A stretch of 64,000 bases of DNA, taken from the NCBI RefSeq assembly GCF_000026545.1, contig NC_011601.1, one strand, 5' to 3'. How positions within the stretch are numbered: position 1 is the first letter of the stretch; the number at the start of each line of letters is the position of its first letter. The position numbers were made by a program, and so were the translations under genes. A model generated the notes under the pieces. It ran no database searches, had not been told where the DNA came from, and saw only the letters and a list, made by a program, of their open reading frames with translations. Source of the DNA: Escherichia coli O127:H6 str. E2348/69 (GTDB taxonomy: Bacteria > Pseudomonadota > Gammaproteobacteria > Enterobacterales > Enterobacteriaceae). This document shows positions 1 through 64,000 of the stretch, in pieces.

Positions 1-64
1 TAATACGCTGGATCTCGGCACTTACGGCACCACTACCCTCGACGAAGTACGGCAGATAATTTAA
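1..64 (+). CDS. flgD: flagellar hook capping protein FlgD, 3' end only (5' end outside window)
   Basis: In-frame C-terminal peptide ...GTTTLDEVRQII then TAA at 62-64; lies directly upstream of flgE as in the flg operon. Confidence 0.6.
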   Translation, partial: NTLDLGTYGTTTLDEVRQII

Positions 65-88
65 GCCTTCACATTTCAGGAGTCAGTC

Positions 89-1294
89 ATGGCCTTTTCT
101 CAAGCGGTTAGCGGATTAAACGCTGCCGCCACCAACCTCGATGTTATTGGCAACAATATCGCCAACTCCGCCACCTACGGCTTTAAATCAGGCACGGCCT
201 CTTTTGCCGATATGTTTGCCGGTTCGAAAGTGGGACTGGGGGTAAAAGTTGCTGGTATCACTCAGGACTTTACCGATGGCACGACCACTAACACCGGGCG
301 TGGTCTGGACGTTGCTATCAGCCAGAACGGTTTTTTCCGTCTGGTAGACAGCAATGGTTCGGTGTTCTACAGCCGTAACGGACAATTTAAGCTGGATGAA
401 AACCGTAACCTGGTGAATATGCAAGGTTTACAGCTGACGGGTTACCCGGCAACCGGTACGCCGCCGACTATTCAGCAAGGGGCGAATCCGACCAATATTT
501 CGATCCCGAATACCCTGATGGCAGCGAAAACTACCACCACGGCGTCGATGCAGATCAACCTGAATTCCAGTGATTCGCTTCCCTCTGTTAACGCATTTGA
601 TGCCAGCAATGCGGATAGCTATAACAAAAAAGGTTCGGTGACTGTTTTCGATAGTCAGGGTAATGCTCATGACATGAGCGTCTACTTTGTGAAGACCGGG
701 GATAATAACTGGCAGGTCTACACCCAGGATAGTAGTGATCCAAACAGCATTGCGAAGACAGCGACAACACTGGTGTTTAATGCCAATGGCGTTCTGACCT
801 CAAATCCAACAGCGAATATTTCCACTGGCGCAATTAACGGCGCAGATCCCGCCACGTTTAGCCTGAGCTTCCTCAACTCCATGCAGCAAAATACCGGCGC
901 TAACAACATTGTGGCAACCACCCAGAACGGCTACAAACCGGGCGATCTGGTGAGTTATCAAATCAATGATGACGGTACGGTTGTCGGCAACTATTCCAAC
1001 GAACAAACCCAACTGCTGGGGCAGATTGTACTGGCGAACTTTGCCAACAACGAAGGTCTGGCATCCGAAGGCGACAACGTCTGGTCCGCTACGCAATCTT
1101 CTGGCGTGGCGCTGTTGGGTACAGCCGGGACGGGCAACTTTGGCACACTGACCAACGGTGCGCTGGAAGCGTCCAACGTCGATCTCAGTAAAGAACTGGT
1201 CAATATGATCGTTGCCCAGCGTAACTATCAGTCTAACGCCCAGACCATCAAAACCCAGGACCAGATCCTCAATACGCTGGTTAACTTACGCTAA
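89..1294 (+). CDS. flgE: flagellar hook protein FlgE
   Basis: 401-aa ORF with rod/hook N-terminal motif (MAFSQAVSGLNAAATNLDVIGNNIANS) and C-terminal motif; operon position. Confidence 0.95.
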   Translation: MAFSQAVSGLNAAATNLDVIGNNIANSATYGFKSGTASFADMFAGSKVGLGVKVAGITQDFTDGTTTNTGRGLDVAISQNGFFRLVDSNGSVFYSRNGQFKLDENRNLVNMQGLQLTGYPATGTPPTIQQGANPTNISIPNTLMAAKTTTTASMQINLNSSDSLPSVNAFDASNADSYNKKGSVTVFDSQGNAHDMSVYFVKTGDNNWQVYTQDSSDPNSIAKTATTLVFNANGVLTSNPTANISTGAINGADPATFSLSFLNSMQQNTGANNIVATTQNGYKPGDLVSYQINDDGTVVGNYSNEQTQLLGQIVLANFANNEGLASEGDNVWSATQSSGVALLGTAGTGNFGTLTNGALEASNVDLSKELVNMIVAQRNYQSNAQTIKTQDQILNTLVNLR

Positions 1295-1313
1295 TCGCTG
1301 ACGGGATAGCTCA

Positions 1314-2069
1314 ATGGATCACGCAATTTATACCGCGATGGGAGCAGCCAGCCAGACGCTGAATCAACAGGCGGTAACCGCCAGTAATCTGGCCAATGCC
1401 TCAACGCCCGGTTTTCGCGCGCAGTTAAACGCCTTGCGCGCAGTGCCGGTGGAAGGGCTTTCACTGCCCACGCGCACGCTGGTAACGGCGTCAACACCGG
1501 GTGCAGACATGACGCCCGGCAAGATGGATTACACCTCGCGCCCGCTGGACGTTGCGTTGCAGCAGGATGGTTGGCTGGCCGTGCAGACCGCTGACGGCAG
1601 TGAAGGGTATACGCGTAATGGCAGCATTCAGGTTGATCCTACCGGGCAACTGACAATTCAGGGACATCCGGTGGTAGGCGAGGCGGGGCCAATTGCTGTG
1701 CCGGAAGGGGCGGAAATCACTATTGCTGCCGATGGCACAATCTCGGCGCTGAATCCGGGCGATCCGGCAAATACGGTTGCGCCAGTGGGGCGTCTGAAGC
1801 TGGTGAAAGCCACGGGCAGCGAAGTCCAGCGCGGTGACGATGGCATTTTTCGTTTAAGCGCAGAAAGCCAGGCTACGCGTGGGCCGGTACTGCTGGCAGA
1901 TCCAACCTTGCGTGTGATGTCGGGGGTTCTGGAAGGCAGTAACGTCAATGCCGTTGCGGCAATGAGCGACATGATTGCCAGCGCACGGCGTTTTGAAATG
2001 CAGATGAAGGTGATCAGCAGCGTCGATGATAACGCAGGCCGTGCCAACCAACTGCTGTCGATGAGTTAA
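1314..2069 (+). CDS. flgF: flagellar basal-body rod protein FlgF
   Basis: 251-aa ORF with rod-protein N- and C-terminal motifs; gene order flgE-flgF-flgG. Confidence 0.95.
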   Translation: MDHAIYTAMGAASQTLNQQAVTASNLANASTPGFRAQLNALRAVPVEGLSLPTRTLVTASTPGADMTPGKMDYTSRPLDVALQQDGWLAVQTADGSEGYTRNGSIQVDPTGQLTIQGHPVVGEAGPIAVPEGAEITIAADGTISALNPGDPANTVAPVGRLKLVKATGSEVQRGDDGIFRLSAESQATRGPVLLADPTLRVMSGVLEGSNVNAVAAMSDMIASARRFEMQMKVISSVDDNAGRANQLLSMS

Positions 2070-2162
2070 TTGAAAGGATACATGACAAGTATAAGTTGCC
2101 CTATGCGCAAGTTTATCGGGTCTATGGGGGCAATCGCAATTTATCGATTTAGCGAGCTCTTG

Positions 2163-2196
<34 letters not shown>

Positions 2197-2222
2197 AGAA
2201 GACATATGCACTTTGTCACTAA

Positions 2223-3023
<801 letters not shown>

Positions 3024-3075
3024 GGCTTAACCGGTGGCAGGTTCACCGGTTTACTGATTTTTGAAGATGATAGCC

Positions 3076-3774
3076 ATGCAAAAAAACGCTGCGCATACTT
3101 ATGCCATTTCCAGCTTGTTGGTGCTTTCACTAACCGGCTGCGCCTGGATACCCTCCACGCCGCTGGTACAAGGGGCGACCAGTGCACAACCGGTTCCCGG
3201 TCCGACGCCCGTCGCCAACGGGTCTATTTTCCAGTCTGCTCAGCCGATTAACTATGGCTATCAACCGCTGTTTGAAGATCGTCGACCACGCAATATTGGC
3301 GATACGCTGACTATCGTGTTGCAGGAGAACGTCAGCGCCAGCAAAAGCTCCTCTGCGAATGCCAGCCGTGACGGTAAAACTAATTTTGGCTTTGATACTG
3401 TGCCGCGCTATTTGCAGGGGGTGTTTGGTAACGCTCGTGCCGATGTCGAAGCCTCCGGTGGTAACACGTTCAACGGAAAAGGCGGGGCCAATGCCAGCAA
3501 TACCTTTAGCGGTACGTTGACGGTGACGGTTGACCAGGTACTGGTCAACGGCAACCTGCATGTGGTGGGTGAAAAACAGATCGCTATTAATCAGGGTACC
3601 GAATTTATTCGCTTCTCTGGCGTGGTTAATCCACGCACTATCAGCGGCAGCAATACCGTACCATCTACTCAGGTGGCGGATGCGCGCATTGAATACGTAG
3701 GCAATGGCTACATTAACGAAGCGCAAAATATGGGCTGGTTGCAGCGTTTCTTCCTTAACCTGTCGCCAATGTAA
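3076..3774 (+). CDS. flgH: flagellar L-ring lipoprotein FlgH
   Basis: ORF 3061-3774; start set at internal Met (MQKNAAHTY...) to give the expected 232 aa; lipobox LTGC. Confidence 0.9.
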
Positions 3775-3785
3775 GTGAGGCTGTG

Positions 3786-4883
3786 GTGATTAAATTTCTC
3801 TCTGCATTAATTCTTCTACTGGTTATCACGGCGGCTCAGGCTGAGCGTATTCGCGATCTCACCAGTGTTCAGGGGGTAAGGCAAAACTCACTGATTGGCT
3901 ATGGCCTGGTGGTGGGGCTGGATGGAACCGGTGACCAGACAACCCAGACGCCGTTTACCACACAAACGCTTAATAACATGCTCTCACAGCTGGGAATTAC
4001 CGTTCCGACGGGCACCAATATGCAGCTAAAAAACGTCGCTGCGGTAATGGTGACGGCGTCACTTCCGCCGTTTGGACGCCAGGGGCAAACCATCGATGTG
4101 GTGGTATCTTCCATGGGTAATGCCAAAAGCTTGCGTGGCGGTACGTTGTTGATGACACCGCTTAAGGGCGTTGACAGTCAGGTGTATGCTCTGGCGCAGG
4201 GCAATATTCTGGTTGGTGGCGCTGGAGCCTCCGCTGGCGGTAGCAGTGTTCAGGTGAACCAACTGAACGGTGGACGGATCACCAATGGTGCGGTTATTGA
4301 ACGTGAATTGCCCAGCCAGTTTGGCGTCGGGAATACCCTTAATTTGCAACTTAACGACGAAGATTTCAGCATGGCGCAGCAAATCGCTGACACCATCAAT
4401 CGCGTGCGTGGATATGGCAGCGCCACCGCGTTAGATGCGCGGACTATTCAGGTGCGCGTACCAAGTGGCAACAGTTCCCAGGTCCGTTTCCTTGCCGATA
4501 TCCAGAATATGCAGGTTAATGTCACCCCGCAGGACGCCAAAGTAGTGATTAACTCGCGTACCGGTTCGGTGGTGATGAATCGCGAAGTGACCCTCGACAG
4601 CTGCGCAGTAGCGCAGGGGAATCTCTCGGTTACGGTCAATCGTCAGGCCAATGTCAGCCAGCCAGATACACCGTTTGGTGGTGGGCAGACTGTGGTTACT
4701 CCACAAACGCAGATCGATTTACGCCAGAGCGGCGGTTCGCTGCAAAGCGTACGTTCCAGCGCCAGCCTCAATAACGTGGTGCGCGCGCTCAATGCGCTGG
4801 GCGCTACGCCGATGGATCTGATGTCTATTTTGCAATCAATGCAAAGTGCGGGATGTCTGCGGGCAAAACTGGAAATCATCTGA
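3786..4883 (+). CDS. flgI: flagellar P-ring protein FlgI
   Basis: 365 aa from GTG start ([13 protein letters not shown] signal peptide); ORF track starts one codon earlier. Confidence 0.9.
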
Positions 4884-5824
4884 TGATCAGCGACAGCAAA
4901 CTACTGGCAAGTGCGGCCTGGGATGCGCAATCACTCAACGAACTAAAGTCGAAAGCGGGCGAAGATCCAGCGGCAAATATCCGTCCGGTGGCCCGCCAGG
5001 TGGAAGGGATGTTCGTGCAGATGATGTTGAAAAGCATGCGCGACGCTTTACCAAAAGATGGCCTGTTCAGCAGCGAGCACACTCGCCTGTATACCAGTAT
5101 GTATGACCAGCAGATTGCCCAACAGATGACGGCGGGCAAAGGTCTGGGGCTTGCAGAGATGATGGTTAAACAGATGACGCCAGAACAACCATTGCCAGAG
5201 GAGCCCACGCCAGCAGCACCGATGAAATTCCCGCTCGAAACTGTGGTGCGTTATCAAAATCAGGCGCTTTCTCAGCTGGTGCAAAAGGCCGTACCACGTA
5301 ACTACGATGATTCGTTGCCGGGTAACAGTAAAGCATTCCTCGCGCAACTCTCACTGCCCGCCCAACTGGCAAGCCAGCAAAGCGGTGTGCCACATCATTT
5401 GATCCTCGCTCAGGCGGCGCTTGAATCTGGCTGGGGGCAACGGCAAATCCGCCGCGAAAACGGCGAGCCGAGTTATAACCTGTTTGGCGTCAAAGCCTCT
5501 GGCAACTGGAAAGGGCCAGTCACTGAAATCACCACGACTGAATATGAAAACGGCGAAGCGAAGAAAGTAAAAGCGAAATTTCGGGTCTACAGCTCGTATC
5601 TGGAAGCATTGTCGGATTACGTTGGGCTGTTAACACGTAATCCGCGCTACGCTGCCGTGACGACCGCCGCGAGTGCGGAGCAGGGGGCGCAGGCCCTACA
5701 GGACGCGGGCTATGCCACCGATCCTCACTATGCCCGCAAACTCACCAACATGATTCAGCAGATGAAATCGATAAGCGACAAAGTGAGCAAAACCTACAGT
5801 ATGAACATTGATAATCTGTTCTGA
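4883..5824 (+). CDS. flgJ: flagellar rod assembly protein / muramidase FlgJ
   Basis: 313 aa from internal Met MISDSKLL; C-terminal glucosaminidase-like region; ORF track gives a longer upstream-extended frame. Confidence 0.9.
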   Translation: MISDSKLLASAAWDAQSLNELKSKAGEDPAANIRPVARQVEGMFVQMMLKSMRDALPKDGLFSSEHTRLYTSMYDQQIAQQMTAGKGLGLAEMMVKQMTPEQPLPEEPTPAAPMKFPLETVVRYQNQALSQLVQKAVPRNYDDSLPGNSKAFLAQLSLPAQLASQQSGVPHHLILAQAALESGWGQRQIRRENGEPSYNLFGVKASGNWKGPVTEITTTEYENGEAKKVKAKFRVYSSYLEALSDYVGLLTRNPRYAAVTTAASAEQGAQALQDAGYATDPHYARKLTNMIQQMKSISDKVSKTYSMNIDNLF

Positions 5825-5889
5825 ATAACTCAAGTCCGGCGGGTCGCTGCCGATAATACTCTGTAATTGAAGGCTTATAAGGAACCTCC

Positions 5890-7533
5890 ATGTCCAGCTT
5901 GATCAATAACGCCATGAGCGGACTGAACGCGGCCCAGGCGGCGTTAAATACGGCAAGTAATAATATCTCCAGCTATAACGTTGCCGGATATACCCGCCAA
6001 ACCACTATTATGGCGCAGGCCAATAGCACGCTGGGCGCTGGCGGCTGGGTTGGCAATGGCGTCTACGTTTCTGGTGTGCAGCGTGAGTATGATGCATTTA
6101 TTACCAACCAGTTACGTGCGGCGCAGACGCAAAGTAGCGGCCTGACTGCCCGCTATGAGCAGATGTCGAAAATCGACAATATGCTCTCCACCAGTACCTC
6201 TTCGCTGGCAACACAGATGCAGGATTTCTTCACCAGCCTGCAAACGCTGGTAAGTAGCGCGGAAGACCCGGCAGCGCGCCAGGCGCTGATTGGGAAATCA
6301 GAAGGGTTGGTGAATCAGTTTAAAACCACCGATCAATATCTGCGCGACCAGGACAAACAGGTCAATATCGCGATAGGTGCCAGCGTTGATCAGATCAACA
6401 ATTACGCTAAACAAATCGCCAGCCTGAACGATCAAATCTCGCGTCTGACAGGCGTGGGGGCAGGGGCGTCACCTAACAATCTGCTGGATCAACGCGATCA
6501 ACTGGTGAGTGAATTAAACCAGATTGTTGGCGTAGAAGTTAGCGTTCAGGATGGTGGCACTTATAACATCACGATGGCCAATGGCTACTCACTGGTTCAG
6601 GGAAGTACGGCGCGGCAGCTGGCGGCAGTTCCTTCCACCGCCGACCCTTCTCGTACGACTGTCGCTTATATTGATGGGACGGCTGGCAATATTGAGATCC
6701 CGGAGAAATTACTGAATACCGGGTCGCTGGGCGGCATTCTGACATTCCGTTCTCAGGATCTGGACCAGACGCGTAATACGCTCGGACAACTGGCGCTGGC
6801 ATTTGCCGGGGCTTTCAACACCCAACACAAAGCCGGATTTGATGCCAACGGCGATGCCGGTAAAGATTTCTTTGCTATCGGTAAGCCCGCGGTTCTGCAA
6901 AACACGAAAAACAACGGTGACGTTGCGATCGGTGCCACGGTAACTGATGCCTCCGCGGTACTGGCGACAGATTACAAAATCTCGTTCGATAATAATCAGT
7001 GGCAGGTCACCCGCCTTGCCAGCAATACCACTTTTACGGTGACGCCGGATGCCAACGGTAAAGTGGCATTTGATGGTCTGGAGTTGACGTTTACAGGAAC
7101 GCCTGCCGTTAACGACAGCTTCACGCTGAAACCGGTAAGTGACGCCATCGTCAACATGGATGTATTAATCACTGACGAAGCGAAAATCGCCATGGCGAGC
7201 GAAGAAGATGCGGGTGATAGCGACAACCGCAACGGTCAGGCCCTGCTGGATCTGCAAAGCAACAGTAAAACGGTGGGCGGTGCGAAATCCTTTAACGACG
7301 CTTATGCCTCATTAGTGAGTGATATCGGGAATAAAACCGCGACGTTGAAAACCAGTAGCGCCACGCAAGGTAATGTGGTGACGCAGCTTTCCAATCAGCA
7401 GCAGTCGATTTCCGGTGTCAATCTCGATGAGGAGTACGGAAATCTGCAACGTTTTCAGCAGTATTACCTGGCGAATGCGCAGGTTCTGCAGACGGCAAAC
7501 GCGATTTTTGATGCGCTGATTAACATTCGCTAA
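5890..7533 (+). CDS. flgK: flagellar hook-associated protein 1 FlgK
   Basis: 547-aa ORF with conserved N- and C-terminal axial-protein motifs. Confidence 0.95.
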   Translation: MSSLINNAMSGLNAAQAALNTASNNISSYNVAGYTRQTTIMAQANSTLGAGGWVGNGVYVSGVQREYDAFITNQLRAAQTQSSGLTARYEQMSKIDNMLSTSTSSLATQMQDFFTSLQTLVSSAEDPAARQALIGKSEGLVNQFKTTDQYLRDQDKQVNIAIGASVDQINNYAKQIASLNDQISRLTGVGAGASPNNLLDQRDQLVSELNQIVGVEVSVQDGGTYNITMANGYSLVQGSTARQLAAVPSTADPSRTTVAYIDGTAGNIEIPEKLLNTGSLGGILTFRSQDLDQTRNTLGQLALAFAGAFNTQHKAGFDANGDAGKDFFAIGKPAVLQNTKNNGDVAIGATVTDASAVLATDYKISFDNNQWQVTRLASNTTFTVTPDANGKVAFDGLELTFTGTPAVNDSFTLKPVSDAIVNMDVLITDEAKIAMASEEDAGDSDNRNGQALLDLQSNSKTVGGAKSFNDAYASLVSDIGNKTATLKTSSATQGNVVTQLSNQQQSISGVNLDEEYGNLQRFQQYYLANAQVLQTANAIFDALINIR

Positions 7534-7544
7534 GGGGAGATAAA

Positions 7545-8498
7545 ATGCGTTTCAGTACCCAGATGATGTACCAGCAAAACATGCGTGGCATCACCAATTC
7601 TCAGGCAGAATGGATGAAGTACGGCGAACAGATGTCGACGGGTAAGCGAGTCGTTAACCCTTCAGATGATCCCATTGCTGCATCACAAGCTGTTGTTCTC
7701 TCCCAGGCACAGGCACAAAACAGCCAGTACACGCTGGCGCGTACTTTCGCCACTCAAAAAGTGTCACTGGAAGAGAGTGTGCTTAGCCAGGTCACCACTG
7801 CTATCCAGAATGCTCAGGAAAAAATTGTCTACGCCAGCAATGGCACCTTGAGTGACGATGACCGGGCCTCACTGGCTACGGATATTCAGGGGCTTCGTGA
7901 TCAGTTACTGAATCTGGCGAACACCACTGACGGTAACGGGCGCTACATTTTTGCCGGTTATAAAACAGAGACTGCGCCGTTTAGTGAGGCTGACGGTGAT
8001 TATGTCGGCGGAACAGAAAGTATTAAACAACAGGTCGATGCTTCGCGTTCGATGGTGATAGGACATACGGGCGACAAAATTTTCGACAGTATTACCAGCA
8101 ACGCGGTAGCGGAACCAGACGGTAGCGCTTCTGAAACCAATCTTTTTGCCATGCTGGATAGCGCCATCGCAGCCCTGAAAACGCCGGTCGCGGATAGCGA
8201 AGCGGATAAAGAAACCGCCGCTGCGGCACTGGATAAAACCAACCGCGGACTGAAAAACTCGCTGAACAATGTGCTGACTGTTCGCGCGGAATTAGGCACG
8301 CAGCTGAACGAACTGGAGTCGCTTGATTCATTAGGTAGCGATCGCGCTTTAGGGCAAACGCAGCAGATGAGCGATCTGGTTGATGTGGACTGGAATGCAA
8401 CTATTTCATCTTACATCATGCAGCAAACGGCATTGCAGGCATCGTATAAAGCATTTACCGATATGCAGGGATTGTCGCTCTTCCAGCTCAACAAATAA
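7545..8498 (+). CDS. flgL: flagellar hook-associated protein 3 FlgL
   Basis: 317-aa ORF, flagellin-like N- and C-termini; last gene of the flgB-L cluster. Confidence 0.95.
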   Translation: MRFSTQMMYQQNMRGITNSQAEWMKYGEQMSTGKRVVNPSDDPIAASQAVVLSQAQAQNSQYTLARTFATQKVSLEESVLSQVTTAIQNAQEKIVYASNGTLSDDDRASLATDIQGLRDQLLNLANTTDGNGRYIFAGYKTETAPFSEADGDYVGGTESIKQQVDASRSMVIGHTGDKIFDSITSNAVAEPDGSASETNLFAMLDSAIAALKTPVADSEADKETAAAALDKTNRGLKNSLNNVLTVRAELGTQLNELESLDSLGSDRALGQTQQMSDLVDVDWNATISSYIMQQTALQASYKAFTDMQGLSLFQLNK

Positions 8499-8540
8499 GC
8501 TCGCTTTAAAACATATCATGAAACTGGGTATGTTTTGTCT

Positions 8541-8575
8541 GCCCGCTCTGGGATCGCCGGGGCGGGCATTTTTTT
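8541..8575 (+). terminator. rho-independent terminator downstream of flgL
   Basis: Stem gcccgc(8541-8546)/gcgggc(8562-8567) followed by a T7 run. Confidence 0.7.
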
Positions 8576-8592
8576 GCATGAGACATAACGAA

Positions 8593-9377
<785 letters not shown>

Positions 9378-9408
9378 AAATATATCCTTCGGCTTTGCGT
9401 GGATGATA

Positions 9409-9438
9409 ATTATACAGCACATGTAACGCTAATGTCAT
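9409..9438 (-). promoter_or_regulatory. candidate sigma70 promoter of the toxin-antitoxin operon
   Basis: On the minus strand: -35 ATGACA (9433-9438), 18-nt spacer, -10 TATAAT (9409-9414); overlapping inverted repeats (tgtaa...ttaca) could be an autoregulatory operator. Confidence 0.45.
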
Positions 9439-9463
9439 TACAGCAAAGATGCTACCCCTGAAA

Positions 9464-9490
9464 TAAAAAAGCCCTGGCAGTTACCAGGGC
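9464..9490 (-). terminator. rho-independent terminator of rne
   Basis: Hairpin gccctgg-cagtta-ccagggc (9471-9490) followed on the minus strand by a T-run (plus-strand aaaaaa 9465-9470). Confidence 0.65.
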
Positions 9491-9510
9491 TTGATTACTT
9501 GAGCTAATTA

Positions 9511-12500
9511 TTACTCAACAGGTTGCGGACGCGCAGGAGCGGCAGAGGCATGATGCGTTGCCGTATGACCACCTGCGGCACCTTTGCCTTCGAAGGCAAA
9601 AGTAGGGCGCTGCCAGTCACTGTGACGCGGTGCCTCCGGAACATATTCCGGTGCCGGAGCGCGCGTCATTGGCGCGGTAGCGTGGTTATGCTCAACGGTG
9701 ATCTCTGGTTCAACCGCGGCTACCGTTTCAACTTCTGCTGCGACTTCAGCGACGACTGGCGCGGCAGGTTGAGCAACAACTTCAGGTTCAGCAACCACAA
9801 CCTCAGCAGTTTCGGCAACTTCTTCAATATCTGCCGTCTCTTCCTGCGGTTCAACTACCGGTTCTGCGTGTTCTGCAACTTCCTGGGCTACGGCAACATC
9901 AGACTCGGTAATCACCTGCGGCTGTTCAGTTACCGCGGCGGCAATTACTACAGGATGCGTCGTTTCAACCACTTCCGGTTGCGGTTCGGCAATCTGAACG
10001 GGGGCTTCTACGACTTCAGCCACTTCTTCAACAACTGGCGCGCTAACAACCGGTTCGACAGCGGCGGCGACAGGGACCTCAGTCACCATCGGCTGCACTT
10101 GTACTTCTTCCTGTTCGCGCTGCTCTTCGACCTGTACATCTTGCGGACGTACAATTGGATAGCGGATCCAGACTTTGCCAGAGGCCAGTTCCGGAGATGC
10201 GCAAGCTACGGTCAACGGCATTGGCGATTGGGTTGGATAACGCTCGTCACGATAGCGACGACGACGCTGACCACTCACGCGCAGGTGACGAGGCGAGCGG
10301 CGAGAACGACGCGGCATGCCACCGTTGTCACGGTTATCGGCATTGTTCTCTTCTTGCTGTTCTGGTGCAGCTTGCGCTACGACTGGCAGCGGGACTTTCA
10401 CCAGTTCTGTGCGTGGAGCTGGCGCTTCCTGAACAATTGGTTCGGCAGCGACAGTTTCTTCAACCACCGGTGCGACTACCGCTTCTTCGGCTACGCTTTG
10501 CTCGTAACGCACTTTCTGATTGAGCTGACGCTGTTTACGACGCGGCTGAACCGGACGTACACGTTCTTCCTGTTCGGTTTCCTGAACAGATTGCTCTTCA
10601 ACATTCAGCGCCTTCGCTTCTTGTTGCGCCTGACGTTTATCATCGTTACGGCGGCGGCTACGTTCACGACGCGGCGCTTGCTGCTCGTCGGTGGTACGCG
10701 CTTTTTCCGTTACCTCAGCCTGCTGACGGCTCTCACGCGTCTCGACAGTCTGCTGCTGTGCCTGGCGACGATTACGACGGTTTTCTTCGCGATTATCGCT
10801 GCCTTCTGTACGTTCACTACGGGAGTCGCGGCGCTCATTACGGTCACGGCGGTTGTTCTGACGAGGCTTGCGACGATCCTGTTGACGTTCCGGTTTCGCT
10901 TCTGCTTTCGGTGCTGGTTGCTCGGCCGGTTTGGTTTCTTCACCACCGCTGAACAGCGCTTTCAGTGCGCCGAAGAAGCGGCTCAACAACCCTGGTTGTG
11001 CAGGAGATGCTGGTGTTGCCGTTGCAGCTTTAGGTGCTGGGGCTACAACAGGCGCGGCAGGTTCAGCTGGGGTTGGAGCTGGCGGCACATCCGGCATGGC
11101 AAAGGTTGCCAGCGCAGGTTGTTCCGGACGCTTACGTTCAGCGAACTCTTCTTCAGACGGCAGCGCCATCGCTTCTTCATGCAGCTTCGGCAGCATGTAG
11201 CTTAAGGTTGGAGTTTCTTCCCCTTTACGCACGCGCAGCACATGGTAGTGCGGGGTTTCCATCTGATCGTTTGGCACAATCACACAGCGCACGCCGTCCT
11301 GACGAGTTTCAATCGCATTCACTGCAGAACGTTTTTCATTCAGCAGGTAAGACGCGATTGGCACAGGAACAATGGCGTGAACTTCCTGAGTGTTCTCTTT
11401 CAGCGCTTCTTCTTCGATCAGACGCAGAATAGAGAGCGACAACGATTCGTTGTCACGCACGGTACCGGTACCGGAGCAGCGCGGGCAGACGTGATGGCTG
11501 GATTCACCCAGTGATGGGCTCAGACGCTGACGGGACATTTCCAGCAGGCCAAAGCGAGAAATATGGCTGATTTGAATACGCGCACGGTCCTGACGCACCG
11601 CTTCACGCAGACGATTTTCTACCGCACGCTGGTGGCGTACTGGCGTCATGTCGATGAAGTCGATAACAATCAGGCCGCCGAGGTCACGCAGGCGCAGCTG
11701 ACGAGCAATCTCATCGGCAGCTTCGAGGTTGGTGTTAAACGCGGTTTCTTCGATATCGCCGCCGCGGGTCGCGCGTGCGGAGTTGATGTCGATGGCGGTT
11801 AACGCTTCGGTGCTGTCGATAACAATGGAACCACCAGATGGCAGACGAACTTCACGCTGGAAGGCGGACTCAATCTGTGACTCAATCTGGTAGTGGCTGA
11901 ACAGCGGGATCTCGCCGGTGTACAGTTTGATTTTGCTGCTGAAATCCGGGCGACCTAATGCAGCGATATGCTGGCGTGCCAGTTCGAGCACTTTCGGGTT
12001 ATCGATAAGGATTTCGCCGATATCCTGACGTAAGTAATCGCGGAATGCGCGAACGATGACGTTGCTCTCCTGATGAATCAGGAACGGAGCTGGGCGGCTT
12101 TCAGCGGCTTTTTTGATGGCTTCCCAGTGTTTCAGACGGAAGCTTAAATCCCATTGCAGCGCCTCAGCAGATTTGCCGACGCCAGCGGTGCGCACGATAA
12201 GCCCCATGCCTTCCGGCAGTTCAAGGCTTGCCAGTGCTTCTTTTAATTCGGTACGGTCGTCGCCTTCGATACGACGAGAAATGCCACCCGCGCGCGGGTT
12301 GTTCGGCATCAGAACCAGATAGCTACCCGCCAGACTGATAAAGGTGGTTAATGCCGCGCCTTTGTTGCCGCGCTCTTCTTTATCGATCTGAACAATGACT
12401 TCCTGACCTTCACGCAACACATCTTTAATGTTGGGACGACCATGAGCACTGTAGTTAGCAGGGAAATATTCGCGGGCAATTTCTTTTAGTGGGAGGAAAC

Positions 12501-12696
12501 CGTGACGTTCAGCGCCGTAATCAACAAAAGCAGCTTCCAGACTCGGTTCAATGCGGGTGATTTTACCTTTGTAGATGTTTGCCTTTTTCTGCTCGTGCCC
12601 TGGACTTTCGATATCCAGGTCATACAGACGCTGCCCATCTACAAGGGCAACGCGCAACTCTTCCTGCTGAGTTGCGTTGATTAACATTCTTTTCAT
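9511..12696 (-). CDS. rne: ribonuclease E
   Basis: 1061-aa ORF; N-terminal S1/catalytic region ([30 protein letters not shown]...) and Arg/Pro/Glu-rich low-complexity C-terminal scaffold. Confidence 0.95.
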
Positions 12697-13057
12697 CGTA
12701 ACTTACTCATTATTCTTACATTGACGACTAAGCTGCGGGCAAAGTAACGCCTTTCCGGGTGTGAACCGATGGCCTCGTGTCTAGTCGCGTCGCCAACCTC
12801 ACGGTTATCGTCAGCTCAAAGAGGCGCAGAGTGTCGGTTGCCCGTTTTTCATGCGGAAAAACAGCGCAATTATCAAAGAAACAGACTGGGTATTACTCTC
12901 CAGAAATATTTCCATCTACCGGTAAGGACTGCAACCCGCAGCCCGCTAACTGCCTGAAAGATCAATACGTCTTACACCATTGCTGCGTGGATGATCGGTC
13001 GGGCAAAATGGGTTATTCCGTAAAATTTCTTGTTTTAACAAGGATGGACACGGAAAC
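12697..13057 (-). promoter_or_regulatory. rne 5' untranslated leader (autoregulatory)
   Basis: Long non-coding stretch upstream of the rne start; a leader of about 360 nt is known for rne; exact 5' end not determinable from sequence. Confidence 0.45.
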
Positions 13058-13151
13058 GGCCTCATTATTCCACTGCAAGCCTTGTTATAGCAAGATGACT
13101 TTTACCATTTATCACCCGCTTACTCACAGTTTTTTCACTTCTTGCTGGTGA
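12831..13151 (+). CDS. yceQ: small ORF overlapping the rne leader (YceQ-like; doubtful gene)
   Basis: ORF 12777-13151; 106-aa version from GTG at 12831; no convincing RBS or domain. Confidence 0.25.
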
Positions 13152-13268
13152 TTGGTTTAATAACCATCAATAAAGTGATCACGTAGTGAAGTAATAAGGT
13201 GCAAAACTAAATATAAGCATAGAAAAATGAGTGGCGCGAATCCTGTTGGCTAATTAGAATCGCCCACC

Positions 13269-27689: not shown

Positions 27690-29879
27690 TCAGAATTGAT
27701 ACGTGCCGGTAATGCTGAAATTACGCGGTGCGCCGTAGACGATAGAACCTTCCACGTTGGTATCGTAGGTTTTGTCGAACAGGTTATTGACATTCCCCTG
27801 TAACGAGAAGTTTTTCGTCACCTGGTAGCGGGTGAAGAGATCCACCAGCGCGTAGCTGCCTTGCTCGGCGCGGAAGGTGCCATACGGTGTCACGGTGTCG
27901 GTATACACGCGATTTTGCCAGTTAACACCACCGCCGACCGTCAACTCTGGCATGACAGGCAACCGATAGCTGGTGAACATTTTAATCGTGGTGCGTGGCA
28001 GATTAGGATTAACGGCGTTTCCTTCGTTATCCTCTGCAATATAGCGCGTTGCGCCAAACGTCAGCTGCCAGTTGTCGGTAATTGCGCCGTTGAGTTCAAA
28101 TTCCACCCCTTTACTGACTGTTCCATCCACCGCTTTATAGGCGGTTTCGCCGTTGCTGCCGGGGATAGGTGTACCGGTGGACTGAGCGACATTATCCTGC
28201 TCAATACGGAAGATGGCTAACGTGGTGGTCAGACGGCTATTCATCCAGTCCGATTTCAGACCCAGCTCGTAGTTGTTACCGGTGATTGGCGCCAGATATT
28301 TGCCTGAACTGTCACGATCCTTTTGCGGCTGGAAAATAGAGGTATAGCTGGCGTAGGTCGACCAGTTATCATTGATGTCAAACACCAGTCCAGCATAAGG
28401 CGTGGTGTGGTTTTTCTCCATGCTGTAAGTCAGCGTATCAACTCGCCAGTTGGTATAACGTGCGCCGAGGATCAGATGCAGCGGATCGGCAAGGGTGACA
28501 CGAGTGGCAGCATATAACGATTTCATATGTGTGGTATCGTCCTGCGCCAGGCTCTGTGGTGACCAGTCGGTTTGTGGGAAATTGCCATTAAAGTTGTAGA
28601 AACTGCCAATTTCATCCGGGAAGATGTTTGCCCATGAACTGAAGTAACGATTGTTTTGTTTGCTGTAACTGCCACCAAACATTAGATTGTGCTGACGACC
28701 AAACAATTCATAACTACCGTCAGCAAACAAATCCAGCGCATCAACTTTACGTTTGCCGCTGTTCCAACCGGTGCCGCCGACATAATCAAAGCCAGGTCCA
28801 TAATTACTGTATGGCCCAACCAGCATACCATCCGCTTTATTTACATAGGCATCGACATACATCATTTTGCTGTCAAATTCGACTTCGGAGTGGGTGGCAT
28901 TCAGTGTCGCTTGCCAGGTATCAGCAAACCGCTGCTTGAGGGTCATAAAGACCTTGTTGATCTCTTTATCGTTATACGCCCAGTCAGGTGCGGTACTGCG
29001 CGCGCGATCGTAACTGTTGCCGCTGCCATCAGTATTCCAGCGCGGTAAACCGCCCCACGTTGGGCTATTAACATCAATGCGCTGATATTCGTAACCGGCT
29101 GAAAGCGTCGTAAGATCGCCTAAATCAGCATCAACAATGCCGGAGAAGAAGGTCTTTTCACTGTTGTAGCGGTCCAGCCATGAGTCGTTATTCTGGTAGC
29201 CGCCGACAATTCGCGCGCGGATTTTACCATCTTCGGTGAGTGGACTTTGTAAATCCGCCACATACCGTTCTTTGTTCCAGCTACCGTATTCCGCCGAGAC
29301 ATCGCCTTTAAATTCACGACTGGTCGCGTGTTTTCGAACCATATTAATTGCCGCAGATGGATTACCCGTACCGGTCATGAGGCCTGTCGCGCCACGCACT
29401 ACTTCTACGCGTTCAAACAGTGCCATATCAGAAAGTGCGTCGCCCAGATTCCAGCGCGATTCAAAATAGGTGGGGATACCATCAACCATATAGTTATCGA
29501 TCTGGAATCCGCGGGAATAATAAAGAGCACGATCGGAATCCGCCTGACTTTTGCTGATCCCCAGCGTGTTTTCCATCACTTCGCCCAGCGTTTGTAACTG
29601 CTGATCTTCCATCCGCTGCTGGCTAACAATAGTGACCGACTGAGGAATATCACGTTGAGTCATCTGCATTTTGGTACCCGCAGAGGTAGACGTTACGCTG
29701 TAATCATTTTCGTCATCAACTGGAGTAGTGGCTGAACCCTCAACAATCACCGTTTCTTCAGTGGCTGGTGCAGCAAAAGCGGCGGAAGGTAAGAGTGCCA
29801 GTGCTATGCAGGCGGCAAGCAGTGACGGTTTGGAGGTGGTTTGATGTTGATTATCCCTGTTAAATTGTGTTGAAAGCAT
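27690..29879 (-). CDS. fhuE: TonB-dependent ferric-siderophore outer membrane receptor FhuE
   Basis: 729-aa ORF with signal peptide, TonB box region and C-terminal aromatic residue. Confidence 0.95.
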   Translation of the reverse strand: MLSTQFNRDNQHQTTSKPSLLAACIALALLPSAAFAAPATEETVIVEGSATTPVDDENDYSVTSTSAGTKMQMTQRDIPQSVTIVSQQRMEDQQLQTLGEVMENTLGISKSQADSDRALYYSRGFQIDNYMVDGIPTYFESRWNLGDALSDMALFERVEVVRGATGLMTGTGNPSAAINMVRKHATSREFKGDVSAEYGSWNKERYVADLQSPLTEDGKIRARIVGGYQNNDSWLDRYNSEKTFFSGIVDADLGDLTTLSAGYEYQRIDVNSPTWGGLPRWNTDGSGNSYDRARSTAPDWAYNDKEINKVFMTLKQRFADTWQATLNATHSEVEFDSKMMYVDAYVNKADGMLVGPYSNYGPGFDYVGGTGWNSGKRKVDALDLFADGSYELFGRQHNLMFGGSYSKQNNRYFSSWANIFPDEIGSFYNFNGNFPQTDWSPQSLAQDDTTHMKSLYAATRVTLADPLHLILGARYTNWRVDTLTYSMEKNHTTPYAGLVFDINDNWSTYASYTSIFQPQKDRDSSGKYLAPITGNNYELGLKSDWMNSRLTTTLAIFRIEQDNVAQSTGTPIPGSNGETAYKAVDGTVSKGVEFELNGAITDNWQLTFGATRYIAEDNEGNAVNPNLPRTTIKMFTSYRLPVMPELTVGGGVNWQNRVYTDTVTPYGTFRAEQGSYALVDLFTRYQVTKNFSLQGNVNNLFDKTYDTNVEGSIVYGAPRNFSITGTYQF

Positions 29880-29940
29880 TTGAAATCTCTTGGTTTATGT
29901 TGTCGTCAGGCTCATGCCGGAGGAGGGGGATGAGCGGTTA

Positions 29941-29995
29941 TATTTAGTGTGCGAATAATTTTGCATGTAAATGCAAATGAGAAATATACGCATTC
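29941..29995 (-). promoter_or_regulatory. candidate Fur box / fhuE promoter region
   Basis: AT-rich hexamer repeats (gaataat...aatgagaaat) upstream of fhuE; weak match to the Fur consensus; fhuE iron regulation is established knowledge. Confidence 0.3.
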
Positions 29996-30212
29996 ATATT
30001 TGGCGTGTAAACCAAACAGAGAATGTCTTTTCAGCGCATTCGCAGGCAGAAATGGGAATAATGGCGATATATCCGGCAGCAAAACGATTTTTTGCTTAAG
30101 AAATCGTGAGTTAAGGTTGAAAGAGCAGGTTTAACTCGACCATACTCTATACTCGCAGTGTGGCGCGGCGTAGCATGGCGCAACGCATGGCTATTTGAAA
30201 AAGGAAAATGTC

Positions 30213-30572
30213 GTGGCAGAAGAAACTATATTTAGCAAAATTATTCGTCGTGAGATCCCCTCCGATATCGTCTACCAGGATGATCTGGTAACGGCGTTTC
30301 GCGATATTTCGCCGCAAGCGCCAACGCATATTCTGATCATTCCAAATATCCTCATTCCGACTGTGAACGACGTGTCTGCTGAGCATGAGCAGGCGCTGGG
30401 ACGCATGATCACCGTAGCGGCAAAAATTGCTGAGCAAGAAGGTATTGCCGAAGATGGCTATCGTCTGATCATGAACACCAACCGCCATGGCGGACAAGAG
30501 GTTTACCACATCCATATGCACTTGTTGGGTGGCCGTCCGCTGGGACCAATGCTGGCGCATAAAGGTCTGTAA
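30213..30572 (+). CDS. hinT: HIT-family purine nucleoside phosphoramidase HinT
   Basis: 119 aa from a GTG start ([16 protein letters not shown]); HIT motif HIHMHLL. Confidence 0.9.
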
Positions 30573-30574
30573 CG

Positions 30575-30952
30575 ATGAGAAAAGGATGCTTTGGGCTGGT
30601 GTCTCTGGCGTTGTTACTGCTGGTGGGCTGTCGTTCACATCCGGAAATTCCGGTGAATGATGAGCAATCGCTGGTGATGGAGTCATCTTTATTGGCTGCG
30701 GGCATCAGTGCAGAAAAGCCCGTCCTTTCGACGTCTGATATTCAACCTTCAGCATCCTCAACGCTATATAACGAAAGGCAAGAACCCGTTACCGTTCATT
30801 ATCGTTTTTACTGGTATGACGCCAGAGGGCTGGAGATGCATCCTCTGGAAAGGCCACGCAGCGTTACCATTCCCGCACATTCGGCGGTAACGCTGTACGG
30901 CAGCGCCAATTTTCTGGGGGCGCACAAAGTCAGACTTTATCTATATTTGTAA
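30575..30952 (+). CDS. ycfL: lipoprotein YcfL
   Basis: 125-aa ORF with lipobox LVGC. Confidence 0.85.
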   Translation: MRKGCFGLVSLALLLLVGCRSHPEIPVNDEQSLVMESSLLAAGISAEKPVLSTSDIQPSASSTLYNERQEPVTVHYRFYWYDARGLEMHPLERPRSVTIPAHSAVTLYGSANFLGAHKVRLYLYL

Positions 30953-30965
30953 GGGGTGAATCTTG

Positions 30966-31587
30966 ATGACAAAAATGAGTCGCTACGCCTTGATTACCGC
31001 GCTGGCGATGTTTCTCGCCGGGTGTGTGGGGCAACGTGAACCTGCACCGGTAGAAGAAGTGAAACCAGCGCCGGAACAACCAGCCGAGCCACAACAGCCT
31101 GTCCCCACAGTGCCCTCGGTGCCGACGATCCCGCAGCAGCCAGGCCCAATTGAGCACGAAGATCAAACTGCACCGCCTGCGCCGCATATTCGCCATTATG
31201 ACTGGAATGGTGCAATGCAGCCGATGGTCAGTAAGATGCTTGGGGCTGACGGCGTGACTGCGGGTAGCGTCCTGCTGGTTGATAGCGTTAACAACCGTAC
31301 TAACGGTTCGCTGAATGCCGCAGAAGCGACCGAAACGCTGCGAAATGCGCTGGCTAATAACGGTAAATTTACCCTGGTTTCCGCCCAGCAGCTGTCGATG
31401 GCAAAGCAACAGTTAGGTTTGTCGCCGCAGGACAGTTTAGGCACCCGTAGTAAAGCCATAGGCATTGCCCGCAATGTCGGCGCTCATTACGTGCTGTACT
31501 CCAGCGCCTCTGGCAACGTTAACGCTCCGACCCTACAAATGCAGCTGATGCTGGTGCAGACGGGTGAAATTATCTGGTCAGGTAAAG

Positions 31588-31607
<20 letters not shown>
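30966..31607 (+). CDS. lpoB: outer-membrane lipoprotein LpoB (PBP1b activator)
   Basis: 213 aa with lipobox LAGC and Pro/Gln-rich linker. Confidence 0.9.
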
Positions 31608-33448
<1,841 letters not shown>

Positions 33449-33470
33449 CCCTGGCTTATGTGAGGAAGCG

Positions 33471-34013
33471 ATGATTATCTATTTGCACGGTTTTGACTCT
33501 AACAGTCCGGGTAACCACGAGAAAGTCTTACAATTGCAGTTTATTGACCCGGATGTACGGCTAATAAGCTACAGTACGAGGCATCCGAAACATGATATGC
33601 AGCATTTGCTCAAAGAAGTGGACAAAATGTTGCAACTGAACGTCGACGAGCGCCCGCTCATTTGTGGTGTTGGTCTGGGCGGTTATTGGGCTGAGCGGAT
33701 TGGTTTTCTCTGTGATATCCGCCAGGTGATCTTCAACCCTAATTTGTTCCCTTATGAGAACATGGAAGGGAAGATTGATCGCCCGGAAGAGTACGCCGAT
33801 ATTGCCACTAAGTGTGTGACCAACTTCCGTGAGAAGAATCGCGATCGTTGCCTGGTGATTTTGTCGCGTAATGATGAAGCGCTTAACAGCCAGCGGACAT
33901 CTGAAGAGTTGCATCATTATTACGAGATTGTCTGGGACGAAGAGCAGACGCACAAATTCAAGAATATCTCCCCGCATTTACAGCGCATTAAAGCGTTCAA
34001 AACCCTCGGGTAA
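33471..34013 (+). CDS. ycfP: esterase YcfP (UPF0227)
   Basis: 180 aa from [18 protein letters not shown]; ORF track frame extends upstream. Confidence 0.85.
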
Positions 34014-34039
34014 ATGCCCTCGTCGCATCAGGTAACCTT

Positions 34040-34138
34040 GCCGGTACCTGATGCGCTCCGGATTCTGTGGGTTGGATAAGGCGTTCCGCCGGATCCGACA
34101 GTCGAGCATCAATGCCTGATGCGCCTCTTATCAGGCCT
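34040..34138. repeat. REP element cluster
   Basis: Palindromic units gccggatccg... / gcctgatgcgcc...ggcgcatcaggc downstream of ycfP. Confidence 0.5.
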
Positions 34139-34411
34139 ACCGAACGCCCTCCATACACACCTCACTCTATATCATTCTCACAAATCAGCTCAAATAATAA
34201 ACAACAAACTCTGTTTTTTGATCTCACCCGGTAAAGTCGCCTATCTTTTCAGCAACAAAACTTGATTAACATCAATTTTGGTATGACCAATGCACCATTC
34301 ATGTTATTCTCAATAGCGAAGAACATTTTCATTGCTGTAACCTGTTGTTAATTAAGAGCTATGTTAATAACCATTAATTAACAATTGGTTAATAAATTTA
34401 AGGGGGTCACG

Positions 34412-35716
34412 TTGACTACGCCATTGAAAAAAATTGTGATTGTCGGCGGCGGTGCTGGTGGGCTGGAAATGGCAACACAGCTGGGGCATAAGCTGGGACG
34501 CAAGAAAAAAGCCAAAATTACGCTGGTCGATCGTAACCACAGCCACCTGTGGAAACCGCTGCTGCACGAAGTGGCGACTGGCTCGCTTGATGAAGGCGTC
34601 GATGCGTTGAGCTATCTGGCCCATGCGCGCAATCATGGTTTCCAGTTCCAGCTGGGTTCCGTAATTGATATTGATCGTGAAGCGAAAACAATCACTATTG
34701 CAGAACTGCGCGACGAGAAAGGTGAACTGCTGGTTCCGGAACGTAAAATCGCCTATGACACCCTGGTAATGGCGCTGGGTAGCACCTCTAACGATTTCAA
34801 TACACCAGGTGTCAAAGAGAACTGCATTTTCCTCGATAACCCGCACCAGGCGCGTCGCTTCCACCAGGAGATGCTGAATCTGTTCCTGAAATACTCCGCC
34901 AACCTGGGCGCGAATGGCAAAGTAAACATTGCGATTGTCGGCGGCGGCGCGACGGGTGTAGAACTCTCCGCTGAATTGCACAACGCGGTCAAGCAACTGC
35001 ACAGTTACGGTTATAAAGGTCTGACCAACGAAGCCCTGAACGTAACGCTGGTAGAAGCGGGCGAACGTATTTTGCCTGCATTGCCGCCACGTATCTCTGC
35101 TGCGGCCCATAGTGAGTTAACGAAACTTGGCGTTCGCGTGCTGACGCAAACCATGGTCACCAGTGCTGATGAAGGCGGCCTGCACACTAAAGATGGCGAA
35201 TATATTGAGGCTGATCTGATGGTGTGGGCAGCCGGGATCAAAGCGCCAGACTTCCTGAAAGATATCGGTGGTCTTGAAACCAACCGTATCAACCAGCTGG
35301 TGGTGGAACCGACGCTGCAAACCACTCGCGATCCAGACATATACGCTATTGGCGACTGCGCGTCATGCCCGCGTCCGGAAGGGGGCTTTGTTCCGCCGCG
35401 CGCTCAGGCCGCACATCAGATGGCAACCTGCGCAATGAACAACATTCTGGCGCAGATGAACGGTAAGCAGCTGAAAAATTATCAGTATAAAGATCACGGT
35501 TCGCTGGTATCGCTGTCGAACTTTTCCACAGTCGGTAGCCTGATGGGTAACCTGACGCGCGGCTCAATGATGATTGAAGGACGAATTGCGCGCTTTGTAT
35601 ACATCTCGCTGTACCGAATGCACCAGATTGCGCTGCATGGTTACTTTAAAACCGGATTAATGATGCTGGTGGGGAGTATTAACCGCGTTATCCGTCCACG
35701 TTTGAAGTTGCATTAA
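34412..35716 (+). CDS. ndh: type II NADH:quinone oxidoreductase
   Basis: 434 aa from a TTG start ([17 protein letters not shown] Rossmann motif) preceded by an aaggggg SD; the ORF track ATG at 34385 lacks an SD. Confidence 0.9.
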
Positions 35717-35726
35717 TCGGCTTGTA

Positions 35727-35815
<89 letters not shown>

Positions 35816-35942
35816 ATTCCTTCAGACTCCTCCGAATCCCTAAGTATTTCCAGCCATTCCCGCGCTTTTCATCTTCTGTCTGATAGCTGCTTTTCTCCTT
35901 CGCTTGCATGATTGGCATAACAGCAAAGAAGGAGGTATTCCC

Positions 35943-36482
35943 GTGAATAAGTCAATGTTGGCGGGTATCGGGATTGGTGTCGCAGCTGCGCTGGGCGTAG
36001 CGGCAGTGGCCAGTCTGAACGTGTTTGAACGTGGCCCGCAATACGCTCAGGTTGTTTCTGCAACCCCAATCAAGGAAACGGTTAAAACACCGCGTCAGGA
36101 GTGTCGCAACGTTACAGTGACCCATCGTCGACCGGTGCAGGATGAAAATCGCATTACCGGGTCGGTGCTCGGCGCTGTTGCTGGCGGCGTGATTGGGCAT
36201 CAGTTTGGTGGTGGTCGCGGTAAAGATGTCGCCACTGTTGTGGGGGCGCTGGGGGGTGGATATGCAGGTAACCAGATCCAGGGCTCTCTCCAGGAAAGCG
36301 ATACTTACACGACTACGCAACAGCGTTGTAAAACGGTGTATGACAAGTCAGAAAAAATGCTCGGTTATGATGTGACCTATAAGATTGGCGATCAGCAGGG
36401 CAAAATCCGAATGGACCGCGATCCGGGTACGCAGATCCCGCTAGATAGCAACGGGCAGCTGATTTTGAATAACAAAGCATAA
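35943..36482 (+). CDS. ycfJ: glycine-zipper membrane protein YcfJ
   Basis: 179 aa from a GTG start (MNKSMLAGIGIGVAAALG); Gly-rich segments. Confidence 0.85.
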   Translation: MNKSMLAGIGIGVAAALGVAAVASLNVFERGPQYAQVVSATPIKETVKTPRQECRNVTVTHRRPVQDENRITGSVLGAVAGGVIGHQFGGGRGKDVATVVGALGGGYAGNQIQGSLQESDTYTTTQQRCKTVYDKSEKMLGYDVTYKIGDQQGKIRMDRDPGTQIPLDSNGQLILNNKA

Positions 36483-36543
36483 CAAGGTTGTACTCTGCAA
36501 TTTAGCCCCTCATTCGCTCAAGCTGAGGGGCTTTTTTTGCGAC

Positions 36544-37176
36544 TTATTTCAGCAGTTCCGGCCATAAACGCAAAGTCGTTCGGGCAATCTGCATCAGTTT
36601 TTCCAGCGATGCACCTTCGCGTGCGCTGATCGACATCCCCTGAATAATACAATTAAGGAATTCTGCCAGATGCGTCACGTCACAGTGGGGCGGGATTTCC
36701 CCGCGCGCTTGTCGTTGACATAAAAACTGCTGCAAAGTGCGCTCTTGCATCGCATGGCGTGATTTCAGCGTATTGGCGATATCTCCAGAATCCGGGGAGA
36801 GGGTGGTGCAGTTGTTGATCATGAAGCAGCCAGCCGGAGTGTCTTTGCTGGTAAAGCAGTTGGCGATGGCAGCAAAATAGTCAGCCAGCGCAGACTCCAC
36901 GCTTTTCTCTTCACAAAACAGCTGTGCTTCATGCTTGGCGGCAAAACGATCGATATAGCGGTCGAGTACGGCGCGGAATAACCCCTCTTTGTTGGTAAAT
37001 TCCGCGTATAGCGTGGGCGCTTTAGCTCCGGTCGCTTCAACGAGGTCCGCAAGAGAAGTCGCTTCATAACCGTGCTGCCAGAACAATTTCATGGCCTTAT
37101 CAAGCGCGGCATCCCTGTCGAACACTTTTGGGCGGCCACGGCTTTTTTTTACACATTGTGTTGAGTCAGTTGCCAT
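36544..37176 (-). CDS. comR: TetR-family repressor ComR (YcfQ)
   Basis: 210 aa from MATDSTQCVKKSRGRPKVFDRDAALDKAMKLFWQHGYEATSLADL (TetR HTH). Confidence 0.85.
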   Translation of the reverse strand: MATDSTQCVKKSRGRPKVFDRDAALDKAMKLFWQHGYEATSLADLVEATGAKAPTLYAEFTNKEGLFRAVLDRYIDRFAAKHEAQLFCEEKSVESALADYFAAIANCFTSKDTPAGCFMINNCTTLSPDSGDIANTLKSRHAMQERTLQQFLCQRQARGEIPPHCDVTHLAEFLNCIIQGMSISAREGASLEKLMQIARTTLRLWPELLK

Positions 37177-37331
37177 GATGCCGTTGTACCTGGTGACTGT
37201 GAATGAAAGGTTATTATAAAAATAATCACCTCCGTTCACCAGTCCACAAACCATAAAAATAATTGCTTTCTATTTAACTGAAATTTAAAGATTTTTAAAT
37301 TAATTAATGATTGTTATAAAAAATATCTTGT

Positions 37332-37349
37332 ATGTGATCCAGATCACAT
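37332..37349. promoter_or_regulatory. perfect palindrome ATGTGATC-ca-GATCACAT in the comR-bhsA intergenic region (candidate operator)
   Basis: 8-bp inverted repeat with 2-bp spacer, contains two GATC sites; positioned upstream of bhsA. Confidence 0.35.
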
Positions 37350-37416
37350 CTATCATTTAGTTATCGATCGTTAAGTAATTGCTTGCGACGTCATTCATCT
37401 GCATAAGGCCACTATT

Positions 37417-37674
37417 ATGAAAAACGTAAAAACCCTCATCGCTGCGGCGATTTTAAGCTCAATGTCATTTGCCAGCTTTGCGGCTGTCGAAGTTCAGTCA
37501 ACGCCAGAAGGCCAACAAAAAGTCGGTACTATCAGTGCTAACGCGGGGACAAATCTGGGATCGCTGGAAGAGCAGCTGGCGCAAAAAGCGGATGAGATGG
37601 GCGCAAAATCTTTCCGTATTACTTCTGTAACCGGTCCGAATACCCTCCATGGAACAGCAGTAATTTATAAATAA
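37417..37674 (+). CDS. bhsA: stress-induced outer-membrane protein BhsA (YcfR, DUF1471)
   Basis: 85-aa ORF with signal peptide. Confidence 0.9.
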   Translation: MKNVKTLIAAAILSSMSFASFAAVEVQSTPEGQQKVGTISANAGTNLGSLEEQLAQKADEMGAKSFRITSVTGPNTLHGTAVIYK

Positions 37675-37713
37675 GTATTAACCCTCATTAATGCCTGCTA
37701 CTGCTGATTTTTT

Positions 37714-37747
37714 CCCCGCGACATGCCGTGTCGCGGGGATTTTTTTA
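37714..37747. terminator. bidirectional rho-independent terminator between bhsA and ldtC
   Basis: Stem ccccgcgaca/tgtcgcgggg flanked by T-runs on both sides. Confidence 0.65.
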
Positions 37748-37755
37748 TCCGAGCT

Positions 37756-38718
37756 TTACAGAGTTTGTGGGCTCACTTGATGACGGCGGACATCCACCGG
37801 CATCCCGGAACGGACATCCATCACATGTTGCATCACTTCAGCGTCAGTTTGTGCTGCATCTTTAAATGATTGCATTGCGCTATTCAGCGTAATTGGCAGC
37901 AGCTGCGGATCGTCATCAATCTTCTCAGACAGCGGCTGATGTACTTCAACCAGACGCGCACCGTTTGGTTCGGCAGAGACTTTTATCGGAGTGTTGATGA
38001 TATTCACTTTGGTGCCTGGGGTGACCTGGCTAAAGAGTGTTTTGATATCGTCATCCCGCAGACGAATACAGCCAGAACTTACCCGCATGCCAATGCCGAA
38101 ATCGGCGTTCGTACCATGAAGCAAATAAACGCCGCCATAGGCCGCCAGACGAATCGCATGATGGCCCATTGGGTTATCCGGTCCTGCCGGCACTACCGCA
38201 GGCAACTCAATTCCCTGTGCCTTATACCGCGCGCGGATGTTTGCCGTTGGCGTCCAGGTTGGGTTTGCACGTTTGTCTGAAACGGTAGTCACCATCGTTG
38301 GCGTCAGCGTGTCACCACCTAACTGACCAATGCCGATGGGATACACGGTTACCGAATTTTTACCCGGCGGGTAGTAATAGAGACGCAGCTCCGCAATGTT
38401 GATCACAATGCCTTCGCGCGGCGCGTCTGGAAGTAGGGTTTGCAACGGGATCGTTAACACGCTACCCGCGCGCGGTACGTAAGGATCAACGCCGGGGTTA
38501 GCCTGTAACAGAGCGAGAAAGCCGACGTTATATTTTTTGGCGATCGCTTCCAGAGAACCACCGTCATTTTCCACCACATGAAATTTGTTTTCACCAACCA
38601 GACGACTGCCCGCTGACGGCAGCGGCCAGGTGTTGGCTTTTGCCGGTAGCGCCAGCGCCACGGCAGCGGCGAACGTAAAAAACGTTAGCCAGCGAGAAAA
38701 ACGCGTTTTGATCATCAC
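37756..38718 (-). CDS. ldtC: L,D-transpeptidase LdtC (YcfS)
   Basis: About 320 aa from a GTG/ATG start (MIKTRFSRWLTFFTFAAAVALALPAKA); LysM and YkuD domains (catalytic Cys in SSGCIRLRD). Confidence 0.85.
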   Translation of the reverse strand: MMIKTRFSRWLTFFTFAAAVALALPAKANTWPLPSAGSRLVGENKFHVVENDGGSLEAIAKKYNVGFLALLQANPGVDPYVPRAGSVLTIPLQTLLPDAPREGIVINIAELRLYYYPPGKNSVTVYPIGIGQLGGDTLTPTMVTTVSDKRANPTWTPTANIRARYKAQGIELPAVVPAGPDNPMGHHAIRLAAYGGVYLLHGTNADFGIGMRVSSGCIRLRDDDIKTLFSQVTPGTKVNIINTPIKVSAEPNGARLVEVHQPLSEKIDDDPQLLPITLNSAMQSFKDAAQTDAEVMQHVMDVRSGMPVDVRRHQVSPQTL

Positions 38719-38860
38719 CAAAGTCCATAATAAATATAATGTTATTGTAATAAAAAGGTAAGTCTGAATTATGGAGGGTGACAGTGTCGGATAGTGCAGG
38801 GAAGTGCAAAGAATTTGTAAATGTTGCAGATGGGGGCGCAGAGACGCCCCCGATTTACCA

Positions 38861-41800
38861 TCAAGCGATCGCGTTCTCTTCCAGTTCACGCATAAACTGG
38901 CGTACCCATTCGATACGCGTTTTCCGCTCGCTCAAATCCTGAATAAACTTCAGACGCGTCGGACCATCAAGGCGGTAATGCTGCGGCTGTTTTTGCAGCA
39001 AACCAATCAACCAGGCTGGATTAACGTGATTCTTCTCGGCAAATTCGATCACGCCGCCTTTCTCATTACCTTCCAGCTTCCTGATCCCCAGTTTCTGCGC
39101 TTGCTGGCGCAGACGGGCAATATCCAGCAGGGTACGCGCCGGATCCGGCAGCAGGCCGAAGCGATCGATAAGCTCGACTTTGATCTCTTCCAGTTCGTTT
39201 TCCGTTTTGGCGCTGGCAATACGTTTGTAGAACGACAGACGCGTGTTCACGTCAGGGATGAAATCATCTGGCAATAGCGACGGCATCCGCAGCTCGACTT
39301 CTGTTTGCTGGCTGGTGAGATCTTCCAGCGACGGCTCGCGTCCGGCTTTCAGCGCATCGACGGCGTTTTCCAGCAACTCCATATACAGCGAGAAACCGAT
39401 GGTTTCCATTGAGCCGCTTTGTTCTTCGCCAAGCAGTTCACCCGCGCCGCGGATCTCCAGATCGTGCGTTGCCAGCGCAAAACCTGCACCGAGATCTTCC
39501 AGCGAGGCAATCGCTTCAAGACGTTTTTGCGCATCGGTAGTCATCGCTTTTGGATGCGGCGTCAGCAGCCATGCATATGCCTGGTGGTGCGAACGCCCGA
39601 CGCGACCGCGCAACTGGTGCAACTGTGCCAGACCGAAGTGATCCGCACGTTCAATGATAATGGTGTTGGCGGTAGGAATGTCGATCCCGGTTTCGATAAT
39701 GGTGGTACAAACCAGCACGTTGAAACGTTGATGATGGAAATCATTCATCACCCGTTCCAGTTCGCGCTCACGCATTTGCCCGTGACCGATAGCAATCCGC
39801 GCTTCAGGTACCAGTTCTGCCAGCCGTTCGGCGGCTTTCTGGATGTTTTCCACATCATTGTAGAGATAATAAACCTGTCCTCCGCGCAAAATTTCACGCA
39901 GGATCGCCTCCCGGACCACCAGACTGTCATACTCACGGACAAAGGTTTTAACTGCCAGACGACGGGCGGGCGGCGTGGCGATAATCGACAGATCGCGCAT
40001 TCCGCTCATTGCCATATTCAGCGTACGTGGGATCGGCGTTGCGGTAAGCGTCAGAATATCCACGTTCGCGCGCATCGCTTTAATGCGCTCTTTATGACGT
40101 ACCCCGAAGCGGTGTTCTTCATCGACAATCAGCAGGCCTAAATCTTTAAACTTGACGTCACTTTGCAGCAGTTTGTGCGTACCGATCAGAATATCAATTT
40201 TCCCTTCCGCCACTTCCGCAAGGATTTGCGTCTGCTCTTTGGCGCTGCGGAAACGGGAGATCATTTCGATACGTACCGGCCAGTTGGCGAAACGGTCGCG
40301 GAAGTTGTCGTAATGCTGCTGCGCGAGAAGGGTGGTAGGCACCAGCACCGCCACCTGTTTGTGGTTATCTACCGCCAGGAAAGCGGCGCGCATCGCCACT
40401 TCTGTTTTACCAAAGCCAACATCGCCGCACACCAGACGATCCATTGCCAGCGGCTGACACATGTCGCTAAGCACCGCATTAATGGCTTGAGCCTGATCCG
40501 GCGTGGTTTCAAACGGGAAGCTGTCGCAGAATAACTGATACTGCTCACGATCGTGTTTAAACGCGAAGCCCTCTTTGGCGGCGCGTTGCGCGTAGATATC
40601 CAGCAATTCCGCCGCCACATCACGCACTTTTTCCGCCGCTTTCTGCCGTGCGCGTGACCAGGCATCGCCACCAAGTTTATGCAGTGGTGCGTTTTCTTCT
40701 GCGCCACCCGCGTAACGGCTAATCAGATGCAGTGACGACACCGGAACATACAGTTTGGCGTCGTTGGCATAGGTGAGCATCAAATACTCGCCAGTAATGC
40801 CTCCAGCTTCGAGCGTGGTCATTCCGGCATAACGACCGACGCCGTGCTCCAGATGGACCACCGGCTGACCAATATGCAGCTCCGCAAGGTTACGGATCAG
40901 TGTATCGGGGTTGATGGCGCGGCGAGAATCCTGACGACGACGGGCAACGCGTTCACCGAGCAGATCGCTTTCGCAAATCAGCGCCAGATTACGTACCGTA
41001 TCGACAAAACCATGCTCTGCAGCGCCAATCATCAGATAACGCCCACGGTCGCTGGCTTCATCAAGACGCATAATGCGTTGCGGAGCAATTTTAATTCGCG
41101 CGAGCAGTTCACCCAACGCTTCACGGCGGCCTTCACTTTCTACCGAGAACACCACCGGACCGTCGAAAGACTCGAGGAACTTACGCAGCGCATCCAGCGG
41201 CGCTTTTTGTTGTGCCTGAATGGCCAGGTCTGGCAGTTTCTGGAAACCTAAATTGGCATTCGCTGCTTTTGTCGGTAAATGTTCAGTTTTTAGCTGCACA
41301 CGGGGCCAGTTTTTCAGCTCTGAGAAGAGCTCATCCACCCGCAGCCAGAGCGATTGTGGTGGCAACAGTGGGCGCATTGGGTCGACACCGCGATTCTCAA
41401 AACGCGCGAGCGTGTCAGCCTGGAAACGTTCGGCACTGTTTTCCAGATCGCCAGTATTTACCAGCAGCGTATTGGCAGGGAAATAACTGAACAGTGGCGG
41501 CAGCGGTTCGCTGAAGAATAGTGGCTGCCAGTACTCGATCCCGGCAGGTAATGTGCCTTTACTCACTTGCTGGTAAATATGTTCCGGATCGCGCTTCACT
41601 TCGAAGGTATCACGCCACTGGCTGCGGAACAGTTCAATTGCCGCTTTATCGGTCGGAAATTCGTGCGCGGGCAGCAGATTGATCGCATCTACTTCCTCCA
41701 GCGTGCGCTGGCTATCGACGTCAAACACCCGCAGGCTGTCGATTTCATCATCAAAGAAATCAAGACGATAAGGCAGCTCACTCCCCATAGGGAAGAGATC

Positions 41801-42307
41801 CAGCAACGCGCCGCGCGTGGCGTATTCGCCGTGCTCCATCACCTGGTCAACATGGCGATAACCGGCGCTGTCCAGTTGGGTTCGTAATGCATCTCGTGAC
41901 AGGCGCTGACCTTTTTTCATCACCAGCGCATGACCGTGGAGAAAGCTGTGCGGGCAAACGCGCTGCATAAGCGTATTCACCGGAACAATCAGTACGCCAC
42001 GCTGCATGGTCGGTAGCTGGTAAAGGGTGGAAAGGCGCGAGGAGATAATGTCCTGATGAGGCGAAAAACTGTCGTAAGGGAGGGTTTCCCAGTCCGCCAG
42101 ATTCATCACCATCTGATCGGTAAACTGGCTGATTTCATCATGCAAACGCAGAGCATTTTGCATATCTGGTGCAATGAGTACCACCGGACCGGCGTGACGT
42201 TCGGCAATTTCCGCTACCAGCGTCGCGCAGGCAGCGCCGGTTAACTCGCCCAGCAGACGCTGCTCACCCGCTTTGACGGGCAGCGTATAACGATATTGTT
42301 CAGGCAT
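38861..42307 (-). CDS. mfd: transcription-repair coupling factor Mfd
   Basis: 1148 aa from MPEQYRYTLPVKAGEQRLLGEL; superfamily-2 helicase motifs (Walker A GDVGFGKTEVA, DEEHRFG). Confidence 0.95.
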   Translation of the reverse strand: MPEQYRYTLPVKAGEQRLLGELTGAACATLVAEIAERHAGPVVLIAPDMQNALRLHDEISQFTDQMVMNLADWETLPYDSFSPHQDIISSRLSTLYQLPTMQRGVLIVPVNTLMQRVCPHSFLHGHALVMKKGQRLSRDALRTQLDSAGYRHVDQVMEHGEYATRGALLDLFPMGSELPYRLDFFDDEIDSLRVFDVDSQRTLEEVDAINLLPAHEFPTDKAAIELFRSQWRDTFEVKRDPEHIYQQVSKGTLPAGIEYWQPLFFSEPLPPLFSYFPANTLLVNTGDLENSAERFQADTLARFENRGVDPMRPLLPPQSLWLRVDELFSELKNWPRVQLKTEHLPTKAANANLGFQKLPDLAIQAQQKAPLDALRKFLESFDGPVVFSVESEGRREALGELLARIKIAPQRIMRLDEASDRGRYLMIGAAEHGFVDTVRNLALICESDLLGERVARRRQDSRRAINPDTLIRNLAELHIGQPVVHLEHGVGRYAGMTTLEAGGITGEYLMLTYANDAKLYVPVSSLHLISRYAGGAEENAPLHKLGGDAWSRARQKAAEKVRDVAAELLDIYAQRAAKEGFAFKHDREQYQLFCDSFPFETTPDQAQAINAVLSDMCQPLAMDRLVCGDVGFGKTEVAMRAAFLAVDNHKQVAVLVPTTLLAQQHYDNFRDRFANWPVRIEMISRFRSAKEQTQILAEVAEGKIDILIGTHKLLQSDVKFKDLGLLIVDEEHRFGVRHKERIKAMRANVDILTLTATPIPRTLNMAMSGMRDLSIIATPPARRLAVKTFVREYDSLVVREAILREILRGGQVYYLYNDVENIQKAAERLAELVPEARIAIGHGQMRERELERVMNDFHHQRFNVLVCTTIIETGIDIPTANTIIIERADHFGLAQLHQLRGRVGRSHHQAYAWLLTPHPKAMTTDAQKRLEAIASLEDLGAGFALATHDLEIRGAGELLGEEQSGSMETIGFSLYMELLENAVDALKAGREPSLEDLTSQQTEVELRMPSLLPDDFIPDVNTRLSFYKRIASAKTENELEEIKVELIDRFGLLPDPARTLLDIARLRQQAQKLGIRKLEGNEKGGVIEFAEKNHVNPAWLIGLLQKQPQHYRLDGPTRLKFIQDLSERKTRIEWVRQFMRELEENAIA

Positions 42308-42434
42308 AACGGTTGTCAGATTCTCGTTAGGATATGCCTCAACATATGGGGGCATATCTCTGATAAGCAATGCTGTTCATTATCCGTAATCGGCATGGTT
42401 TAGCAAATTGAATCGCCCCGGCTGGGGCGATGAC

Positions 42435-43508
42435 TTAGCGGGAGTAACTGACGGTAGCGGGCAGAGAAGGCGGGGAGAACAACAGATCGCTGAATGCGCG
42501 CTGTGAAAGTTTTCTTACCAGCAAGCCCGCAACAGTACAGATGAACAAACTAACAAAGGGGTAAACCAGCAGGAGTGTCAGTTCGACTTGTGGCGACCAG
42601 CGTGCTGCGTTCATTTGCGCAAGCAGAGTTAAGCTGAATATTTCAACCAGAATGCGATGGGTGGTGTAGATAGCAATGGTGTTGGAGCCAATCACATTCA
42701 GCAGGCTGGTGGAGCGCATGCCGAAACGCTGCTCGTACTGATAAAACAGCTTCATGATTACCACAATCGATACCAGCGACAACAGCAGCGAGATATTAAA
42801 CAACCAGGCACCGACTGCCAGAACGGTCAGCAAAGAAGCCATCAGCAGATGGCGGCGCAACGGTACCGCTTTAACACAGGTCATTAATGTTGCGCCAAAC
42901 CATGCGCCAAGGCTGTAATAAGGCAAATTGCGGATCACACTGTTCATTCCCCACCACGGTGTGGGTACGAAATTAATAGTCACACTCATCAGTACAAACA
43001 GAACAAATAACGGCAGGGCCAGGCGGTTAAAAATTTTACATATCACGAAATAGACAATTAACGCATACAGATACCACAAGCTGGTGCTGGCGGTGATCAT
43101 CCCGTGCAGGAACTCGCCGGTGGAATCGGCATAAGCAGCATTGGAGGCATTGCTTAAATTGCGCTCAGGTGCCAGCCACTGATTTAGTGCACTTAGCGCC
43201 AGCCACTGCACCACGCCCCAAAGCGCCAGCACCCAGAAGATGTTCCAGATGCGTTTATCGAGACAATTTCCCCACGGTACGCTGTCGATATAGCGGCGAA
43301 TCAAATAGCCAGAGATAAAGAAAAAAACCGGCATACGAAAGGGTGCAAGGTAAAGATTGAAATAGATCCAGCATTTGCTCAGGACTTCTGATAACGGATG
43401 CTGGAAAGTGGTCAGATGCGGATAAAAGGTAATGACCGAGTGATAAATCACCACCAGACAAATACATAACCCTTTGATCTGGTTAATCCATAGCTCTTTT
43501 TGTTTCAT
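42435..43508 (-). CDS. ycfT: inner-membrane acyltransferase-family protein YcfT
   Basis: 357-aa polytopic membrane ORF. Confidence 0.85.
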   Translation of the reverse strand: MKQKELWINQIKGLCICLVVIYHSVITFYPHLTTFQHPLSEVLSKCWIYFNLYLAPFRMPVFFFISGYLIRRYIDSVPWGNCLDKRIWNIFWVLALWGVVQWLALSALNQWLAPERNLSNASNAAYADSTGEFLHGMITASTSLWYLYALIVYFVICKIFNRLALPLFVLFVLMSVTINFVPTPWWGMNSVIRNLPYYSLGAWFGATLMTCVKAVPLRRHLLMASLLTVLAVGAWLFNISLLLSLVSIVVIMKLFYQYEQRFGMRSTSLLNVIGSNTIAIYTTHRILVEIFSLTLLAQMNAARWSPQVELTLLLVYPFVSLFICTVAGLLVRKLSQRAFSDLLFSPPSLPATVSYSR

Positions 43509-43657
43509 CAGGTCAACACGCTCTTTTTATTTAACATGCGGTTGATCCTGCGTGGCGAGTCGCGTGGTGTAATGCGTATCTGTCTGTATTTGGTTATTTT
43601 TCAGATAAAGATCAGGCCACATGGCCGATGATAAAATGAGGCACTTTAGCCGATTGA

Positions 43658-46906
<3,249 letters not shown>

Positions 46907-46934
46907 AGGCAGTACATTAAAACAAGGAGCGGCA

Positions 46935-47846
46935 ATGTATTACGGGTTTGATATTGGTGGAACAAAAATTGCGCTAGGCGTGTTTGATAGCGGTCGGCAG
47001 TTGCAGTGGGAAAAGCGGGTGCCGACACCGCGTGACAGCTATGACGCATTTTTAGATGCAGTGTGCGAGCTGGTAGCCGAAGCTGACCGGCGTTTTGGCT
47101 GTAAAGGTTCTGTCGGCATCGGTATTCCGGGAATGCCGGAAACAGAAGATGGTACGCTGTATGCCGCCAATGTCCCTGCTGCCAGCGGTAAACCGCTGCG
47201 TGCCGACCTGAGCGCACGTCTTGATCGCGATGTACGCCTTGATAACGATGCCAACTGTTTTGCCCTTTCTGAAGCATGGGATGATGAATTTACTCAATAT
47301 TCACTGGTGATGGGGTTGATTCTCGGCACCGGCGTTGGCGGCGGGCTGATTTTCAACGGTAAACCAATTACCGGTAAAAGCTATATTACCGGCGAGTTTG
47401 GCCATATGCGTCTGCCGGTTGATGCGTTAACCATGATGGGGCTGGATTTCCCGTTACGCCGCTGCGGCTGTGGTCAGCATGGCTGCATTGAAAATTATCT
47501 GTCTGGTCGCGGTTTTGCGTGGCTGTATCAACACTATTATCATCAACCGTTGCAGGCTCCTGAGATCATTGCGTTTTATGATCAAGGCGATGAGCAGGCA
47601 AGGGCGCACGTTGAGCGTTATCTGGATTTATTAGCGGTTTGTCTGGGAAATATCCTGACCATTGTTGACCCTGACCTGGTCGTCATTGGTGGTGGCTTAT
47701 CGAATTTCCCGGCAATCACAACGCAACTGGCGGAAAGGTTGCCTCGTCATCTCTTACCTGTAGCTCGTGTTCCGCGCATTGAACGCGCGCGCCACGGTGA
47801 TGCGGGGGGAATGCGTGGTGCGGCCTTCCTACATCTAACCGATTAA
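46935..47846 (+). CDS. nagK: N-acetyl-D-glucosamine kinase
   Basis: 303 aa from [18 protein letters not shown] (ROK family). Confidence 0.9.
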
Positions 47847-47861
47847 TCAACAGAGGTTGCT

Positions 47862-48683
47862 ATGCTGTCGCGTCGGGGTCATCGGTTAAGTCGTTTTCGT
47901 AAAAATAAACGCCGCCTGCGCGAGCGTTTGCGTCAGCGTATTTTTTTCAGAGATAAAGTGGTGCCGGAAGCAATGGAAAAACCAAGAGTACTCGTACTGA
48001 CAGGGGCTGGGATTTCTGCGGAATCAGGTATTCGTACCTTTCGCGCCGCAGATGGCCTGTGGGAAGAACATCGGGTTGAAGATGTGGCAACGCCGGAAGG
48101 TTTTGATCGCGATCCTGAACTGGTGCAAACGTTTTATAACGCCCGTCGTCGACAGTTGCAGCAGCCAGAAATTCAGCCTAACGCTGCACATCTTGCGCTG
48201 GCGAAACTGCAAGATGCTCTCGGCGATCGCTTTTTGCTGGTGACGCAGAATATCGACAACCTTCATGAGCGTGCCGGTAACACCAATGTTATTCATATGC
48301 ATGGGGAACTGCTGAAAGTACGTTGTTCGCAAAGTGGCCAGGTCCTCGACTGGACCGGAGACGTTACGCCAGAAGATAAATGCCATTGTTGCCAGTTCCC
48401 GGCACCCTTGCGCCCGCACGTAGTGTGGTTTGGCGAAATGCCACTCGGCATGGATGAAATTTATATGGCGTTGTCGATGGCCGATATTTTCATTGCCATT
48501 GGTACTTCGGGGCATGTTTATCCGGCGGCTGGGTTTGTTCACGAAGCGAAACTGCATGGCGCGCACACCGTGGAACTGAATCTTGAACCGAGTCAGGTTG
48601 GTAATGAATTTGCCGAGAAATATTACGGTCCGGCAAGCCAGGTGGTGCCAGAGTTTGTTGAAAAGTTGCTGAAGGGATTATAA
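47862..48683 (+). CDS. cobB: NAD-dependent protein deacylase CobB (sirtuin), long isoform
   Basis: 273-aa ORF; Arg/Lys-rich N-terminal extension precedes the sirtuin core ([14 protein letters not shown], Zn cysteines). Confidence 0.9.
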
Positions 48684-48695
48684 AGCGGGAAAAAT

Positions 48696-48792
48696 TGCCT
48701 GATGCGCTACGCTTATCAGGCCTACAAGGGGACGCAATTAATTGAATTTGCGGGTTTTGTGGGCCAGATAAGGCGTTCGCGCCGCATCCGGC
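48696..48792. repeat. REP elements
   Basis: gcctgatgcgctacgcttatcaggcc and gccagataaggcgttcgcgccgcatccggc palindromes. Confidence 0.5.
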
Positions 48793-48820
48793 ATAATAGA
48801 CGCACACTTTACTGCCTCTT

Positions 48821-49609
48821 TTACCGTTTACTCGTCAATAACAACGCGGCAATAAACGTACAGACACCAATCAGCCCTGCCCAGAGCGGCGATATTCTGG
48901 TAATTGCAAAGCTATTATCGATATACAGGCATAAAGCCTGATAGCCCATATTGGCAACAGTCATCGCCACTGCAAACTTTAATGCATAATTAAGGCGCGT
49001 CGTGTAGTTAAAAAATGCCGTAAAGACGATGAATGCAACCGCCCAGGCAAAAAGGCCTAATGTCGTGGTACTGCCGGGAGGATCATTCTCCTGCTGTTGT
49101 CCGGGATGCGGATAATATGTCAGTGGCGGCGTCGGTTGTTTTAATATCTGTGCTTGTAAAACAGCCAATGCATTATTGATTCCCTGATACCAGAGATCTA
49201 CATGTAAATAAGCCAGAGTGTGATTTTCTACCAGAAGGCCGAGATGTTTATCGTCCATACTGCTTTCGACCTGGCCGTTGGTTATCATAATTAACCGTGG
49301 CTCGCGGGTAGTAAAGAGTAACAGAACACTTCCTTTTACATTACTCATTGAAGATGCCGCATGCGCCAGCATCGCTTTGCCATTTTGCCTGAGACTGGCT
49401 TCATTATTAATGTCGGGTAAAACCACAATAAACGGTACAACTCCGGTTTGTTGGCGAAAAAGTTCGGCTTTATGCGCGATCTCTTCAGCATCTGGTACAG
49501 TACCGGTAACATCTGTAAAAAGAGTCTTCATTATTGGAATTAAGGGCTTACTGATTGCCGTCAGAGGCAGGAACATCAGTAAACTGAGCAGTATCATGAT
49601 TTTTTTCAT
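48821..49609 (-). CDS. ycfZ: inner-membrane protein YcfZ
   Basis: 262-aa ORF with signal peptide and C-terminal transmembrane segments. Confidence 0.85.
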
Positions 49610-50067
49610 GGGCGGGACTTCCGTTTCCTGCGTGTCTTTTTAGAGGAGGGCATACTGATTAATAAACCGACGGCGATAAAAATAACGCCCATAATGCCGA
49701 TAAACCCCCATTTAAAAAAATTAACCCACAGGTTATTTATCTCAGCCTTTTCAGGATGTCCTGGAGAATAATAAACATTAACTTTATCGCCTTCGCTGTC
49801 TTCATAAAAATCGCTGCCAATACTCGAATTGAAAATTAGCGTGTAATCTGGCGTCGGACGAAAGGCAACGACGGGATACCACGAACCATTTTTACCCGTA
49901 CGATGAGAATGACTGGAGTGCCAGACGGTATCAACAATGACGCCTTCAGTATGAATCGCGTCTTTGCTATAGGTGAACTGGTTATAAAAGATAACAACAG
50001 AAATGAGGATCAGTACCAGACCGATACCGAAGAATATACGAAAGAAAACTCTACTGTCCTGGCTCAT
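49606..50067 (-). CDS. ymfA: inner-membrane protein YmfA
   Basis: About 153 aa from [22 protein letters not shown]; start uncertain (alternatives at 50076 and 50109). Confidence 0.8.
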
Positions 50068-50124
50068 TAGCCACATCCTTGCTAAATAAAAAACGGGCGG
50101 TAATACCACCGCCCGCTTGCTGAA

Positions 50125-51171
50125 TTAACGTCCTGCTTTCAGCTTCTGATAATACTCTTCATAAATGCTGCTGGCGGAGCCTACGTCATTTTGCCATTCA
50201 CCATTTTTAATGGTTTCAGCATCCGGGTAGAGCGTTTTATCGTTCGCCACTTCCGGACTTAACAGCTTACGCGCCGCAAGGTTTGGCGTTGGATAACCGA
50301 TAGTTTCAGCAACCTGTTTTGCCACATCCGGGCGCAGCAGGAAGTTGATCAATTTCAGCGCGCCTTCTTTGTTTTTGGCATTTGCCGGGATCGCCAGGCT
50401 GTCCATCCAGAAAATGCCGCCTTCTTTCGGCCACACCACATCAATTGGCGTACCCGCCTGGCGTGCAACGAAAGCAGAACCGTTCCAGATCATGCCGAGG
50501 TTAACTTCGCCTTCCATATACGGGTTCGCCGGGTTATCGGAGTTAAACGCCGCGACGTTTGGCATCAGCTTTTTCAGCTCGTTGTATGCAGCTTCAATCT
50601 CTTTCGGATCGGTGGTGTTACCGGAGTAGCCCAGCTTACGCAGCGCCATCTGGAACACTTCACGGGCATCGTCGGTCAGCAGCAGGCTGCCTTTGTACTC
50701 AGGTTTCCACAGATCGGCCCAGCTGGTGACAGATTTCGGATCCACCGCATCACCGTTAACGCCAATCGCCGTTGCACCCCAGATATACGGAATGGAATAG
50801 TCGTTATTCGGGTCAAACGGCTTGTTGAGCATGTCTGGATCGAGGTTGCTGAAATTGCTTAACTTCGACTTGTCGATCTTCTGGATCATCCCTTCTTTAC
50901 GCATTTTATCGACGTAATAGGTTGAAGGAACCACCAGGTCATAGGCACCGTCTTTGTACGTTTTCAGCTTCGCGTACATGGTTTCGTTCGACTCGTAAGT
51001 CGAATAGATAACCTTAATACCGGTTTCTTTGGTGAACTGTTCAAGCAGTCCTGGCGGCACGTACTCGGTCCAGTTGTAGAAATACAGCGTGTTGTTGTCA
51101 TCGGCGTGAGCGGCGCTCATGCCCAGTGCCAGAGCACCCGCCGCGAGCAGGTGGCGTGACCATTTTTTCAT
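50125..51171 (-). CDS. potD: spermidine/putrescine ABC transporter periplasmic binding protein
   Basis: 348-aa ORF with signal peptide. Confidence 0.95.
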   Translation of the reverse strand: MKKWSRHLLAAGALALGMSAAHADDNNTLYFYNWTEYVPPGLLEQFTKETGIKVIYSTYESNETMYAKLKTYKDGAYDLVVPSTYYVDKMRKEGMIQKIDKSKLSNFSNLDPDMLNKPFDPNNDYSIPYIWGATAIGVNGDAVDPKSVTSWADLWKPEYKGSLLLTDDAREVFQMALRKLGYSGNTTDPKEIEAAYNELKKLMPNVAAFNSDNPANPYMEGEVNLGMIWNGSAFVARQAGTPIDVVWPKEGGIFWMDSLAIPANAKNKEGALKLINFLLRPDVAKQVAETIGYPTPNLAARKLLSPEVANDKTLYPDAETIKNGEWQNDVGSASSIYEEYYQKLKAGR

Positions 51172-51962
51172 TTAACGTCCCCTGTGTTACCTTTCGTTTT
51201 ATCACGAGCAATAAGCTGGCTGGCAATAACCATCACCAGCGACAGCACCAGTAATATGGTTGCCAGCGCGTTAACTTCCGGCGATACGCCGACTTTGACC
51301 ATCGAATAAATTTTTAACGGCAGAATTTCATAACTCGGCCCGGTGACAAACGAAGAAACCACCACGTCGTCCATCGACAGGGTAAAGCTTAACACCCAGC
51401 CCGCCGCTACCGCTGGCATTGCCAGAGGCAGAATGATTTTTCGCAGAATGGTAAATTCGCTGGCACCGAGATCTTTCGCCGCTTCCAGCATTCGCACGTC
51501 AAAACCTTTCAGGCGCGAATACACTGTCACCACCACAAATGGCAGGCAGAAGGTGATATGCGAGAACAGCAGCGACCAGAAGCCAAGCTGAATACCCAGC
51601 AGCATAAACAGCACCAGCAGCGAAATCGCCATCACGATATCTGGTGACATCATCACCACAAACAGCATTCCGCTAACGAACGGCTTACCACGAAAGCGAT
51701 AACGGTACAGCGCAACTGCCGTCAGTGAACCGATAAGCGTAGCAAACGTCGCCGAAAACACCGCCATTGTTAGTGAATGCTGCGCTGCCTGTAACAGGCT
51801 GTCGTTGTTCATCAGCAGGCTATACCATTTGGTGGTAAAACCCTGCCAGTTGATGCCAAAGCGCGAGCTGTTAAAGGAGTTCACAATCAAAATAATGATT
51901 GGGATATACAGGTACGCGTAGATAGCGGTCATAAAACCGCCGCGAAGCAGTCGACCGATCAT
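51168..51962 (-). CDS. potC: spermidine/putrescine ABC transporter permease
   Basis: 264-aa ORF with the ABC permease EAA-like motif. Confidence 0.95.
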   Translation of the reverse strand: MIGRLLRGGFMTAIYAYLYIPIIILIVNSFNSSRFGINWQGFTTKWYSLLMNNDSLLQAAQHSLTMAVFSATFATLIGSLTAVALYRYRFRGKPFVSGMLFVVMMSPDIVMAISLLVLFMLLGIQLGFWSLLFSHITFCLPFVVVTVYSRLKGFDVRMLEAAKDLGASEFTILRKIILPLAMPAVAAGWVLSFTLSMDDVVVSSFVTGPSYEILPLKIYSMVKVGVSPEVNALATILLVLSLVMVIASQLIARDKTKGNTGDVK

Positions 51963-52078
51963 TCGAGTTCCACCTTCTTATTCATAAGGCGGGACACTTT
52001 CAGGATTTTGAATTTATTCAATTTTTTCCTTTCTCCAAAATCTCTCCAAAACGTTTCCCCAAAACTAGGCCACGCATT
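51959..52078 (-). pseudogene. potB: 3'-terminal remnant of potB at the prophage junction
   Basis: In-frame codons ...SRLMNKKVELE then TGA overlapping the potC start as in the potABCD operon; no start codon and no permease body upstream, where the integrase gene begins instead. Confidence 0.5.
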
Positions 52079-52128
52079 TTACAACACTTTTTTCCTGAGA
52101 TGGTGACGGATATTCCATATGGTGTTTA

Positions 52129-53247
52129 TCAAATAACCAACTTAACCCATTCCTGACCTCGAGTATCGTTATAGCGATCGGTGGTTGCCTGGACTTTATG
52201 TCCTAGTAATGTTTTTGTATCAATACCCTGTGCACGGTACAGCCGTTCTGATAGAGAGCGTTGTTCATGAAATGTTGGCGGAGTTTTTCCTGCTGGTGGA
52301 ATTATCCCAGCCAGATCCCGTGCTTTGGCAAAGTAGTCGCTCAGGTTGTCTTTACTCATCGGCTTCGGTTGTTTCTGGTGCCGACTATGGATTAGATATG
52401 GACTTAATATTCTGTCTCGGCACCCATCAATAACTTCTTTTAACGTTATCCCAATGGCATCACAGCGTAGTGTAAGCGGTAACGCCAGACGCATTCCGGT
52501 TTTTCCCTGGGTGATATGCAAGTGTTCGTTCCACACATCTGAAAAACGCATGTGGCAAATGTCATCACGGCGCTGACCAGTAACAATCGCAAGAAGCATT
52601 GCGTTACGGATAAAGTGTTTTTCAGGCGTTGCATTGTAAATTTTTTGCCAGTCTTCCATGGTGAGCCTGGCTCTGGTTACTTTAGGGATCGGTTTACGGG
52701 TAGCCTCCGGAGGATTCCATCCAGGAGGAACTTCCCCTGCATGCTGTGCTTCTTTATAAATATCAACCCATAATCCACGATTTACTCTCGCTGTGCTGAC
52801 CATGTCTTTATCCAGCCACTCATCCAGTATTAATGCAAAGTCTCTTACTTCCAGTTCTTTCAATGGGTGGTTTCCCAGACGGGAAACCAGGTATGCAGCC
52901 ATTCGGGTTTTTTCTTTGTGAGTTGTAGCTGCAATATCTCCATTTTTCAGTCGCGTGTCCTGTATTTTCAGATATCGATCAACCCATGCCTTTAATCTGA
53001 TACCCTGACGTTTTGTTGCTGACGGACTTTCATCAATTTTGCGCATGAAATATTCAGCTTCTGCTGCAGCTATTCGCTGATTGGCTGTGGAAGCGATTTT
53101 TTCTGCCTTACCTTTGTCTGTTCCGAGTCCGTGAAATTTTCCAGTCACAGGATTTTTATACTGGTAGTAAACTCTGCCAGTTCTGCGATCAAACTTTTCG
53201 TAAAGACCGGCTACGTCAGTGCTGTTTTTTCGTGGCCTCGGTGACAT
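52129..53247 (-). CDS. int: prophage tyrosine integrase (lambda Int family)
   Basis: 372-aa ORF; C-terminal catalytic region HEQRSLSERLY...LLGHK...RYNDTRGQEW parallels lambda Int. Confidence 0.9.
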   Translation of the reverse strand: MSPRPRKNSTDVAGLYEKFDRRTGRVYYQYKNPVTGKFHGLGTDKGKAEKIASTANQRIAAAEAEYFMRKIDESPSATKRQGIRLKAWVDRYLKIQDTRLKNGDIAATTHKEKTRMAAYLVSRLGNHPLKELEVRDFALILDEWLDKDMVSTARVNRGLWVDIYKEAQHAGEVPPGWNPPEATRKPIPKVTRARLTMEDWQKIYNATPEKHFIRNAMLLAIVTGQRRDDICHMRFSDVWNEHLHITQGKTGMRLALPLTLRCDAIGITLKEVIDGCRDRILSPYLIHSRHQKQPKPMSKDNLSDYFAKARDLAGIIPPAGKTPPTFHEQRSLSERLYRAQGIDTKTLLGHKVQATTDRYNDTRGQEWVKLVI

Positions 53248-53494
53248 GAGTTAAAATCTCCTTCAGTGCATCATCATCGCCAGTATGAATTTCCGGCGCA
53301 ATTCCCGTTTCACCAGGCCCAACAAATACTGCTCGGCGATCTATCAGCCAACGCCCACGAATTTTTTGTGGTCTTGGAACGATGTATCCTAGTTTTCCGT
53401 ATTTCACCAGGGTAGTGTTTGTTATTGGGAGACTGAACCGTTTTGGTTTCCACTCGTCGAGCGTTATCAGGTACTGTTCGCTCATGGCTATCAC
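53216..53494 (-). CDS. xis: prophage excisionase
   Basis: Small ORF overlapping the int start by 32 nt; winged-helix Xis-like sequence (YLITLDEW...); true start may be 53485. Confidence 0.7.
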   Translation of the reverse strand: MIAMSEQYLITLDEWKPKRFSLPITNTTLVKYGKLGYIVPRPQKIRGRWLIDRRAVFVGPGETGIAPEIHTGDDDALKEILTHVTEATKKQH

Positions 53495-53546
53495 TCCGGA
53501 ACGCGCCAGTTGCAGAATATCAACGACAACTGGCGACGGTTGAACA

Positions 53547-56018
53547 TTAAAAATCAGCCTGATTCGGGATCAGTTTTTGCCAGATAGCTGAAACGTATTT
53601 TGCCTGGTGACGAGCGTCATCAAGTGCATTATGGCGCTCACCTTCGAATGGAATAGCCGTTCTGGCATCGAAGTCTATGGCTTTCCCCAGCTCAACGATT
53701 GTGCGTACATCGCGATCGTTGTAGTAACGCCACGGGCAGGGGATCCCCTGCCGTTCGTATGAACGGCGCAAAATCGTGTTGTCGAAGTTGGCTCCATTTC
53801 CCCAAACCTGAACAAAAAATTCACCGGAGTTTTCGTCGATAAATTCCCGCAATTGTAACAGTGCATCATCTAACGGGATTTCATCGGTCATAATGGCAGA
53901 TTGCGCTTCGCGTGATTGCTTAAGCCACCATTTAATGGTGTCCCGATCAATGACTCCGCCAGCAGTTTCCAGATCGATAGTCTTACTAAATTCCGGTCCC
54001 ATATCTCCGGTTTGCGGATCGAAAAATATTGCACCTATTGAGATGATCGGGGCATCAGGATTTTTTCCCATGGTTTCAAGGTCGATCATTAGATGGTCAC
54101 ACGTCCTGCTGGTGGATGTGATTTCGTGATGACCGTTCACCTTAATTGAGTGATCTGCCGTCTCGCCAGTCTCATTATCGCTATTGTGATGCTGATTGCC
54201 GCCAGTGTTCTCCTTGTGTGGATGCTCAGCGCCTTCCATTTCCTCCGGATCATCTTCCTGAACTTCAACCTGATACTCTTCATCGAATGTTTCCTGGTAT
54301 GTTGCGTCGCCCATCACCGCACCACAATCAGGGCAGTTGCCGCCGCCGGTCTGACCGCAGGCGGTGCAGACTTTTTCCACTTCCTGTTGCACTACTGGTT
54401 CAGGTAGTTTCGTTTCTGGCTCGTTTTGTTGCGTATTTGGGCTGTTTTGTTCCGCTTTCTGGTCGTTCTGTTCCGTTTCTTGCTGGTTCTGGTTCACAGA
54501 ATCGCGGGTTTCAATCCCCTTCACCCATTTCGGATCATTCGGATCGCTAATCCCTGCAACAAATTCACCACGTGATACTGCAAGCAGTTCATCGGCGTCA
54601 GGCTGGCTGATATTGGCTGCCTGCATAATTTTGTTTACTTCGTCAGCGGTAACTTTTACCGGCCCTGGTTGTGCGGTCGTGTCAGATGCACCAGTATTTT
54701 GTTGTGAACCTGAGTATGTACCGTTTTTGCGGGCGAAATATTCTTCTTTCGTGATTTCAGTAGCCCCTGCAGCCAGTGCCTTATCCAGACCAGAAAGTTT
54801 GTTTGCGCGACCGTATTTTTCGCTATCCTTGTCGGTGAAGAGGAAGTAGAACGGCCCTTCACGCTCTACAGATGGTTCGACTTCCACTTTGCATTCGGTT
54901 TTTTCGTTGTCCGGAATTGCCGTTTCCACTGCATCAGTTTCTGGTACTGGCGACGAGAGAGTATCAGTTGCGCTCTGATTTGTTCCTTCATCTTCAAACA
55001 CGCCCTTTGTAGTCAGGTATTCAGTAATGTATTTGTTCAGTGCCACAGGGTCTTTGTGAATGTCGATCGGACGTTCACGGACAAGGCCAAAAATAGTCTG
55101 GCGGTCGTAGCGAAGGGCATCAGGCTGTTTGCGCATTGATGCCGAGATACGCTTCCAGTCTTCGCGGTAGTTGTCGATAACTTCATTTTTTGCCCAGCGA
55201 TGGATGCTGCCGTCAATGTTTCCGGCATCCACATCACCAGGCCAGAGAGCGTAGGCCAGTTCGTCATCCAGTGTTTTCCATGTCTGCTTGTATTCGCGAT
55301 GAGTGGCAGCAATGACCGGGCTGATTTTTCCTGTTGAATTTTCAGTGTTCTGTTGATTGGCTCTGGCGCGGGCGAGATCAACAACAGACGTGTATTTTCC
55401 GGTTTCCTTGCGTTCACCTTCGCGACGTTTTTTCCAGATGCGCATCTCTGCCTGAATTTCGGGCCATTTGGCACCAGGCTTACATTTATGCTTAACCCAC
55501 CCGATGGCATGCAGCTTAAGCTCCGGATACATGGCGTTAACTTCTGGCATTTTCATCAACGCTTCAACGATATGTCCGTCGAATGTTGCCATGTCTTCCT
55601 GCAACAATTCCTGTGCGCTAATCACCATATCAACGGTGATGTTTTCACATGTGTCGAACTTAACCATGACAGCGTTCTGTACTTCAGGGGCCAGCTTGTC
55701 AAAAGTGACGTTCATCGGATCGGATTCAGTCTCAACCGGGACAAAAGAAGCAGAATCCTCATCCCAGCGGTTTTCCTGCATATATTCAGCATCCCATGAA
55801 TCGAGGGCAGGGCGGGGTATGCCAGGTTTATCCTCGCAGACAATAAATTTATAAGCGCAGTCCTGAGCAGCCGGATAATGTTCCAGGAATTGCCAGTGAA
55901 ATTTTGCTCGAGCACGGCGTTCGTCGCCAGCTTCAATGGCTGTGGCTACAGCCACAGCGCCTTCTTCCCTTGTTGCCAGTTCGTCAGGAATAGCGGCGCA
56001 AATAAAGACTTTACTCAT
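53547..56018 (-). CDS. prophage exonuclease with C-terminal DnaQ-like (DEDDh) 3'-5' exonuclease domain
   Basis: ORF 53547-56054 (alternative start MSKVF at 56018); C-terminus has DLETMG and HNALDDA motifs; central Gln/Asn/Glu-rich linker and a Cys4 cluster CTACGQTGGGNCPDCG. Confidence 0.7.
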   Translation of the reverse strand: MSKVFICAAIPDELATREEGAVAVATAIEAGDERRARAKFHWQFLEHYPAAQDCAYKFIVCEDKPGIPRPALDSWDAEYMQENRWDEDSASFVPVETESDPMNVTFDKLAPEVQNAVMVKFDTCENITVDMVISAQELLQEDMATFDGHIVEALMKMPEVNAMYPELKLHAIGWVKHKCKPGAKWPEIQAEMRIWKKRREGERKETGKYTSVVDLARARANQQNTENSTGKISPVIAATHREYKQTWKTLDDELAYALWPGDVDAGNIDGSIHRWAKNEVIDNYREDWKRISASMRKQPDALRYDRQTIFGLVRERPIDIHKDPVALNKYITEYLTTKGVFEDEGTNQSATDTLSSPVPETDAVETAIPDNEKTECKVEVEPSVEREGPFYFLFTDKDSEKYGRANKLSGLDKALAAGATEITKEEYFARKNGTYSGSQQNTGASDTTAQPGPVKVTADEVNKIMQAANISQPDADELLAVSRGEFVAGISDPNDPKWVKGIETRDSVNQNQQETEQNDQKAEQNSPNTQQNEPETKLPEPVVQQEVEKVCTACGQTGGGNCPDCGAVMGDATYQETFDEEYQVEVQEDDPEEMEGAEHPHKENTGGNQHHNSDNETGETADHSIKVNGHHEITSTSRTCDHLMIDLETMGKNPDAPIISIGAIFFDPQTGDMGPEFSKTIDLETAGGVIDRDTIKWWLKQSREAQSAIMTDEIPLDDALLQLREFIDENSGEFFVQVWGNGANFDNTILRRSYERQGIPCPWRYYNDRDVRTIVELGKAIDFDARTAIPFEGERHNALDDARHQAKYVSAIWQKLIPNQADF

Positions 56019-56110
56019 TTGTTTTAACCTCATGACAGATTTAAGGATGAACAAATCCCTGCCATTGCTGGCATATAAGAATGAAACCGGATATTTATTA
56101 CGGAACTGTT

Positions 56111-56302
56111 TTAAAGACCTGCCGGGATTTCGATATTATCCTGGTGAATAACTTTATCGACCGGGTAACAGTTACCGGGAATTTTCTGTTCGGTTGCTGC
56201 AGTCATACACTACTGCATTGTCCTGTGAACACTGACTGCAATATCAACTGGCTCTCCGGAAACAAGAAAAACTGTCAGAACAAGCACAAATGCTGAATTC
56301 AT
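56111..56302 (-). pseudogene. ydfD: ydfD-like lysis-protein gene interrupted by an in-frame amber codon
   Basis: MNSAFVLVLTVFLVSGEPVDIAVSVHRTMQ then TAG, then the frame continues CMTAATEQKIPGNCYPVDKVIHQDNIEIPAGL; total length equals a 63-aa gene; start overlaps the dicB stop as ATGA. Confidence 0.6.
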
Positions 56303-56487
56303 TGTGCACATCCTTTTGGCATCAGACGTAAACGAGCCAGCATTGAAACAATGCATATTTTATTTAATAGCTCCCGTTCTTGTTTTCTCTTGTTAATGGC
56401 ATCTTCAGTAAATACTGGGTTACTGATAGTGACACCAATTTCAAAACAACCTTCAGACGTATTAACGTTTGGTAATAACGTTTTCAT
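56299..56487 (-). CDS. dicB: cell-division inhibitor DicB
   Basis: 62 aa from internal Met (MKTLLPNVNTSEGCFEIGVTISNPVFTEDAINKRKQERELLNKICIVSMLARLRLMPKGCAQ); lies downstream of dicF in the dicA-side operon. Confidence 0.75.
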   Translation of the reverse strand: MKTLLPNVNTSEGCFEIGVTISNPVFTEDAINKRKQERELLNKICIVSMLARLRLMPKGCAQ

Positions 56488-56656
56488 TATCGCGTCCTCA
56501 ACAATGAATTTTGTGATGCAGTGCCTGGTGCCTCCAGGTGACGTTAACCAGTTAACAATTAACGCCGGATACAGAGAATCCACCCATAACACTGTTTTTG
56601 GTTTTAACTGTTCCGCGTGCGCTCAGCCGCATTCACCACATCACAAAATTCACTTT

Positions 56657-56714
56657 AAAAAGGGCGGCAGAGCAGTCACGGAGTAAAACTGATACCGCCA
56701 AACGTCACCAGAAA
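56657..56714 (-). ncRNA. dicF: DicF small RNA
   Basis: Minus-strand sequence TTTCTGGTGACGTTTGGCGGTATCAGTTTTACTCCGTGACTGCTCTGCCGCCCTTTTT matches the recalled DicF sequence including its terminator hairpin and U-tail. Confidence 0.75.
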
Positions 56715-57055
56715 ATTGATAACAGAGGGCGTTGCAGCGGGGTTGTCACTTAAGCGTATGGTCAACCTGACAACCCGGTGTCCTCAACGGGGGAAGGAAT
56801 AACCCCGCCATACTTACCGCCGCGCCATTTCGCGGATTGCCACAACCGGAAGCGCACGGTCGACGAAAATTTAACGACAGGCTATCTATGAACCAGCTAC
56901 CTCGCCGTGCGCTTTCGCGTTATGGTCTGACTTTTCAGGGAAATATCCTTTCAGTAAACTGTCAGTGCCGGATGCTCACCCGTGTCCGGCGCACGCACTC
57001 CACCTCATCCGTGGAGAACTCCTTAATTACCAACCTTAGCTTCGTTGGTTAGCTA

Positions 57056-57274
57056 TTAACGCGGGTATGTAATCATTCTGGCAATGCTTAATGTCGCTGC
57101 TTTTTCCAGATTAGTGATATCCTGCTCCAGAGCGGACAGATTTTCAGCCTGCTTAGCCCTGGCTTCATTGGCCCATTTCAGATCCTGCGCTGCATTAATT
57201 TTCTGGCGCATCCACTCATAAAGTTCATCATCGGTATAGTCTGGCGCGATGATGACGGGTTCTCGTTTCTGCAT
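57056..57274 (-). CDS. ydfC: Qin-type small prophage protein YdfC-like
   Basis: 72-aa ORF in the expected position and size between ydfB and dicF. Confidence 0.6.
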   Translation of the reverse strand: MQKREPVIIAPDYTDDELYEWMRQKINAAQDLKWANEARAKQAENLSALEQDITNLEKAATLSIARMITYPR

Positions 57275-57303
57275 ACTGATTCCTCGCGGTGCTGTTTCGC
57301 TTA

Positions 57304-57432
57304 TCAGCCGTTAGATTTTGCCGAACTGGAAAGTGCCTGTTTAAATTCGCTGAAGCTGAGAGCTTCTTCGCCTTCGGCAAGACCTTCGAAGTATTCTTCG
57401 TAAGCCTTTTCCATGATTGTGTCGAAATCCAT
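57304..57432 (-). CDS. ydfB: Qin-type small prophage protein YdfB-like
   Basis: 42-aa ORF (MDFDTIMEKAYEEYFEGLAEGEEALSFSEFKQALSSSAKSNG), below the ORF-track cutoff; found by direct translation. Confidence 0.55.
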   Translation of the reverse strand: MDFDTIMEKAYEEYFEGLAEGEEALSFSEFKQALSSSAKSNG

Positions 57433-57433
57433 A

Positions 57434-57589
57434 TCACCCACCTGAATTTCTTTCCAGCCAGCGACGCGCTCCAGATTCGGTTTTAAACGTTTTGCTTTTG
57501 GTATACGTCATCGCGGTGAACGTACCGTCCTGGTTGGGGAACACGCCACATACCAGAGATTCGCTGTTGCCAAGATCGATAGTATCCAT
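57434..57589 (-). CDS. ydfA: Qin-type small prophage protein YdfA-like
   Basis: 51 aa from internal Met (MDTIDLGNSESLVCGVFPNQDGTFTAMTYTKSKTFKTESGARRWLERNSGG); the ORF-track frame extends to 57682. Confidence 0.55.
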   Translation of the reverse strand: MDTIDLGNSESLVCGVFPNQDGTFTAMTYTKSKTFKTESGARRWLERNSGG

Positions 57590-57780
57590 GTTGACCTCAT
57601 TTCCCCTTAACGCCGGGGTAGCGGAACTGTTTGCTGAGAACACCGTGCGGTGTCTTGATGGATCGTAATTTAGTTTTCTCATGAATATTGATCAAGTGCT
57701 TTTGATGATAAAACTCAATATTTAATGCAAAATAAAGCCAATACATTGAAATGTAAGGCTTTAAAATTTGTGAAGGGGGG

Positions 57781-58188
57781 TTATTGATGTTTGTTACGTT
57801 TGCGAGCTTCTAGTAGCTCGGTGAATAGGCGATTAAAATTCTCAACGCGGGCACGGAGTTCGCTGATTTGTGCTTGCTGCTCTGATTTTGGAAGTGCGCG
57901 ATACAATCGCAACATCTCCAACTCATCTTCCGATAAGTCTAAGGCGCTGTTGAGTGCAACTGGTGGATCTGGTGTTTTATCCTCGTCACCAAACAGTATC
58001 CAAGTTGGTGAACATTGCAATACCTCAGCCAGGCGATGCAAATTTTGCCCGCGCGGGGCTGTATGGTCGCTTTCCCATAGTGAAATTGATGAGCCAGATA
58101 CGCCAGCAGCTTTGCTTAAATCGTTTTGACTTAAACCAACCTGTTTGCGTCTTTCTCTAATTCGTTGACCTAAAGTTTTCTCGTTCAT
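57781..58188 (-). CDS. dicA: prophage repressor, DicA-like (XRE-family HTH)
   Basis: 135-aa ORF; HTH region QRIRERRKQVGLSQNDLSKAAGVSGSSISLWE and the VLQCSPTWILFGDEDK segment recalled from DicA. Confidence 0.85.
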   Translation of the reverse strand: MNEKTLGQRIRERRKQVGLSQNDLSKAAGVSGSSISLWESDHTAPRGQNLHRLAEVLQCSPTWILFGDEDKTPDPPVALNSALDLSEDELEMLRLYRALPKSEQQAQISELRARVENFNRLFTELLEARKRNKHQ

Positions 58189-58209
58189 ATTTAGATATCT
58201 TAATAACCC

Positions 58210-58239
58210 TTGACTTGAGATTCCTTGAGTGATTACTAT
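58210..58239 (+). promoter_or_regulatory. candidate rightward promoter and operator region of the dicA/dicC switch
   Basis: -35 TTGACT (58210-58215), 18-nt spacer, -10-like TACTAT (58234-58239); three TTGAG pentamers 11 and 14 nt apart. Confidence 0.4.
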
Positions 58240-58265
58240 TGAGAAAACTCAACTTTGGAGGGGTG

Positions 58266-58493
58266 ATGTTTAAATCAGACGTAATTAATTTTTATGGGAC
58301 GAAAGCCAAAGTAGCGAAAGCTGCTGGTGTTGATCCATCTGCTGTTTCTCAATGGGGGGAACTGGTTCCTGAAGGTCGCGCGATGCGCCTGCAAGAGGCA
58401 TCCGGCGGGGAACTTCAGTACGACCCCAAAGTTTATGACGAATATCGTAAGGCAAAGCGGGCGGGGCGGTTGAACAATGAAAATCACCCCTGA
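58266..58493 (+). CDS. dicC: Cro-like regulator, DicC-like
   Basis: 75 aa from internal Met (MFKSDVINFYGTKAKVAKAAGVDPSAVSQWG...); divergent from the repressor gene. Confidence 0.75.
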   Translation: MFKSDVINFYGTKAKVAKAAGVDPSAVSQWGELVPEGRAMRLQEASGGELQYDPKVYDEYRKAKRAGRLNNENHP

Positions 58494-59028
58494 ACAGGTT
58501 TGTGAGGCTCTGGATGCCTGGGTATGCCGACCAGGAATGACACAGGAGCAGGCGACGATATTAATCACGGAAGCATTCTGGGCTCTGAAAGAACGCCCGA
58601 ACATCGATGTTCAACGCGTCACGTTTAATGATGGCGAGGTTGATCAACGGGCGCTGTGCGTTAACCGGGTGAAGATATTCGAACGCTGGAAAGCTATCGA
58701 CACCAGGGATAAGCGGAAAAAATTCACGGCGCTGATTCCGGCAATTATGGAGGCTATCCGAATTAGTGATTTCAGGCTGTATCGTGAGATCAGTGATGGA
58801 AAAAGCATTACGTACATGATCGCCGGATTAAACAAAGAATATGGCGATGTGGTGGAGTCCGGGCTGCTTTTTGCGGATCCATCTGTTGTGGAACGTGAGA
58901 CTGACGAGCTTATAGAAAAAGCTATTGCTTTCAAGCATGCGTATCGTCAGCAATATCAATATTACTTTGCAGATAAACAAATGTCTGCCAGGGGTTCGTA
59001 TGAGTATCGATGCACTACGATGGGCTAA
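58477..59028 (+). CDS. prophage early protein, YdaT-like (CII-analogue family)
   Basis: 183-aa ORF overlapping the dicC stop; segment KFTALIPAIMEAIRISDFRLY resembles the recalled YdaT core; function uncertain. Confidence 0.5.
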   Translation: MKITPEQVCEALDAWVCRPGMTQEQATILITEAFWALKERPNIDVQRVTFNDGEVDQRALCVNRVKIFERWKAIDTRDKRKKFTALIPAIMEAIRISDFRLYREISDGKSITYMIAGLNKEYGDVVESGLLFADPSVVERETDELIEKAIAFKHAYRQQYQYYFADKQMSARGSYEYRCTTMG

Positions 59029-60040
59029 AAAGGTGAAAACCGGCAGTTCATCCAGTAAGTCTGTATTGACCTGGCTTGCTGATATGTGCGGTGCCGATTT
59101 GTGTGCATACCCGTCTGTATCTGCACTGGCAGAAGTAACGGAACTGAACAAAAAGACTGTGCAGGACAGCTTACGACACCTGATGGAGATTGGGTTAATT
59201 GTTGATACCGGTGAGAGAAAAGGCAGAACAAAGCAAATTGTGGTGTACCGACTTATCGGTGTAGAAGAAAGTGTTGCCGAGCCTGAATACACCCAAAAAC
59301 GGGAGTCTTTAAAGGTGGGTAAAATCGGTGCTGTTAATAAAAACAGTACCGAAAATGGTTATGTTTCAGCACAAAACAGACCCAAAAACGGAACTCTTAG
59401 CTGCATGGAAAATAACCAAAGACACCCAAATTTTCCATCAAAGACACCCAAAAACGGATCACGGAACCCAAAGGAACCCAAAGAGCTAAACCCCACACAT
59501 AACGCACGCGAGAGTGCTCCGACCAGTGAGCAGAAAGTTTTGTCGTTACAGGCTGCACCTCCTGTATTCCTGGATGGCCTGAGCGAACCCATCGAAAAAT
59601 TTCCGATGACCGATAGCTGGTATCCGTCACGGGATTTTCGACGACGGGCTGCGTTGTGGGGGATGGCTTTGCCGGAGACAGAATTCACACCTGCTGAACT
59701 TGCCGCCTTCCGGGACTACTGGGCTGCTGAGGGGAAAGTGTTTACGCAGATTCAGTGGGAGCAGAAATTCGCCCGTCACGTAAATCACGTCAGGGCGCAG
59801 GTTAAACCAGTCAGCAAGGGGGTAAACCATGCAGCAGCACCAGGTGACACCGCATCACGGGCAGTTCAGGAAATTCGGGCAGCACGTGAGCAGTGGGAAC
59901 GTGAAAACGGATTTATCAGCGACGGAAACGGCCTGGAAGCTGTGGGAACTCATGGGGGAGGTTTATTCGAACCGCTGGACCCAGAAGAACGGGGCCGCAC
60001 CTTCGAAGCTCTGGATTGCACAGATTGGTGCGATGACTGA
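59000..60040 (+). CDS. phage replication initiation protein (O-like, N-terminal winged HTH, DnaT-like C-terminal region)
   Basis: Start taken at MSIDALRWAKKV (ORF track 58925); HTH segment LAEVTELNKKTVQDSLRHLMEIGLIV. Confidence 0.7.
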   Translation: MSIDALRWAKKVKTGSSSSKSVLTWLADMCGADLCAYPSVSALAEVTELNKKTVQDSLRHLMEIGLIVDTGERKGRTKQIVVYRLIGVEESVAEPEYTQKRESLKVGKIGAVNKNSTENGYVSAQNRPKNGTLSCMENNQRHPNFPSKTPKNGSRNPKEPKELNPTHNARESAPTSEQKVLSLQAAPPVFLDGLSEPIEKFPMTDSWYPSRDFRRRAALWGMALPETEFTPAELAAFRDYWAAEGKVFTQIQWEQKFARHVNHVRAQVKPVSKGVNHAAAPGDTASRAVQEIRAAREQWERENGFISDGNGLEAVGTHGGGLFEPLDPEERGRTFEALDCTDWCDD

Positions 60041-60494
60041 GCAGAAAATCCGACAGGTCTGCCGCCAGTGCATGGACCGCTGCCGGGCGGGTGAAACATG
60101 GCCTCCGGACCTGGCTGAGTTTGTGGCGCTGATTTCTGAAAGCGGAGCCAATCCATTCGGTCTGACGGTGGATGCCGTGATGGAGGAGTACCGTCGCTGG
60201 CGCAACGAGTCCTGGCGATACGACGGGAGCGATAAATACCCGTGGTCTCAGCCTGTGCTGTATCACATTTGCCTCGAGATGCGTTCAAAGGGGATTGAGC
60301 GGCAGATGACCGAAGGGGAGTTAAAACGGCTTGCAGAACGGCAGCTGACGAAATGGGCAAAGCATGTTAGTAACGGCCTGAGTGTTCCGCCAGTCCGGCG
60401 ACAACTGGCGGCACCCAAACGCCCGTCGGGGCCAACGCCAATTGAGTTGCTGAAACAGGAATATGAACGCCGGAAAGCGGCTGGGCTTGTCTGA
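59829..60494 (+). CDS. phage replication protein, lambda P-like (helicase loader)
   Basis: 221-aa ORF; C-terminal DKYPWSQPVLYHICLEMRSKG parallels lambda P (ESYPWKSNAHYWLV...); overlaps the O-like gene out of frame for about 210 nt; start uncertain (alternatives 59952, 60033). Confidence 0.7.
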   Translation: MQQHQVTPHHGQFRKFGQHVSSGNVKTDLSATETAWKLWELMGEVYSNRWTQKNGAAPSKLWIAQIGAMTEQKIRQVCRQCMDRCRAGETWPPDLAEFVALISESGANPFGLTVDAVMEEYRRWRNESWRYDGSDKYPWSQPVLYHICLEMRSKGIERQMTEGELKRLAERQLTKWAKHVSNGLSVPPVRRQLAAPKRPSGPTPIELLKQEYERRKAAGLV

Positions 60495-60526
60495 GTTGAG
60501 AAGTAATTTTTACCGGGAGGAAATTT

Positions 60527-60801
60527 ATGGAGACTGTTTTTGACGCACTGAAAGCAATGGGAAAAGCCACATCCATAGAACTTGCTGCGCGCGTGAAGAA
60601 GTGCTGAACGAACTATGGGAACTGAAAAAGGCTGGTTTTGTTGATAAAAGCGCGTACACCTGGCGTGTGGCTGATAACAACGTTCAGCAGGAACAGCCAG
60701 CGCAGGCAGAACTGCCGGAAGAAACCACCACAATGAGTGAAGTTATGCAGCGCATACTGGCATTTTATCAGGGAAATGTTCGATATTTTAGACGTTACTA
60801 G
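60527..60801 (+). pseudogene. small prophage gene split by a frameshift
   Basis: [26 protein letters not shown] then stop at about 60605; the reading frame continues after a 1-nt shift as ...[25 protein letters not shown]...RYFRRY (60601-60801). Confidence 0.45.
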
Positions 60802-61240
60802 ATTAAAGAGCATTAGTTCAGATGTGAATTGACATTGTGTGGCACAGGGTTGGGCTAGCGTGGGGGTTTGCTTTGTGTAAGAAACGGATGCTCTGCAAAT
60901 TACTACTAATGCTTAATGTTAGTCTGATCTGCTCCCCGATGATTAATACACCGCTATGTTAGTAATGTCTGTAGATCGCTGTGTGTTGCATCCATCGGTT
61001 GACCCCACAGTCCAAACCAGACTGTCAGCTTTGATTCGATTCTATCTACTCAACCTGTCAGGTAATGTCTGAGCTAATACACAGAGTACGGCTATCGCGA
61101 ACTTTAAGCTAGGTATCTGATACGCACCGTTCACTTGGTCGTACTTCTTGCACTGACTAGCTATCGTGCGCAGTTATTTATAGGTAATCTCCAGTGTATA
61201 ATTTTCCAACTTATGGGAGATTGTAAAACAGGAGGAATAT

Positions 61241-62083
61241 ATGAGGAAAAAATCGTTTGGACGTTGCCCGTTTGATTTCGACGAAGATGTAAAAAAAATA
61301 GCCGCGATAAATAAATATATCCATGCGAAATTTGAGAGGCATAAAAATAAAATAGATAACCTAAAGGGGGTGGAACAAAAATTGATGGTTTTACATTACT
61401 TTAATGTACTGAATGAACTTAGTAATCAGGCTATATTTTCTTTGAGTACCGGAGCCTTTTCAGCATCGGAAGTATTAACTAGAGTTATAATGGAACAGGC
61501 TGCCAATCAATTTTATATAGCAATTGATGATGGAAAAAATGCACAAGCATTACTCAAGGGTAGTAAGAAATTAGTTCATAGTAATGGGAAACGGTGGCTG
61601 GAGTGTTTAAAATCCAAAGAAATGACTAATCCAGCAGCAGATGAAAGGATTCGTATCGGAAAAGAGCTAACTGATATGTTTAATAGATTGTGGCCAAATA
61701 CACCTGAATATCCTGGAACCAAAAAGCTTTTCGAAGTAATTGGCTGGGAAACACACTATCATGCCTATTACGTCCCTCTTTGTGATTCAATACATACATT
61801 CTCTGATGATATGGCAAATATAGTATCTCTATATAATGCAATCCAAAGCGATAAAACTACTGCTATCGAACTCACTCTTGCAGTTAAACAAGAAAATAAA
61901 CGGCTGGCAATTTATAATGTCGTAATTGCTATTGGCCTGCGGTGTGAGGCCTTAGTAAATGTATTTAACTCTTTAGGTTATCGAGATATTATAACTGAAA
62001 TGGCGCCAACAATAGATGCAGTCAACCAGATTATAATTCGATATGATGATTTCGAACATTCCAGAATTTTTTATTGTCAATAA
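61241..62083 (+). CDS. hypothetical protein, AT-rich cargo gene (predicted mostly alpha-helical; function unknown)
   Basis: 280-aa ORF with AGGAGG SD 7 nt upstream and TATAAT -10 at about 61196; Lys/Ile/Asn-rich codon usage unlike the flanking prophage backbone. Confidence 0.7.
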   Translation: MRKKSFGRCPFDFDEDVKKIAAINKYIHAKFERHKNKIDNLKGVEQKLMVLHYFNVLNELSNQAIFSLSTGAFSASEVLTRVIMEQAANQFYIAIDDGKNAQALLKGSKKLVHSNGKRWLECLKSKEMTNPAADERIRIGKELTDMFNRLWPNTPEYPGTKKLFEVIGWETHYHAYYVPLCDSIHTFSDDMANIVSLYNAIQSDKTTAIELTLAVKQENKRLAIYNVVIAIGLRCEALVNVFNSLGYRDIITEMAPTIDAVNQIIIRYDDFEHSRIFYCQ

Positions 62084-62140
62084 TTAATTGGCAGAATTCG
62101 TACATGCACAACAACTAGTTATAGTTGACCTATTTCGCTC

Positions 62141-62709
62141 TTGAGAGACAACCATACTCAAATCTTCCACATTGCAGGAGATTTGAGTATGAATACGTCA
62201 CCGAGGAACAAAGACAGTATCATAGGCCCAAAAAGACCACTTCAGATATCTCATATCTGGGGGCTCCAAATCCGGCTTGAACTGGAAGGTAAAACGCGTG
62301 ATTTAGCTCGGTTTCAAGCAGAGCTACGGTGCTGCAACTGAAAAACTGGCAGTCCTATCCAATTTGAGATAACCAAAGGGACAAGAGAAGCTGTTTCTGC
62401 ATTGATAAAGCTTGGCAATTTACGCAGTAAAGACTACTTGTTCCGATCTCGGGTCGGTACTAACCAACACATATCAATCCTGCAATATAACCGAATCTTT
62501 CATAGGAGGGAGAAAAGCTTGGTCTCGAAGATTCGCTTTACAGCACACATTCCATGAGAAGAACAAAACCTTGCCTTGTCTGCAAGAAAACTAAGAATCT
62601 CCGGGTGATCCAACTTCCGTTGGGCCATAAGAAAACGGAAAGCACAGTTCGTTATCTGGGTATAGAAGTTGATGATGCATTAGAGATCTCTGAATCGATC
62701 GAAGTCTAA
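62141..62709 (+). pseudogene. decayed tyrosine recombinase (integrase-family) gene
   Basis: Recombinase segments spread over three frames: ...KRPLQISHIWGLQIRLELEGKTRDLARFQAELRCC / FEITKGTREAVSALIKLGNLRSKDYLF / SMRRTKPCLVCKKTKNLRVIQLPLGHKKTESTVRYLGIEVDDALEISESIEV (HxxR...Y catalytic tail). Confidence 0.6.
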
Positions 62710-62715
62710 AGCTGT

Positions 62716-62737
62716 CAGGGCTGCAGCAGCAGCCCTG
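62716..62737. repeat. perfect hairpin (9-bp stem, 4-nt loop) immediately after the recombinase relic
   Basis: cagggctgc-agca-gcagccctg; no U-tract follows, so not a canonical terminator. Confidence 0.5.
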
Positions 62738-63121
62738 TGCCAAGAGCGTACCAATATATGTCTCAAAAAATTGGGCACAGGTCAATATCAATACCAACAA
62801 CTCTGATTGTGCTCATGTGATTTACTCCTGTAGAAAACGCAGACAGTAAAAATATTTCACTGGCTGCTTCAGACAGGGCGTCCATCATATCATTACATAA
62901 CAATAGCGGGGCACGATATCTAGACATGCAGCAACGATGGACATAGAATGAGTACAATCAAAAGCATGTTTAACTACTTTAATTTAAAAATCTTAGAATC
63001 TTAGGTGTAGAGTTCAATACTTAGTTACATACCCTTTTGAAAGCATCACAAATCATAACTATGAGCCTGTTAAAGGCATAGGTATTCTTAATTAAGAGCA
63101 TTTTAATGAGAGAAAAATAAA

Positions 63122-64000
63122 ATGAAAAGACTATATTATACCCATCATGATAGTCGAACCTTAAAACTTGCTATAGAAGGTGATGTTTCTGATAATGCGA
63201 ATATTTTTACAGTAATTGTAGGTAAAAATGGCGTTGGAAAAAGCAGATTGTTATCTCAGATTGCTAAAGACTGTATTCAAGATATTCATTTCTTGAAAAC
63301 TTTTAATCCATTATTTGACAGAGAAATAACACCAAAGTTAATTGCCGTATCTACCAGCCCATTCGATAAATTCCCTCCAGGGCGTAGGTCATTAAATCAC
63401 CAAAGGAAAGAAAATAATTATCGCTATGTGGGTATGCGTGGAGAAGGCCCCTTCGGCGTATCAAATGCCGTATCCCTTTTATCTTCAGCAGCGAGAGGTT
63501 GGCTAGAGAAACTTGCTTATTCAGAAAATCCTGCAAATTTACTCGATGTTTTTCATTCTATTGATTTTGAGCCCCATATAGAGTTTGTATTTAAACCAAC
63601 TTACAACGGACCGGACACTCCTGACTATAACTTCATTGGTGTATATTCAGATGAGATATTAACGGAAGTTAAGGAGTTATATTTAAAATACAATATAAAA
63701 ATTGACAGGAAGAATATTGAGAGTCTCTTAAAGTTAAACTCCGAATCACGTCATGATATTTACGAAGCACTGGTTGAAATTAATCGATTTGAACCTGAAC
63801 GTAGGGCTGTAACCTTGTCAGTCGATTTTACCAATGGTGAAACATTGGTTGGCTCGACTTATGCGAATAATTATTTTTCTAGATCAATTCTTAAACTTAT
63901 GAACGCTGGCTTCATGAGATTGATGGATATGCGACTCATAAAAAAAAGCTATGGTCCCATGTCACTTAAACGTGCGAGCTCGGGAGAACAATGTTTATTA
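63122..64000 (+). CDS. ABC-type (AAA_15/AAA_21/OLD-like) ATPase, N-terminal 293 codons; runs off the window end
   Basis: Open frame from the ATG at 63122 with no stop to 64000 (absent from the ORF track for that reason); Walker A VIVGKNGVGKSRLL near residue 33; ABC-signature-like SSGEQ at the last codons; AT-rich. Confidence 0.7.
   Translation, partial: MKRLYYTHHDSRTLKLAIEGDVSDNANIFTVIVGKNGVGKSRLLSQIAKDCIQDIHFLKTFNPLFDREITPKLIAVSTSPFDKFPPGRRSLNHQRKENNYRYVGMRGEGPFGVSNAVSLLSSAARGWLEKLAYSENPANLLDVFHSIDFEPHIEFVFKPTYNGPDTPDYNFIGVYSDEILTEVKELYLKYNIKIDRKNIESLLKLNSESRHDIYEALVEINRFEPERRAVTLSVDFTNGETLVGSTYANNYFSRSILKLMNAGFMRLMDMRLIKKSYGPMSLKRASSGEQCLL

Follow-up and report, generated by a model that had tools for sequence, protein, structure and literature searches.

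The window, i.e. the whole analysed stretch of 64,000 nucleotides from Escherichia coli O127:H6 str. E2348/69, contains the divergently oriented genes comR and bhsA. Both are supported by open reading frames and by the RefSeq annotation, with an internal start in the case of comR. comR, also named ycfQ, is located on the minus strand at 36544-37176 and encodes a TetR-family protein of 210 amino acids, which is a copper-responsive repressor of bhsA. The regulated gene bhsA, also named ycfR or comC, occupies 37417-37674 on the plus strand. Its product is a DUF1471 outer-membrane multiple-stress protein of 85 amino acids, and the gene belongs to the most strongly stress-induced genes, with an induction of about 270-fold by H2O2 in Salmonella. 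In K-12, a small RNA named bhsB is annotated, overlapping the 3' end of bhsA and an intrinsic terminator. The bhsB sequence region is also present in the window at 37647-37746, with the terminator hairpin at 37713-37739.

The gap between comR and bhsA measures 240 bp and harbours the palindrome ATGTGATCCAGATCACAT at 37332-37349. The palindrome covers the positions 68-85 bp upstream of the bhsA ATG, and its centre (37340.5) is located 76.5 bp 5' of this start codon. A preliminary description of the DNA had presented it as ATGTGATC-CA-GATCACAT, an exact 8-bp inverted repeat containing two GATC sequences. The sequence confirms both statements, as the 8-bp arms match exactly around a 2-bp spacer and the GATCs start at 37336 and 37342. 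Another intergenic GATC starts at 37366, giving three in the window, compared to four in K-12. The stretch 37244-37252 is polymorphic between strains: K-12 and W3110 carry CCAGATCCC, which includes an extra GATC, and the window carries CCACAAACC. Among 5,426 complete E. coli genomes, 5,423 contain the 81-bp core promoter region, and in 5,218 its sequence is the same.

Perfect 8-bp inverted repeats with a spacer of 0-6 bp are common in the window. In total, 30 scoring positions (approximately 20 distinct repeats) were counted in the 64 kb, compared to 8.7 in Markov-1 random sequence. For this reason, no significance was derived from generic palindrome statistics. Further perfect inverted repeats with arms of at least 8 bp are found at 9583-9600, 20192-20213, 27653-27674, 53735-53752, and 55939-55958, among others; TTTGCCTTCGAAGGCAAA and GGCAGGGGATCCCCTGCC are two examples. 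The comR-bhsA spacer itself includes a second inverted repeat, AATTTAAAGATTTTTAAATT at 37282-37301, which was dropped as a candidate, since the repeat is not conserved in the alignment.

The core of the palindrome is an exact copy of TGTGA-N6-TCACA, the consensus core of the cAMP receptor protein (CRP). The 22-bp CRP-cAMP binding site GTATGTGATCCAGATCACATCT extends over 37330-37351, with the 16-bp core at 37333-37348 and the same centre as the palindrome. By chance, 0.06-0.09 exact cores would be expected in 64 kb, and one was found; even with up to one mismatch allowed, 37333-37348 is the sole match in the 64 kb. Compared with the 22-bp CRP consensus AAATGTGATCTAGATCACATTT, the 22-mer agrees at 18 of 22 positions. 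A search of the window with this 22-bp consensus at up to three mismatches gave no match, because the flanks contribute a fourth mismatch. For a quantitative comparison, a symmetrised CRP weight matrix was built from 106 other ChIP-seq sites of enterotoxigenic E. coli (ETEC) H10407, as listed in Table 1 of that study, with the bhsA locus left out. The palindrome scores 21.35 of 21.84 bits with this matrix, which places it at rank 1 of 107, above all 106 training sites (median 12.9). The second-best position in the window reaches 12.05 bits.

Published data already document the palindrome as the site of CRP in the comR/bhsA spacer. CRP ChIP-seq in ETEC H10407 (Haycocks et al. 2015) yielded a high-confidence peak for ycfQ/bhsA, and the 16-mer listed for it, TGTGATCTGGATCACA, is the reverse complement of 37333-37348. 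In vitro, CRP genomic SELEX with K-12 (Shimada et al. 2011) identified ycfQ<>bhsA among the targets between divergent genes, at the resolution of the spacer and not of the base pair. In addition, another article (PMC5521740) credits Zhang et al. 2007, second-hand, with a gel shift of CRP on DNA from upstream of ycfR. The locus is absent from the main text of both a CRP ChIP-seq paper on enteroaggregative E. coli (EAEC) and the ROSE in vitro transcription paper. In a published cAMP dose-response microarray, the log2 fold-change of bhsA went through 0, -0.24, -0.42, -0.96, -1.09, -1.66, -1.74, and -1.94, which corresponds to a drop of the mRNA by about 3.8-fold with rising cAMP. Part of this cAMP effect could be indirect. 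A classification based on EcoCyc/RegulonDB assigns bhsA to a type-2 incoherent feed-forward loop together with ComR, and in such loops CRP acts as a repressor. The published ycfQ(comR)/bhsA site and the palindrome thus share the same sequence and the same direction of regulation, with CRP being negative on bhsA. The core, the matrix score, the binding reported in vivo and in vitro, the conservation profile described below, and the cAMP response all agree with a CRP site.

The position of this site within the bhsA promoter can be derived from a published transcription start site (TSS). In the supplementary TSS table of Kim et al. 2012, b1112 bhsA has its start at 1168242 (NC_000913.2), based on 145 reads, and the sequence from -50 to +1 is listed along with it. 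This 51-mer matches 37313-37363 of the window exactly. The start (+1) is the A at 37363 on the plus strand, followed by a 54-nt leader. A start near 37363 was also predicted from the conserved hexamers, with which the published TSS agrees. The start A follows a T (37362-37363), and bhsA is mentioned 22 times in a 2015 PLoS Genetics article on primer-dependent transcription initiation (PMC4488433). For the Klebsiella ortholog KPN_01110, no TSS is contained in the searched portion of the supplement. The -10 hexamer TATCAT is located at 37351-37356 on the plus strand, spanning -12 to -7 and thus 7 nt upstream of the mapped start. Its column counts (T74 A75 T71 n A73 T75 of 75) display a TATnAT signature. 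The -35 hexamer, whose position is fixed by the published TSS, is TTGTAT in Escherichia (37328-37333, plus strand), with a spacing of 17 bp to the -10 hexamer. Most other genera have TTGACG one base further upstream (37327-37332; 60-75 of 75 per position), at 17-18 bp from the -10 hexamer.

With the start at 37363, the CRP site is centred at -22.5, and its core, from -30 to -15, fills the spacer between the -35 and -10 hexamers. This geometry does not allow class I or class II activation and is characteristic of repressors that occlude the promoter. At high cAMP levels, i.e. under poor carbon supply in the absence of glucose, a CRP dimer would occupy the site. RNA polymerase would then be excluded from the same 30 bp of the sigma-70 promoter, and the transcription of bhsA would decrease. 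Since the site sits at -22.5 and the mRNA falls with cAMP, blocking of RNA polymerase is the most likely mode of repression of bhsA by CRP. The steric exclusion itself is suggested by the geometry. Taken together, the palindrome is very probably the CRP-cAMP site of the bhsA promoter at which CRP acts as a repressor.

Shimada 2014 predicts another promoter further upstream of bhsA, TTCACC-17-AATAAT, at approximately 37235-37263. If this promoter is active, the CRP site would be situated downstream of its start, which counts against the occlusion picture. In the comR-proximal part of the spacer, ATAAAAATAAT is present twice, at 37213-37226 and 37253-37263 (37 bp apart), and both copies are conserved. 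The -10 element of the predicted promoter coincides with the latter copy. A search for start-site evidence for both copies of ATAAAAATAAT yielded none. According to the alignment, the conserved block ATTATAAAAATAAT at 37213-37226 reads TATAAT on the minus strand and is the probable -10 element of comR.

The conservation of the site was analysed in a scan with one genome per species, which comprised 80 comR loci and, after addition of the K-12 locus, 81. The divergent bhsA is kept in 74 of these 81 loci, and the genera with a divergent comR-bhsA pair include Escherichia, Citrobacter, Salmonella, Enterobacter, Kosakonia, Cedecea, Siccibacter, and Buttiauxella, among others. In all 74 other loci with the pair, the best match to the CRP core (0-2 mismatches) is found 76-84 bp 5' of the bhsA ATG. 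The matrix scores across loci range from 12.6 to 21.35, with a median of 19.5. Among 75 aligned intergenic regions, the left half-site GTGA is retained in 73-75 and the right half-site TCACA in 72-75 sequences per column; the T in front of GTGA varies (48 of 75). Four central bases vary freely, with the majority base reaching merely 41-45 of 75. This column pattern corresponds to the information profile of CRP, with constrained half-sites and a free centre, the exception being the last two central bases, GA, which are invariant. The outer A/T pair of the palindrome is not conserved (37332 is G in 60 of 75), and neither is the inner TC of the left arm. Genera other than Escherichia mostly carry TGTGACC...GGATCACA. 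As the outer A/T pair and the TC of the left arm are unconserved, Escherichia is the only genus among the sequences examined to show a fully symmetric 8-bp repeat and a left GATC. Between 37327 and 37339, Escherichia differs from the other genera in a coordinated manner, having a weaker -35 hexamer (TTGTAT versus TTGACG) and a left CRP half-site closer to the consensus (TGTGATC versus TGTGACC). This change gives rise to the perfect palindrome.

Four loci contain comR without bhsA, and in these the CRP site is gone as well, whereas the comR-proximal block ATTATAAAAATAA is kept. Likewise, the block at 37213-37226 is retained with comR in loci lacking bhsA. Because the CRP site is lost along with bhsA while the comR block stays, it is assigned to the bhsA promoter. 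The four loci, which lack bhsA together with its whole promoter, belong to Enterobacter sp. ENT03, Enterobacter sp. Bisph1, Pseudescherichia vulneris, and Escherichia sp. ESNIH1 (L058, L062, L072, and L073). Here, comR adjoins an ldtC-like gene upstream of comR (locus positions of about 2100-2500), and ComR is left without its only known target.

Next to the CRP site, a second palindrome overlaps the start of transcription. The sequence TTATCGATCGTTAA at 37361-37374 (-2 to +12) is a near-perfect 14-bp palindrome, which shares 13 of its 14 positions with the perfect form TTAACGATCGTTAA. No block of the spacer is more conserved than the 13-bp core TATCGATCGTTAA (37362-37374), which at least 73 of the 75 sequences carry unchanged; the deviants number one each at 37366, 37367, and 37369. 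An extended imperfect form covers 37357-37378 and starts exactly 60 bp before the bhsA ATG. With up to three mismatches, this downstream copy is found in 75 of 75 sequences at 26-27 bp from the CRP centre, and it is lost together with bhsA in the four loci mentioned above. A weaker copy, TTAATGATTGTTAT, is located upstream at 37304-37317 and reads TTAACGATCGTTAT in most genera. It is centred at -52.5, upstream of the -35 hexamer, and may represent a second operator. At the same mismatch limit, 59 of 75 species have the upstream copy, at a distance of 29-31 bp from the CRP centre. Owing to this fixed distance, the CRP site is flanked symmetrically by a pair of CGATCG palindromes. Both copies taken together gave 144 hits compared to 1.9 in shuffled controls, with the motif having been defined from these same sequences.

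According to a review that refers to Mermod 2012, ComR binds to the promoter of comC (bhsA), is released by copper, and shows no autoregulation. The review places the ComR site '60 bp upstream' of the gene. This statement fits the adjacent palindrome better, since the latter begins 56-60 bp upstream, whereas the CRP palindrome spans 68-85 bp. Judging by its conservation and its position over +1, beside the gene of a TetR-type repressor, TTATCGATCGTTAA is likely the ComR operator and is the best candidate in the spacer. ComR would act via this element at -2 to +12, and possibly also via the weaker copy at -52.5. In this arrangement, bhsA would be controlled by two independent repressors, CRP and ComR, on adjacent sites. 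ComR might conceivably bind to the palindrome of CRP as well.

The preliminary description had implied that the palindrome at 37332-37349 is the operator of ComR; in this reading, ComR would repress bhsA from there until released by copper. That it is a genuine operator in the bhsA promoter for a bhsA-repressing protein is upheld, but sequence, conservation pattern, and published binding identify this protein as CRP, not ComR. TetR-family repressors do bind palindromes in the promoters of adjacent divergent targets, ComR binds the bhsA promoter region in vitro in a copper-released manner according to the review, and the right edge of the palindrome, 68 bp 5' of the ATG, is near the reviewed '60 bp upstream'. 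It is nonetheless highly improbable that ComR is the cognate protein, as conservation falls precisely on the half-sites of CRP, the 8-bp symmetry is limited to the Escherichia sequences, CRP has been documented on the site in vivo and in vitro, and a better candidate lies next door at 37361-37374, with a core that overlaps +1 and is unchanged in no fewer than 73 of the 75 sequences. Wherever comR and bhsA are conserved, both arms of this neighbouring palindrome are conserved too, in contrast to those of the CRP palindrome. An activating role of CRP, either on bhsA as a class I or II activator or on the divergent comR, was considered as well. Most CRP sites activate, the palindrome sits between two divergent genes, and the ETEC ChIP-seq sites are most often found about 40.5 or 92.5 bp upstream of starts. 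Against this, the centre at -22.5 is inside the core promoter of a mapped start, the bhsA mRNA drops as cAMP climbs, and inspection of the sequence revealed no acceptable -10 element at the spacing required for a -41.5 or -61.5 arrangement. Regarding comR, the site is about 134 bp away from its probable start, and in the loop type given by the database CRP is negative on comR too. Activation at this site is accordingly given very little credence. The abundance of perfect 8-bp inverted repeats (30 positions versus 8.7 at random) would even be compatible with a functionless chance palindrome in AT-rich intergenic DNA. This explanation is refuted for practical purposes by the rarity of the CRP core in 64 kb, its conservation in 74 other loci, and the binding of CRP in vivo.

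A further explanation concerns the GATC sequences, which are substrates of Dam and could form a methylation-sensitive switch. Such a switch might alter the binding of CRP or another protein or the strength of the promoter, or protein binding might establish a heritable unmethylated state as in pap or agn43, and the switch could coexist with repression by CRP. The right-arm GATC (37342-37345) is invariant, with G75 A75 T75 C75 of 75, although its G and A (37342-37343) carry 0.11 and 0.32 bit, respectively, in CRP sites generally. The invariance of this GA in 75 of 75 sequences exceeds the usual requirement of a CRP site, which is a point in favour of such a switch. The left-arm GATC (37336-37339), which gives the arms their perfect symmetry, occurs only in the Escherichia sequences examined: 37338 is T in 26 of 75 and 37339 is C in 42 of 75, and all full TGTGATC arms belong to Escherichia according to the per-locus listing. 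Hence, only the right-hand GATC is conserved outside this genus, and the lack of conservation of the left one speaks against the switch. The presence of two GATCs follows from the near-consensus CRP sequence, as the CRP consensus TGTGATCTAGATCACA itself holds two, and the GATC content of the CRP consensus has been noted for CRP sites generally (Westphal 2016). The two GATCs are therefore part of the CRP consensus and not a separate device.

Methylation data from the literature also bear on this switch. Westphal 2016 lists 66 sites at which the methylation signal of K-12 ZK126 changes during long-term culture, and these include one non-coding bhsA GATC. Both strands of this GATC, which is one of the four GATCs of the K-12 spacer, were significant with q = 0.05-0.07 at an FDR < 0.3. 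Under H2O2, the ycfR mRNA of S. Typhimurium 14028S correlates with the fraction methylated at a GATC of the regulatory region of ycfR (R = 0.68, P ~0.05). The variable GATC could be any of the three in the spacer (four in K-12), one of which, at 37366, lies inside the candidate ComR operator. Mapping of the ZK126 positions 1072523/4 to MG1655 and W3110 with a yccS-calibrated offset produced no consistent offset, and the text of the paper names no site. For the 14028S GATC at 1,255,516, the position relative to ycfR was sought, and the supplements give no coordinates. The statistics are weak in both cases (FDR < 0.3 and P ~0.05, respectively). Methylation that rises with transcription is, moreover, what passive protection by a repressor predicts, so that the correlation need not be causal. 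One literature search for a dam-mutant effect on bhsA turned up no report of one. A Dam-sensitive switch is therefore considered unlikely, and repression by CRP at -22.5 is retained as the preferred interpretation.

Repression from within a core promoter has precedents. At gal P2 and cyaA P2, CRP-cAMP binds to a consensus-type site overlapping the -35 and -10 elements and thereby prevents the productive binding of RNA polymerase. The bhsA promoter resembles these two in that the CRP site overlaps the core promoter. It differs from gal P1/P2 in that one nearly ideal site takes up the entire spacer of the only mapped promoter, with no sign of an activated second promoter overlapping it. GATCs inside CRP sites are reportedly protected by the bound protein and thus stably or variably unmethylated, as work under the names of Wang and Church from 1992 and of Hale and co-workers from 1994 is said to have described. 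bhsA shares with this class a GATC inside a high-affinity CRP site and a time-dependent methylation of some GATC in the non-coding region. The difference is that the variable GATC of bhsA is one of several in the spacer, being either that of the palindrome or another. The operators of TetR-family repressors, such as tetO and QacR IR1, are short palindromes in the promoter of a gene that neighbours the repressor gene and is oriented divergently to it. The CRP palindrome shares this form and location. However, its conserved positions match CRP, and it is asymmetric outside Escherichia. The description of a TetR-type operator suits TTATCGATCGTTAA at +1 better.

The arrangement of the three elements also allows a more speculative interpretation. 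The two TTAACGATCGTTAA-type operators are centred at -52.5 and +5, i.e. 57 bp apart, and this spacing is fixed across genera. In most genera, a GATC is present in each of the three elements, namely the CRP site and the two flanking palindromes. CRP bends its DNA sharply. A three-site repression complex can be envisaged, in which CRP at -22.5 would bend the DNA between the two operators and thereby join two ComR dimers, with the GATCs recording occupancy. Such a complex is regarded as a rather remote prospect. If it were true, carbon status (via cAMP) and copper or oxidant stress would be integrated cooperatively. Given the conserved GATCs in all three elements, the occupancy by repressors would be written into the Dam methylation pattern. 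This pattern could in turn make the expression of bhsA heterogeneous or dependent on its history.

Compared to the known CRP site, the present analysis contributes the -22.5 geometry, obtained by combining the site with the published TSS, the top rank among in vivo sites, and the conservation in 74 other loci. The novelty beyond this is small and would reside in the bending by CRP between ComR-type operators with GATCs that record occupancy, for which the prospects are slim. If the palindrome were interpreted as an element of ComR and Dam, a CRP site that ranks with the strongest of the E. coli chromosome would be assigned wrongly. The CRP site and the putative operator at +1 are clear targets for promoter engineering. 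With regard to the physiology of the organism, catabolite signalling via a CRP site in the core promoter would hold bhsA down, and this helps to explain why the induction of bhsA depends on the medium.

Follow-up and report, generated by a model that had tools for sequence, protein, structure and literature searches.

How did a lambda-type int–xis pair come to lie beside potC in Escherichia coli O127:H6 str. E2348/69, and what became of potB, which runs uninterrupted into potC in genomes with an empty site? The stretch of DNA analysed here, hereafter the window, is 64 kb long (64,000 nucleotides), and it has 100% identity over its whole length to the finished E2348/69 chromosome, with 718-50717 and 50718-64000 aligned as two loci. 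Its first 50,000 positions are ordinary core chromosome, running from flg to rne, fab, ptsG, mfd, lolCDE, cobB, ycfZ and ymfA. The far junction of the prophage was read outside the window, from the complete E2348/69 record NZ_CP059840.2, in which the annotated gene order is potA, potB, a lambdoid prophage of about 40.8 kb, xis, int, potC and potD. An earlier note, made from the letters of the window, had proposed that a prophage is integrated into the 3' end of potB, with potC intact and the potB body replaced by a lambda-type int–xis pair. The features on which our analysis draws are the following.

50125-51171, minus strand: potD, periplasmic spermidine/putrescine-binding protein, intact (open reading frame and E2348/69 annotation)
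51168-51962, minus strand: potC, permease, intact (open reading frame; NCBIfam PotC equivalog, 485 bits, cut-off 326)
51959-51984, minus strand: potB remnant beside potC, consisting of TGA 51959-51961, codons N-K-K-V-E-L-E 51962-51982 and 2 nt of the preceding codon (limit of the empty-site alignment and four-way att alignment)
51971-51984, minus strand: common att core, 14 bp, TGAATAAGAAGGTG (identical in attB, attP and the near and far junctions)
51985-52128, minus strand: phage P' arm, 144 bp from the core to the int stop codon, starting with the K-V-S-R-L-M codons that look like a potB tail (joined directly to the P arm on the attP contig; absent from empty-site genomes)
52030-52064, minus strand: three tandem arm-type motifs TTTTGGRGARA, at 52030-52040, 52041-52051 and 52054-52064 (pattern match)
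52129-53247, minus strand: int, lambda-type tyrosine integrase, 372 aa, transcribed toward potC (structure and Pfam matches)
53216-53485, minus strand: xis, excisionase, 89 aa, overlapping the int start (PHROG 629 excisionase, E 4.6e-26)
53547-56018, minus strand: RecE/exonuclease VIII-like gene (PHROG 2082 exonuclease, full length; annotated as 3'-5' exonuclease)
51971-64000, no strand assigned: in-window part of a defective lambdoid prophage, about 12 kb out of 40,787 bp (identity to E2348/69 and annotation)

The attachment core and the two junctions

The open frame that ends in KILKVSRLMNKKVELE and a stop upstream of potC has its TGA at 51959-51961, overlapping the potC ATG. For genomes with an empty site, in which potB and potC are uninterrupted, the alignment to the window stops exactly at 51984; the host-type potB DNA beside potC totals 26 nt. 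The earlier note, which had suggested this comparison with an uninterrupted pot locus, was right that terminal potB codons persist next to potC, but its figure of a dozen or so codons was too high, as seven are of host origin (NKKVELE) and SRLM belongs to the phage P' arm. The K-V-S-R-L-M codons are P' arm DNA that looks like a potB tail, and they depart from the host ...A-S-R-L-L in the third base of each of the codons for S, R and L. Further upstream, this frame is closed by a stop that precedes the potB stop by 40 codons, and it has no similarity to a permease, in agreement with what had been read from the letters alone. The seven-codon remnant before potC is non-functional.

The core, TGAATAAGAAGGTG, spans potB codons (L)-N-K-K-V. 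A search of the window with three mismatches allowed returned this one copy and no second one, while E2348/69 has two, separated by 40,787 bp, at 7947 and 48734 of a 50-kb E2348/69 locus. The far junction thus falls outside the window, as the earlier note had expected, at the window-equivalent positions 92758-92771, about 28.8 kb past the window end. The direct repeat that the same note had placed at 52026-52128 turned out to be a unique stretch of the phage P' arm; what is repeated is 51971-51984.

We aligned four att forms, read along pot transcription, namely attB of E. coli DH1, the far junction, the int-proximal junction, and attP. The attP sequence was predicted from the two junctions and then searched as an exact 32-mer in IMG/VR, where it is present contiguously on one viral contig, UViG_2534681703_000014, of 45,442 bp. 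Positions 1-142 of this contig align to the P arm of the far junction and positions 129-5190 to window 51971-57035, and the two alignments overlap by exactly 14 bp (contig 129-142), which is the core. Two GenBank phage records with this int, vB_EcoS-640R1 and vB_EcoS-813R8, were rejected as sources of attP, since they are prophage-derived and include the host flanks potC, potD, ymfA and ycfZ.

In the four-way alignment, the att flanks swap partners exactly at the edges of the 14-bp core, and partner switching of this kind, as read from the aligned sequences, is the signature of conservative site-specific recombination. The four sites agree in placing the prophage in the potB 3' end with the core confined to the last codons of the gene, as had been proposed. 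Our results indicate that a lambdoid prophage almost certainly entered by Int-mediated recombination between attP and attB at the extreme potB 3' end. The int-proximal junction is, in lambda terms, attL (B-O-P').

Homologous recombination through a phage-borne potB-like sequence, with no Int-mediated exchange, would offer another route, and the resemblance of attP to the potB tail on either side of the core (SRLM and SELDD) speaks for it. RecA-dependent exchange, however, needs far more than the 14 bp of continuous identity present here, the flanks diverge at once, and a complete lambda-type site with arm sites stands beside intact int and xis genes; we consider this route highly improbable. 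There is next to no chance that the junction is an assembly artefact or chimera, with potB truly contiguous with potC and int–xis brought in from elsewhere. Such an error is a general possibility for any contig, here with the far junction outside the window, but the identical junction is found in the finished E2348/69 chromosome and, with int beside potC, in 1600 independent genomes, about 29% of the 5426 complete ones for E. coli in RefSeq. The reciprocal far junction is present in 917 genomes, and prophage Sp6 of strain Sakai is annotated at the same base. An intact potB immediately upstream of potC, which the earlier note had named as the mark of a misassembly, is not what the complete E2348/69 genome contains: potB lies 40.8 kb away across the prophage. 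We saw nothing that speaks against Int-mediated integration, which is the reading that we follow below.

Integrase, excisionase and arm sites

The assignment of the gene pair upstream of potC as lambda-type int and xis, which had been made from the letters, is upheld by structure and family matches. Int matches the lambda Int structures 1z1b, 1z1g and 5j0n over residues 26-371 (E 4e-54); its N-terminus (residues 1-64) matches Pfam PF09003, Arm-DNA-bind_1 (E 7.3e-21), and its C-terminal catalytic domain matches PF00589, Phage_integrase (E 3.8e-18). All six catalytic residues of lambda Int are kept, including the tyrosine nucleophile, with R226, K249, H327, R330, H350 and Y359 aligned to lambda R212, K235, H308, R311, H333 and Y342. 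The arm domain, the catalytic domain and the complex attP that mark the lambda-type arm-binding tyrosine integrases were all found, the arm and IHF sites by pattern.

The 11-bp motif TTTTGGRGARA has three copies in the P' arm, at -80, -67 and -56 from the core, and these are its only matches in the window, as compared with 0.14 expected. A fourth copy is located in the P arm at +130, and no others occur in the 50-kb E2348/69 locus (chance expectation 0.14-0.21 across scans). We regard these copies as candidate sites for the N-terminal arm-binding domain of Int. The P arm also carries, by pattern match, a perfect IHF consensus, AATCAATCAATTG, at +109.

These elements suggest the following course of events. 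A tyrosine integrase of lambda type, whose N-terminus holds an arm-binding domain, would carry out the exchange inside the 14-bp identity, using an attP of lambda layout, with three tandem P' arm sites beside int and with one arm site and the IHF consensus in the P arm; the adjacent xis would serve excision. Integration would regenerate a full-length potB and leave the seven-codon remnant before potC, which would retain its own Shine-Dalgarno sequence, while potAB would stay with the potA promoter and potCD would be moved behind int. The presence of four att forms in public sequences, together with the adjacent xis, suggests that Int is active on attP and attB and, with Xis, in excision. By analogy, Int, IHF and Xis presumably act as they do in lambda.

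The likeness to lambda extends from the protein to the layout of the site. Both systems have a three-domain Int with an arm-binding domain and an R-K-H-R-H-Y active site, a xis gene upstream of and overlapping int, an int gene beside a P' arm with three tandem arm sites, a P arm with an arm site and an IHF consensus, and a short common core. The core and arm sequences themselves are unlike those of lambda, and the attB is therefore different. The attB of lambda is intergenic, between gal and bio, whereas that of the E2348/69 prophage is within a coding sequence, for which the phage gives a replacement C-terminus. Unlike lambda, the P arm here has no detected sib-like structure, as its RNA fold is no better than that of shuffled sequence (z -0.29) in our search for a sib-like retroregulator.

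Consequences for potB and for potCD

The potB body was not replaced, as the earlier note had it, but is displaced by 40.8 kb and, judged from the sequence of the complete chromosome, is full length at the far junction. Three codons separate the core from the potB stop, and the frame runs on into the P arm as S-E-L-D-D-stop, so that a full-length potB is regenerated at that junction. The resulting PotB has 287 aa, of which residues 1-282 are identical to DH1 PotB, with the terminal ELE-stop changed to SELDD-stop. This hybrid matches the NCBIfam PotB equivalog from end to end (552.8 bits, cut-off 348), and its sequence suggests that it works. An exact 27-mer scan for the phage-encoded potB tail in 100,044 species-representative genomes returned nothing, and no terminator pattern was found between potB and the tail-fibre-assembly gene.

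On the other side of the prophage, potC is intact, as had been stated, its reading frame passing the PotC equivalog, and the protein (WP_000580316.1) is common to E2348/69 and to DH1 of the K-12 lineage. Most of the potC Shine-Dalgarno sequence (AAGAAGGTGG) is located inside the 14-bp core, so that potC keeps its translation signals. The operon, in contrast to that of empty-site genomes, is split: potAB keep the potA promoter, and potCD follow 40.8 kb further downstream, right after the int gene, which is read in the same direction. No terminator pattern was recognised between int and potC. A scan of 51700-53700, including the 166-bp gap between int and potC, returned no consensus sigma-70 promoter; a relaxed scan gave a sole weak candidate within int (TTGCCA, 19 nt, TGnGATAAT, 52331-52301), which we do not treat as evidence. 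Transcription of potCD presumably continues, either as read-through out of the int region or from weak promoters nearby. We found no study in the literature on potCD expression or spermidine uptake in potB lysogens, and one paper, on potC phages of O113:H21, describes such phages as disrupting the potAB-CD operon.

The integration might, then, functionally cripple the PotABCD spermidine importer. The changed C-terminus of PotB could be the cause, but polarity would be the more plausible one, with 40.8 kb of mostly repressed prophage standing between potCD and the potA promoter. The physical splitting of the operon, the lack of a consensus promoter in the 166-bp gap, and the wording of that one paper are in line with a loss of function. 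PotB, however, is full length and above the equivalog cut-off, the potC ribosome-binding site is kept, PotC is the same protein as in the K-12 lineage, and the stretch from the co-oriented int to potC has no terminator pattern. Moreover, about 29% of complete E. coli genomes maintain this arrangement, and potC is annotated as intact in every sampled row. On balance we find a crippled importer unlikely.

With int and xis pointing the same way as potCD, and with no terminator detected before potC, transcription might enter potCD from the phage int region. In lysogens, potCD may in this way have lost the control of the potA promoter and come under transcription from the int region instead, a suggestion that we offer as a long shot, and we found no paper that tests the idea. 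If it were true, spermidine/putrescine uptake would be coupled to the regulatory state of the prophage; for example, uptake would rise on induction, with early leftward transcription running through xis and int into potCD.

Distribution, relatives and state of the prophage

The potB/potC junction is an already known, catalogued attachment site of lambdoid phages in E. coli. What can be added here is a base-precise description of the site, including the 14-bp core, the candidate arm motifs, the change from ELE to SELDD, and the retained potC ribosome-binding site, for a very common arrangement (about 29% of complete E. coli genomes) that splits the potABCD operon. At the far junction, the P arm together with the tail-fibre-assembly gene is common to the 917 genomes mentioned above, while other genomes, such as O157:H7, match this junction only to about 30 nt past the core.

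The closest comparison is with Sp6 of E. coli O157:H7 Sakai, which has the same chromosomal site and orientation as the E2348/69 prophage and is annotated in the Sakai record from 11 nt past potC. Its Int (ECs_1501) is identical to the E2348/69 copy at 370 of 372 aa and its Xis (ECs_1502) at 89 of 89, and the junction DNA is the same at 184 of 186 positions, with the three arm motifs included. Sp6 differs in its length (about 48 kb), in its repressor/replication region, and in carrying the T3SS effector genes espX7 and espN; the rest is mosaic. The E2348/69 prophage shares with the Sp6 type a location at the potB 3' end with int beside potC, the same type of Int and Xis, and core repeats with a regenerated potB.

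The potC/potB insertion locus of Sp6-like prophages appears in a published list. Other published insertions in potB or potC are Phi-CFT073-potB, prophage J of O104:H4, and PP_potB of O157:H7 clade 8 and O145:H28, and the Stx2a and Stx2d phages of O113:H21 at potC are all of one integrase type. Compared by their published locus, some of these potB/potC prophages carry stx, whereas the E2348/69 prophage does not, as no stx was found in its annotated 40.8 kb. Phi-CFT073-potB has been described as Rac-like with recE, and by that published description it resembles the E2348/69 prophage, which has a RecE-like gene after xis.

The substitution of a host gene end by phage DNA has parallels elsewhere. 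In the case of e14 and phage 21, which reside in icd, the phage supplies a substitute end for the host gene. Rac in ttcA has been reported to alter only the terminal stretch of TtcA, with the phage arm continuing the frame. Compared with these three, the potB prophage has a different integrase and target, and the substitution is tiny (three residues to five). Its target, unlike theirs, is inside an operon, and downstream potCD are thereby parted from their promoter.

The E2348/69 prophage is defective. Three insertions, IS200C, ISEc13 and IS481, are annotated in it, and head and tail genes have been lost. A truncated piece of the S49 head protease directly adjoins one of the NlpC/P60 tail protein, and neither capsid nor tail-tube genes separate the two. 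The annotated 40.8 kb lists no gene for a major capsid or tail tube protein, and the prophage lacks the full complement of genes for head, tail, lysis and replication. Excision may remain possible, given that int and xis are intact as sequences. The RecE-like gene is the first early-region gene past xis; it is part of the prophage and outside the att module. In addition, the prophage holds a Qin-like dicB/dicC/ydfABC immunity region and a Septu defence pair.

The potB-tail look-alike and the phage attP

In the phage attP, the 14-bp att core is flanked on both sides by a look-alike of the potB tail (window 51985-52000 (-); 7961-7978 of L001, an E2348/69 chromosome locus). The attP sequence encodes K-V-S-R-L-M / N-K-K-V / S-E-L-D-D-stop, compared with R-A-S-R-L-L / N-K-K-V / E-L-E-stop in the host, and the S, R, and L codons of phage and host differ at third positions only. 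This restriction to third positions hints that the phage may have picked up the look-alike long ago from a potB that had diverged. An exact 27-mer of the phage look-alike had no matches in 100,044 species-representative genomes.

The viral contig L005 (UViG_2534681703_000014, IMG/VR), from which attP was taken, begins within the P arm, at the arm-type motif TTTTGGRGARA, 118 nt ahead of the attP 32-mer match and 128 nt ahead of the core (L005 1-142). Across the int, xis, and recE stretch it is ~96% identical to the E2348/69 prophage, and it appears to derive from a related phage that either had not integrated or was assembled as a circle. A promoter-like site directed toward potC was also found within the 3' part of int, comprising TTGCCA, a 19-nt spacer, and TGnGATAAT, as a consensus match only:
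52301-52331, (-), promoter-like site

Decay and mosaic make-up of the prophage

The E2348/69 prophage is defective. Outside the window, L001 8211-25453 carries IS200C, ISEc13, and IS481 insertions, and an S49 head-protease fragment there directly abuts an NlpC/P60 tail fragment, indicating that the capsid genes and most tail genes have been deleted. By likeness, the prophage combines a Qin-like immunity/early region, in which ydfD has an internal stop, with a Rac-like recE and Sp6-type int/xis, Sp6 being the O157:H7 Sakai prophage at potB/potC; this combination is an example of lambdoid prophage mosaicism.
56111-58188, Qin-like immunity/early region (dicB, ydfD, ydfC, ydfB, ydfA, HTH repressor, dicC)

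Septu genes and a candidate islet

The prophage interior holds a Septu anti-phage defence pair, PtuA and PtuB, matched by PADLOC:
63122-64000, (+), Septu pair, extending past the window (L001 35601-37596, - strand)
from 63122, (+), PtuA, 457 aa, running past the window end (PDLC00283, E 1.9e-165)
beyond the window, after PtuA: PtuB, HNH nuclease (PDLC00325, E 1.1e-83)

Two further genes lie beside the pair, the first of which has no PADLOC match:
61241-62083, (+), DUF5677 gene, adjoining the recombinase pseudogene
62189-62709, (+), second tyrosine recombinase, a frameshifted pseudogene directly upstream of the Septu genes

Taken together, these genes resemble a small integrative islet set within the prophage; this putative islet has phage replication genes on one side and the rusA/nin region on the other.

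Outside the prophage, a TacA-family antitoxin is paired with a GNAT acetyltransferase (TacT-like toxin) between rne and flgL:
~8593-9377, (-), antitoxin and acetyltransferase genes (41341-42125 of the chromosome locus L006)

Follow-up and report, generated by a model that had tools for sequence, protein, structure and literature searches.

An intact gene of a Qin-like lambdoid prophage encodes an 823-aa protein in which a DEDDh domain, predicted to be a 3′-5′ exonuclease, occupies exactly the place held by the 5′-3′ PD-(D/E)XK nuclease of RecE in near-identical proteins. The gene lies in the window, that is, the whole 64,000-nucleotide stretch of E. coli E2348/69 DNA that was analysed. Its product joins this domain to a non-catalytic scaffold (aa 1-625), in which three folded domains are combined with a Cys4 knuckle and with long disordered linkers, acidic or Q/N-rich. 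We give an even chance to the reading that it belongs to the early-left (recombination) region of the prophage as a modular nuclease, in which the scaffold would deliver 3′-end trimming or resection without a cognate annealase. The gene as such is ordinary and already known: thousands of genomes carry an annotation for it, and its family is catalogued as PHROG 2082 and as Pfam YdfE_N/YdfE_C.

The gene, its nuclease domain and its scaffold

An uninterrupted open reading frame spans 53547-56054 on the minus strand, 835 codons when counted from a TTG in the ORF scan of the window. The initial annotation had given this extent to the gene; the frame is correct, whereas the start probably is not, the TTG at 56054 lying upstream of the likely start, the ATG at 56018. 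A GAGG sequence is found about 10 nt 5′ of this ATG, which is also the RefSeq start, and the PHROG 2082 alignment begins at ORF residue 13. The 12 codons upstream are probably not translated. The window protein is 100% identical to WP_000048294.1 (RefSeq, E. coli E2348/69), annotated “3′-5′ exonuclease”. An internal start at M644, which would give a free DEDDh domain, was set aside, the closest AGGA lying about 14 nt upstream, which is too far away. Scanning for promoters and terminators around the gene gave scores at or below chance. The parts of the gene are as follows.

53547..56018, minus strand: complete coding sequence, 823 aa plus stop (stop codon 53547-53549), full-length PHROG 2082 match
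56019..56054, minus strand: in-frame TTG extension of 12 codons (36 nt), included in the initial annotation; RefSeq and the PHROG profile begin at the ATG
55404..56018, minus strand: aa 1-205, N-terminal domain of YdfE_N type with a folded alpha/beta part plus helices (AF2 pLDDT mostly >94)
54999..55280, minus strand: aa 247-340, helical core domain (AF2 helices, pLDDT 94-98)
54714..54866, minus strand: aa 385-435, small beta/alpha domain with disordered acidic flanks (AF2 pLDDT 93-96, flanks <50)
54504..54608, minus strand: aa 471-505, segment that includes LLAVSRGEFVAGISDPNDPKWVKGIETR, near-identical in Rac RecE
54369..54503, minus strand: aa 506-550, Gln/Asn/Glu-rich low-complexity linker (22% Q, 18% E, 13% N)
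54321..54368, minus strand: aa 551-566, Cys4 cluster CTACGQTGGGNCPDCG, putative zinc knuckle or ribbon
54096..54320, minus strand: aa 567-641, acidic His-rich linker, E/T/D/H-rich by composition, net charge -17
53550..54095, minus strand: aa 642-823, predicted DEDDh 3′-5′ exonuclease domain, PF16473, DexA/Rv2179c-like
54081-54083, 54075-54077 and 53781-53783, minus strand: catalytic codons D646, E648 and D746
53631-53633 and 53616-53618, minus strand: catalytic codons H796 and D801

For the C-terminal 182 aa, Pfam PF16473 (Rv2179c-like) gives 228.3 bits (E 7e-68) over profile positions 2-177 of 177, the curated gathering cut-off being 27 bits. Both motifs that had led the initial annotation to propose a DnaQ-like, DEDDh exonuclease C-terminus were found: in the numbering of the 823-aa protein, IDLETMG occupies aa 645-651 and HNALDDA aa 796-802. 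Gaps in the DEDD set, once aligned, would have spoken against the proposal; all five residues are present, since D646, E648, D746, H796 and D801 fall in the same alignment columns as D7, E9, D119, H186 and D191 of T4 DexA. The DexA catalytic set was taken from PMC12153337, where the second residue is printed E12 and which we read as E9 from the DexA sequence FIIDFETMG. Among 10 homologues, the five residues are invariant or at least 90% conserved. T4 DexA was the only PDB relative detected by sequence (E 1.4e-6): the PDB profile search returned no further homologue, the next match being a DnaQ chain (E 0.034), and listed no chain named Rv2179c. We conclude, from sequence, that aa 642-823 form a DEDDh domain whose catalytic set is complete and whose activity is predicted to be 3′-5′. 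Its substrate, DNA or RNA, and its polarity we infer from family membership only.

As regards the scaffold, PF27430 (YdfE_N) and PF27432 (YdfE_C) are recorded on a 97-98% identical cluster representative, P0001, and on relatives. Almost every scaffold relative shares the core domain at aa 247-340, which has a conserved motif around A276, and Rac RecE does so from about residue 278 onwards; the “mid” segment (aa 261-470) is present in most of 56 long representatives. The CxxC...CxxC cluster and the low-complexity Gln/Asn/Glu/Thr-rich linker described earlier ahead of the nuclease were both recovered, by motif and composition. Four of the 12 cysteines lie within 15 residues, with the spacing C551-x2-C554-x7-C562-x2-C565, an arrangement as tight as that being obtained in 141 of 20000 shuffles. 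The cluster also exists in Rac RecE, where it and the residues on either side are almost unchanged. None was found among the 56 diverse long relatives examined, and it is therefore not essential to the family. Summed over the scaffold, the net charge is about -62.

Genomic context and exchange of the C-terminal module

The host element is a Qin-like lambdoid prophage of about 40 kb, inserted between potB and potC. The order dicB-ydfD-exonuclease gene is that of the dicB operon of K-12 Qin, and the immediate neighbours are:

56111..56487, minus strand: dicB (56299-56487) and ydfD pseudogene (56111-56302), directly upstream
53216..53485, minus strand: excisionase gene, directly downstream, with neither recT nor any other annealase gene intervening
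52129..53247, minus strand: integrase gene, at the prophage end adjoining potC

Among the annotated genes of the ~40-kb prophage, none, whether beside this gene or elsewhere, is for an annealase of the RecT, Red-beta, Erf, Sak or Rad52-like kinds. The initial annotation had noted that no separate annealase gene was evident nearby, which the annotation of the prophage bears out, and that the arrangement was not that of lambda Exo/Bet, which agrees with the lack of both a 5′-3′ exonuclease fold and an annotated annealase gene. It had not seen the homology to RecE, the identity to ydfE, or the exchange of the C-terminal module.

Residues 262-625 align with Rac RecE 278-591 (BLASTP 8e-61), with 40% identity overall and about 80% over the last 150 aa. 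Against the NCBIfam RecE equivalog NF007259 the window protein scored 271.7 bits, below the cut-off of 1269 bits, and model positions 260-602 alone were matched. As for the C-terminal PD-(D/E)XK nuclease (PF12684, RecE 606-866), no Pfam match was obtained in the window protein, and BLASTP similarity stops at RecE 591. No cognate recT follows the gene directly; xis comes next.

The exchange is best seen in proteins of 900 aa that are 93-95% identical over the scaffold and carry PF12684 (PD-(D/E)XK) instead of the DEDDh domain. The junction is at about aa 625 (nt ~54144), where the DNA alignment with locus L006 is similar up to ...GETADHSI and is then lost. In the PD-(D/E)XK versions (Rac, L006, L021 and L022), recT comes after the gene. 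DEDDh versions are directly followed by xis/int or int (window, mEp460, Tritos, PPompW, 689R5, Chris1, P0237, P0254 and P0141 loci), and in none of 9 DEDDh-type locus types examined was an annealase gene found beside the gene. All versions of the scaffold sit at the kil-to-xis/int position. In lambda and in Rac, the recombination genes are located between kil and xis/int.

The long N-terminal part of RecE thus occurs with four different C-terminal DNA-metabolism modules, recT being kept only in the PD-(D/E)XK version. One of these modules, a Rad52-like domain found in scaffold relatives, was identified by structure comparison; by sequence, the PDB profile search was negative for it, and individual Pfam matches were sub-threshold (E 0.02-0.1). 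Caution is consequently advisable with the common label “exodeoxyribonuclease VIII”, and with “exonuclease” for the Rad52-fused relatives. The comparison of modules also offers a concrete handle on the role of the RecE N-terminus, a part required for efficient linear-linear recombineering according to Fu et al. 2012, as cited in PMC11611040.

Of 5426 complete E. coli genomes, 4047 (75%) contain DNA of the DEDDh domain, which places the gene among the commonest and most widespread E. coli prophage genes. Searching the literature (Rv2179c with prophage, PF16473, ydfE) brought up no biochemical or genetic test of the window protein.

Possible roles of the protein

How the modular nuclease favoured here might act can be outlined as follows. 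Upon prophage induction, a leftward operon under DicA-type repression would be expressed, and the gene would be transcribed from it together with dicB and ydfD and before xis and int. The scaffold would then deliver the tethered nuclease to a partner or DNA site also used by RecE and by the Rad52-fused relatives. There, the DEDDh domain would strip nucleotides from 3′-OH ends by two-metal hydrolysis, and hence trim or resect 3′ ends of DNA, a role comparable to that of DexA in T4 double-strand-break repair and DNA scavenging. The scavenging of host DNA and the homing of introns are the roles of DexA in T4 (PMC12153337). The protein would not be the 5′-3′ half of an exonuclease/annealase pair and would work without a cognate annealase; if recombination resulted, it would require functions of the host or 5′ overhangs that anneal spontaneously.

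This proposal has weak points. Resection in the 3′-5′ direction leaves 5′ overhangs, which are not a substrate for RecA or for known phage annealases, so that a role in recombination would lack a known pathway. End joining of the XthA type is an exception, and a possible pathway for 5′ overhangs. The strong acidity of the scaffold, as calculated from its composition, argues against direct DNA binding. The naming of PF16473 after an exoribonuclease is a point against a DNA substrate.

That name leads to an RNA or oligonucleotide exonuclease, Rv2179c-like, which would process or degrade transcripts, remove nanoRNA, or destroy nucleotide immune signals as an anti-defence activity. The best Pfam family is indeed named for the M. 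tuberculosis 3′-5′ exoribonuclease Rv2179c, and many RefSeq copies bear the name “3′-5′ exoribonuclease”. Sequence nevertheless reveals a single relative of solved structure, the DNA exonuclease DexA; the module that takes the place of this domain in other versions is a dsDNA exonuclease, on a scaffold fused elsewhere to DNA annealases; and nothing in the neighbourhood suggests RNA metabolism, DicF being encoded upstream but likewise in loci lacking the C-terminus of the gene. An RNA or oligonucleotide exonuclease seems to us quite improbable. We also regard as unlikely a superinfection-exclusion or defence nuclease degrading incoming phage DNA, such as that of T-even phages with its hydroxymethylcytosine, a role proposed for EcD (“HREX”). 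EcD, a plasmid-borne E. coli homologue of DexA, digests T4 DNA and protects against T4, and bacterial DexA homologues are commonest in Escherichia (PMC12153337). The window domain is such a homologue, present in three quarters of the complete E. coli genomes, and a Septu system is carried by the same prophage. DicB, from the same operon, protects against some phages. If this operon behaves like the K-12 dicB operon, however, it is repressed in the lysogen, and the protein would therefore be absent when a phage arrives. HREX was defined by equivalents of DexA W152 and D169 being kept and the tetramer residue D90 being lost (PMC12153337), whereas the window protein has Tyr for W152 and Ala for D169, and retains D90 as D718. 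EcD is moreover domain-sized and begins MIDTET, as read from primers, against 823 aa for the window protein, and PADLOC-DB v2 contained no family matching the latter at E ≤ 0.1. Finally, the domain substitutes for a recombination nuclease on a recombination scaffold. The gene-specific parts of the primers for EcD (HAK9828821.1) had no exact match in IMG/VR, the gene being possibly codon-optimised or the primers misparsed.

It could also be that the protein has no function, illegitimate or linker-mediated recombination having swapped the RecE nuclease and recT for an unrelated phage exonuclease, with the hybrid hitch-hiking on prophages that are themselves successful. The sharp mosaic junction within the low-complexity linker would fit, as would the frequent disruption of copies (IS2 in K-12, a frameshift in PPompW, many “partial” entries) and the substitutions in catalytic motifs of some relatives (E to K and D to A in P0230). 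Against this, the fusion of DEDDh domain and scaffold is recurrent, with 8 representative clusters at 50% identity that have varied N-terminal types and come from different genera, and catalytic residues are conserved in most of these clusters. Records deposited as complete phage genomes hold the gene in intact form, and dN/dS was below 1 in most comparisons of folded segments (0.06-0.34, and up to 0.55 where counts were tiny). We therefore consider a functionless mosaic very improbable.

Beyond the modular nuclease itself, a broader proposal can be made, which we hold to be doubtful: the N-terminal region of RecE and YdfE would be a portable hub, and the DEDDh version a distinct, annealase-independent, single-protein system for processing DNA ends. 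The interchangeable effectors of such a hub, namely the PD-(D/E)XK nuclease, the DEDDh nuclease, the Rad52-fold annealase and a fourth, unknown domain, may act on one common target in the cell. If true, this could mean a third type of lambdoid recombination module, working by 3′ resection, or else a nuclease directed against competitor or host DNA.

Comparison with known systems

With Rv2179c, founder of PF16473, the C-terminal domain shares a Pfam family and a full-length model match. Rv2179c is a single-domain bacterial exoribonuclease. T4 DexA (PDB 8KEL/8KEN) is likewise phage-encoded, and all five catalytic residues align. Identity is nonetheless 27%, and DexA is a free-standing protein of 227 aa with extra loops, where the window domain forms the C-terminal end of a chain of 823 aa; the 5hmC contacts W152 and D169 of DexA correspond to Y and A. 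A free-standing prophage exonuclease was noted in phage SKA5. Like the window protein, EcD has a DEDDh domain of DexA type and is encoded in E. coli genomes, but the window protein lacks the proposed HREX signature (W, D, loss of D90).

YdfE of K-12 (Qin pseudogene b1577) is 98% identical over aa 1-256 and placed in the same operon order, dicA-ydfABC-dicF-dicB-ydfD-ydfE-int. In K-12, IS2E interrupts the gene after residue 256 and everything downstream has been lost, whereas the window gene is intact.

Rac RecE differs in that its nuclease is unrelated (PD-(D/E)XK, 5′-3′, as opposed to DEDDh, predicted 3′-5′), its first ~260 aa are of PF06630 and not YdfE_N type, and its gene is followed by recT, ralR and rcbA, which the window gene lacks. 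Both proteins nevertheless join a long, non-catalytic N-terminal part through a disordered linker to a nuclease at the C-terminus; the region of about aa 262-625 is homologous, with the Cys4 cluster and the acidic linker in both; and both loci lie between kil/dicB-type genes and xis-int. Compared to pairs of the lambda Exo/Bet type, the window gene encodes no 5′-3′ exonuclease fold and has no annealase gene annotated in its prophage. It nevertheless occupies the equivalent place on the lambdoid map, and its scaffold family includes members of true two-component recombinases, RecE with RecT.

A complete DEDDh active site on a RecE-family scaffold

Over its length the window agrees at 100% identity with the chromosome of E. 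coli E2348/69 (NZ_CP059840.2). The exonuclease gene had been placed at 53547-56054 by the initial annotation. An ORF with these limits (minus strand) does exist and begins with TTG, but the CDS start in RefSeq is the ATG at 56018, 36 nt inside it, yielding an 823-aa protein (WP_000048294.1, named '3'-5' exonuclease'). A GAGG is found ~10 nt upstream of this ATG, and the full-length alignment to the PHROG 2082 profile begins at ORF residue 13. Numbering is that of the 823-aa protein, with codon coordinates checked.

Residues 642-823 matched Pfam PF16473 (Rv2179c-like 3'-5' exoribonuclease domain) with 228 bits (gathering score 27) over the whole model, bearing out the DEDDh, DnaQ-like domain proposed for the C-terminus; the Pfam RNase_T match was weak. 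An alignment was then built with T4 exonuclease A (DexA), the free-standing homologue of phage SKA5 and the C-terminal part of a protein from a Citrobacter phage. In it, D646, E648, D746, H796 and D801 share columns with DexA D7, E9, D119, H186 and D191, so that no DEDD position is missing. The DexA catalytic set is given in PMC12153337, where the second residue is printed as E12; it was taken here as E9, from the sequence FIIDFETMG. Three of the five residues were invariant among 10 aligned sequences, and two at least 90% conserved. In the DEDDh-type representative P0230 (aa 565-752) the catalytic Glu is replaced by Lys (VDLKTMG) and the second Asp by Ala (SFANV), and judging by these changes the protein may be an inactive derivative. 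In SKA5, an e14-like Escherichia phage, the free-standing version (~190 aa, 61% identical; L008:4998-5571) comes after ea22 and is split by a frameshift into two CDSs in the record.

The Cys4 cluster seen ahead of the domain corresponds to C551/C554/C562/C565; in 0.7% of shuffles, 4 of the 12 cysteines come to lie this close together. The Gln/Asn/Glu-rich linker was also recovered (aa 506-550: Q 22%, E 18%, N 13%), and aa 567-641 have a net charge of -17. Further upstream, the K-12 pseudogene ydfE corresponds to aa 1-256 with 98% identity, while aa 262-625 align with residues 278-591 of Rac RecE (E 8e-61), with ~80% identity over the last 150 residues, Cys4 cluster and acidic linker included. 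This similarity ends just before the crystallised nuclease domain of RecE, and the match to the NCBIfam RecE model, confined to positions 260-602, is far under the cut-off. For a cluster representative 97-98% identical to the protein (23,183 member sequences), precomputed Pfam matches comprise YdfE_N (PF27430), YdfE_C (PF27432) and PF16473. We conclude that the DEDDh active-site set is complete, and stands on a RecE-family scaffold.

Exchange of C-terminal modules

In close E. coli homologues of 900 aa, 93-95% identical over the scaffold (aa 1-625), PF16473 is replaced by PF12684 (RecE PD-(D/E)XK). DNA similarity between one such locus and the window stays high through the stretch that encodes ...ETGETADHSI (aa ~625), with none beyond. 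A full HMMER scan with aa 1-470 over 1.84 billion representatives returned only 187 relatives, and modules were classed in the long ones.

C-terminal modules in 57 long relatives, window protein included
DEDDh: 8/57
PD-(D/E)XK: 11/57
Module with motif KKSLTDAxKKALSxLGFSADV: 21/57
Fourth module, function unassigned: 8/57
No recognisable module (probably truncated): 9/57

The fourth module (…YQQQLTIAALHGLCANPA…; phrog_26058) occurs in representatives P0125, P0217, P0232, P0259, P0264 and P0266 (locus L011:5001-7109); it shows no nuclease or annealase signature and adjoins no recombination gene.

After the PD-(D/E)XK versions comes recT (Rac of K-12, L006, L021, L022), and after the Rad52-fused versions a Sipho_Gp157 gene. 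DEDDh versions are directly followed by xis/int or int in the window, in phages mEp460, Tritos, PPompW, vB_EcoS-689R5 and Citrobacter phage Chris1, and likewise at the loci of P0237, P0254 and P0141. Because neighbourhoods follow the module, the unit of exchange is PD-(D/E)XK plus recT (plus ral/rcbA in E. coli) versus DEDDh alone. As initially noted for the vicinity, no annealase is annotated by RefSeq, here anywhere in the ~40-kb prophage, which does encode a RusA resolvase. We conclude that the nuclease domain is a swappable cassette, exchanged with that of RecE, and that the gene occupies the recombination-module position.

Pairwise dN/dS by folded segment, against mEp460, Tritos and 689R5, was 0.06-0.34 in most comparisons, and 0.5-0.55 against 689R5, where the DEDDh segment holds three substitutions only. 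Divergence was uneven along the gene, which indicates mosaicism. The 813-aa protein of 689R5 (L013:2672-5113) has only linker, Cys4 and DEDDh part in common with the window protein (dS ~0.01-0.2), its first ~470 aa being strongly diverged (dS > 1.5), further evidence for independent shuffling of segments.

A putative role in DNA-end trimming

The most economical reading is that the protein trims DNA ends. It would act as a 3'-5' exonuclease on DNA 3' ends, its scaffold bringing the nuclease to a partner or site also used by RecE and the Rad52-fused relatives, and would be made together with the dicB operon upon derepression. Loss of recT fits such an activity, since a 3'-5' nuclease cannot supply a RecT-type annealase by the usual route. 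XthA-dependent in vivo cloning in E. coli (Nozaki and Niki, 2019) reportedly shows that 3' resection can support short-homology annealing without a phage annealase.

A defence nuclease of the HREX type appears unlikely. EcD, an E. coli DexA homologue, does digest T4 DNA and protect cells (PMC12153337), but it is a domain-sized protein beginning MIDTET; moreover, the HREX signature of that paper is lacking in the window protein (W152 -> Y, D169 -> A, while the tetramer residue D90, lost in HREX, is retained), and PADLOC gives no match for it. Slightly less probable again is an exonuclease for RNA or oligonucleotides, a reading favoured by the exoribonuclease after which PF16473 is named. A functionless mosaic is also unlikely, as the fusion recurs, residues are conserved, and database entries submitted as complete phage genomes contain the gene.

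Distribution and prophage setting

The full gene was found at >= 80% coverage in 3488/5426 complete E. coli genomes, and the DEDDh part alone in 4047 of them, where a genome may hold as many as 7 copies. Most of the gene is contained in 17 phage records, and the domain family in 1620/50,697, mainly as free-standing exonucleases of ~170-230 aa. The initial annotation holds as a whole, in observation and interpretation, for what is an ordinary prophage gene, catalogued and extremely widespread, which often bears the wrong label 'exodeoxyribonuclease VIII'. We found no experimental characterisation of the protein in the searchable literature, which gives the gene a modest interest, as does the view, gained by comparison, of the RecE/YdfE scaffold as a modular one.

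The gene belongs to a lambdoid prophage of ~40 kb, whose insertion between potB and potC splits the potABCD operon (window 51962-52129; L009:8116-9793), potC starting 167 bp from the integrase gene end.

Local gene order
DicA-like repressor
ydfA
ydfB
ydfC
DicF antisense sRNA, full-length, 56662-56713 (-)
dicB
ydfD (lysis protein), 56111-56302 (-), pseudogene with internal stop
exonuclease gene, 53547-56018 (-)
xis
int
potC

DicF scored 76.7 bits against Rfam RF00039 (gathering score 48). The prophage also carries a Septu defence pair (~63122-64000 (-), extending beyond the window end; L001:560-1933; L009:36602-37237), adjoining a DUF5677 gene and an integrase pseudogene: PtuA is an AAA ATPase (PADLOC E 1.9e-165), and PtuB, just outside the window, an HNH protein (E 1.1e-83).

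Gene order is identical in K-12 Qin, with DicF likewise between ydfC and dicB. In E2348/69 ydfD, directly upstream of the exonuclease gene, is a pseudogene, whereas K-12, Tritos and mEp460 have intact copies. Disrupted copies of the exonuclease gene itself exist, by frameshift in PPompW and by IS2 in K-12, where IS2E interrupts ydfE at the equivalent of residue 256.

Follow-up and report, generated by a model that had tools for sequence, protein, structure and literature searches.

The window analysed here is a 64,000-nt stretch of the Escherichia coli O127:H6 str. E2348/69 chromosome (NC_011601.1), and annotations were taken from the chromosome record NZ_CP059840.2 of the same EPEC strain, to which window positions 40000–64000 were 100% identical. 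On the minus strand at 56111..56302 lies ydfD, a gene of the DUF1482 family whose 63-codon frame is interrupted by an in-frame amber codon at codon 31, as was confirmed by translation, alignment and a Pfam match. Read from 56302 down to 56111, the frame consists of 30 sense codons that are still translated (56213..56302) and encode the hydrophobic N-terminal domain MNSAFVLVLTVFLVSGEPVDIAVSVHRTMQ, a TAG at 56210..56212 (CTA on the plus strand), 32 further sense codons encoding CMTAATEQKIPGNCYPVDKVIHQDNIEIPAGL, and a TAA. Behind the TAG, a residual ORF of 31 aa in the program-made ORF list runs from Met33 to the natural TAA (MTAATEQ...PAGL; 56111..56206, minus strand) and carries the conserved C-terminal half of the protein, severed from its start. 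The sequence-only reading had described the interrupted frame correctly without stating its strand; no such frame exists on the plus strand of 56111–56302. No second copy of ydfD was found inside the 64-kb window.

When aligned with the ydfD genes of K-12 MG1655, ATCC 8739 and THO-006, the frame showed a single mismatch in 192 nt, G91T at window position 56212, which changes GAG (Glu31) to TAG. Codon 31 was GAG or GAA in more divergent DUF1482 alleles and encoded S, Q or D, and never a stop, in distant homologs (Salmonella, Klebsiella, PPompW phages). Reference ydfD genes therefore read through this codon with Glu, as the earlier reading had anticipated when it proposed comparison with K-12 and other prophages. 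A chance pattern was excluded, since a single base separates the locus from a known gene of 63 codons whose frame and natural stop it shares. With Glu31 restored, the protein matched Pfam DUF1482 (PF07358) over model positions 1–57 of 57 (E = 4.3e-26, 91 bits), while NCBIfam holds no model for YdfD or DUF1482. The uninterrupted frame of about 63 codons expected of YdfD is absent here, and judged by profile match and synteny the E2348/69 allele is a pseudogene member of the DUF1482/YdfD family and not a functional one.

The internal stop itself is not new: the public RefSeq annotation produced by PGAP already flags H4J01_RS14610, 'lysis protein YdfD', at exactly 56111..56302 as a pseudogene with the remark 'internal stop'. 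Among the papers searched, none named both E2348 and ydfD. Scans for promoters and terminators around ydfD gave match counts at the level of shuffled sequence and were set aside. An alternative ORF of 48 aa that begins inside dicB (56356..56210) was absent from the protein collection and was dropped. Opposite ydfD, a 71-aa ORF on the plus strand (window 56081–56296) runs codon for codon antisense to the gene, with no evidence of being a gene; it reads the TAG as CTA (Leu), which is synonymous with the CTC of K-12.

The dicB operon and its prophage

The TGA stop codon of dicB overlaps the ATG start codon of ydfD as ATGA at 56302..56299, in line with the coupling that had been noticed from the letters alone. 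dicB (56299..56487, minus strand) is intact and encodes a protein with the K-12 accession (WP_000854559.1), which scored 132.8 bits against the NCBIfam model NF049927, for which the cut-off is 100. Upstream of dicB, the gene for the small RNA DicF (56662..56713, minus strand) was matched at full length by Rfam RF00039 (76.7 bits with a gathering score of 48, model positions 1–52 of 52) and had no differences from K-12. Beyond it on the same strand, the RefSeq annotation mapped to the window places ydfC (57056–57274), ydfB (57304–57432) and ydfA (57434–57589), and then an intact 135-aa gene for a DicA-like helix-turn-helix protein, a predicted repressor (57781..58188, minus strand), whose product showed 56% identity to K-12-type DicA (WP_000448564.1, from ATCC 8739; E = 2e-51). 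Divergent from the repressor gene is a gene for a DicC/Cro-like regulator (58266..58493, plus strand), annotated as 'dicB transcriptional regulator DicC'. By annotation, the divergent DicA (CI-like) and DicC (Cro-like) pair followed by ydfA, ydfB and ydfC is that of a dicBF-type operon.

Two side observations concern the segment between ydfC and dicB. The ydfC–DicF spacer contains a 54-aa ORF antisense to the operon (window ~56888–57052, plus strand), which is unannotated in E2348/69, annotated in some genomes (WP_001340038.1, strain C7) and called on many public contigs. In GCA_013067925.1 (L046:1-892), ydfA is directly followed by a 61-aa dicB and the ydfB-ydfC-DicF segment is seemingly missing; provided that it is truly missing, this operon would be a DicF-less version.

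On the other side of ydfD, 92 nt downstream, lies a full-length gene for a 3'-5' exonuclease of the YdfE type (823 aa; 53547..56018, minus strand), whose equivalents on related contigs carry the Pfam domains YdfE_N, YdfE_C and Rv2179c-like. The ORF list gives an 835-aa frame starting from TTG at this place (window 53547–56054, minus strand), compared with the 823-aa exonuclease of RefSeq. An integrase and an excisionase gene (52129..53485, minus strand) adjoin potC and form the left end of the prophage, so that the gene order is integrase, excisionase, exonuclease, ydfD, dicB, DicF, ydfC, ydfB, ydfA, the DicA-like repressor gene and the divergent DicC-like gene. ydfD has this position, directly downstream of dicB and upstream of the exonuclease gene, in K-12, O157, phage PPompW and the 20 contigs sampled as well.

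The host prophage is a defective lambdoid element of ~40 kb between potC and potB, with ydfD in its early-left operon. It has lost capsid, tail-tube and tape-measure genes through a deletion that has brought fragments of a head-protease gene and a tail NlpC/P60 gene together (L032:40763-41211, outside the window), and it carries insertions of ISEc13, IS200C and an IS481-family element. Its several other pseudogenes include a frameshifted DUF1627 gene and an internal tyrosine recombinase gene with a frameshift and a stop (window 60527–60729 and 62189–62709). Holin, lysozyme and Rz genes of its own remain in the prophage.

The closest described counterpart is ydfD of the K-12 Qin prophage (WP_001083297.1), which occupies the same position in the DicF-dicB-ydfD-exonuclease order with the same ATGA overlap, is identical at 191 of 192 nt and follows a dicB encoding an identical DicB protein. 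The K-12 gene has GAG at codon 31, whereas the TAG of E2348/69 allows residues 1–30 at most. The two copies also differ in their surroundings: Qin lies at ydfJ and the E2348/69 prophage at potB/potC with a different DicA-type repressor, and the downstream exonuclease gene is full length in E2348/69 whereas its K-12 equivalent, ydfE, is cut by IS2.

Distribution and origin of the TAG allele

We searched RefSeq complete genomes for the exact 63-mer centred on the TAG and found it in 24 of the 3,491 E. coli genomes having the locus (~0.7%), while the exact K-12 version of the 63-mer was present in 1,868 records. The carriers came from people, cattle, dogs, chickens, a giant panda, fish, seawater and cucumber. 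All seven TAG loci that were inspected are flagged 'internal stop' in their annotation. In a much larger public protein collection, the exact 30-aa truncated product was found on 13 contigs.

The TAG allele was found in at least four prophage backgrounds. Besides the potC site of E2348/69, these were prophages at serU/mtfA with K-12-like dicA and dicC (C7, IAL7255 and FORC 064 copy 2), a prophage at serU/mtfA with a different immunity region (O157:H16 98-3133), and a tandem copy with another integrase (FORC 064 copy 1). FORC 064 (NZ_CP022664.1) thus has two TAG copies of ydfD in tandem prophages at serU/mtfA, 18.5 kb apart (L001:6419-6610 and L011:4941-5132). Over ~1.2 kb around ydfD, E2348/69, FORC 064 copy 1 and IAL7255 were identical, and there was one difference in C7 and five in O157:H16. 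The second FORC 064 copy was mosaic: its sequence resembles O157 as far as nt 18 of ydfD, dicB included, and E2348 from there on, including the TAG, which looks like a gene-conversion tract. All nine records that matched the 5.6-kb module of the window at ≥99% were TAG carriers.

This mosaic of flanking haplotypes indicates that a single ancestral G91T arose on a K-12-type haplotype and would then have travelled from one lambdoid prophage to another through homologous recombination or gene conversion; judging from the shared flanks, repeated identical transversions are much less likely than a single origin with recombination. The TAG allele was the only ydfD null seen here in several prophage backgrounds, unlike the other lesions described below, and it illustrates cleanly, on a small scale, how a point mutation can be passed among lambdoid prophages through recombination.

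Intact copies and other null alleles of ydfD

Outside the window, the ompW site of E2348/69 holds a prophage that looks more complete and carries a further complete DicF-dicB-ydfD module (NZ_CP059840.2 2730656–2731258; L056:35656-36258). This ydfD is an intact, paralogous gene of 63 codons with GAG at codon 31, its product has the accession of the O157 allele (WP_001090200.1), and the DicF of this module scored 72.5 bits. The protein is 94% identical to K-12 YdfD, with the differences S3T, V6A, M33V and I57N, and its lytic activity is putative. The strain therefore has two intact DicF genes, two intact dicB genes and a single intact ydfD. No further ydfD was found at the other sites inspected in E2348/69: the K-12 Qin site, where ydfJ is intact; serU/mtfA, which is unoccupied; the att-lambda prophage, which has a lambda-type early-left region without dicB; the torS/torT prophage, which has a Kil-type early-left region; the nleB/nleE island; and the far end of the potB/potC prophage. 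E2348/69 would accordingly seem to retain the potential for YdfD-type lysis through the ompW copy, and YdfD-dependent phenotypes in this EPEC reference strain should be assigned to that copy, with the potB/potC copy treated as null.

Null alleles of ydfD were rare in public data. The 31-aa C-terminal fragment, which is left by any 5' lesion, was found in 167 index blocks compared with 34,819 for intact K-12 YdfD (~0.5%). Contexts anchored on an exact DicB match had a 63-aa ydfD in 10 of 10 cases and contexts anchored on an exact YdfD match had dicB in 10 of 10, so neither sample gave a signal of asymmetric loss of ydfD relative to dicB. Intact ydfD alleles had a dN/dS of 0.22, indicating purifying selection, and each of the eight sequenced E. 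coli phages with the gene has it at full length.

Ten sites chosen by the 31-aa fragment, and thus enriched for lesions, held at least nine different ydfD lesions: the TAG, five frameshifts, one start-codon loss and two IS insertions. In these public assemblies (L019-L027, with ydfD at locus positions ~1405-1596), the frameshifts were an insertion of TG at nt 14, a gain and a loss of one base in the T-run at nt 31–36, an insertion of C at nt 68 and a deletion of A at nt 79; the start codon was changed from ATG to ATA, and IS3-family elements were inserted near nt 17 and near nt 28. The two T-run indels may be long-read assembly errors or genuine slippage. As in the TAG allele, these natural nulls have a broken 5' half and leave the 31-aa C-terminal ORF. 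As the lesions stand in these assemblies, ydfD is a gene inactivated many times, but their diversity does not show an excess over neutral decay.

Consequence and probable cause of the truncation

YdfD has been divided into an N-terminal domain of residues 1–28 and a C-terminal domain of residues 29–63 (Lu et al. 2022, PMC8835842), and it has been established, for the K-12 protein only, that its expression is lytic, that it binds IspG and that the lysis activity is inhibition of IspG (PMC8835842). Removing just 1, 2 or 5 residues at either terminus is enough to abolish killing (PMC8835842). YdfD has been likened to phiX174 E, an inhibitor of MraY, as a small protein that causes lysis by blocking a biosynthetic enzyme, which is IspG for YdfD (Lu 2022, PMC8835842). 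The two proteins have no sequence relationship, and ydfD is an early-left accessory gene and not part of the main lysis cassette of the phage. The interrupted allele can be compared, by analogy only, with lambda Sam7, a laboratory amber mutation in a lysis gene that leaves the prophage non-lytic in a non-suppressor host.

Six family members were aligned, and of the 12 columns that proved invariant, nine (C32, E38, Q39, C45, P47, E58, P60, A61 and G62) followed codon 31; in E2348/69 these residues are still encoded in frame yet lie downstream of the TAG. The C-terminal half was also the more constrained in a comparison of K-12 with cS51a (dN/dS of 0.15 compared with 0.27 for the N-terminal half). 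Translation coupled to dicB through the ATGA overlap would end after residue 30, with the hydrophobic N-terminal domain as its sole product, and the conserved C-terminal half would not be made, so that inhibition of IspG, and lysis with it, would be lost. dicB and DicF would be unaffected because both lie upstream of the stop. Given that published variants lacking 1–5 C-terminal residues no longer kill, the TAG allele is almost certainly non-lytic.

We consider the locus, with a probability of about 0.83, to be a genuine, heritable loss-of-function allele of ydfD that had a single origin, resides in the defective lambdoid prophage at potB/potC and most likely reflects the ordinary decay of an accessory gene. 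An error of sequencing or assembly in E2348/69, which had been named earlier as a reason to dismiss the stop, is effectively refuted: an identical TAG recurs in 24 complete genomes that were assembled independently and come from various hosts and countries, it is present twice in FORC 064, and the exact 30-aa product is on the 13 further contigs; the change is moreover a substitution and not a homopolymer indel. It is highly improbable that the gene still functions, whether by read-through or suppression of the amber codon, through a 31-aa peptide reinitiated at Met33, or through the 30-aa N-terminal domain, for example by occupying IspG. Met33 lies two codons past the stop and opens an intact ORF that holds eight of the 12 invariant columns (E38 to G62, with C32 falling between the stop and Met33), which would permit low-level reinitiation, but no Shine-Dalgarno sequence was found at a usable distance from Met33, the nearest AGGA being 14 nt upstream of the ATG. 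No tRNA gene, and hence no suppressor, was found in the 64-kb window, and the prophage tRNAs near it are for Ile and Arg. A UAG followed by U is an efficient termination context, which counts against read-through. [quoted passage not shown]

The sequence-only reading had further proposed that a self-toxic function would be lost through the nonsense mutation while dicB and dicF are kept; both of these are indeed intact, but the ompW prophage provides the strain as a whole with an intact ydfD homolog that is accompanied by a dicB and a DicF of its own. That the amber codon was selected for disarming the prophage, eliminating a toxic lysis protein while preserving DicB, with its roles in phage exclusion and division control, and DicF, would agree with the lytic nature of expressed YdfD, with the sparing of dicB and DicF by the mutation and with the persistence of the TAG allele and its spread into several prophage backgrounds. 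Diverse independent lesions like those found would also be expected under recurrent selection for loss, and in five of the 24 carrier genomes the TAG copy was the single match to a 63-nt K-12-type ydfD probe. We nevertheless regard such selection as unlikely, and less likely than decay, because an intact paralogous copy is retained in E2348/69 and null alleles are rare. The rarity of nulls and the purifying selection on intact alleles argue that there is no general pressure to purge ydfD. The gene was also full length in every DicB-anchored context sampled and in the eight E. coli phages, and the K-12 Qin prophage, which is far more degraded, keeps an intact copy. Co-expression of DicB or SulA prevents lysis by YdfD and DicA represses the operon (PMC8835842, PMC10448788), so that an intact ydfD is normally tolerated. 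A purge of a self-toxic gene as the reason for the stop is thus weakly supported and undercut by the intact paralog, and ordinary decay suffices to explain the lesion, since IS elements, deletions and other pseudogenes mark the host prophage as broadly degenerate. The mosaic copy of FORC 064 also suggested that a favoured 'disarmed' DicF-dicB-ydfD module might be spreading by gene conversion between co-resident lambdoid prophages, with the 30-residue domain, which binds IspG in vitro, perhaps serving as a decoy that shields the enzyme from full-length YdfD produced by co-resident prophages, an idea we consider quite improbable.

Ordinary decay thus remains the preferred explanation, and the lesion is a real but ordinary pseudogene, already annotated as such, that matters little in itself. 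Of wider interest is that, for all the toxicity of ydfD, well over 99% of its copies in E. coli prophages are intact, which speaks against the intuitive idea that hosts rapidly purge it. Point-mutation pseudogenes are common in the E2348/69 genome, so that the ydfD lesion is unremarkable for this strain; outside the window, internal stops or frameshifts were seen in uidC, mobQ, a prophage rusA, torS and dgcQ (L013, L014, L016 and L055). Elsewhere in the same chromosome, a type I restriction-modification operon was found to enclose a DarT/DarG toxin-antitoxin pair between its S and R subunit genes (NZ_CP059840.2 ~3.003–3.012 Mb; L018:3089-11734), on an integrative element that also bears nleB, nleE and a lifA-like gene.

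Follow-up and report, generated by a model that had tools for sequence, protein, structure and literature searches.

Does the dic locus in this stretch of DNA reproduce that of the K-12 prophage Qin in full, repressor specificity included, or does it join the same effector genes to a different control region? The K-12 Qin dicAC-dicBF locus was reportedly described by Bejar, Cam, Bouché and Faubladier between 1986 and 1990. Its mechanism is covered by Ragunathan et al. 2023 (PMC10448788) and also in PMC5069750, and the DicF/DicB division-inhibitor module is already known. We describe here its counterpart in a stretch of 64,000 nucleotides (the window), the whole of which is 100% identical to the chromosome of Escherichia coli E2348/69; because of this identity, the dic and ydf genes and DicF are real and far above chance. 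The locus is, with high confidence, the early-left regulatory and cargo module of a defective lambdoid prophage in EPEC E2348/69, homologous to K-12 Qin dicAC-dicBF, with another immunity allele as its control part.

Table 1. Features of the E2348/69 dic locus, in window coordinates.
Feature	Coordinates	Strand	Basis or remark
Distal leftward region: 824-aa 3′-5′ exonuclease, excisionase, integrase; end adjoins potC	52129-56018	-	RefSeq; Pfam Rv2179c-like domain
ydfD pseudogene	56111-56302	-	Nonsense at codon 31, GAG to TAG, window base 56212; RefSeq flags internal stop
dicB, 62 aa	56299-56487	-	Internal ATG of 97-aa mechanical ORF; Pfam DicB PF05358, NCBIfam NF049927; RefSeq
dicF small RNA with terminator hairpin and U-run	56657-56714	-	Identity to K-12 dicF
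Predicted 23-bp duplex in dicF leader	56840-56925	-	Minimum free energy (MFE) helix, 56925-56900 paired with 56865-56840
ydfC, 72 aa	57056-57274	-	phrog_1744; RefSeq
ydfB, 42 aa	57304-57432	-	phrog_2061; RefSeq
ydfA, 51 aa, DUF1391	57434-57589	-	Pfam PF07151, 96.9 bits; RefSeq
Swapped immunity cassette, 0.73 kb	57656-58383		Sliding identity along alignment with K-12 Qin
Candidate dicBp (PL-like), TTGATC, 17-nt spacer, TAAATT	57667-57695	-	Inferred; positional alignment to K-12
Operator-like site ATGAGAAAACTAAA (minus-strand reading), overlapping dicBp spacer and -10	57669-57682		Motif scan
Operator-like site ATGATAAAACTCAA, upstream of dicBp -35	57705-57718		2 mismatches to motif; conserved in HannyBb
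Terminator-like hairpin and U-run, downstream of repressor gene	57727-57763	-	Fold of 57715-57790 (-)
DicA-family immunity repressor, 135 aa, mEp460/HannyBb-type allele	57781-58188	-	NCBIfam NF007257
18-bp near-palindrome TATTTAGATATCTTAATA, abutting repressor start codon and overlapping its first base	58188-58205		Inverted repeat I9
Candidate dicC promoter (PR-like), TTGACT, 18-nt spacer, TACTAT	58210-58239	+	Promoter scan; inferred
Operator-like palindrome TTGAGAAAACTCAA	58239-58252		Exact motif match; position of K-12 Oc
dicC, Cro-type regulator, 75 aa	58266-58493	+	NF007282, 167.6 bits (cut-off 130); Pfam P22_Cro, 64 bits

Gene content and the DicF RNA

An immunity locus of the Qin dicA/dicC type is followed in this module by ydfABC-dicF-dicB, and the minus strand encodes DicF and its terminator. 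Along that strand the order is the 135-aa repressor, ydfA (51 aa), ydfB (42 aa), ydfC (72 aa), dicF, and dicB (62 aa), with dicC divergent on the plus strand; the original prediction that gene sizes and order match those of Qin was confirmed for every element it listed. Its description of the interval 56657-58493 as a complete operon needs amending: the elements are present, but the interval ends at the dicF 3′ end and leaves out dicB, 170 bases to the left, as well as the ydfD pseudogene. Two small genes had also been said to fall below the ORF cut-off, which is true for their real sizes only; the mechanical ORFs containing ydfA, ydfB, and dicB are 82, 45, and 97 aa long.

The dicF segment, terminator included, is identical to K-12 dicF at 58/58 positions, and Rfam RF00039 matches 56662-56713 on the minus strand over its full model (1-52 of 52), scoring 76.7 bits (E = 3.6e-15), above its gathering threshold of 48. 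The RNA and its terminator are thus readable on the minus strand, as first proposed, inside the dicBF gene run between ydfC and dicB. The terminator hairpin (-15.9 kcal/mol) is followed by UUUUU. The RefSeq record of E2348/69 has no RNA feature for dicF. Two places on the E2348/69 chromosome match a composite query with the dicF segment, one of them elsewhere than this locus. Processing of the dicF transcript by RNase III has been shown in K-12 only (PMC10448788); in E2348/69, a 190-nt species ending in the terminator U-run would be expected to start at 56846-56850, inside the predicted leader duplex. The MFE fold of the 411-nt leader also drew the DicF terminator into a long-range helix with upstream sequence, which was not trusted, and the local 23-bp duplex alone was used.

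DicB is 62/62 identical to its K-12 counterpart, under the same WP accession, and matches its profiles over the full 62 aa (PF05358, 136.8 bits, cut-off 27; NF049927, 132.8 bits, cut-off 100). The proposal that the strain carries a host-cell-division control module is supported. The alignments suggested for the small ORFs gave 47/51 identical residues for YdfA, 42/42 for YdfB, and 71/72 for YdfC. The locus also resembles Qin in the architecture of its dicBp and dicCp promoters and operators and in having rem and hokD rightward. It differs in ydfD, whose nonsense change was found by comparing its translation with K-12, and in the exonuclease, xis, int, and replication genes O and P, which are intact in E2348/69 and truncated or lost in Qin; the exonuclease is full-length here (824 aa), whereas ydfE of Qin is a fragment of it cut short by IS2.

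Control elements around the repressor gene

The repressor matches the NCBIfam model for transcriptional repressor DicA (NF007257) over positions 1-135 of 135 with 238.3 bits against a cut-off of 101. An HTH_3 domain occupies its N-terminal part (residues 10-64), and Pfam reports HTH families only, with no S24 peptidase domain in the 135 aa, which makes it a repressor of the short Gifsy/DicA type. RefSeq labels it "helix-turn-helix domain-containing protein," and the name DicA is absent; the dicC product is named "dicB transcriptional regulator DicC." The dicC gene diverges from the repressor gene, 77 bp from the repressor start. The region has the makeup of a lambdoid immunity region: divergent repressor and cro genes, inferred operators at both promoters, and, rightward, a CII-like gene (phrog_163), a replication initiator, and a P-like loader. 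Gifsy-type repressors, P22 immC, and the lambda immunity region likewise have divergent repressor and Cro-like genes with operators at PR-like and PL-like promoters, although sequence similarity to E2348/69 is confined to the HTH domain. The E2348/69 repressor resembles the Gifsy type in being short and without a RecA-cleavage module; an antirepressor is therefore the expected route of induction (PMC10448788).

We infer the operators and both promoters from position and conservation. The candidate dicC promoter has a layout like that of K-12 Qin (TTGACT-17-TATCTT) at the equivalent position, and directly past its -10 element stands TTGAGAAAACTCAA, where K-12 has Oc, TTGTTAGTTATGACTAACAA. Oc was defined experimentally in K-12 (PMC3441716). 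The candidate dicBp, placed by alignment with K-12 TTGACC-17-TAATCT, agrees with consensus at 8/12 positions and was not reported by a simple promoter scan; ATGAGAAAACTAAA holds the place of TTAGTCATGGCTAA in K-12 dicBp. Three matches to the operator-like motif with at most 2 mismatches occur in the 64-kb window, all of them in the two intergenic regions flanking the repressor gene, at places where K-12 has TTAG-N6-CTAA sites, Oc among them. All three are conserved in phage HannyBb, where 3 were found against 0.10 expected and 0/200 shuffles reached 3. Once 3 mismatches are allowed, the motif count over the whole window does not exceed chance (11 found, 6.8 expected); what remains informative for operators is that the three best matches cluster and are conserved in HannyBb.

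Downstream of the repressor gene, the fold of 57715-57790 on the minus strand (-12.6 kcal/mol, z = -3.3) was equalled by 0/200 shuffles. The K-12 dicBF operon begins at dicBp, in front of ydfA, and does not include dicA (PMC10448788). With a terminator-like hairpin downstream of it and a dicBp-like promoter between that hairpin and ydfA, the E2348/69 repressor gene is most likely a transcription unit apart from ydfABC-dicF-dicB; the original prediction was right that a DicA-family repressor is present, but most likely wrong to place it in one operon with the genes downstream.

Immunity specificity

Identity to Qin is 97 to 100% over 56000-57655, falls to about 50 to 60% over 57656-58383, and is about 90% beyond. 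The divergent segment is a cassette comprising the repressor gene, the two promoter/operator regions, and the N-terminal coding part of dicC; DicC shares 71% identity with K-12 DicC, with 30 divergent N-terminal residues and a near-identical C-terminal part. At dicCp and dicBp the Oc-type sequence TTGTTAGTyATrACTAACAA of K-12 is replaced by sites of the TTGAGAAAACTCAA type. Since the cassette is swapped and different operator-like palindromes occupy the same positions, the E2348/69 element is probably heteroimmune to Qin. With an effector part of nearly K-12 sequence and a control part of another allele, K-12-type DicA probably does not repress the E2348/69 module, nor the E2348/69 repressor a K-12-type dicBp.

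Similarity of the repressor and the RNA to DicA and DicF, the lack of which had been named as grounds for rejecting the original prediction, is clearly present, the repressor scoring well over the DicA family cut-off and DicF having the K-12 sequence. Were this a genuine copy of Qin dicA-dicB, homoimmune and with unchanged repressor specificity, it would share that family score (238 bits), the Qin gene sizes and order, and the identical or near-identical effector genes. Such a copy is nevertheless very improbable: the repressor has just 56% identity to K-12 DicA, with a different HTH recognition region, another palindrome replaces Oc and its relatives when a single base change in K-12 Oc abolishes DicA binding (PMC3441716), and the chromosomal site is potB/potC, whereas Qin is found beside rspB.

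The immunity allele of E2348/69 is shared with the temperate phages mEp460_ev081 (LR597641.1) and HannyBb (PP925841.1), whose repressors are 96% identical to that of E2348/69, whose Rem is identical to E2348/69 Rem, and in which the dicF-dicB module is present. Both genomes come from isolated phages and are complete, in contrast to the defective, mosaic element of E2348/69, and in HannyBb the dicF-to-repressor segment is annotated differently from ydfABC. Among 5,426 complete E. coli genomes, 796 carry this immunity cassette allele and 4,755 retain the dicBF segment. The multi-copy dicF loci of EHEC O157:H7 and the PPompW-type prophages (Balasubramanian 2016, PMC5069750; Melson and Kendall 2019, as cited in PMC7873438) likewise place dicF and dicB in lambdoid prophages of an attaching-effacing pathogen; the repressor of PPompW is a third allele (53% identical), and its Rem shows 71 to 75% identity. 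EHEC-specific targets of DicF are pchA and stx2.

Host prophage and role of the module

The module sits in a defective mosaic lambdoid prophage of about 40 kb between potB and potC, with replication, lysis, and some morphogenesis genes, which differs from Qin in insertion site and overall structure. Coverage of the window's prophage part by any single phage record reaches 49% at most. The module had been taken to identify the prophage family, which it does not: it occurs in many prophage contexts (PMC5069750). Some decay has occurred, as three IS elements, a deletion from the head protease gene into a tail gene, and the ydfD nonsense mutation attest.

By the mechanism that we propose, the short, non-cleavable repressor made from 57781-58188 would bind 14-bp sites of the TTGAG-N4-CTCAA type, one past the dicC -10 element and two overlapping or flanking dicBp, and would thereby keep both promoters off. 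On loss of repression, which by analogy with K-12 may come through the Rem antirepressor, a spontaneous DicC-dependent switch, or stress, a single leftward transcript would run through ydfA-ydfB-ydfC-dicF-dicB and read on towards exo-xis-int. Identity to K-12, where these steps were established, suggests that RNase III and RNase E would then release DicF, with its own terminator as 3′ end; that DicF would pair, with Hfq, with ftsZ mRNA and other mRNAs; that DicB would recruit MinC to the septum, both actions blocking division; and that DicB would also block phages that enter through ManYZ.

The rem gene of the prophage lies about 9 kb right of the module, and its product is 96% identical to K-12 Rem. 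Rem proteins of the E2348/69 and K-12 types differ at 3/83 residues, while the repressors are 56% identical. One speculative and rather doubtful explanation is that Rem recognizes the invariant linker and C-terminal blocks (CSPTW..FGDEDK; LP.SEQ...RARV.NFN.LF) of heteroimmune DicA-family repressors and not their variable DNA-binding part; in that case a single Rem could act in trans to derepress the dicBF modules of several heteroimmune prophages, the second dicF-segment locus of E2348/69 perhaps among them. Alternatively, the three differing Rem residues set specificity.

The loss of head and tail genes, the three IS elements, and the ydfD pseudogene would suit a silent relic, permanently repressed or unexpressed and without consequence for the host, as would the strong repression of the K-12 operon under laboratory conditions (PMC10448788). 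We regard this as unlikely. Apart from ydfD the module genes are intact, as are both candidate promoters and the operator-like sites, dicF and dicB match the functional K-12 copies exactly, and the dicBF segment is kept in the large majority of complete genomes counted above; in K-12, moreover, DicF builds up in stationary phase despite repression, and the operon switches on spontaneously in about 1% of cells (PMC10448788).

A functional module, in turn, might chiefly serve defence against superinfecting phages, with DicB blocking ManYZ-dependent DNA entry, rather than division control as such. This is possible, if not the reading that we favor: K-12 DicB, to which that of E2348/69 is identical, protects against phages according to work cited in PMC10448788, and the same prophage carries a Septu PtuA/PtuB defence system. 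On the other hand, no PADLOC model matches DicB or YdfA-C, protection requires expression of an operon that is normally repressed, and defence is compatible with division inhibition.

Beyond correct annotation, the importance of the locus is little. From the RefSeq annotation alone, with no dicF RNA and a repressor not named DicA, the intact DicF/DicB module of EPEC E2348/69 would be missed, and its non-K-12 immunity allele means that results on K-12 DicA/Oc regulation should not be carried over to this strain untested. In EHEC, a related pathogen, DicF regulates virulence genes; an identical dicF in EPEC, together with a second matching place on the chromosome, may interest researchers of EPEC small RNAs.

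Gene content and annotation

The region 56000-59500 was read with ORFs called on both strands, and protein products were searched against NCBIfam and Pfam. All elements of the original prediction are present in the order given, as supported by ORF calls and Rfam, NCBIfam, Pfam, PHROG, and K-12 matches. The prediction had placed the complete operon within 56657-58493; the genes exist, but dicB falls outside this interval, which runs only as far as the 3′ terminus of dicF.

Features of the dic module and its control region in E2348/69
Feature	Coordinates	Strand	Support or sequence
DicB, 62 aa	56299-56487	minus	DicB family, 136.8 bits
DicF RNA	56662-56713	minus	Rfam RF00039, 76.7 bits (threshold, 48), E = 3.6e-15, full model
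ydfC, 72 aa	57056-57274	minus	PHROG family and K-12 protein match
ydfB, 42 aa	57304-57432	minus	PHROG family and K-12 protein match
YdfA, 51 aa	57434-57589	minus	DUF1391 (YdfA family)
Candidate dicBp	57695 down to 57667	minus	TTGATC-17-TAAATT (K-12, TTGACC-17-TAATCT)
Operator-like palindrome, position of K-12 dicBp site	57682-57669		ATGAGAAAACTAAA
Operator-like palindrome, third copy	57705-57718		ATGATAAAACTCAA
DicA-type repressor, 135 aa	57781-58188	minus	NF007257 "transcriptional repressor DicA," 238 bits (cutoff, 101), full length
Candidate dicCp	58210 to 58239	plus	TTGACT-18-TACTAT (K-12, TTGACT-17-TATCTT)
Operator-like palindrome, position of K-12 Oc	58239-58252		TTGAGAAAACTCAA
DicC, 75 aa	58266-58493	plus	DicC family, 167.6 bits (cutoff, 130); P22 Cro type

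The predicted similarity of the repressor to DicA was borne out by NCBIfam, and Pfam assigned this protein to helix-turn-helix families only; the ydfB and ydfC products match no Pfam or NCBIfam family. An 82-aa ORF called mechanically around ydfA (57434-57682, minus strand) begins at an ATG within the candidate leftward (PL-like) promoter/operator, dicBp, and is an ORF-calling artifact; the true start is the ATG at 57589, with a GAGG Shine-Dalgarno sequence upstream. A window-wide Rfam scan returned three matches above the gathering score, namely, DicF, the rne 5′ UTR element (12721-13057, minus strand), and the SraB small RNA (14918-15086, plus strand), the last two being markers of ordinary core chromosome ~40 kb left of the prophage.

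The sequence at 56200-58600 is 100% identical to the EPEC E2348/69 chromosome (NZ_CP059840.2, 2888118-2890518, reverse strand). RefSeq names ydfA, ydfB, ydfC, dicB, "dicB transcriptional regulator DicC," and a ydfD pseudogene (internal stop) at the locus, and the repressor is labeled only "helix-turn-helix domain-containing protein." No dicF RNA feature is annotated between dicB and ydfC in NZ_CP059840.2 or in K-12 JM109 (NZ_CP150878.1); the Rfam score is 76.7 bits in both.

In K-12, the 53-nt form of DicF needs RNase E and the 190-nt form RNase III, both being cut from a dicBp-initiated transcript (PMC10448788). The dicF leader shows only a few base differences from K-12 in a base-by-base alignment. 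A predicted 23-bp duplex in this leader, pairing 56925-56900 with 56865-56840, holds 56846-56850, the expected 5′ end of a predicted 190-nt species terminating in the terminator U-run. A long-range helix between the terminator and upstream sequence in the MFE fold was not trusted.

Comparison with K-12 Qin and the immunity region

Base-by-base alignment with the Qin cryptic prophage of K-12 showed 97 to 100% identity over 56000 to ~57655, just ~50 to 60% over 57656 to ~58383, and ~90% beyond that point, with zero differences in 56213-56788, a stretch that takes in dicB, dicF, and some of the dicF leader. As predicted, the minus strand carries 58 nt identical to K-12 dicF. DicB (62/62), YdfB (42/42), YdfC (71/72), and YdfA (47/51) align closely with their K-12 counterparts, whereas the repressor is 56% identical to DicA by BLASTP (75/135 in global alignment) and DicC is 71% identical, its differences clustering in the N-terminal 30 residues. 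The proposed match to Qin in gene sizes and order holds. The segment of ~50 to 60% identity, a classic lambdoid immunity cassette, takes in the repressor gene together with the leftward promoter region on one side and, on the other, the repressor-cro intergenic region and the portion of the Cro-like gene that encodes DNA binding.

YdfD is a lysis protein in K-12. Here, ydfD (56111-56302) is inactivated by a single GAG-to-TAG nonsense change relative to K-12 (codon 31, base 56212), next to dicB and dicF sequences identical to those of K-12.

Both inferred promoters, dicBp and the rightward (PR-like) dicCp, align position by position with their K-12 counterparts. The experimentally defined DicA operator of K-12, Oc (TTGTTAGTCATAACTAACAA), lies directly after the dicC -10 element, and a single base change in it abolishes DicA binding (PMC3441716); K-12 dicBp has an Oc-related TTAG-N6-CTAA site within its spacer and -10 element. 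In E2348/69, these positions hold a different palindrome, a putative operator. Its three copies are the sole matches to the motif with at most 2 mismatches in the whole 64 kb. With 3 mismatches allowed, the motif is not enriched window-wide (11 found versus 6.8 expected), and so the operator argument rests on clustering and position. Phage HannyBb keeps all three sites at matching positions (3 found versus 0.10 expected; 3 reached in 0 of 200 shuffles). From the replacement of Oc by a different conserved palindrome and the one-base sensitivity of Oc, we infer that the module would be heteroimmune to Qin.

Downstream of the repressor gene lies a hairpin with a U-run (57727-57763; z = -3.3; equally stable in 0 of 200 shuffles), and this gene is probably transcribed separately from ydfABC-dicF-dicB. 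Abutting the repressor start codon is an 18-bp near-perfect palindrome, TATTTAGATATCTTAATA (58188-58205), unrelated to the TTGAG-N4-CTCAA motif; the equivalent place in K-12 holds TTAGCTAATGCTAA.

The prophage element and its relatives

The module resides in a ~40-kb prophage between potB and potC. To the left of dicB lie, in order, a full-length 3′-5′ exonuclease gene, which in K-12 is truncated by IS2 (the fragment named ydfE), xis, and int. To the right of dicC are genes for a cII-like YdaT-family protein, an O-like initiator, and a P-like loader, followed by a cargo islet, IS481, hokD, rem, a Q-region, and genes for lysis, terminase, portal, and tail. This is a defective prophage: it contains three IS elements, and its head protease gene is annotated as a fragment that directly adjoins a fragment of a tail gene. 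Between the replication genes and a Septu pair, 61241-62709 (14042-15510 in the chromosomal locus record L001) holds a gene for a DUF5677 protein and a tyrosine-recombinase pseudogene with a frameshift and looks like an inserted islet. The Septu anti-phage pair, carried as cargo, is complete (63122-64000, on to ~65117 outside the window; L001 15923-17918), although split by the window's right end, and comprises PtuA, an AAA ATPase (PADLOC, 549 bits), and PtuB, an HNH nuclease (278 bits).

The best coverage of the window's prophage part by any one phage record is 49%; the element is a mosaic and is neither Qin nor any single named phage. Published work reports dicBF in many prophage contexts and, for some pathogens, in more than one copy per genome (PMC5069750, PMC7873438); contrary to the original proposal, the module therefore cannot identify the prophage family. 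Of 5,426 complete E. coli genomes, 4,755 match some part of the dicBF segment, 2,271 contain 80% or more of it, and 796 carry the immunity cassette at ≥90% identity. The E2348/69 chromosome has a second match to the dicF segment 56640-56800 elsewhere and a single copy of the cassette and therefore may carry two dicF loci. The 254-kb Aeromonas phage AP1 record (MT713136.1) contains 247 bp (249906-250152) 98.8% identical to 56478-56724, from the dicB start through dicF; this stretch is unannotated and close to the record end, and such a phage is an unexpected place to meet E. coli prophage DNA.

The original finding is correct, but it is ordinary: the module is already known, and the strain is fully annotated and has been studied closely. 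What needed correcting were the coordinates, the repressor allele, the transcription units, and the prophage identity.

Rem and repressor alleles

The rem gene, encoding the prophage antirepressor, lies outside the window (L001 19705-19956, approximately window 66904-67155). Phages HannyBb and mEp460_ev081 share the immunity allele of E2348/69, with repressors 96% identical to its own and the identical Rem. The PhiR42_1 repressor is 56% identical to that of E2348/69, making it as distant as K-12 DicA, and its Rem is 96% identical; we read these sequences as a K-12-type pair. Further repressor alleles (52 to 54% identical) occur in PPompW prophages and in a record named "Rac," with Rem 60 to 75% identical. 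Distinct Rem variants accompany distinct repressor alleles across the four prophage types. Invariant blocks in the linker and C-terminal half are common to all four repressor alleles, which vary in the helix-turn-helix recognition region. Between the E2348/69 and K-12 types, Rem is 96% identical, with only 3 of 83 residues differing, versus repressors of 56% identity. We speculate that Rem recognizes a conserved part of the repressors or else that the three differing residues set specificity; Rem-repressor recognition is the sole slightly new angle of this analysis.

Follow-up and report, generated by a model that had tools for sequence, protein, structure and literature searches.

A candidate DicA/DicC operator system with TTGAG half-sites in a lambdoid prophage of Escherichia coli E2348/69

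Between a dicA-like repressor gene and a divergent dicC-like gene of a lambdoid prophage lies a spacer of 77 bp in which copies of the pentamer TTGAG crowd around a promoter. The question that this locus raises is whether these copies are operator elements and, if so, in which arrangement a repressor would read them. The module controls dicB and dicF, inhibitors of host cell division, and knowledge of its operator, TGAG-AAAA-CTCA, would allow homoimmune and heteroimmune DicA-type prophages to be predicted, reporters to be designed and host genomes to be searched for off-target sites. The stretch of DNA analysed here, referred to as the window, is 64,000 nucleotides (64 kb) long, and its positions 57700-58600 are 100% identical to E. 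coli E2348/69.

The prophage and its divergent spacer

According to the RefSeq annotation, the dicA-like/dicC-like region belongs to a lambdoid prophage inserted beside potC, in which the order of features is integrase, excisionase, 3'-5' exonuclease, ydfD (a pseudogene), dicB, the DicF RNA (56662-56713; 76.7 bits), ydfC, ydfB, ydfA and the repressor gene. The leftward operon ydfA-ydfB-ydfC-dicF-dicB adjoins the repressor gene in the RefSeq annotation of the identical E2348/69 region, and rightward of the repressor gene stand the dicC-like gene, a YdaT-family gene and the replication genes. Two reading frames of the left part were noted in passing; the ydfD region (56111-56302) is a RefSeq pseudogene with an internal stop, and the 835-aa frame at 53547-56054 is the annotated 3'-5' exonuclease gene, for which RefSeq gives a later start.

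The repressor gene (57781..58188, minus strand, from the list of open reading frames) encodes a protein of 135 aa with an N-terminal HTH_3 domain and without a peptidase domain; a Pfam search of this protein returned helix-turn-helix families alone, and a C-terminal RecA-cleavable or oligomerisation domain was not found. The protein is 56% identical to K-12 DicA (E = 2e-51), and its residues 1-72 match the N-terminal domain of P22 C2 (PDB entries 1ADR and 2R1J, E = 2e-15 to 8e-15). On the other side, the gene at 58266..58493 (plus strand; RefSeq product 'dicB transcriptional regulator DicC') encodes a Cro-type protein of 75 aa that is 71% identical to K-12 DicC (E = 2e-41) and matches the Pfam family P22_Cro (E = 1e-17) and the PDB entry 1RZS, Cro regulatory protein (E = 2e-12). 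A first-pass annotation of the window had placed a switch region between dicA and dicC at 58189-58265, and both the layout, with the flanking frames at 58188 and 58266, and the assignment of the two genes were borne out.

That annotation had also proposed a rightward promoter, which a consensus scan recovered with 9 of 12 matches: a -35 hexamer TTGACT (58210..58215, plus strand) and a -10 hexamer TACTAT (58234..58239, plus strand) separated by 18 nt. It was the only promoter-like site found by the scan in 57600-58700. A Shine-Dalgarno sequence for dicC, GGAGG (58257..58261, plus strand), was read from the sequence as a purine-rich block that is kept in relatives. The predicted transcription start of dicC is 58246, which puts the -11 A on 58235, in line with K-12.

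Relatives of the locus were collected from two scans. Searching viral contigs with the DicA protein gave 80 loci, all with a DicA that is approximately 100% identical, and these were used for polymorphism counts only; the close-relative counts given below refer to 79 loci with a near-identical DicA. A scan of genome contigs with an alignment of 50 proteins confirmed 9 loci, and 12 more were added through exact-protein look-ups. The alignment of 14 sequences comprises the window and 13 diverged loci of the same type (DicA identity 69-96%), which by their source labels belong to Salmonella, Citrobacter, Klebsiella, Enterobacter, Kluyvera, Buttiauxella, Scandinavium and E. coli, together with phage mEp460_ev081; the relatives compared are not independent samples. 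The immunity module is also carried by a functional temperate phage, mEp460_ev081, and at least 80% of a 901-bp query was present in 795 of the 5,426 complete E. coli genomes. One locus, L083 (JAEWTL010000124.1), is a 5-kb contig in a MAG labelled 'Bacillota bacterium'; its DicA is 96% identical and its operators are identical, and its label probably reflects mis-binning or contamination.

Across these samples the CTTGAC of the -35 is invariant in all 14 loci of the same type, and TTGACT is invariant over eight immunity types. At the -10, the leading TA does not vary in the 14-locus alignment, the pattern TA...T is kept in most relatives and the inner bases are variable.

Candidate operators on both sides of the repressor gene

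The first-pass annotation had described three TTGAG pentamers, spaced 11 and 14 nt apart, as a candidate operator array overlapping the promoter. The three copies are indeed present on the plus strand, starting at 58215, 58225 and 58239, with a start-to-start spacing of 10 and 14 nt instead of 11 and 14; a fourth copy on the minus strand (58248-52) had been overlooked, and with the third it forms a perfect inverted repeat, TTGAG-AAAA-CTCAA. The pentamer is not enriched over the window as a whole (117 observed against 130 expected in 64 kb). When the 64-kb window was shuffled 300 times with its dinucleotides preserved, four copies on both strands within 40 bp occurred only once and three same-strand copies within 30 bp twice.

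The copies differ in how they are kept. Among the 79 close relatives, the exact pentamer is retained in 75 at the first position (58215-19), in 77 at the third (58239-43) and in all 79 at the fourth (58248-52, minus strand). Pentamer 2 (58225..58229, plus strand) reads TTGAG in 59 of them, TTGAA in 19 and TTTAG in one. The conservation across homologous switch regions that an array of pentamers would be expected to have breaks down at this copy, which in the 14-locus alignment is TTGAG in three (the window, L083 and mEp460), TTGCG in nine, TTGCC in one and TGTCC in one. Pentamer 2 overlaps the degenerate right half of a candidate site described below as Om, and it runs in direct orientation and is shifted by one base against it; a role as a recognition unit is improbable.

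The model of the first-pass annotation, in which three same-strand pentamers form a direct-repeat array and each is recognised separately, draws on the improbability of three such copies falling within 29 bp by chance, given the shuffles above, and on the distance of one helical turn between pentamers 1 and 2. Nevertheless, pentamer 2 is not conserved, pentamer 3 pairs in a perfect palindrome with an opposite arm that is just as invariant, the homologous domain of P22 C2 binds inverted pentamers as a dimer (PMC5175364) and the leftward sites described below are inverted and not direct repeats, so that we consider a direct array very unlikely. What stands of the proposal is that TTGAG is very probably an operator half-site; the comparisons favour an inverted pentamer-N4-pentamer, not three direct pentamers, as the unit.

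The perfect inverted repeat, here named Oc (TTGAGAAAACTCAA, 58239..58252, with the core TGAGAAAACTCA at 58240-51), shares its first base with the end of the dicC -10 and extends across the predicted +1. Its 14-mer has no other exact match in the 64-kb window. The core is invariant in 14 of 14 diverged loci of the same type, with variable flanks on both sides, and the 12-mer is present in 76 of the 79 close relatives. Oc aligns with the Oc of K-12, which is experimentally supported (PMC3441716), and we predict that it is the main repressor operator.

Two further candidates, Oa and Om, lie upstream; from centre to centre, Oa to Om measures 25 bp and Om to Oc 24 bp. Om (TTGAG-ATTC-CTTGA, 58215..58228) overlaps the last base of the -35; its left half is perfect and is pentamer 1, and its right half is degenerate, with three of five matches in the window and two of five in most relatives. 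Both TGAG (58216-19) and TTCCT (58221-25) are invariant in the 14 diverged loci, and the other immunity types carry their own half-site directly after TTGACT. For the conserved block TTCCTTG in the right half of Om, the half-site model gives no reason.

This block enters into another explanation of the first two pentamers. Read on the minus strand as CTCAA-N5-CTCAA, they flank a would-be -35 of dicA and might be the site of a CII-like activator of the YdaT family, or else YdaT might bind the spacer. Lambda CII reads a direct repeat, TTGC-N6-TTGC. A YdaT-family gene follows dicC, and DicA half-sites do not account for the TTCCTTG that lies between the -10 and the left half of Om; in Rac, moreover, YdaT footprints the -35 and -10 of the ydaS promoter in the racR-ydaS spacer, an action like that of CII (PMC11879457). 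However, the direct repeat is confined to the E. coli subgroup of the 14-locus alignment, and the YdaT box described so far, TTGATT-N6-AATCAA, has inverted symmetry (PMC11879457); a search for it in the spacer (58189-58265) found none. We therefore hold a YdaT site in the spacer to be just as improbable as the direct array. Elsewhere, at 58470-58487, an inverted repeat TTGAAC-AATGAA-AATCAC has the ydaT start codon in its spacer and resembles the footprinted YdaT boxes of Rac and CP-933P (ATGATT-CATGAA-AATCAA and TTGATT-N6-AATCAA; PMC11879457). K-12 Qin, L083, L092 and mEp460 carry this repeat too, and the other genera lack it.

Oa (TTTAG-ATAT-CTTAA, 58190..58203) abuts the dicA start codon and has two mismatches to TTGAG-N4-CTCAA, one in each half-site; it is one base off the core of the P22 consensus operator, TTAAG-ATAT-CTTAA (PMC5175364). 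All 79 close relatives have it unchanged, and the 14-locus alignment of diverged loci shows conserved arms. As operators, Om and Oa would be weaker candidates than Oc, and their occupancy, if any, would come about through cooperativity, a high level of repressor or DicC. By analogy with K-12, in which the sequence-predicted Om and Oa showed no DicA binding in an in vivo assay (PMC3441716), they may not be true repressor sites of the window type at all. The invariance of Oa could derive from a function in the dicA promoter or in translation start instead of an operator role. A -10-like hexamer, TAAGAT, overlaps Oa on the minus strand (58202-58197), 8 nt before the dicA ATG; were it the dicA -10, the dicA mRNA would have almost no leader, like that of lambda PRM, which is speculation on our part. 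Immunity types whose DicA recognition helices differ, at least three of them (the window type, L085 and L086), have an almost unchanged Oa. Hence Oa might be a common site for a factor other than the cognate DicA, namely DicC or the P22-like repressors of co-resident prophages, an idea that is compatible with the failure of K-12 Oa to bind DicA (PMC3441716). We regard it as unlikely, though if it is true, heteroimmune prophages would be linked by regulatory cross-talk right at the repressor gene.

A third exact copy of GAGAAAACT, which belongs to an inverted repeat in dicA codons 3-5 (58174-82, minus strand), was considered as an extra operator and set aside; its phase does not fit that of the other sites, it is kept only where the protein begins MNEKT and is absent with another N-terminus, and it is probably coincidental.

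Copies of the Oc element recur at the leftward promoter, whose position is that of the dicB promoter in K-12 (PMC10448788) and which has a -35 TTGATC (57695-57690, minus strand; TTGACC in most relatives) 17 nt from a -10 TAAATT (57672-57667, minus strand). OL1 (ATGAG-AAAA-CTAAA, ATGAGAAAACTAAA, 57669..57682, minus strand) overlaps this -10 and has two mismatches to the Oc 14-mer, and OL2 (ATGAT-AAAA-CTCAA, ATGATAAAACTCAA, 57705..57718, plus strand), a slightly degenerate copy, lies upstream of the -35; the two are 36 bp apart. Oc, OL1 and OL2 all fit pentamer-N4-pentamer, and their AAAA centre is invariant. At up to two mismatches, the Oc 14-mer is found in the 64 kb at these three places alone (58239, 57669 and 57705), all of which flank the repressor gene. 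For the less specific pattern TTGAG-N4-CTCAA at up to two mismatches, the 28 matches in the window equal the chance rate overall, and five of them (Oc, OL1, OL2, Oa and Om) fall within 57669-58252, against approximately 0.26 expected. The 12-mer at up to one mismatch gave four matches in the window against 0.28 expected.

The leftward sites are conserved as well. In OL1, with the core TGAGAAAACTAA, the pattern TGAGA.A.CTAA is invariant in 12 loci, and the 6-9 nt upstream of it are hypervariable. At OL2, TGAGTT..T.A forms an invariant island between hypervariable spacers of the aligned loci, and in nine of the 11 other aligned loci this position is occupied by exactly TGAGTTTTCTCA, which is the Oc core in reverse complement. 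An explanation of the core at the level of RNA was rejected, as OL2 has the opposite orientation and lies upstream of a -35. Going by these alignments, the element has been retained in either orientation, at both promoters and in several genera, and an operator bound by a protein is the best explanation for it.

In E2348/69 itself, OL2 (TGATAAAACTCA) and the -35 (TTGATC) are each one base off the majority forms (TGAGAAAACTCA and TTGACC); the OL2 variant is common to a minority of related prophages. By analogy with OL1, an alternative dicC promoter, TTGAGT-18-TCAACT, was considered, and it was dismissed because its putative -10 is not conserved in the 14-locus alignment. Two spurious N-terminal extensions in the list of reading frames, one from a TTG start at 58239 (58239..58493, plus strand) and one from an ATG start at 57682 (57434..57682, minus strand), both begin MRKLN, because Oc and OL1 have TGAGAAAACT(C/A)AA in common.

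Two further groups of matches were recorded elsewhere in the window. The only other match to the core at up to one mismatch, TGAGAAAACTCC at 31691-31702 (minus strand), lies outside the prophage in apparently coding sequence, and approximately 0.28 such matches are expected by chance. Between 62241 and 62961, near a disrupted prophage integrase gene, four of the 28 TTGAG-N4-CTCAA matches fall within 720 bp; none of them is like the AAAA-centred core, and the cluster is possibly an effect of composition.

The leader between the dicB promoter and ydfA (57590-57660, minus strand) is conserved across immunity types and genera. It consists of CATCAA, a hairpin, CTCAG, an A-rich spacer and GTTCCGC...GGCG..(A)GGGG. 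The hairpin, ACACCG-CA-CGGTGT (57653-57640, minus strand), has a stem that varies by locus (ACACCG/CGGTGT or AATCAC/GTGATT) with its pairing kept; RNAalifold gave a consensus of four pairs from an input in which this first hairpin was misaligned, and a search of Rfam with the leader matched no family. It could be an antitermination element (nut/put-like) or an RNase-processing element.

Immunity types and the proposed switch

Seven other immunity types (K-12 Qin, L085-L089 and L091) retain TTGACT and the overall layout, each with an Oa-like dyad at the dicA ATG, TTGACT, a type-specific half-site, a -10, a dyad at the position of Oc and a Shine-Dalgarno sequence. The dyads differ by type, being TTGTTAGTTATGACTAACAA in K-12 and TTGTTAGACATACCTAACAA in L088, and in every type the OL carries the type's own dyad again. 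Yet another dyad, CCTTAGGAAAATCTAAGG, is contained in a primer sequence upstream of the dicC of an O157:H7 strain (PMC6915034). The other types also differ from the window type in the recognition helices of both proteins; that of DicA is SHVSVSQWE in K-12 and SGSSISLWE in the window, and that of DicC is RLASLYSW in K-12 and DPSAVSQW in the window, the last being invariant in the 13 loci of the window type with a translatable dicC. A comparison with the K-12 operators, which the first-pass annotation had suggested as a check on its pentamers, found the pentamer absent there, with TTGTTAGTTATGACTAACAA standing as K-12 Oc at the same position. We ascribe the different sequence of K-12 Oc to the other recognition helix of K-12 DicA. 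Given the different operators and helices, the window type and K-12 Qin are expected to be heteroimmune.

These comparisons bear on the simplest alternative, that the pentamers are a chance cluster in an AT-rich promoter region, conserved through promoter, 5'UTR or translation signals alone. It could appeal to the window-wide count of TTGAG, to the overall chance rate of two-mismatch TTGAG-N4-CTCAA sites and to the overlap of Oc with the dicC -10 and the predicted start site. Against it, the other promoter has the 12-mer again, in both orientations and in one case upstream of a -35, where it would go untranscribed; the core changes together with the recognition helix of the repressor across types, with the -35 constant; and the inner bases of the -10 vary when the 12-mer does not. 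A chance cluster is accordingly the least credible of the explanations weighed here, and we judge it extremely unlikely. It is in our view highly likely that a lambdoid DicA/DicC (Qin) switch, with a specificity unlike that of K-12 and with TTGAG-N4-CTCAA operators, has its OR-type control region in the 77-bp spacer.

In the mechanism that we propose for such a switch, a DicA dimer would bind the 14-bp inverted repeat TTGAG-N4-CTCAA through its P22-C2-like helix-turn-helix. DicA on Oc would cover the last base of the -10 through approximately +7 and so block initiation by RNA polymerase at the dicC promoter, and this occupancy would repress the dicC-ydaT-replication operon. On OL1, over the -10, and OL2, upstream of the -35, it would repress ydfABC-dicF-dicB. 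As K-12 and lambda suggest, DicA on Oc may also stimulate transcription of dicA, and the Cro-like DicC may use the same sites to shut dicA off. Since DicA is without a cleavage domain, induction would presumably proceed, again by analogy with K-12 and lambda, through an antirepressor. For the window type, we infer DicA binding, the hierarchy of sites, autoactivation and the dicA promoter from sequence and precedent.

Comparison with K-12 Qin, P22 and lambda

In K-12, the dicA-dicC operators Oc, Om and Oa were described by Bejar et al. (1986, 1988), as quoted in PMC10448788, and by Yun et al. (2012, PMC3441716), who mapped the dicC start site (PMC3441716). K-12 Oc overlaps the dicC -10, DicA binds it in vivo, represses dicC and activates dicA, and single-base changes in Oc abolish DicA binding in vivo (PMC3441716). 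DicA, which has no Ala-Gly cleavage bond, represses the dicB promoter; DicA and DicC form a bistable switch, and the antirepressor Rem relieves the repression (PMC10448788). Binding of Oc by DicA, repression of dicC and dicB, activation of dicA and the opposing action of DicC have been demonstrated for the K-12 and O157 types only (PMC3441716, PMC10448788, PMC6915034).

The window has the features of a Qin-type locus: divergent DicA and DicC homologues, a leftward operon, a dyad at the position of Oc and copies of the operator at the dicB promoter. Gene order, homologous genes and the place of the -35 TTGACT are shared with K-12 Qin, as are a dyad over the -10 and start of dicC, two further predicted sites approximately 25 bp apart and matching sites at the dicB promoter. 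The operator sequence and specificity are not shared, with TTGAGAAAACTCAA here against TTGTTAGTTATGACTAACAA there; K-12 has TTAGT-N4-ACTAA inside a 20-bp TTGT...ACAA palindrome, whereas the window has TTGAG-AAAA-CTCAA with free flanks.

P22 C2 binds as a dimer to a consensus operator, ATTTAAGATATCTTAAAT, with TTAAG half-sites and four central base pairs that are not contacted (PMC5175364). The helix-turn-helix domain and the Cro-like partner of the window are homologous to those of P22, and both systems have inverted pentamers with a 4-bp gap (PMC5175364); the half-sites differ by one base, TTAAG in P22 and TTGAG in the window. An A/T-rich centre is favoured in P22 (PMC5175364, PMC4267663), where an A-tract was bound most tightly (KD 4.3 nM, against 14.4 and 57.6 nM for other centres; PMC4267663), and the centre of the window Oc is an invariant AAAA. 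In the alignment, the window DicA has G, S and L where P22 C2 has its contact residues N32, V33 and Q37, replacements that would fit a changed specificity. Unlike P22 C2, the window DicA has 135 aa, and a RecA-cleavable C-terminal domain was not detected in it; it is therefore not an orthologue of C2 in the mechanism of induction, and Qin is induced, unlike P22, via the antirepressor Rem (PMC10448788).

A literature search with the Oc 12-mer on either strand returned unrelated papers only and none in a relevant context. The specific operator thus appears to be undescribed, and its kind is well known. Conceptually, nothing here goes beyond the lambda/P22/Qin paradigm, and judged by its sequence the operator system is of the ordinary lambdoid OR/OL kind, of a heteroimmune DicA/DicC type and of the P22-like family. 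It resembles lambda OR/OL in its divergent repressor and cro genes, in three sites approximately 24 bp apart over two promoters and in a second, leftward set of sites (PMC10448788). It differs from lambda in that neither of its proteins is closely homologous to lambda CI or Cro, and in that its OL comprises two clear sites 36 bp apart and not three.

Follow-up and report, generated by a model that had tools for sequence, protein, structure and literature searches.

A doubly lesioned DUF1627/YdaW pseudogene remnant beside the replication protein P gene of a lambdoid prophage in Escherichia coli E2348/69

Background

In phage lambda, the slot directly after the replication gene P is occupied by ren, and in Rac-like/lambdoid prophages the same slot holds a gene of the DUF1627/YdaW family, whose intact copy in E. 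coli ST69 encodes a 250-aa protein (WP_032218143.1, annotated as DUF1627 domain-containing protein). Prophages of the mEp460 type carry DUF977/LygF genes (PF06163, phrog_142) in this slot after their replication genes; LygF of mEp460 is 133 aa long, matches PF06163 at 94.8 bits, and falls into phrog_142, the 'Ren-like exclusion protein'. The ydaW gene of the K-12 Rac prophage is a further member of the DUF1627 family and is itself a pseudogene, cut short at the C-terminus in a prophage undergoing decay and annotated as 'incomplete; missing C-terminus'. The length of YdaW varies between strains (PMC9308461), and an overexpression screen reportedly identified the truncated K-12 ydaW fragment as a blocker of RcaT, the toxin of retron-Sen2 (bioRxiv 10.1101/2020.06.22.160242), so fragments of DUF1627-family genes are not necessarily inert.

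Here, we analyzed this slot in a stretch of 64,000 nt from the chromosome of E. coli O127:H6 str. E2348/69 (hereafter "the window"), which contains a lambdoid prophage integrated beside potC. The original prediction described a small gene after a P-like gene that was split by a 1-nt frameshift around 60600, with a 26-codon ORF continued by 66 codons in the adjacent frame. In RefSeq/PGAP, the identical E2348/69 locus is H4J01_RS14565 (window 60527-60729), a pseudogene for a DUF1627 domain-containing protein, 'frameshifted; incomplete; missing C-terminus'. This annotation says neither how large the indel is nor that the tail stems from a DUF977 gene, and haplotypes with a single lesion do not appear in it. 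From alignments with intact and singly lesioned homologues, we conclude that the locus is very probably a non-functional remnant of a DUF1627/YdaW gene, disrupted by a 13-nt deletion and by truncation with in-frame fusion to the end of a DUF977 gene.

Results and discussion

Two reading frames from one interrupted gene

Within the compared interval, 58900-62500, the window and the reverse strand of the E2348/69 chromosome (NZ_CP059840.2) show 100% identity, and window coordinates equal those of the E2348/69 locus (L001) plus 55399. In the RefSeq annotation of this identical sequence, the P-like gene is the replication protein P gene at 60033-60494 on the plus strand (L001 4634-5095). The two predicted ORFs are both present after it: ORF1 at 60527-60607 has 26 codons, starts with ATG, and stops at TGA (60605-60607), and ORF2 at 60601-60801 has 66 codons, from a GTG start to TAG (60799-60801), in a frame that lies at -1 relative to ORF1 and is open from 60544. 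The GTG at 60601 overlaps the TGA of ORF1 (GTGCTGA), and a GGGAGG ribosome-binding site at 60515-60520 on the plus strand, 6 nt 5' of the ATG, is kept in all aligned homologues.

Residues 1-23 of ORF1 are identical to residues 1-23 of the intact 250-aa homologue at 21 of 23 positions (E=6e-13), and the ORF2 frame matches residues 27-73 with 47/49 identities (E=6e-33). Because both match consecutive parts of one protein, their pairing is not due to chance and, on these alignments, ORF1 and ORF2 are consecutive pieces of one DUF1627/YdaW-family gene, which agrees with the prediction of a single interrupted gene. Codons 1-21 and the first two bases of codon 22 are retained in the original frame at 60527-60591 (plus strand), and what remains of ORF1 past 60591 is an out-of-frame run to the TGA. 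Codons 27-73 follow at 60592-60732 (plus strand) in what is now the -1 frame, with the CGT at 60592 encoding Arg27 and the 'GTG start' of ORF2 corresponding to Val30 inside the ancestral gene. What is left of the gene is orthologous to a full-length DUF1627 member, as indicated by collinear DNA, the same slot, and the neighboring P gene. The ST69 gene resembles the window copy in its slot directly after P, its ribosome-binding site, and its start codon, and the two loci share ~93% nucleotide identity over 59480-60732, including codons 1-73; compared to ST69, the window copy is without 13 nt at codons 22-26 and without everything past codon 73. K-12 ydaW is ~92% identical to the window over 60493-60732 but, unlike the window copy, keeps the 13 nt as well as about 150 codons, so that it is cut elsewhere, and it is followed by rzoD and trkG where the window has the DUF977 tail.

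No single frame of ~250 codons is found in the window copy: it stops after 26 codons, the frame is regained only when 13 nt are inserted, and the gene then ends at codon 73. Given these disrupting lesions relative to intact homologues, which are seen in independent assemblies, the locus is, at the level of sequence, a degraded pseudogene. In the intact protein, PF07789 (DUF1627) matches at 321 bits over aa 88-242, and phrog_630 spans aa 1-247 as one protein. The 95-aa product obtained by restoring the 13 nt to the window gave no PF07789 match in a Pfam search, because the aa 88-242 region is deleted. The N-terminal ~60 residues gave sub-threshold matches to winged-helix families (HTH_20 at 26.7 bits against a cut-off of 27, and also TrmB, MarR_2, HTH_Crp_2, and others), from which we infer that the unit at about aa 1-60 is winged-helix-like. 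A sequence search of the PDB with the intact protein found nothing significant (best E=0.16), and PADLOC gave only weak partial matches for the DUF1627 protein, the best at 20.7 bits, to helix-turn-helix portions of CARF/Csa3 models.

A 13-nt deletion near codon 22

Alignments with ST69 and three further genomes place the break between 60591 and 60592 (plus strand), within 10 nt of the predicted position. The lesion is not a 1-nt indel, a possibility that these alignments rule out: 13 nt are missing (ACTTGATATCAGT in intact alleles), so that 70-nt spans in the deleted alleles correspond to 83-nt spans in the intact ones and the net shift is one base. The deletion takes the third base of codon 22 together with codons 23-26 (L-D-I-S), and no flanking microhomology is present. 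It would fall in the turn between helix 2 and the recognition helix of the putative winged helix-turn-helix (wHTH).

A 70-nt probe centered on the site reached a coverage of at least 80% in 780 genomes, K-12 included. A contiguous 70-nt match was obtained in 16 records, all complete E. coli genomes, whereas all other full-length matches listed span 83 nt and thus have the 13 bases (~760 genomes). The 16 deletion-bearing assemblies come from different submitters and from humans, chickens, a giant panda, a rabbit farm, cucumber, and seawater, and include a re-sequenced E2348/69. Since it recurs in 16 independent assemblies, the deletion is a genuine allele passed on by inheritance rather than an error of sequencing. 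The comparison with other prophages called for by the original prediction thus returned intact homologues, and the ~760 genomes have one uninterrupted gene at this site rather than two independent small genes.

The deleted 13 nt also make up the loop and the top three pairs of an inverted repeat, CGCGACT-N7-AGTCGTG, in intact alleles (e.g., at ~3185-3215 of locus L002). This repeat contains an EcoRV-type palindrome, GATATC, about which the deletion is symmetric. A hairpin-driven origin of the deletion was considered and is unsupported, as the fold is weak (-5 kcal/mol, z=-0.94, equaled by 40/200 shuffles).

A blunt junction to the end of a DUF977 gene

The last codon homologous to DUF1627 is ACA (Thr73, codon 73 of 250), which ends at 60732. 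DUF1627 homology stops there and DUF977 homology starts at 60733 (plus strand), joining DUF1627 codon 73 in frame to DUF977 residue 120 with no shared base and no microhomology. By alignment with the 141-aa DUF977 protein of strain 13KWH46 and by Pfam/PHROG assignments, 60733-60801 (plus strand) is the end of a DUF977/LygF ('Ren-like', phrog_142) gene, namely its last 22 codons (60733-60798) and its own stop codon, the TAG at 60799-60801. This tail matches DUF977 3' ends with the same stop codon in more than 1,200 E. coli genomes at 80-95% identity. The homology continues through 60802-60888 (plus strand), non-coding DNA that normally lies 3' of DUF977 genes, as seen by BLAST of the window against loci L010, L011, and L006 and by alignment, so that DUF977/LygF genes of mEp460-type prophages are the source of the last 22 codons, the stop, and ~90 nt downstream (60733-60888). 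The window thus retains only the C-terminal 22 of 141 DUF977 residues, and PF06163 accordingly found no match in the repaired chimera in a Pfam search.

ORF2 is therefore a continuation of the same gene, as predicted, only up to 60732, with its last 22 codons and stop being of DUF977/LygF type. The prediction of a plain frameshifted gene also missed that ~70% of the gene is absent, including the whole DUF1627 domain; even with the 13 nt put back, the window gene ends at codon 73, and a repair of the frameshift would therefore not restore it. The junction is carried by 16 genomes, of which strain Z1323PEC0010 has it without the deletion and so possesses an uninterrupted 95-codon DUF1627(1-73)::DUF977(120-141) chimera.

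The mEp460_ev081 copy of LygF (L006 2144-2545) has one extra T (GGGATAATG vs GGGAAATG) and ends at 133 aa, compared to 141 aa. Judged from mEp460 alone, the tail NVRYFRRY plus stop could be explained by a T missing from the lygF stop and consequent read-through, an idea that is ruled out by the 141-aa chromosomal DUF977 genes. Because these end naturally at the window's stop, the additional T is a feature of the mEp460 record, where it may be a real variant or a record error.

A replication cassette within DUF977-type flanks

On the minus strand, the upstream part of the prophage runs from a 3'-5' exonuclease gene through dicB, ydfC, ydfB, and ydfA to a helix-turn-helix repressor gene, and on the plus strand DicC/Cro, a YdaT-family gene, a DnaT-like gene, and replication protein P (60033-60494) precede the remnant. 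DUF977-type prophages (13KWH46, RM9088, and mEp460) are ~90.5% identical to the window over 57844-58959 (repressor, cro/dicC, and ydaT), have no homology over 58960-60732, where they carry a different replication gene, and regain homology over 60733-60888. The replication cassette at 58960-60732 (plus strand; DnaT-like gene, P, and the DUF1627 5' fragment) is thus without a counterpart in these prophages. The ST69 prophage shows the reverse: around the junction, it is homologous over 59480-60732 only, apart from a 61-nt match at 57568-57628. Because the DUF977-type prophages share only the flanks and ST69 the opposite, the DnaT-like/P/DUF1627' cassette is a swapped module within DUF977-type flanks, whose right edge is marked by the DUF1627 fragment as a scar.

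The region right of the junction is a cargo island that comprises, on the plus strand, a DUF5677 gene (phrog_4167; 61241-62083), an integrase pseudogene or fragment (62189-62709), and a Septu pair, together with an IS481 element, after which hokD and nin-like genes follow. PADLOC assigned the Septu genes (L001 7723-9718 for the pair) to the PtuA AAA ATPase (E=1.9e-165), which starts at 63122 and runs past the window end at 64000, and to the PtuB HNH endonuclease (E=1.1e-83), which lies on the plus strand beyond the 5' part of ptuA, outside the window; the DUF977 and DUF5677 proteins had no PADLOC match. In the counterpart stretch of ST69, the DUF1627 gene continues to its end, and four small genes come before hokD. 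Among 5,426 complete E. coli genomes, none was found with the arrangement of a right-hand parent, in which an unbroken DUF977 gene would precede this DUF5677 island.

Several further features were observed around the locus. The DUF5677 gene and the integrase fragment after it form a cassette. A P2-like prophage of IHE3034 (L008 4338-5391) matches the 5' end of the DUF5677 gene and its upstream DNA (query 60924-61300) at ~86%, with an integrase fragment after it, and this match sits between tail-fibre-assembly and tail-sheath genes. This site is a recognized P2 hotspot for anti-phage cargo, and since a matching copy sits there, DUF5677 may be an uncharacterized defence or moron gene. In the non-coding stretch 5' of the DUF5677 gene, genome CFSAN004176 has a 4-nt insertion (ATTA) at window 60941. 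The DicF antisense sRNA was detected at 56662-56713 on the minus strand (Rfam RF00039, 76.7 bits, above the gathering score) next to a sub-threshold STnc100 match at 56455-56664 (minus strand; 34.4 bits vs 47), as expected for a Qin/Rac-type immunity region with dicB. These two were the only Rfam results over 56000-64000, with no RNA family in 60300-61300, including the 440-nt gap after the remnant, and a scan of 60300-61300 for promoters and terminators gave nothing above chance. As a further sign of decay, the E2348/69 record, identical in sequence, lists the lysis protein gene ydfD (56111-56302, minus strand) as a pseudogene interrupted by an internal stop.

Four haplotypes and a crossover between the lesions

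A five-way alignment of the window, ST69, Z1323PEC0010, Z1322HEC0010, and CFSAN004176 shows all four combinations of the two lesions. ST69 represents the intact haplotype, the junction alone is found in one genome (Z1323PEC0010), and the deletion alone is also found in one (Z1322HEC0010), whose gene is otherwise full-length and noted as 'frameshifted' by PGAP. The double-lesion haplotype is that of the window and 14 other genomes (15 in total), such as CFSAN004176. These four haplotypes are compatible with either lesion having arisen first.

Over 58900-60731, the window and the deletion-only genome Z1322HEC0010 do not differ (100% identity). Relative to the junction-only Z1323PEC0010, it differs by 56 substitutions and a 1-nt indel in 58938-60654, and by 3 substitutions only in 60655-62145, while the 78 nt at 60655-60732 are common to all alleles. 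Because each lesion exists alone in one genome and both occur in the window, homologous recombination is implied. A second, independent origin of the same blunt junction is most unlikely, which requires at least one crossover between homologous sequences in the interval separating the lesion sites. From the distribution of these differences, this would most simply be a single crossover inside 60655-60732.

Competing explanations

Could the gene be continuous in the real genome, with the frameshift an error of sequencing or assembly? Single-base indels are common among assembly errors and the original prediction assumed one, but the difference here is 13 nt in non-repetitive sequence, with no homopolymer slip, it recurs in 16 complete assemblies of varied strains, hosts, and submitters, the re-sequenced E2348/69 among them, and the corrected gene would still end at codon 73, so we consider an error exceedingly improbable. 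We likewise give almost no credence to programmed -1 ribosomal frameshifting that would join both frames into one functional product, for which a heptamer of the form X XXY YYZ, G GGA AAA, lies in the zero-frame register at 60559-60565, inside the frame overlap, and resembles the slippery site of the lambda G/GT genes, G GGA AAG. Homologues have a single frame: ~760 genomes carry the extra 13 nt, phrog_630 covers nearly the full intact protein, and, among the matches listed, the two-frame layout occurs in 16 genomes only, all through the same deletion. Past the heptamer, residues 14-22 of ORF1 still agree with the homologue in the zero frame, so that a slip would swap the conserved helix 2 for unrelated sequence, and in intact alleles, the -1 frame after the heptamer meets a TGA inside the 13-nt segment. 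The 85 nt at 60566-60650 have a folding energy of -14.9 kcal/mol, where shuffles average -16.1 (z=+0.43), i.e., without a stimulatory structure, and because the heptamer is also present in intact single-frame alleles, it is probably incidental.

The strong ribosome-binding site 5' of ORF1, the overlap of GTG 60601 with the TGA, and the unchanged state of the doubly lesioned allele in 15 genomes would all suit two independent functional small genes, one for a peptide of 26 aa and one for a protein of 66 aa that is translated from the GTG by termination-reinitiation. Against this, the GTG is ancestral Val30, the split lies within the helix-turn-helix, and no family has such a layout, which is seen, among the matches listed, only in the 16 deletion-bearing genomes. 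Persistence in 15 genomes fits recent common descent and not selection, because the nucleotide identity is 99-100%, and as the layout exists only where the deletion does, two independent genes are unsupported and, in our view, very unlikely. The ribosome-binding site and the overlapping GTG could nevertheless allow reinitiation and some residual function of the 26-aa or 66-aa products. More speculatively, the 95-codon chimera of Z1323PEC0010 could be a functional mini winged-helix protein formed by module shuffling, and the 26-aa and 66-aa pieces of the window might still act, e.g., as an anti-defence factor, an idea suggested by the activity of the truncated K-12 YdaW fragment against the retron-Sen2 toxin; we regard this as highly improbable.

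A model for the origin of the remnant

We favor a history in which a DUF1627/YdaW gene of a lambdoid prophage decayed through two lesions and recombination. Illegitimate, blunt recombination at 60732/60733 would have fused the DUF1627 gene after codon 73, in frame, with the final 22 codons of a DUF977/LygF gene. As DUF977 genes fill the same slot in a related phage type, the junction would be one edge of a mosaic exchange, which would have put the DnaT-like/P cassette beside the cargo island with the DUF5677 gene, the integrase fragment, Septu PtuA/PtuB, and IS481. The 13-nt deletion at 60591/60592 would shift the frame and split the putative helix-turn-helix, leaving a 26-codon ORF and an out-of-frame continuation, and the two lesions may then have been brought together by one homologous crossover in 60655-60732. 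The sequence comparisons directly show both lesions, where exactly they lie, how often they occur, and the four haplotypes, whereas the order of events given here is a proposal, the lack of function is likely, and the wHTH assignment, which builds on the sub-threshold Pfam matches, is tentative.

Conclusions

The locus is a case of ordinary gene decay and mosaicism in a lambdoid prophage, in substance already known through its RefSeq annotation as a pseudogene, to which our analysis adds the 13-nt size of the indel, the DUF977 origin of the tail, the context of a module swap, and the four haplotypes. It also carries a caution, as 'repairing' the frameshift would not regenerate a DUF1627 gene. 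The replication cassette within DUF977-type flanks represents a clean modular exchange with one illegitimate edge, and the four public haplotypes illustrate, on a small scale and cleanly, how lesions are reshuffled between lambdoid prophages by homologous recombination over less than 140 nt.

Follow-up and report, generated by a model that had tools for sequence, protein, structure and literature searches.

Composition and borders of the island

The window (the whole 64,000-nucleotide stretch of Escherichia coli O127:H6 strain E2348/69 DNA that was analysed) is 100% identical to the E2348/69 record, in which the prophage layout is annotated. The GC content of 60802-64000 is 0.380, against 0.511 +/- 0.021 in all other segments of 3.2 kb, the lowest of which reaches 0.457 (z = -6.1). 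In segments of 500 bp, GC content is 0.52-0.58 at 59.5-60.7 kb and 0.34-0.45 from 60.75 kb to the end of the window. GC3 is also low in the genes of this region (0.27 in the DUF5677 gene, 0.28 in ptuA and 0.21 in ptuB), as opposed to 0.38-0.63 in the genes of the prophage backbone. The two measures confirm the AT-rich, compositionally distinct segment that a previous sequence-only reading had proposed to follow the P-like replication gene, the cargo being strongly unlike the backbone in composition. That reading had placed the start of the island at 60802. The island stands, but this exact start does not: composition and structure together set the left border at ~60866-60890, with the GC drop from ~60.87 kb. 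The island also outlasts the window, with its right end at window-equivalent 65190, ~1.2 kb past the window end, followed by an IS481-family element and then hokD.

All features mapped in the window lie on the plus strand. The last intact backbone gene is the replication protein P-like gene (60033-60494, GC 0.58), according to the RefSeq annotation of the identical E2348/69 record. It is followed by a remnant of a DUF1627 (ydaW-like) gene (60527-60729), a frameshifted and truncated pseudogene in RefSeq with matches to Rac-type ydaV/ydaW in phage records, and by a second backbone remnant (60736-60865) that in blastn and alignment showed 81% identity to YD786-type prophages, over the DUF977 3' end and the spacer ahead of the hotspot. 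An alternative left border at 60977, apparent in two genomes, was rejected as a site, being the product of an IS3-mediated truncation.

The Septu system

The rightmost gene of the window is ptuA (63122-64000), encoding a Septu ABC-type ATPase identified by the PADLOC PtuA1 profile, of which the first 879 of 1374 nt are in the window. In the full record, ptuA ends at window-equivalent 64495 and encodes a protein of 457 aa; it is followed by ptuB (64482-65117, 211 aa), and the cassette ends at 65190. The two genes are co-oriented and overlap by 14 nt, ptuB starting 14 nt before the stop of ptuA. Thus, the ATPase open reading frame that was noted to run from 63122 off the window end does exist, but it is not a lone gene, being one half of a two-gene Septu system. 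Both products have full-length PADLOC matches: PtuA to PtuA1 (PDLC00283, E 1.9e-165, residues 2-455 of 457) and PtuB to PtuB1 (PDLC00325, E 1.1e-83, residues 4-209 of 211). PtuA carries a Walker A motif (GKNGVGKS, residues 34-41), an ABC signature (SSGEQ, 286), a Walker B motif (LIDEPE, 310) and an H-loop (THSP, 346), and PtuB has an HNH motif with catalytic H75 and N91 and with the zinc-binding cysteine pairs C56xxC59 and C96xxC99. H75 and N91 are essential in PtuB of Septu Ec-B88 (PMC13096335), and PtuB of E2348/69 carries His and Asn at these positions, with the same residue numbers.

With Septu Ec-B88 (PMC13096335) and PtuAB of Li et al. 2024 (PDB 8EE4) the E2348/69 system shares the overlapping co-oriented genes, the motifs and the PtuA1/PtuB1 profiles. 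It differs from these solved or assayed representatives in its divergent sequence and in being carried in a cassette of a lambdoid prophage: its PtuA is only distantly related to the solved PtuA (8EE4, E 3e-7), and PtuB showed no detectable match to the solved PtuB. Neither an RT gene, in the annotation, nor a retron RNA family, over 7.5 kb, was found at the Septu locus. By identity, as judged from its sequence, ptuAB is a Septu type I system, intact and stand-alone, and its activity may be presumed to follow that of published systems. [quoted passage not shown] We found no paper on the Septu system of E2348/69. The best sigma-70-like promoter match (TAGACA-17-TAGAAT, 10/12) is located at 62921-62949, ~170 nt upstream of ptuA; it comes from a consensus scan only, and the promoter and terminator scans, with results at or below chance, served merely as hints.

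The DUF5677 cassette

The left part of the island is a cassette that is 85-92% identical to a copy borne by a P2-like prophage of E. coli S88. Its leader (60890-61240), delimited by alignment to related loci, is 85% identical to the S88 copy from 60924 on, and corresponds to the stretch previously described as free of open reading frames. This description was accurate, as 60802-61240 has only open reading frames of 41 and 46 aa; a search of the stretch against Rfam matched no retron or other RNA. An 11-nt motif, CAGACTGTCAG, and a 57-nt "motif" in this stretch were considered as independent recombination sites and rejected, both being parts or neighbours of the X and Y sites described below and of the cassette leader.

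The leader is followed by a gene encoding a protein of 280 aa (61241-62083). The sequence-only reading took it for an orphan, and while the open reading frame is as it predicted, the protein is not without a family: it matches Pfam DUF5677 (PF18928, E 8.9e-9, residues 49-195) and the unnamed PHROGs family phrog_4167. A search of 1.84 billion proteins yielded 53 representatives of the family at E <= 1e-3, and alignment showed R81, E85, F164, Y173 and H185 to be invariant. The structure is predicted to be all-alpha (AlphaFold pLDDT 95), and a fold search with this model gave no significant match. The possibility that the protein is a HEPN nuclease was dropped: no match was obtained with the PADLOC and NCBIfam profiles, a profile search matched nothing among PDB sequences, and the gene contexts of two distant homologues were uninformative. 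One DUF5677 open reading frame was assayed in Enterococcus in published work and was not among the active defences. By association, the E2348/69 gene is probably another anti-phage or phage-competition gene.

The recombinase relic

Between the two cassettes lies a pseudogene (62189-62709) of a tyrosine recombinase of ~200 aa that consists of the catalytic domain only, here called REC. It was recognised from the RefSeq annotation, from comparison with an intact copy and from the Pfam Phage_integrase match of that copy. The recombinase pseudogene noted from the sequence alone is borne out, with a frameshift and an internal stop in RefSeq. Compared with the intact copy, it has lost 82 nt, including the region of the box I arginine, and carries one +1 and one -1 indel. 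The catalytic residues are therefore not all in place in E2348/69, whereas intact copies elsewhere retain the LRGCDL, HSMRRT, LLGH and RYL motifs. Upstream there is a conserved hairpin (62153-62191, inverted repeat I2), whose 3' arm includes the REC start codon, ATG, and its GGAG ribosome-binding site; it has a folding energy of -21.2 kcal/mol (z = -7.3) and is kept in all REC copies.

Intact REC is present in 801 of 5,426 E. coli genomes and in 641 plasmids, with about 90-99% nucleotide identity; YD786 (WP_023147793) and S88 (WP_001514314) have such copies. Its neighbours are always variable cargo and often known defence systems, such as PD-T7-1, Old, a second Septu, PD-T4-10 and bSEFIR. The partners vary: in P2-like prophages the DUF5677 gene accompanies REC without Septu, and in other arrays REC is paired with other cargo. 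The relic is not incidental, but the signature gene of the slot. Against the curated Xer and integron-integrase models of NCBIfam every score was under the cut-off, the best match being "XerA / integron integrase", with 54.6 bits against a cut-off of 220.

The X and Y sites and the cassette arrays

REC and its cargo are associated with 24-bp palindromic sites of the consensus GTCCGCT-N10-AGCGGAC, called X to the left of the cargo and Y to the right. They have inverted arms of 7-8 bp around an asymmetric centre of 8-10 bp, like the core sites of tyrosine recombinases, and Y is roughly the reverse complement of X. The loci searched, 434 kb in all, contain 46 sites, as opposed to 3 expected. Every array has the same order: backbone, X, cargo, (Y-18 nt-X, cargo)n, Y'-REC-X', cargo, Y and backbone. 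All sites but one are oriented as REC, the exception being a site with five mismatches in L024 that was aligned as Y-type. The outer arms of Y' and X' differ with the neighbouring cassette while their inner arms are constant with REC, and homology between loci breaks inside the 24-bp sites, between outer and inner arm. For instance, cassette c69 has two different contexts on its left, and the junction with them falls exactly inside X. The composite Y-18 nt-X junction can fold into one long hairpin of -32 kcal/mol. X and Y also bound single cargoes in prophages without REC. REC and the sites recur in P2-like phages, in lambdoid prophages and in genomic islands, as well as on hundreds of plasmids of Klebsiella and E. 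coli.

In E2348/69 three of these sites can be traced, of which only X' stands out in the window unaided by alignment with other loci. A decayed X site, GTTTGCTTTGTGTAAGAAACGGAT (60866-60889), assigned by positional homology in alignment, forms the left edge of the slot; 16 of its 24 positions match the near-consensus X of YD786 and L007, which by sequence alone is not above chance. A decayed Y' half-site, TGACCTATTTCGCTCTTGAGAGAC (62126-62149), marks the left end of the REC module in an alignment of REC upstream regions. The X' site, AGCAGCCCTGTGCCAAGAGCGTAC (62728-62751), forms the right end of the REC module and the left edge of the Septu cassette; its outer arm is mutated (AGCGTAC, consensus AGCGGAC), and homology with all other REC loci ends there. 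At the right end of the island, comparison with related arrays showed that the terminal Y site is absent: the Septu cassette runs on for ~240 nt past the position of Y in those arrays, and its right junction is not at a Y site. In related loci the cargo is plainly bracketed by X and Y.

A variable slot in Qin/Rac-like prophages

The slot that the island occupies in this Qin/Rac-like lambdoid prophage has the end of the replication module on its left and the hok/sok-rem-DUF968-rusA block on its right. The whole cargo is present in 18 of 5,426 complete E. coli genomes, whereas 3,411 E. coli genomes match the left flank (P and DUF1627 genes) and 4,572 match the right flank (hok leader). Among related prophages with conserved flanks, the slot is occupied by at least 10 different cargo sets. 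Four Qin/Rac-like prophages, sampled via the hok flank alone and without reference to REC, carry there a DUF4209 protein, QueH, a YobI-family NTPase and an alpha/beta hydrolase. X and Y were undetected in two of these four although cargo was present, so the content of the slot also changes by other routes.

The same slot is found in Qin of K-12, a prophage of the same family with the order dicC-ydfX-ydfW-flxA-ydfV-relBE-hokD. The alignment shows homology as far as the ydaT/ydfX gene, which resumes 16 nt before hokD. Between these flanks K-12 has ydfW-flxA-ydfV-relBE (2.1 kb), while E2348/69 has the replication genes, the island and the IS481-family element (7.8 kb). The proposed variable hotspot with different cargo is supported by these data, and the cargo genes are not conserved at this position. 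As for the genes named as K-12 cargo, relBE and flxA are indeed in the slot, but hokD is its conserved right flank. In K-12, flxA lies between X and Y sites and the X-flxA-Y unit, together with relBE, is oriented the opposite way to the cargo of E2348/69; its outer flanks are common to a Klebsiella plasmid array. K-12 Qin, unlike E2348/69, lacks REC and has lost its replication genes; a recombinase relic of its own (ydfW/intK) gave no match to REC in a nucleotide comparison.

Origin of the island

Taken together, it is probable that the island is a slot of a Qin/Rac-like prophage in which two low-GC cassettes, DUF5677 and Septu, flank a dead REC, that these were borne by REC and the X and Y sites, and that this platform has since decayed. 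Both cassettes would have been acquired horizontally, one on either side of REC, and they most likely entered the slot through site-specific recombination by REC, with X and Y as its recognition sites. The architecture of the sites, the fixed order of sites and genes and the breakpoints inside the sites all point to such recombination, and from association alone we infer that REC acts on X and Y. In E2348/69, decay would have proceeded by mutation of the left X, inactivation of REC and deletion of the right Y. With the platform decayed, the cargo is now fixed and inherited with the prophage.

It must be taken into account that the cargo could have been acquired as plain "morons", by illegitimate or homologous recombination between phages, the REC relic and the palindromes being bystanders, for example conserved linkers that supply homology. 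The two sampled hotspots that hold cargo without X or Y are in keeping with this, as is the right junction of the Septu cassette, whose position past the usual Y resembles an ordinary deletion; moreover, the highly conserved REC gene and the hok leader could themselves anchor homology. However, such recombination does not account for sites shaped like tyrosine-recombinase cores, for two kinds of site in fixed order and orientation relative to REC, for homology that breaks between the arms of these sites, or for identical sites bounding cargo in backbones as unrelated as P2-like prophages, lambdoid prophages, plasmids and a chromosomal island. We therefore regard it as unlikely to be the main explanation.

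Somewhat less likely still is that REC is an invertase like FimB/FimE and that pairs of X and Y are phase-variation switches, flipping the cargo relative to outside promoters and so turning defence genes on and off. REC has the size of FimB/FimE, ~200 aa, and like them only the catalytic domain; it matches "tyrosine-type DNA invertase" models of NCBIfam, Y resembles the reverse complement of X, and cargo is found in both orientations in the same slot. These matches are weak, though, with 27.5 bits for NF007371 against a cut-off of 222, and Xer-type models score higher. Tyrosine recombinases normally require identical overlap regions, and the centres of X and Y, set in inverted register, agree at only about half of the positions. 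In addition, no cassette was seen both ways between the same pair of sites, c28 and c69 having the same orientation in two arrays each, and the units between sites are whole genes and not promoter segments. In the window itself REC is dead, so that no switching is possible there.

It is very improbable that the island is a small satellite-like integrative element inserted in the prophage by means of its own recombinase: its borders are sharp, its composition is foreign and it does include a recombinase gene, but it has no genes for replication, packaging or excision, its ends carry no direct repeats, REC is in the middle of the cargo instead of terminal, and the two cargoes occur independently of each other.

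Relation to known cassette systems and significance

The transfer of cassettes by REC at X and Y sites, as favoured here, has its closest likeness in the Z/fun locus of P2-like phages. Flanking inverted repeats were proposed to mediate site-specific exchange at this locus (Nilsson et al. 2004, as cited in PMC8987985), which is the second defence hotspot of P2 (Vassallo et al. 2022, PMC9519451). We observed that fun(Z) of P2 is bracketed by the same 24-bp X and Y sites, which in the P2-like prophages of S88 bracket the DUF5677-REC cargo. The island of E2348/69 differs from Z/fun in occupying a lambdoid slot between replication genes and hokD, and in that its sites are decayed and its recombinase is dead. 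In literature searches we found no description of the REC platform beyond secondary citations of Nilsson et al. 2004; as far as these citations convey it, a cassette platform with recombinase and sites was partly anticipated in 2004.

REC arrays are also like integrons in that a tyrosine recombinase gene adjoins promoter-poor cargo units that end in imperfect palindromic sites. The cargo is often a defence system in both, and integron cassettes can encode anti-phage systems (bioRxiv 10.1101/2024.07.02.601686). Unlike integrons, REC arrays have a recombinase of 200 aa that is not of the IntI type (about 320 aa with an integron-specific insertion), their sites are 24-bp loxP-like cores unlike attC, there is no attI/Pc arrangement, and REC is internal to the array, flanked on each side by cargo, which occurs in either orientation. 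A third likeness may lie in the pdif modules of Acinetobacter plasmids, in which cargo lies between short core sites of alternating inverted orientation and is shared among replicons. The pdif sites are XerC/XerD sites served by host recombinases, whereas the sites of REC arrays bear no relation to dif, and the array brings along a small recombinase of its own.

Only tentatively do we suggest that the island is the fossil of an integron-like platform of REC, X and Y, and that this reading is both mechanistically correct and not yet described in such generality. In Enterobacterales, this platform would move cassettes of single genes or operons, many of them anti-phage, between plasmids, chromosomal islands, lambdoid prophages and P2-like phages. 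If so, P2 fun(Z), K-12 flxA and the Septu of E2348/69 would be cassettes of one system. If REC acts on X and Y, the traffic of defence genes among mobile elements that are unrelated to each other would be explained, and X-cargo-Y would be a DNA signature with which unknown defence genes could be mined. The island adds a prophage-borne Septu and a candidate gene, DUF5677, to the defence inventory of E. coli, and may help explain the resistance of EPEC E2348/69 to some phages.

Composition and borders of the island

In the record of enteropathogenic E. coli E2348/69 the prophage is integrated beside potC, and its genes are laid out as in Qin/Rac (int, xis, exo, ydfD, dicB, ydfABC, a dicA-like repressor, dicC, ydaT, an O-like gene and a P-like gene). 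The island that follows is foreign in composition. Past about 60.75 kb, GC in 500-bp windows falls from 0.52-0.58 to 0.34-0.45; segment 60802-64000 has a GC of 0.380 versus 0.511 ± 0.021 (minimum 0.457) in all remaining windows of 3.2 kb (z = -6.1), and GC3 is 0.21-0.28 in the three cargo genes as opposed to 0.38-0.63 in backbone genes. The compositional break claimed in the sequence-only reading is thus borne out, and the ORF-free stretch, orphan gene, recombinase pseudogene and ATPase that it listed are all present where it placed them.

The borders were located in a 31.6-kb record around this segment (L001; adding 46399 to its coordinate gives that of the window); window 60400-64000 is 100% identical to NZ_CP059840.2 2886318-2882718. 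On the left, 60736-60899 aligns at 81% to the pre-cargo region of YD786-type prophages, which consists of the DUF977 gene end plus a spacer. On the right, homology to all other hok-bearing prophages resumes at L001 18791 (window-equivalent 65190), 73 nt past the ptuB stop. These borders give an island proper of about 4.3 kb, with the first 3.1 kb inside the window. Beyond lies a hok/sok leader (Rfam RF01794, 112 bits, L001 18863-19029), which is parted from the hokD coding sequence by an IS481-family element (L001 19024-20118, window-equivalent 65423-66517) inserted in the hokD Shine-Dalgarno sequence with duplication of GGAGA. Otherwise identical islands of two other strains are without this element. 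At the K-12 relE-hokD junction, homology ends at the same nucleotide as this insertion.

A variable slot and its cargo

The complete cargo, always in the same arrangement, was found in 18 of the 5,426 complete genomes of E. coli, whereas the left flank matches in 3,411 genomes and the right flank in 4,572. Homology to K-12 Qin runs up to ydaT/ydfX and starts again 16 nt before hokD, with ydfW, flxA, ydfV and relBE in between. Four further prophages were picked via the hok flank alone, and therefore without bias towards the recombinase; their slots hold a DUF4209 protein, QueH, a YobI-family NTPase and an alpha/beta hydrolase. These frequencies and the different cargo in K-12 and the four prophages support the earlier view of this position as a variable hotspot. 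The YobI-family protein, a P-loop NTPase of 1210 aa, occupies the DUF977-to-hok slot of E. coli E21845/O/A (L044 2957-6589), with an X site at one end and a Y site at the other, no recombinase, and an IS3 adjoining hok. Tmn, a defence protein, belongs to the YobI family (PMC13001434).

From its start at 63122 the ATPase ORF extends past the window end, reaching 457 aa in the full record; a 211-aa HNH gene follows with a 14-nt overlap. Both products match PADLOC Septu profiles over their full length (PtuA1, E 1.9e-165; PtuB1, E 1.1e-83), and they are intact PtuA and PtuB: the Walker A, ABC signature, Walker B and H-loop motifs are all kept in PtuA, as are CxxC, H75, N91 and CxxC in PtuB, H75 and N91 being the numbers of residues essential in Septu Ec-B88 (PMC13096335). 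Neither a reverse transcriptase gene in the annotation nor a retron RNA in an RNA-family search was found at the locus, indicating a stand-alone Septu. In published work, Septu acts as a complex of PtuA and PtuB, and infection sets its HNH nuclease free. The E2348/69 system is probably active, and its sequence is remote from the solved PtuAB structures. By itself, a Septu in a prophage cargo slot is a further example of something already known.

The orphan gene (61241-62083) encodes a DUF5677 protein (Pfam E 8.9e-9) with a confident, all-helical AlphaFold model (pLDDT 95) and five residues, R81, E85, F164, Y173 and H185, invariant across 43 homologues. It may be a defence or competition gene. 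In a preprint, the DUF5677 domain is enriched in Bacillota beside defence-linked serine recombinases, and the single such ORF assayed is not among the active ones.

A recombinase that marks the slot

The hallmark of the slot is the tyrosine recombinase (REC). With the DUF5677-recombinase segment as query, the recombinase part was recovered in 801 genomes at about 88-91% nucleotide identity, accompanied by DUF5677 in only 54 of them. P2-like prophages such as that of S88 have it in their G/FI (Z/fun) slot, there side by side with DUF5677. Other lambdoid prophages carry it in the same replication-to-hokD slot, and it is also found in a third phage backbone, in one chromosomal island and on 641 plasmids (558 from Klebsiella; 99% identity in a Pantoea plasmid). 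Its neighbours vary between loci and include PD-T7-1, Old, a different Septu, PD-T4-10 and bSEFIR.

Intact REC has 194-200 aa and only a Phage_integrase catalytic domain; it scores under the cut-off of every curated family tested and carries generic names only in public databases. The conserved module begins about 70 nt before the start codon and ends about 50 nt past the stop. In all REC copies it includes a hairpin with a 15-bp stem (window 62153-62191, L005 7019-7057) that hides both the ribosome-binding site and the ATG. The folding energy is -21 to -23.5 kcal/mol with z about -7 (z = -6.9 at -23.5 kcal/mol), and the arrangement recalls the shielding of some transposases from read-through translation.

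Palindromic sites and a proposed cassette exchange

The edges of the REC module and of every cargo unit carry 24-bp palindromes, GTCCGCT-N10-AGCGGAC, with the centre CTGTGCCAGG in X sites and TTTCGCTCAT, roughly its reverse complement, in Y sites. In 434 kb of loci 46 sites were observed versus 3 expected from shuffles; a site scan of the remaining 60 kb of the window found none scoring as well. The order of sites in related loci is established: backbone, X, cargo, (Y-18 nt-X, cargo) repeated, Y'-REC-X', cargo, Y, backbone. Every site in these arrays is oriented like REC except one, a 5-mismatch site in L024 that aligns as Y-type.

Comparison of the loci suggests in three ways that crossover takes place within the sites. 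The inner arms of Y' and X' are constant with REC while the outer arms change with the adjoining cassette; one cargo cluster, c69, has two different left contexts joined exactly within X; and identical outer sequences (relB-X ... Y) surround just flxA in K-12 but a 7-kb REC array in a Klebsiella plasmid. We propose that REC would recombine like sites (X with X, Y with Y). Each cargo, together with a Y-18 nt-X junction, may then be cut out and inserted as one unit, much like an integron cassette. Beside such joints, gain of the cargo by simple illegitimate acquisition seems unlikely, though it is the best placed of the alternatives. Somewhat less probable still is that the X/Y pairs are phase-variable inversion switches. 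That the island is an independent integrative element is very improbable.

Cassette exchange would also embrace loci without REC. Two of the four hok-sampled prophages, both lacking it, have single cargoes bracketed by X and Y. In K-12 MG1655 Qin (L003) the sites at 5982-6005 and 6973-6996 bracket flxA, and the sequences just outside them are identical to those around the array on a Klebsiella IncFIA plasmid (L035), so that the Qin relBE-flxA block looks like an inverted unit of the cassette system. In phage P2 (NC_001895, L041) sites of the same family as in the lambdoid hotspot, at 15335-15358 and 17432-17455, bracket fun(Z), a classical P2 gene that blocks T5. This bracketing connects with earlier work in which inverted repeats on both sides of the variable Z/fun locus of P2-like phages were suggested to drive site-specific exchange (Nilsson et al. 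2004, as cited in PMC8987985); it at least partly anticipated the platform. On the sequence comparisons, the platform would define the slot and connect P2 fun(Z), K-12 flxA and numerous plasmids with it, and this is the part deserving a second look.

Pantoea plasmid pJZ2-01 (L036 1570-9900) has ten X/Y sites within the 10 kb surrounding its REC gene, which shares 99% identity with that of E. coli. The genes between them are small and non-defence-looking (DUF2778, DUF6434, an LRAT-family protein, a chemotaxis receptor), indicating that cassettes are not limited to defence genes. At two loci (L007 3893-4089, L024 8006-8258) a second, truncated 3' fragment of REC travels with the c69 gene, which suggests that in past recombination events a piece of the recombinase module moved together with the cargo. 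The Y-18 nt-X junctions, such as L022 6390-6455, can fold into a single long, imperfect hairpin (-32.4 kcal/mol, z = -5.3), a fold reminiscent of integron attC sites.

Decay of the platform in E2348/69

In the window the platform is decayed. The REC relic (62189-62709) is a pseudogene with two frameshifts and an 82-nt deletion that includes the box I arginine region. The left X (60866-60889) shares 16 of 24 positions with the aligned X site and is recognisable by that alignment only, Y' (62126-62149) and X' (62728-62751) have mutated arms, and the terminal Y is absent. With its sites mutated or lost and its recombinase dead, the cargo is frozen in place. In the same prophage ydfD (window 56111-56302, L001 9712-9903) is a RefSeq pseudogene with an internal stop; together with a DUF1627 remnant and the downstream IS insertions, this points to partial degradation of the prophage.
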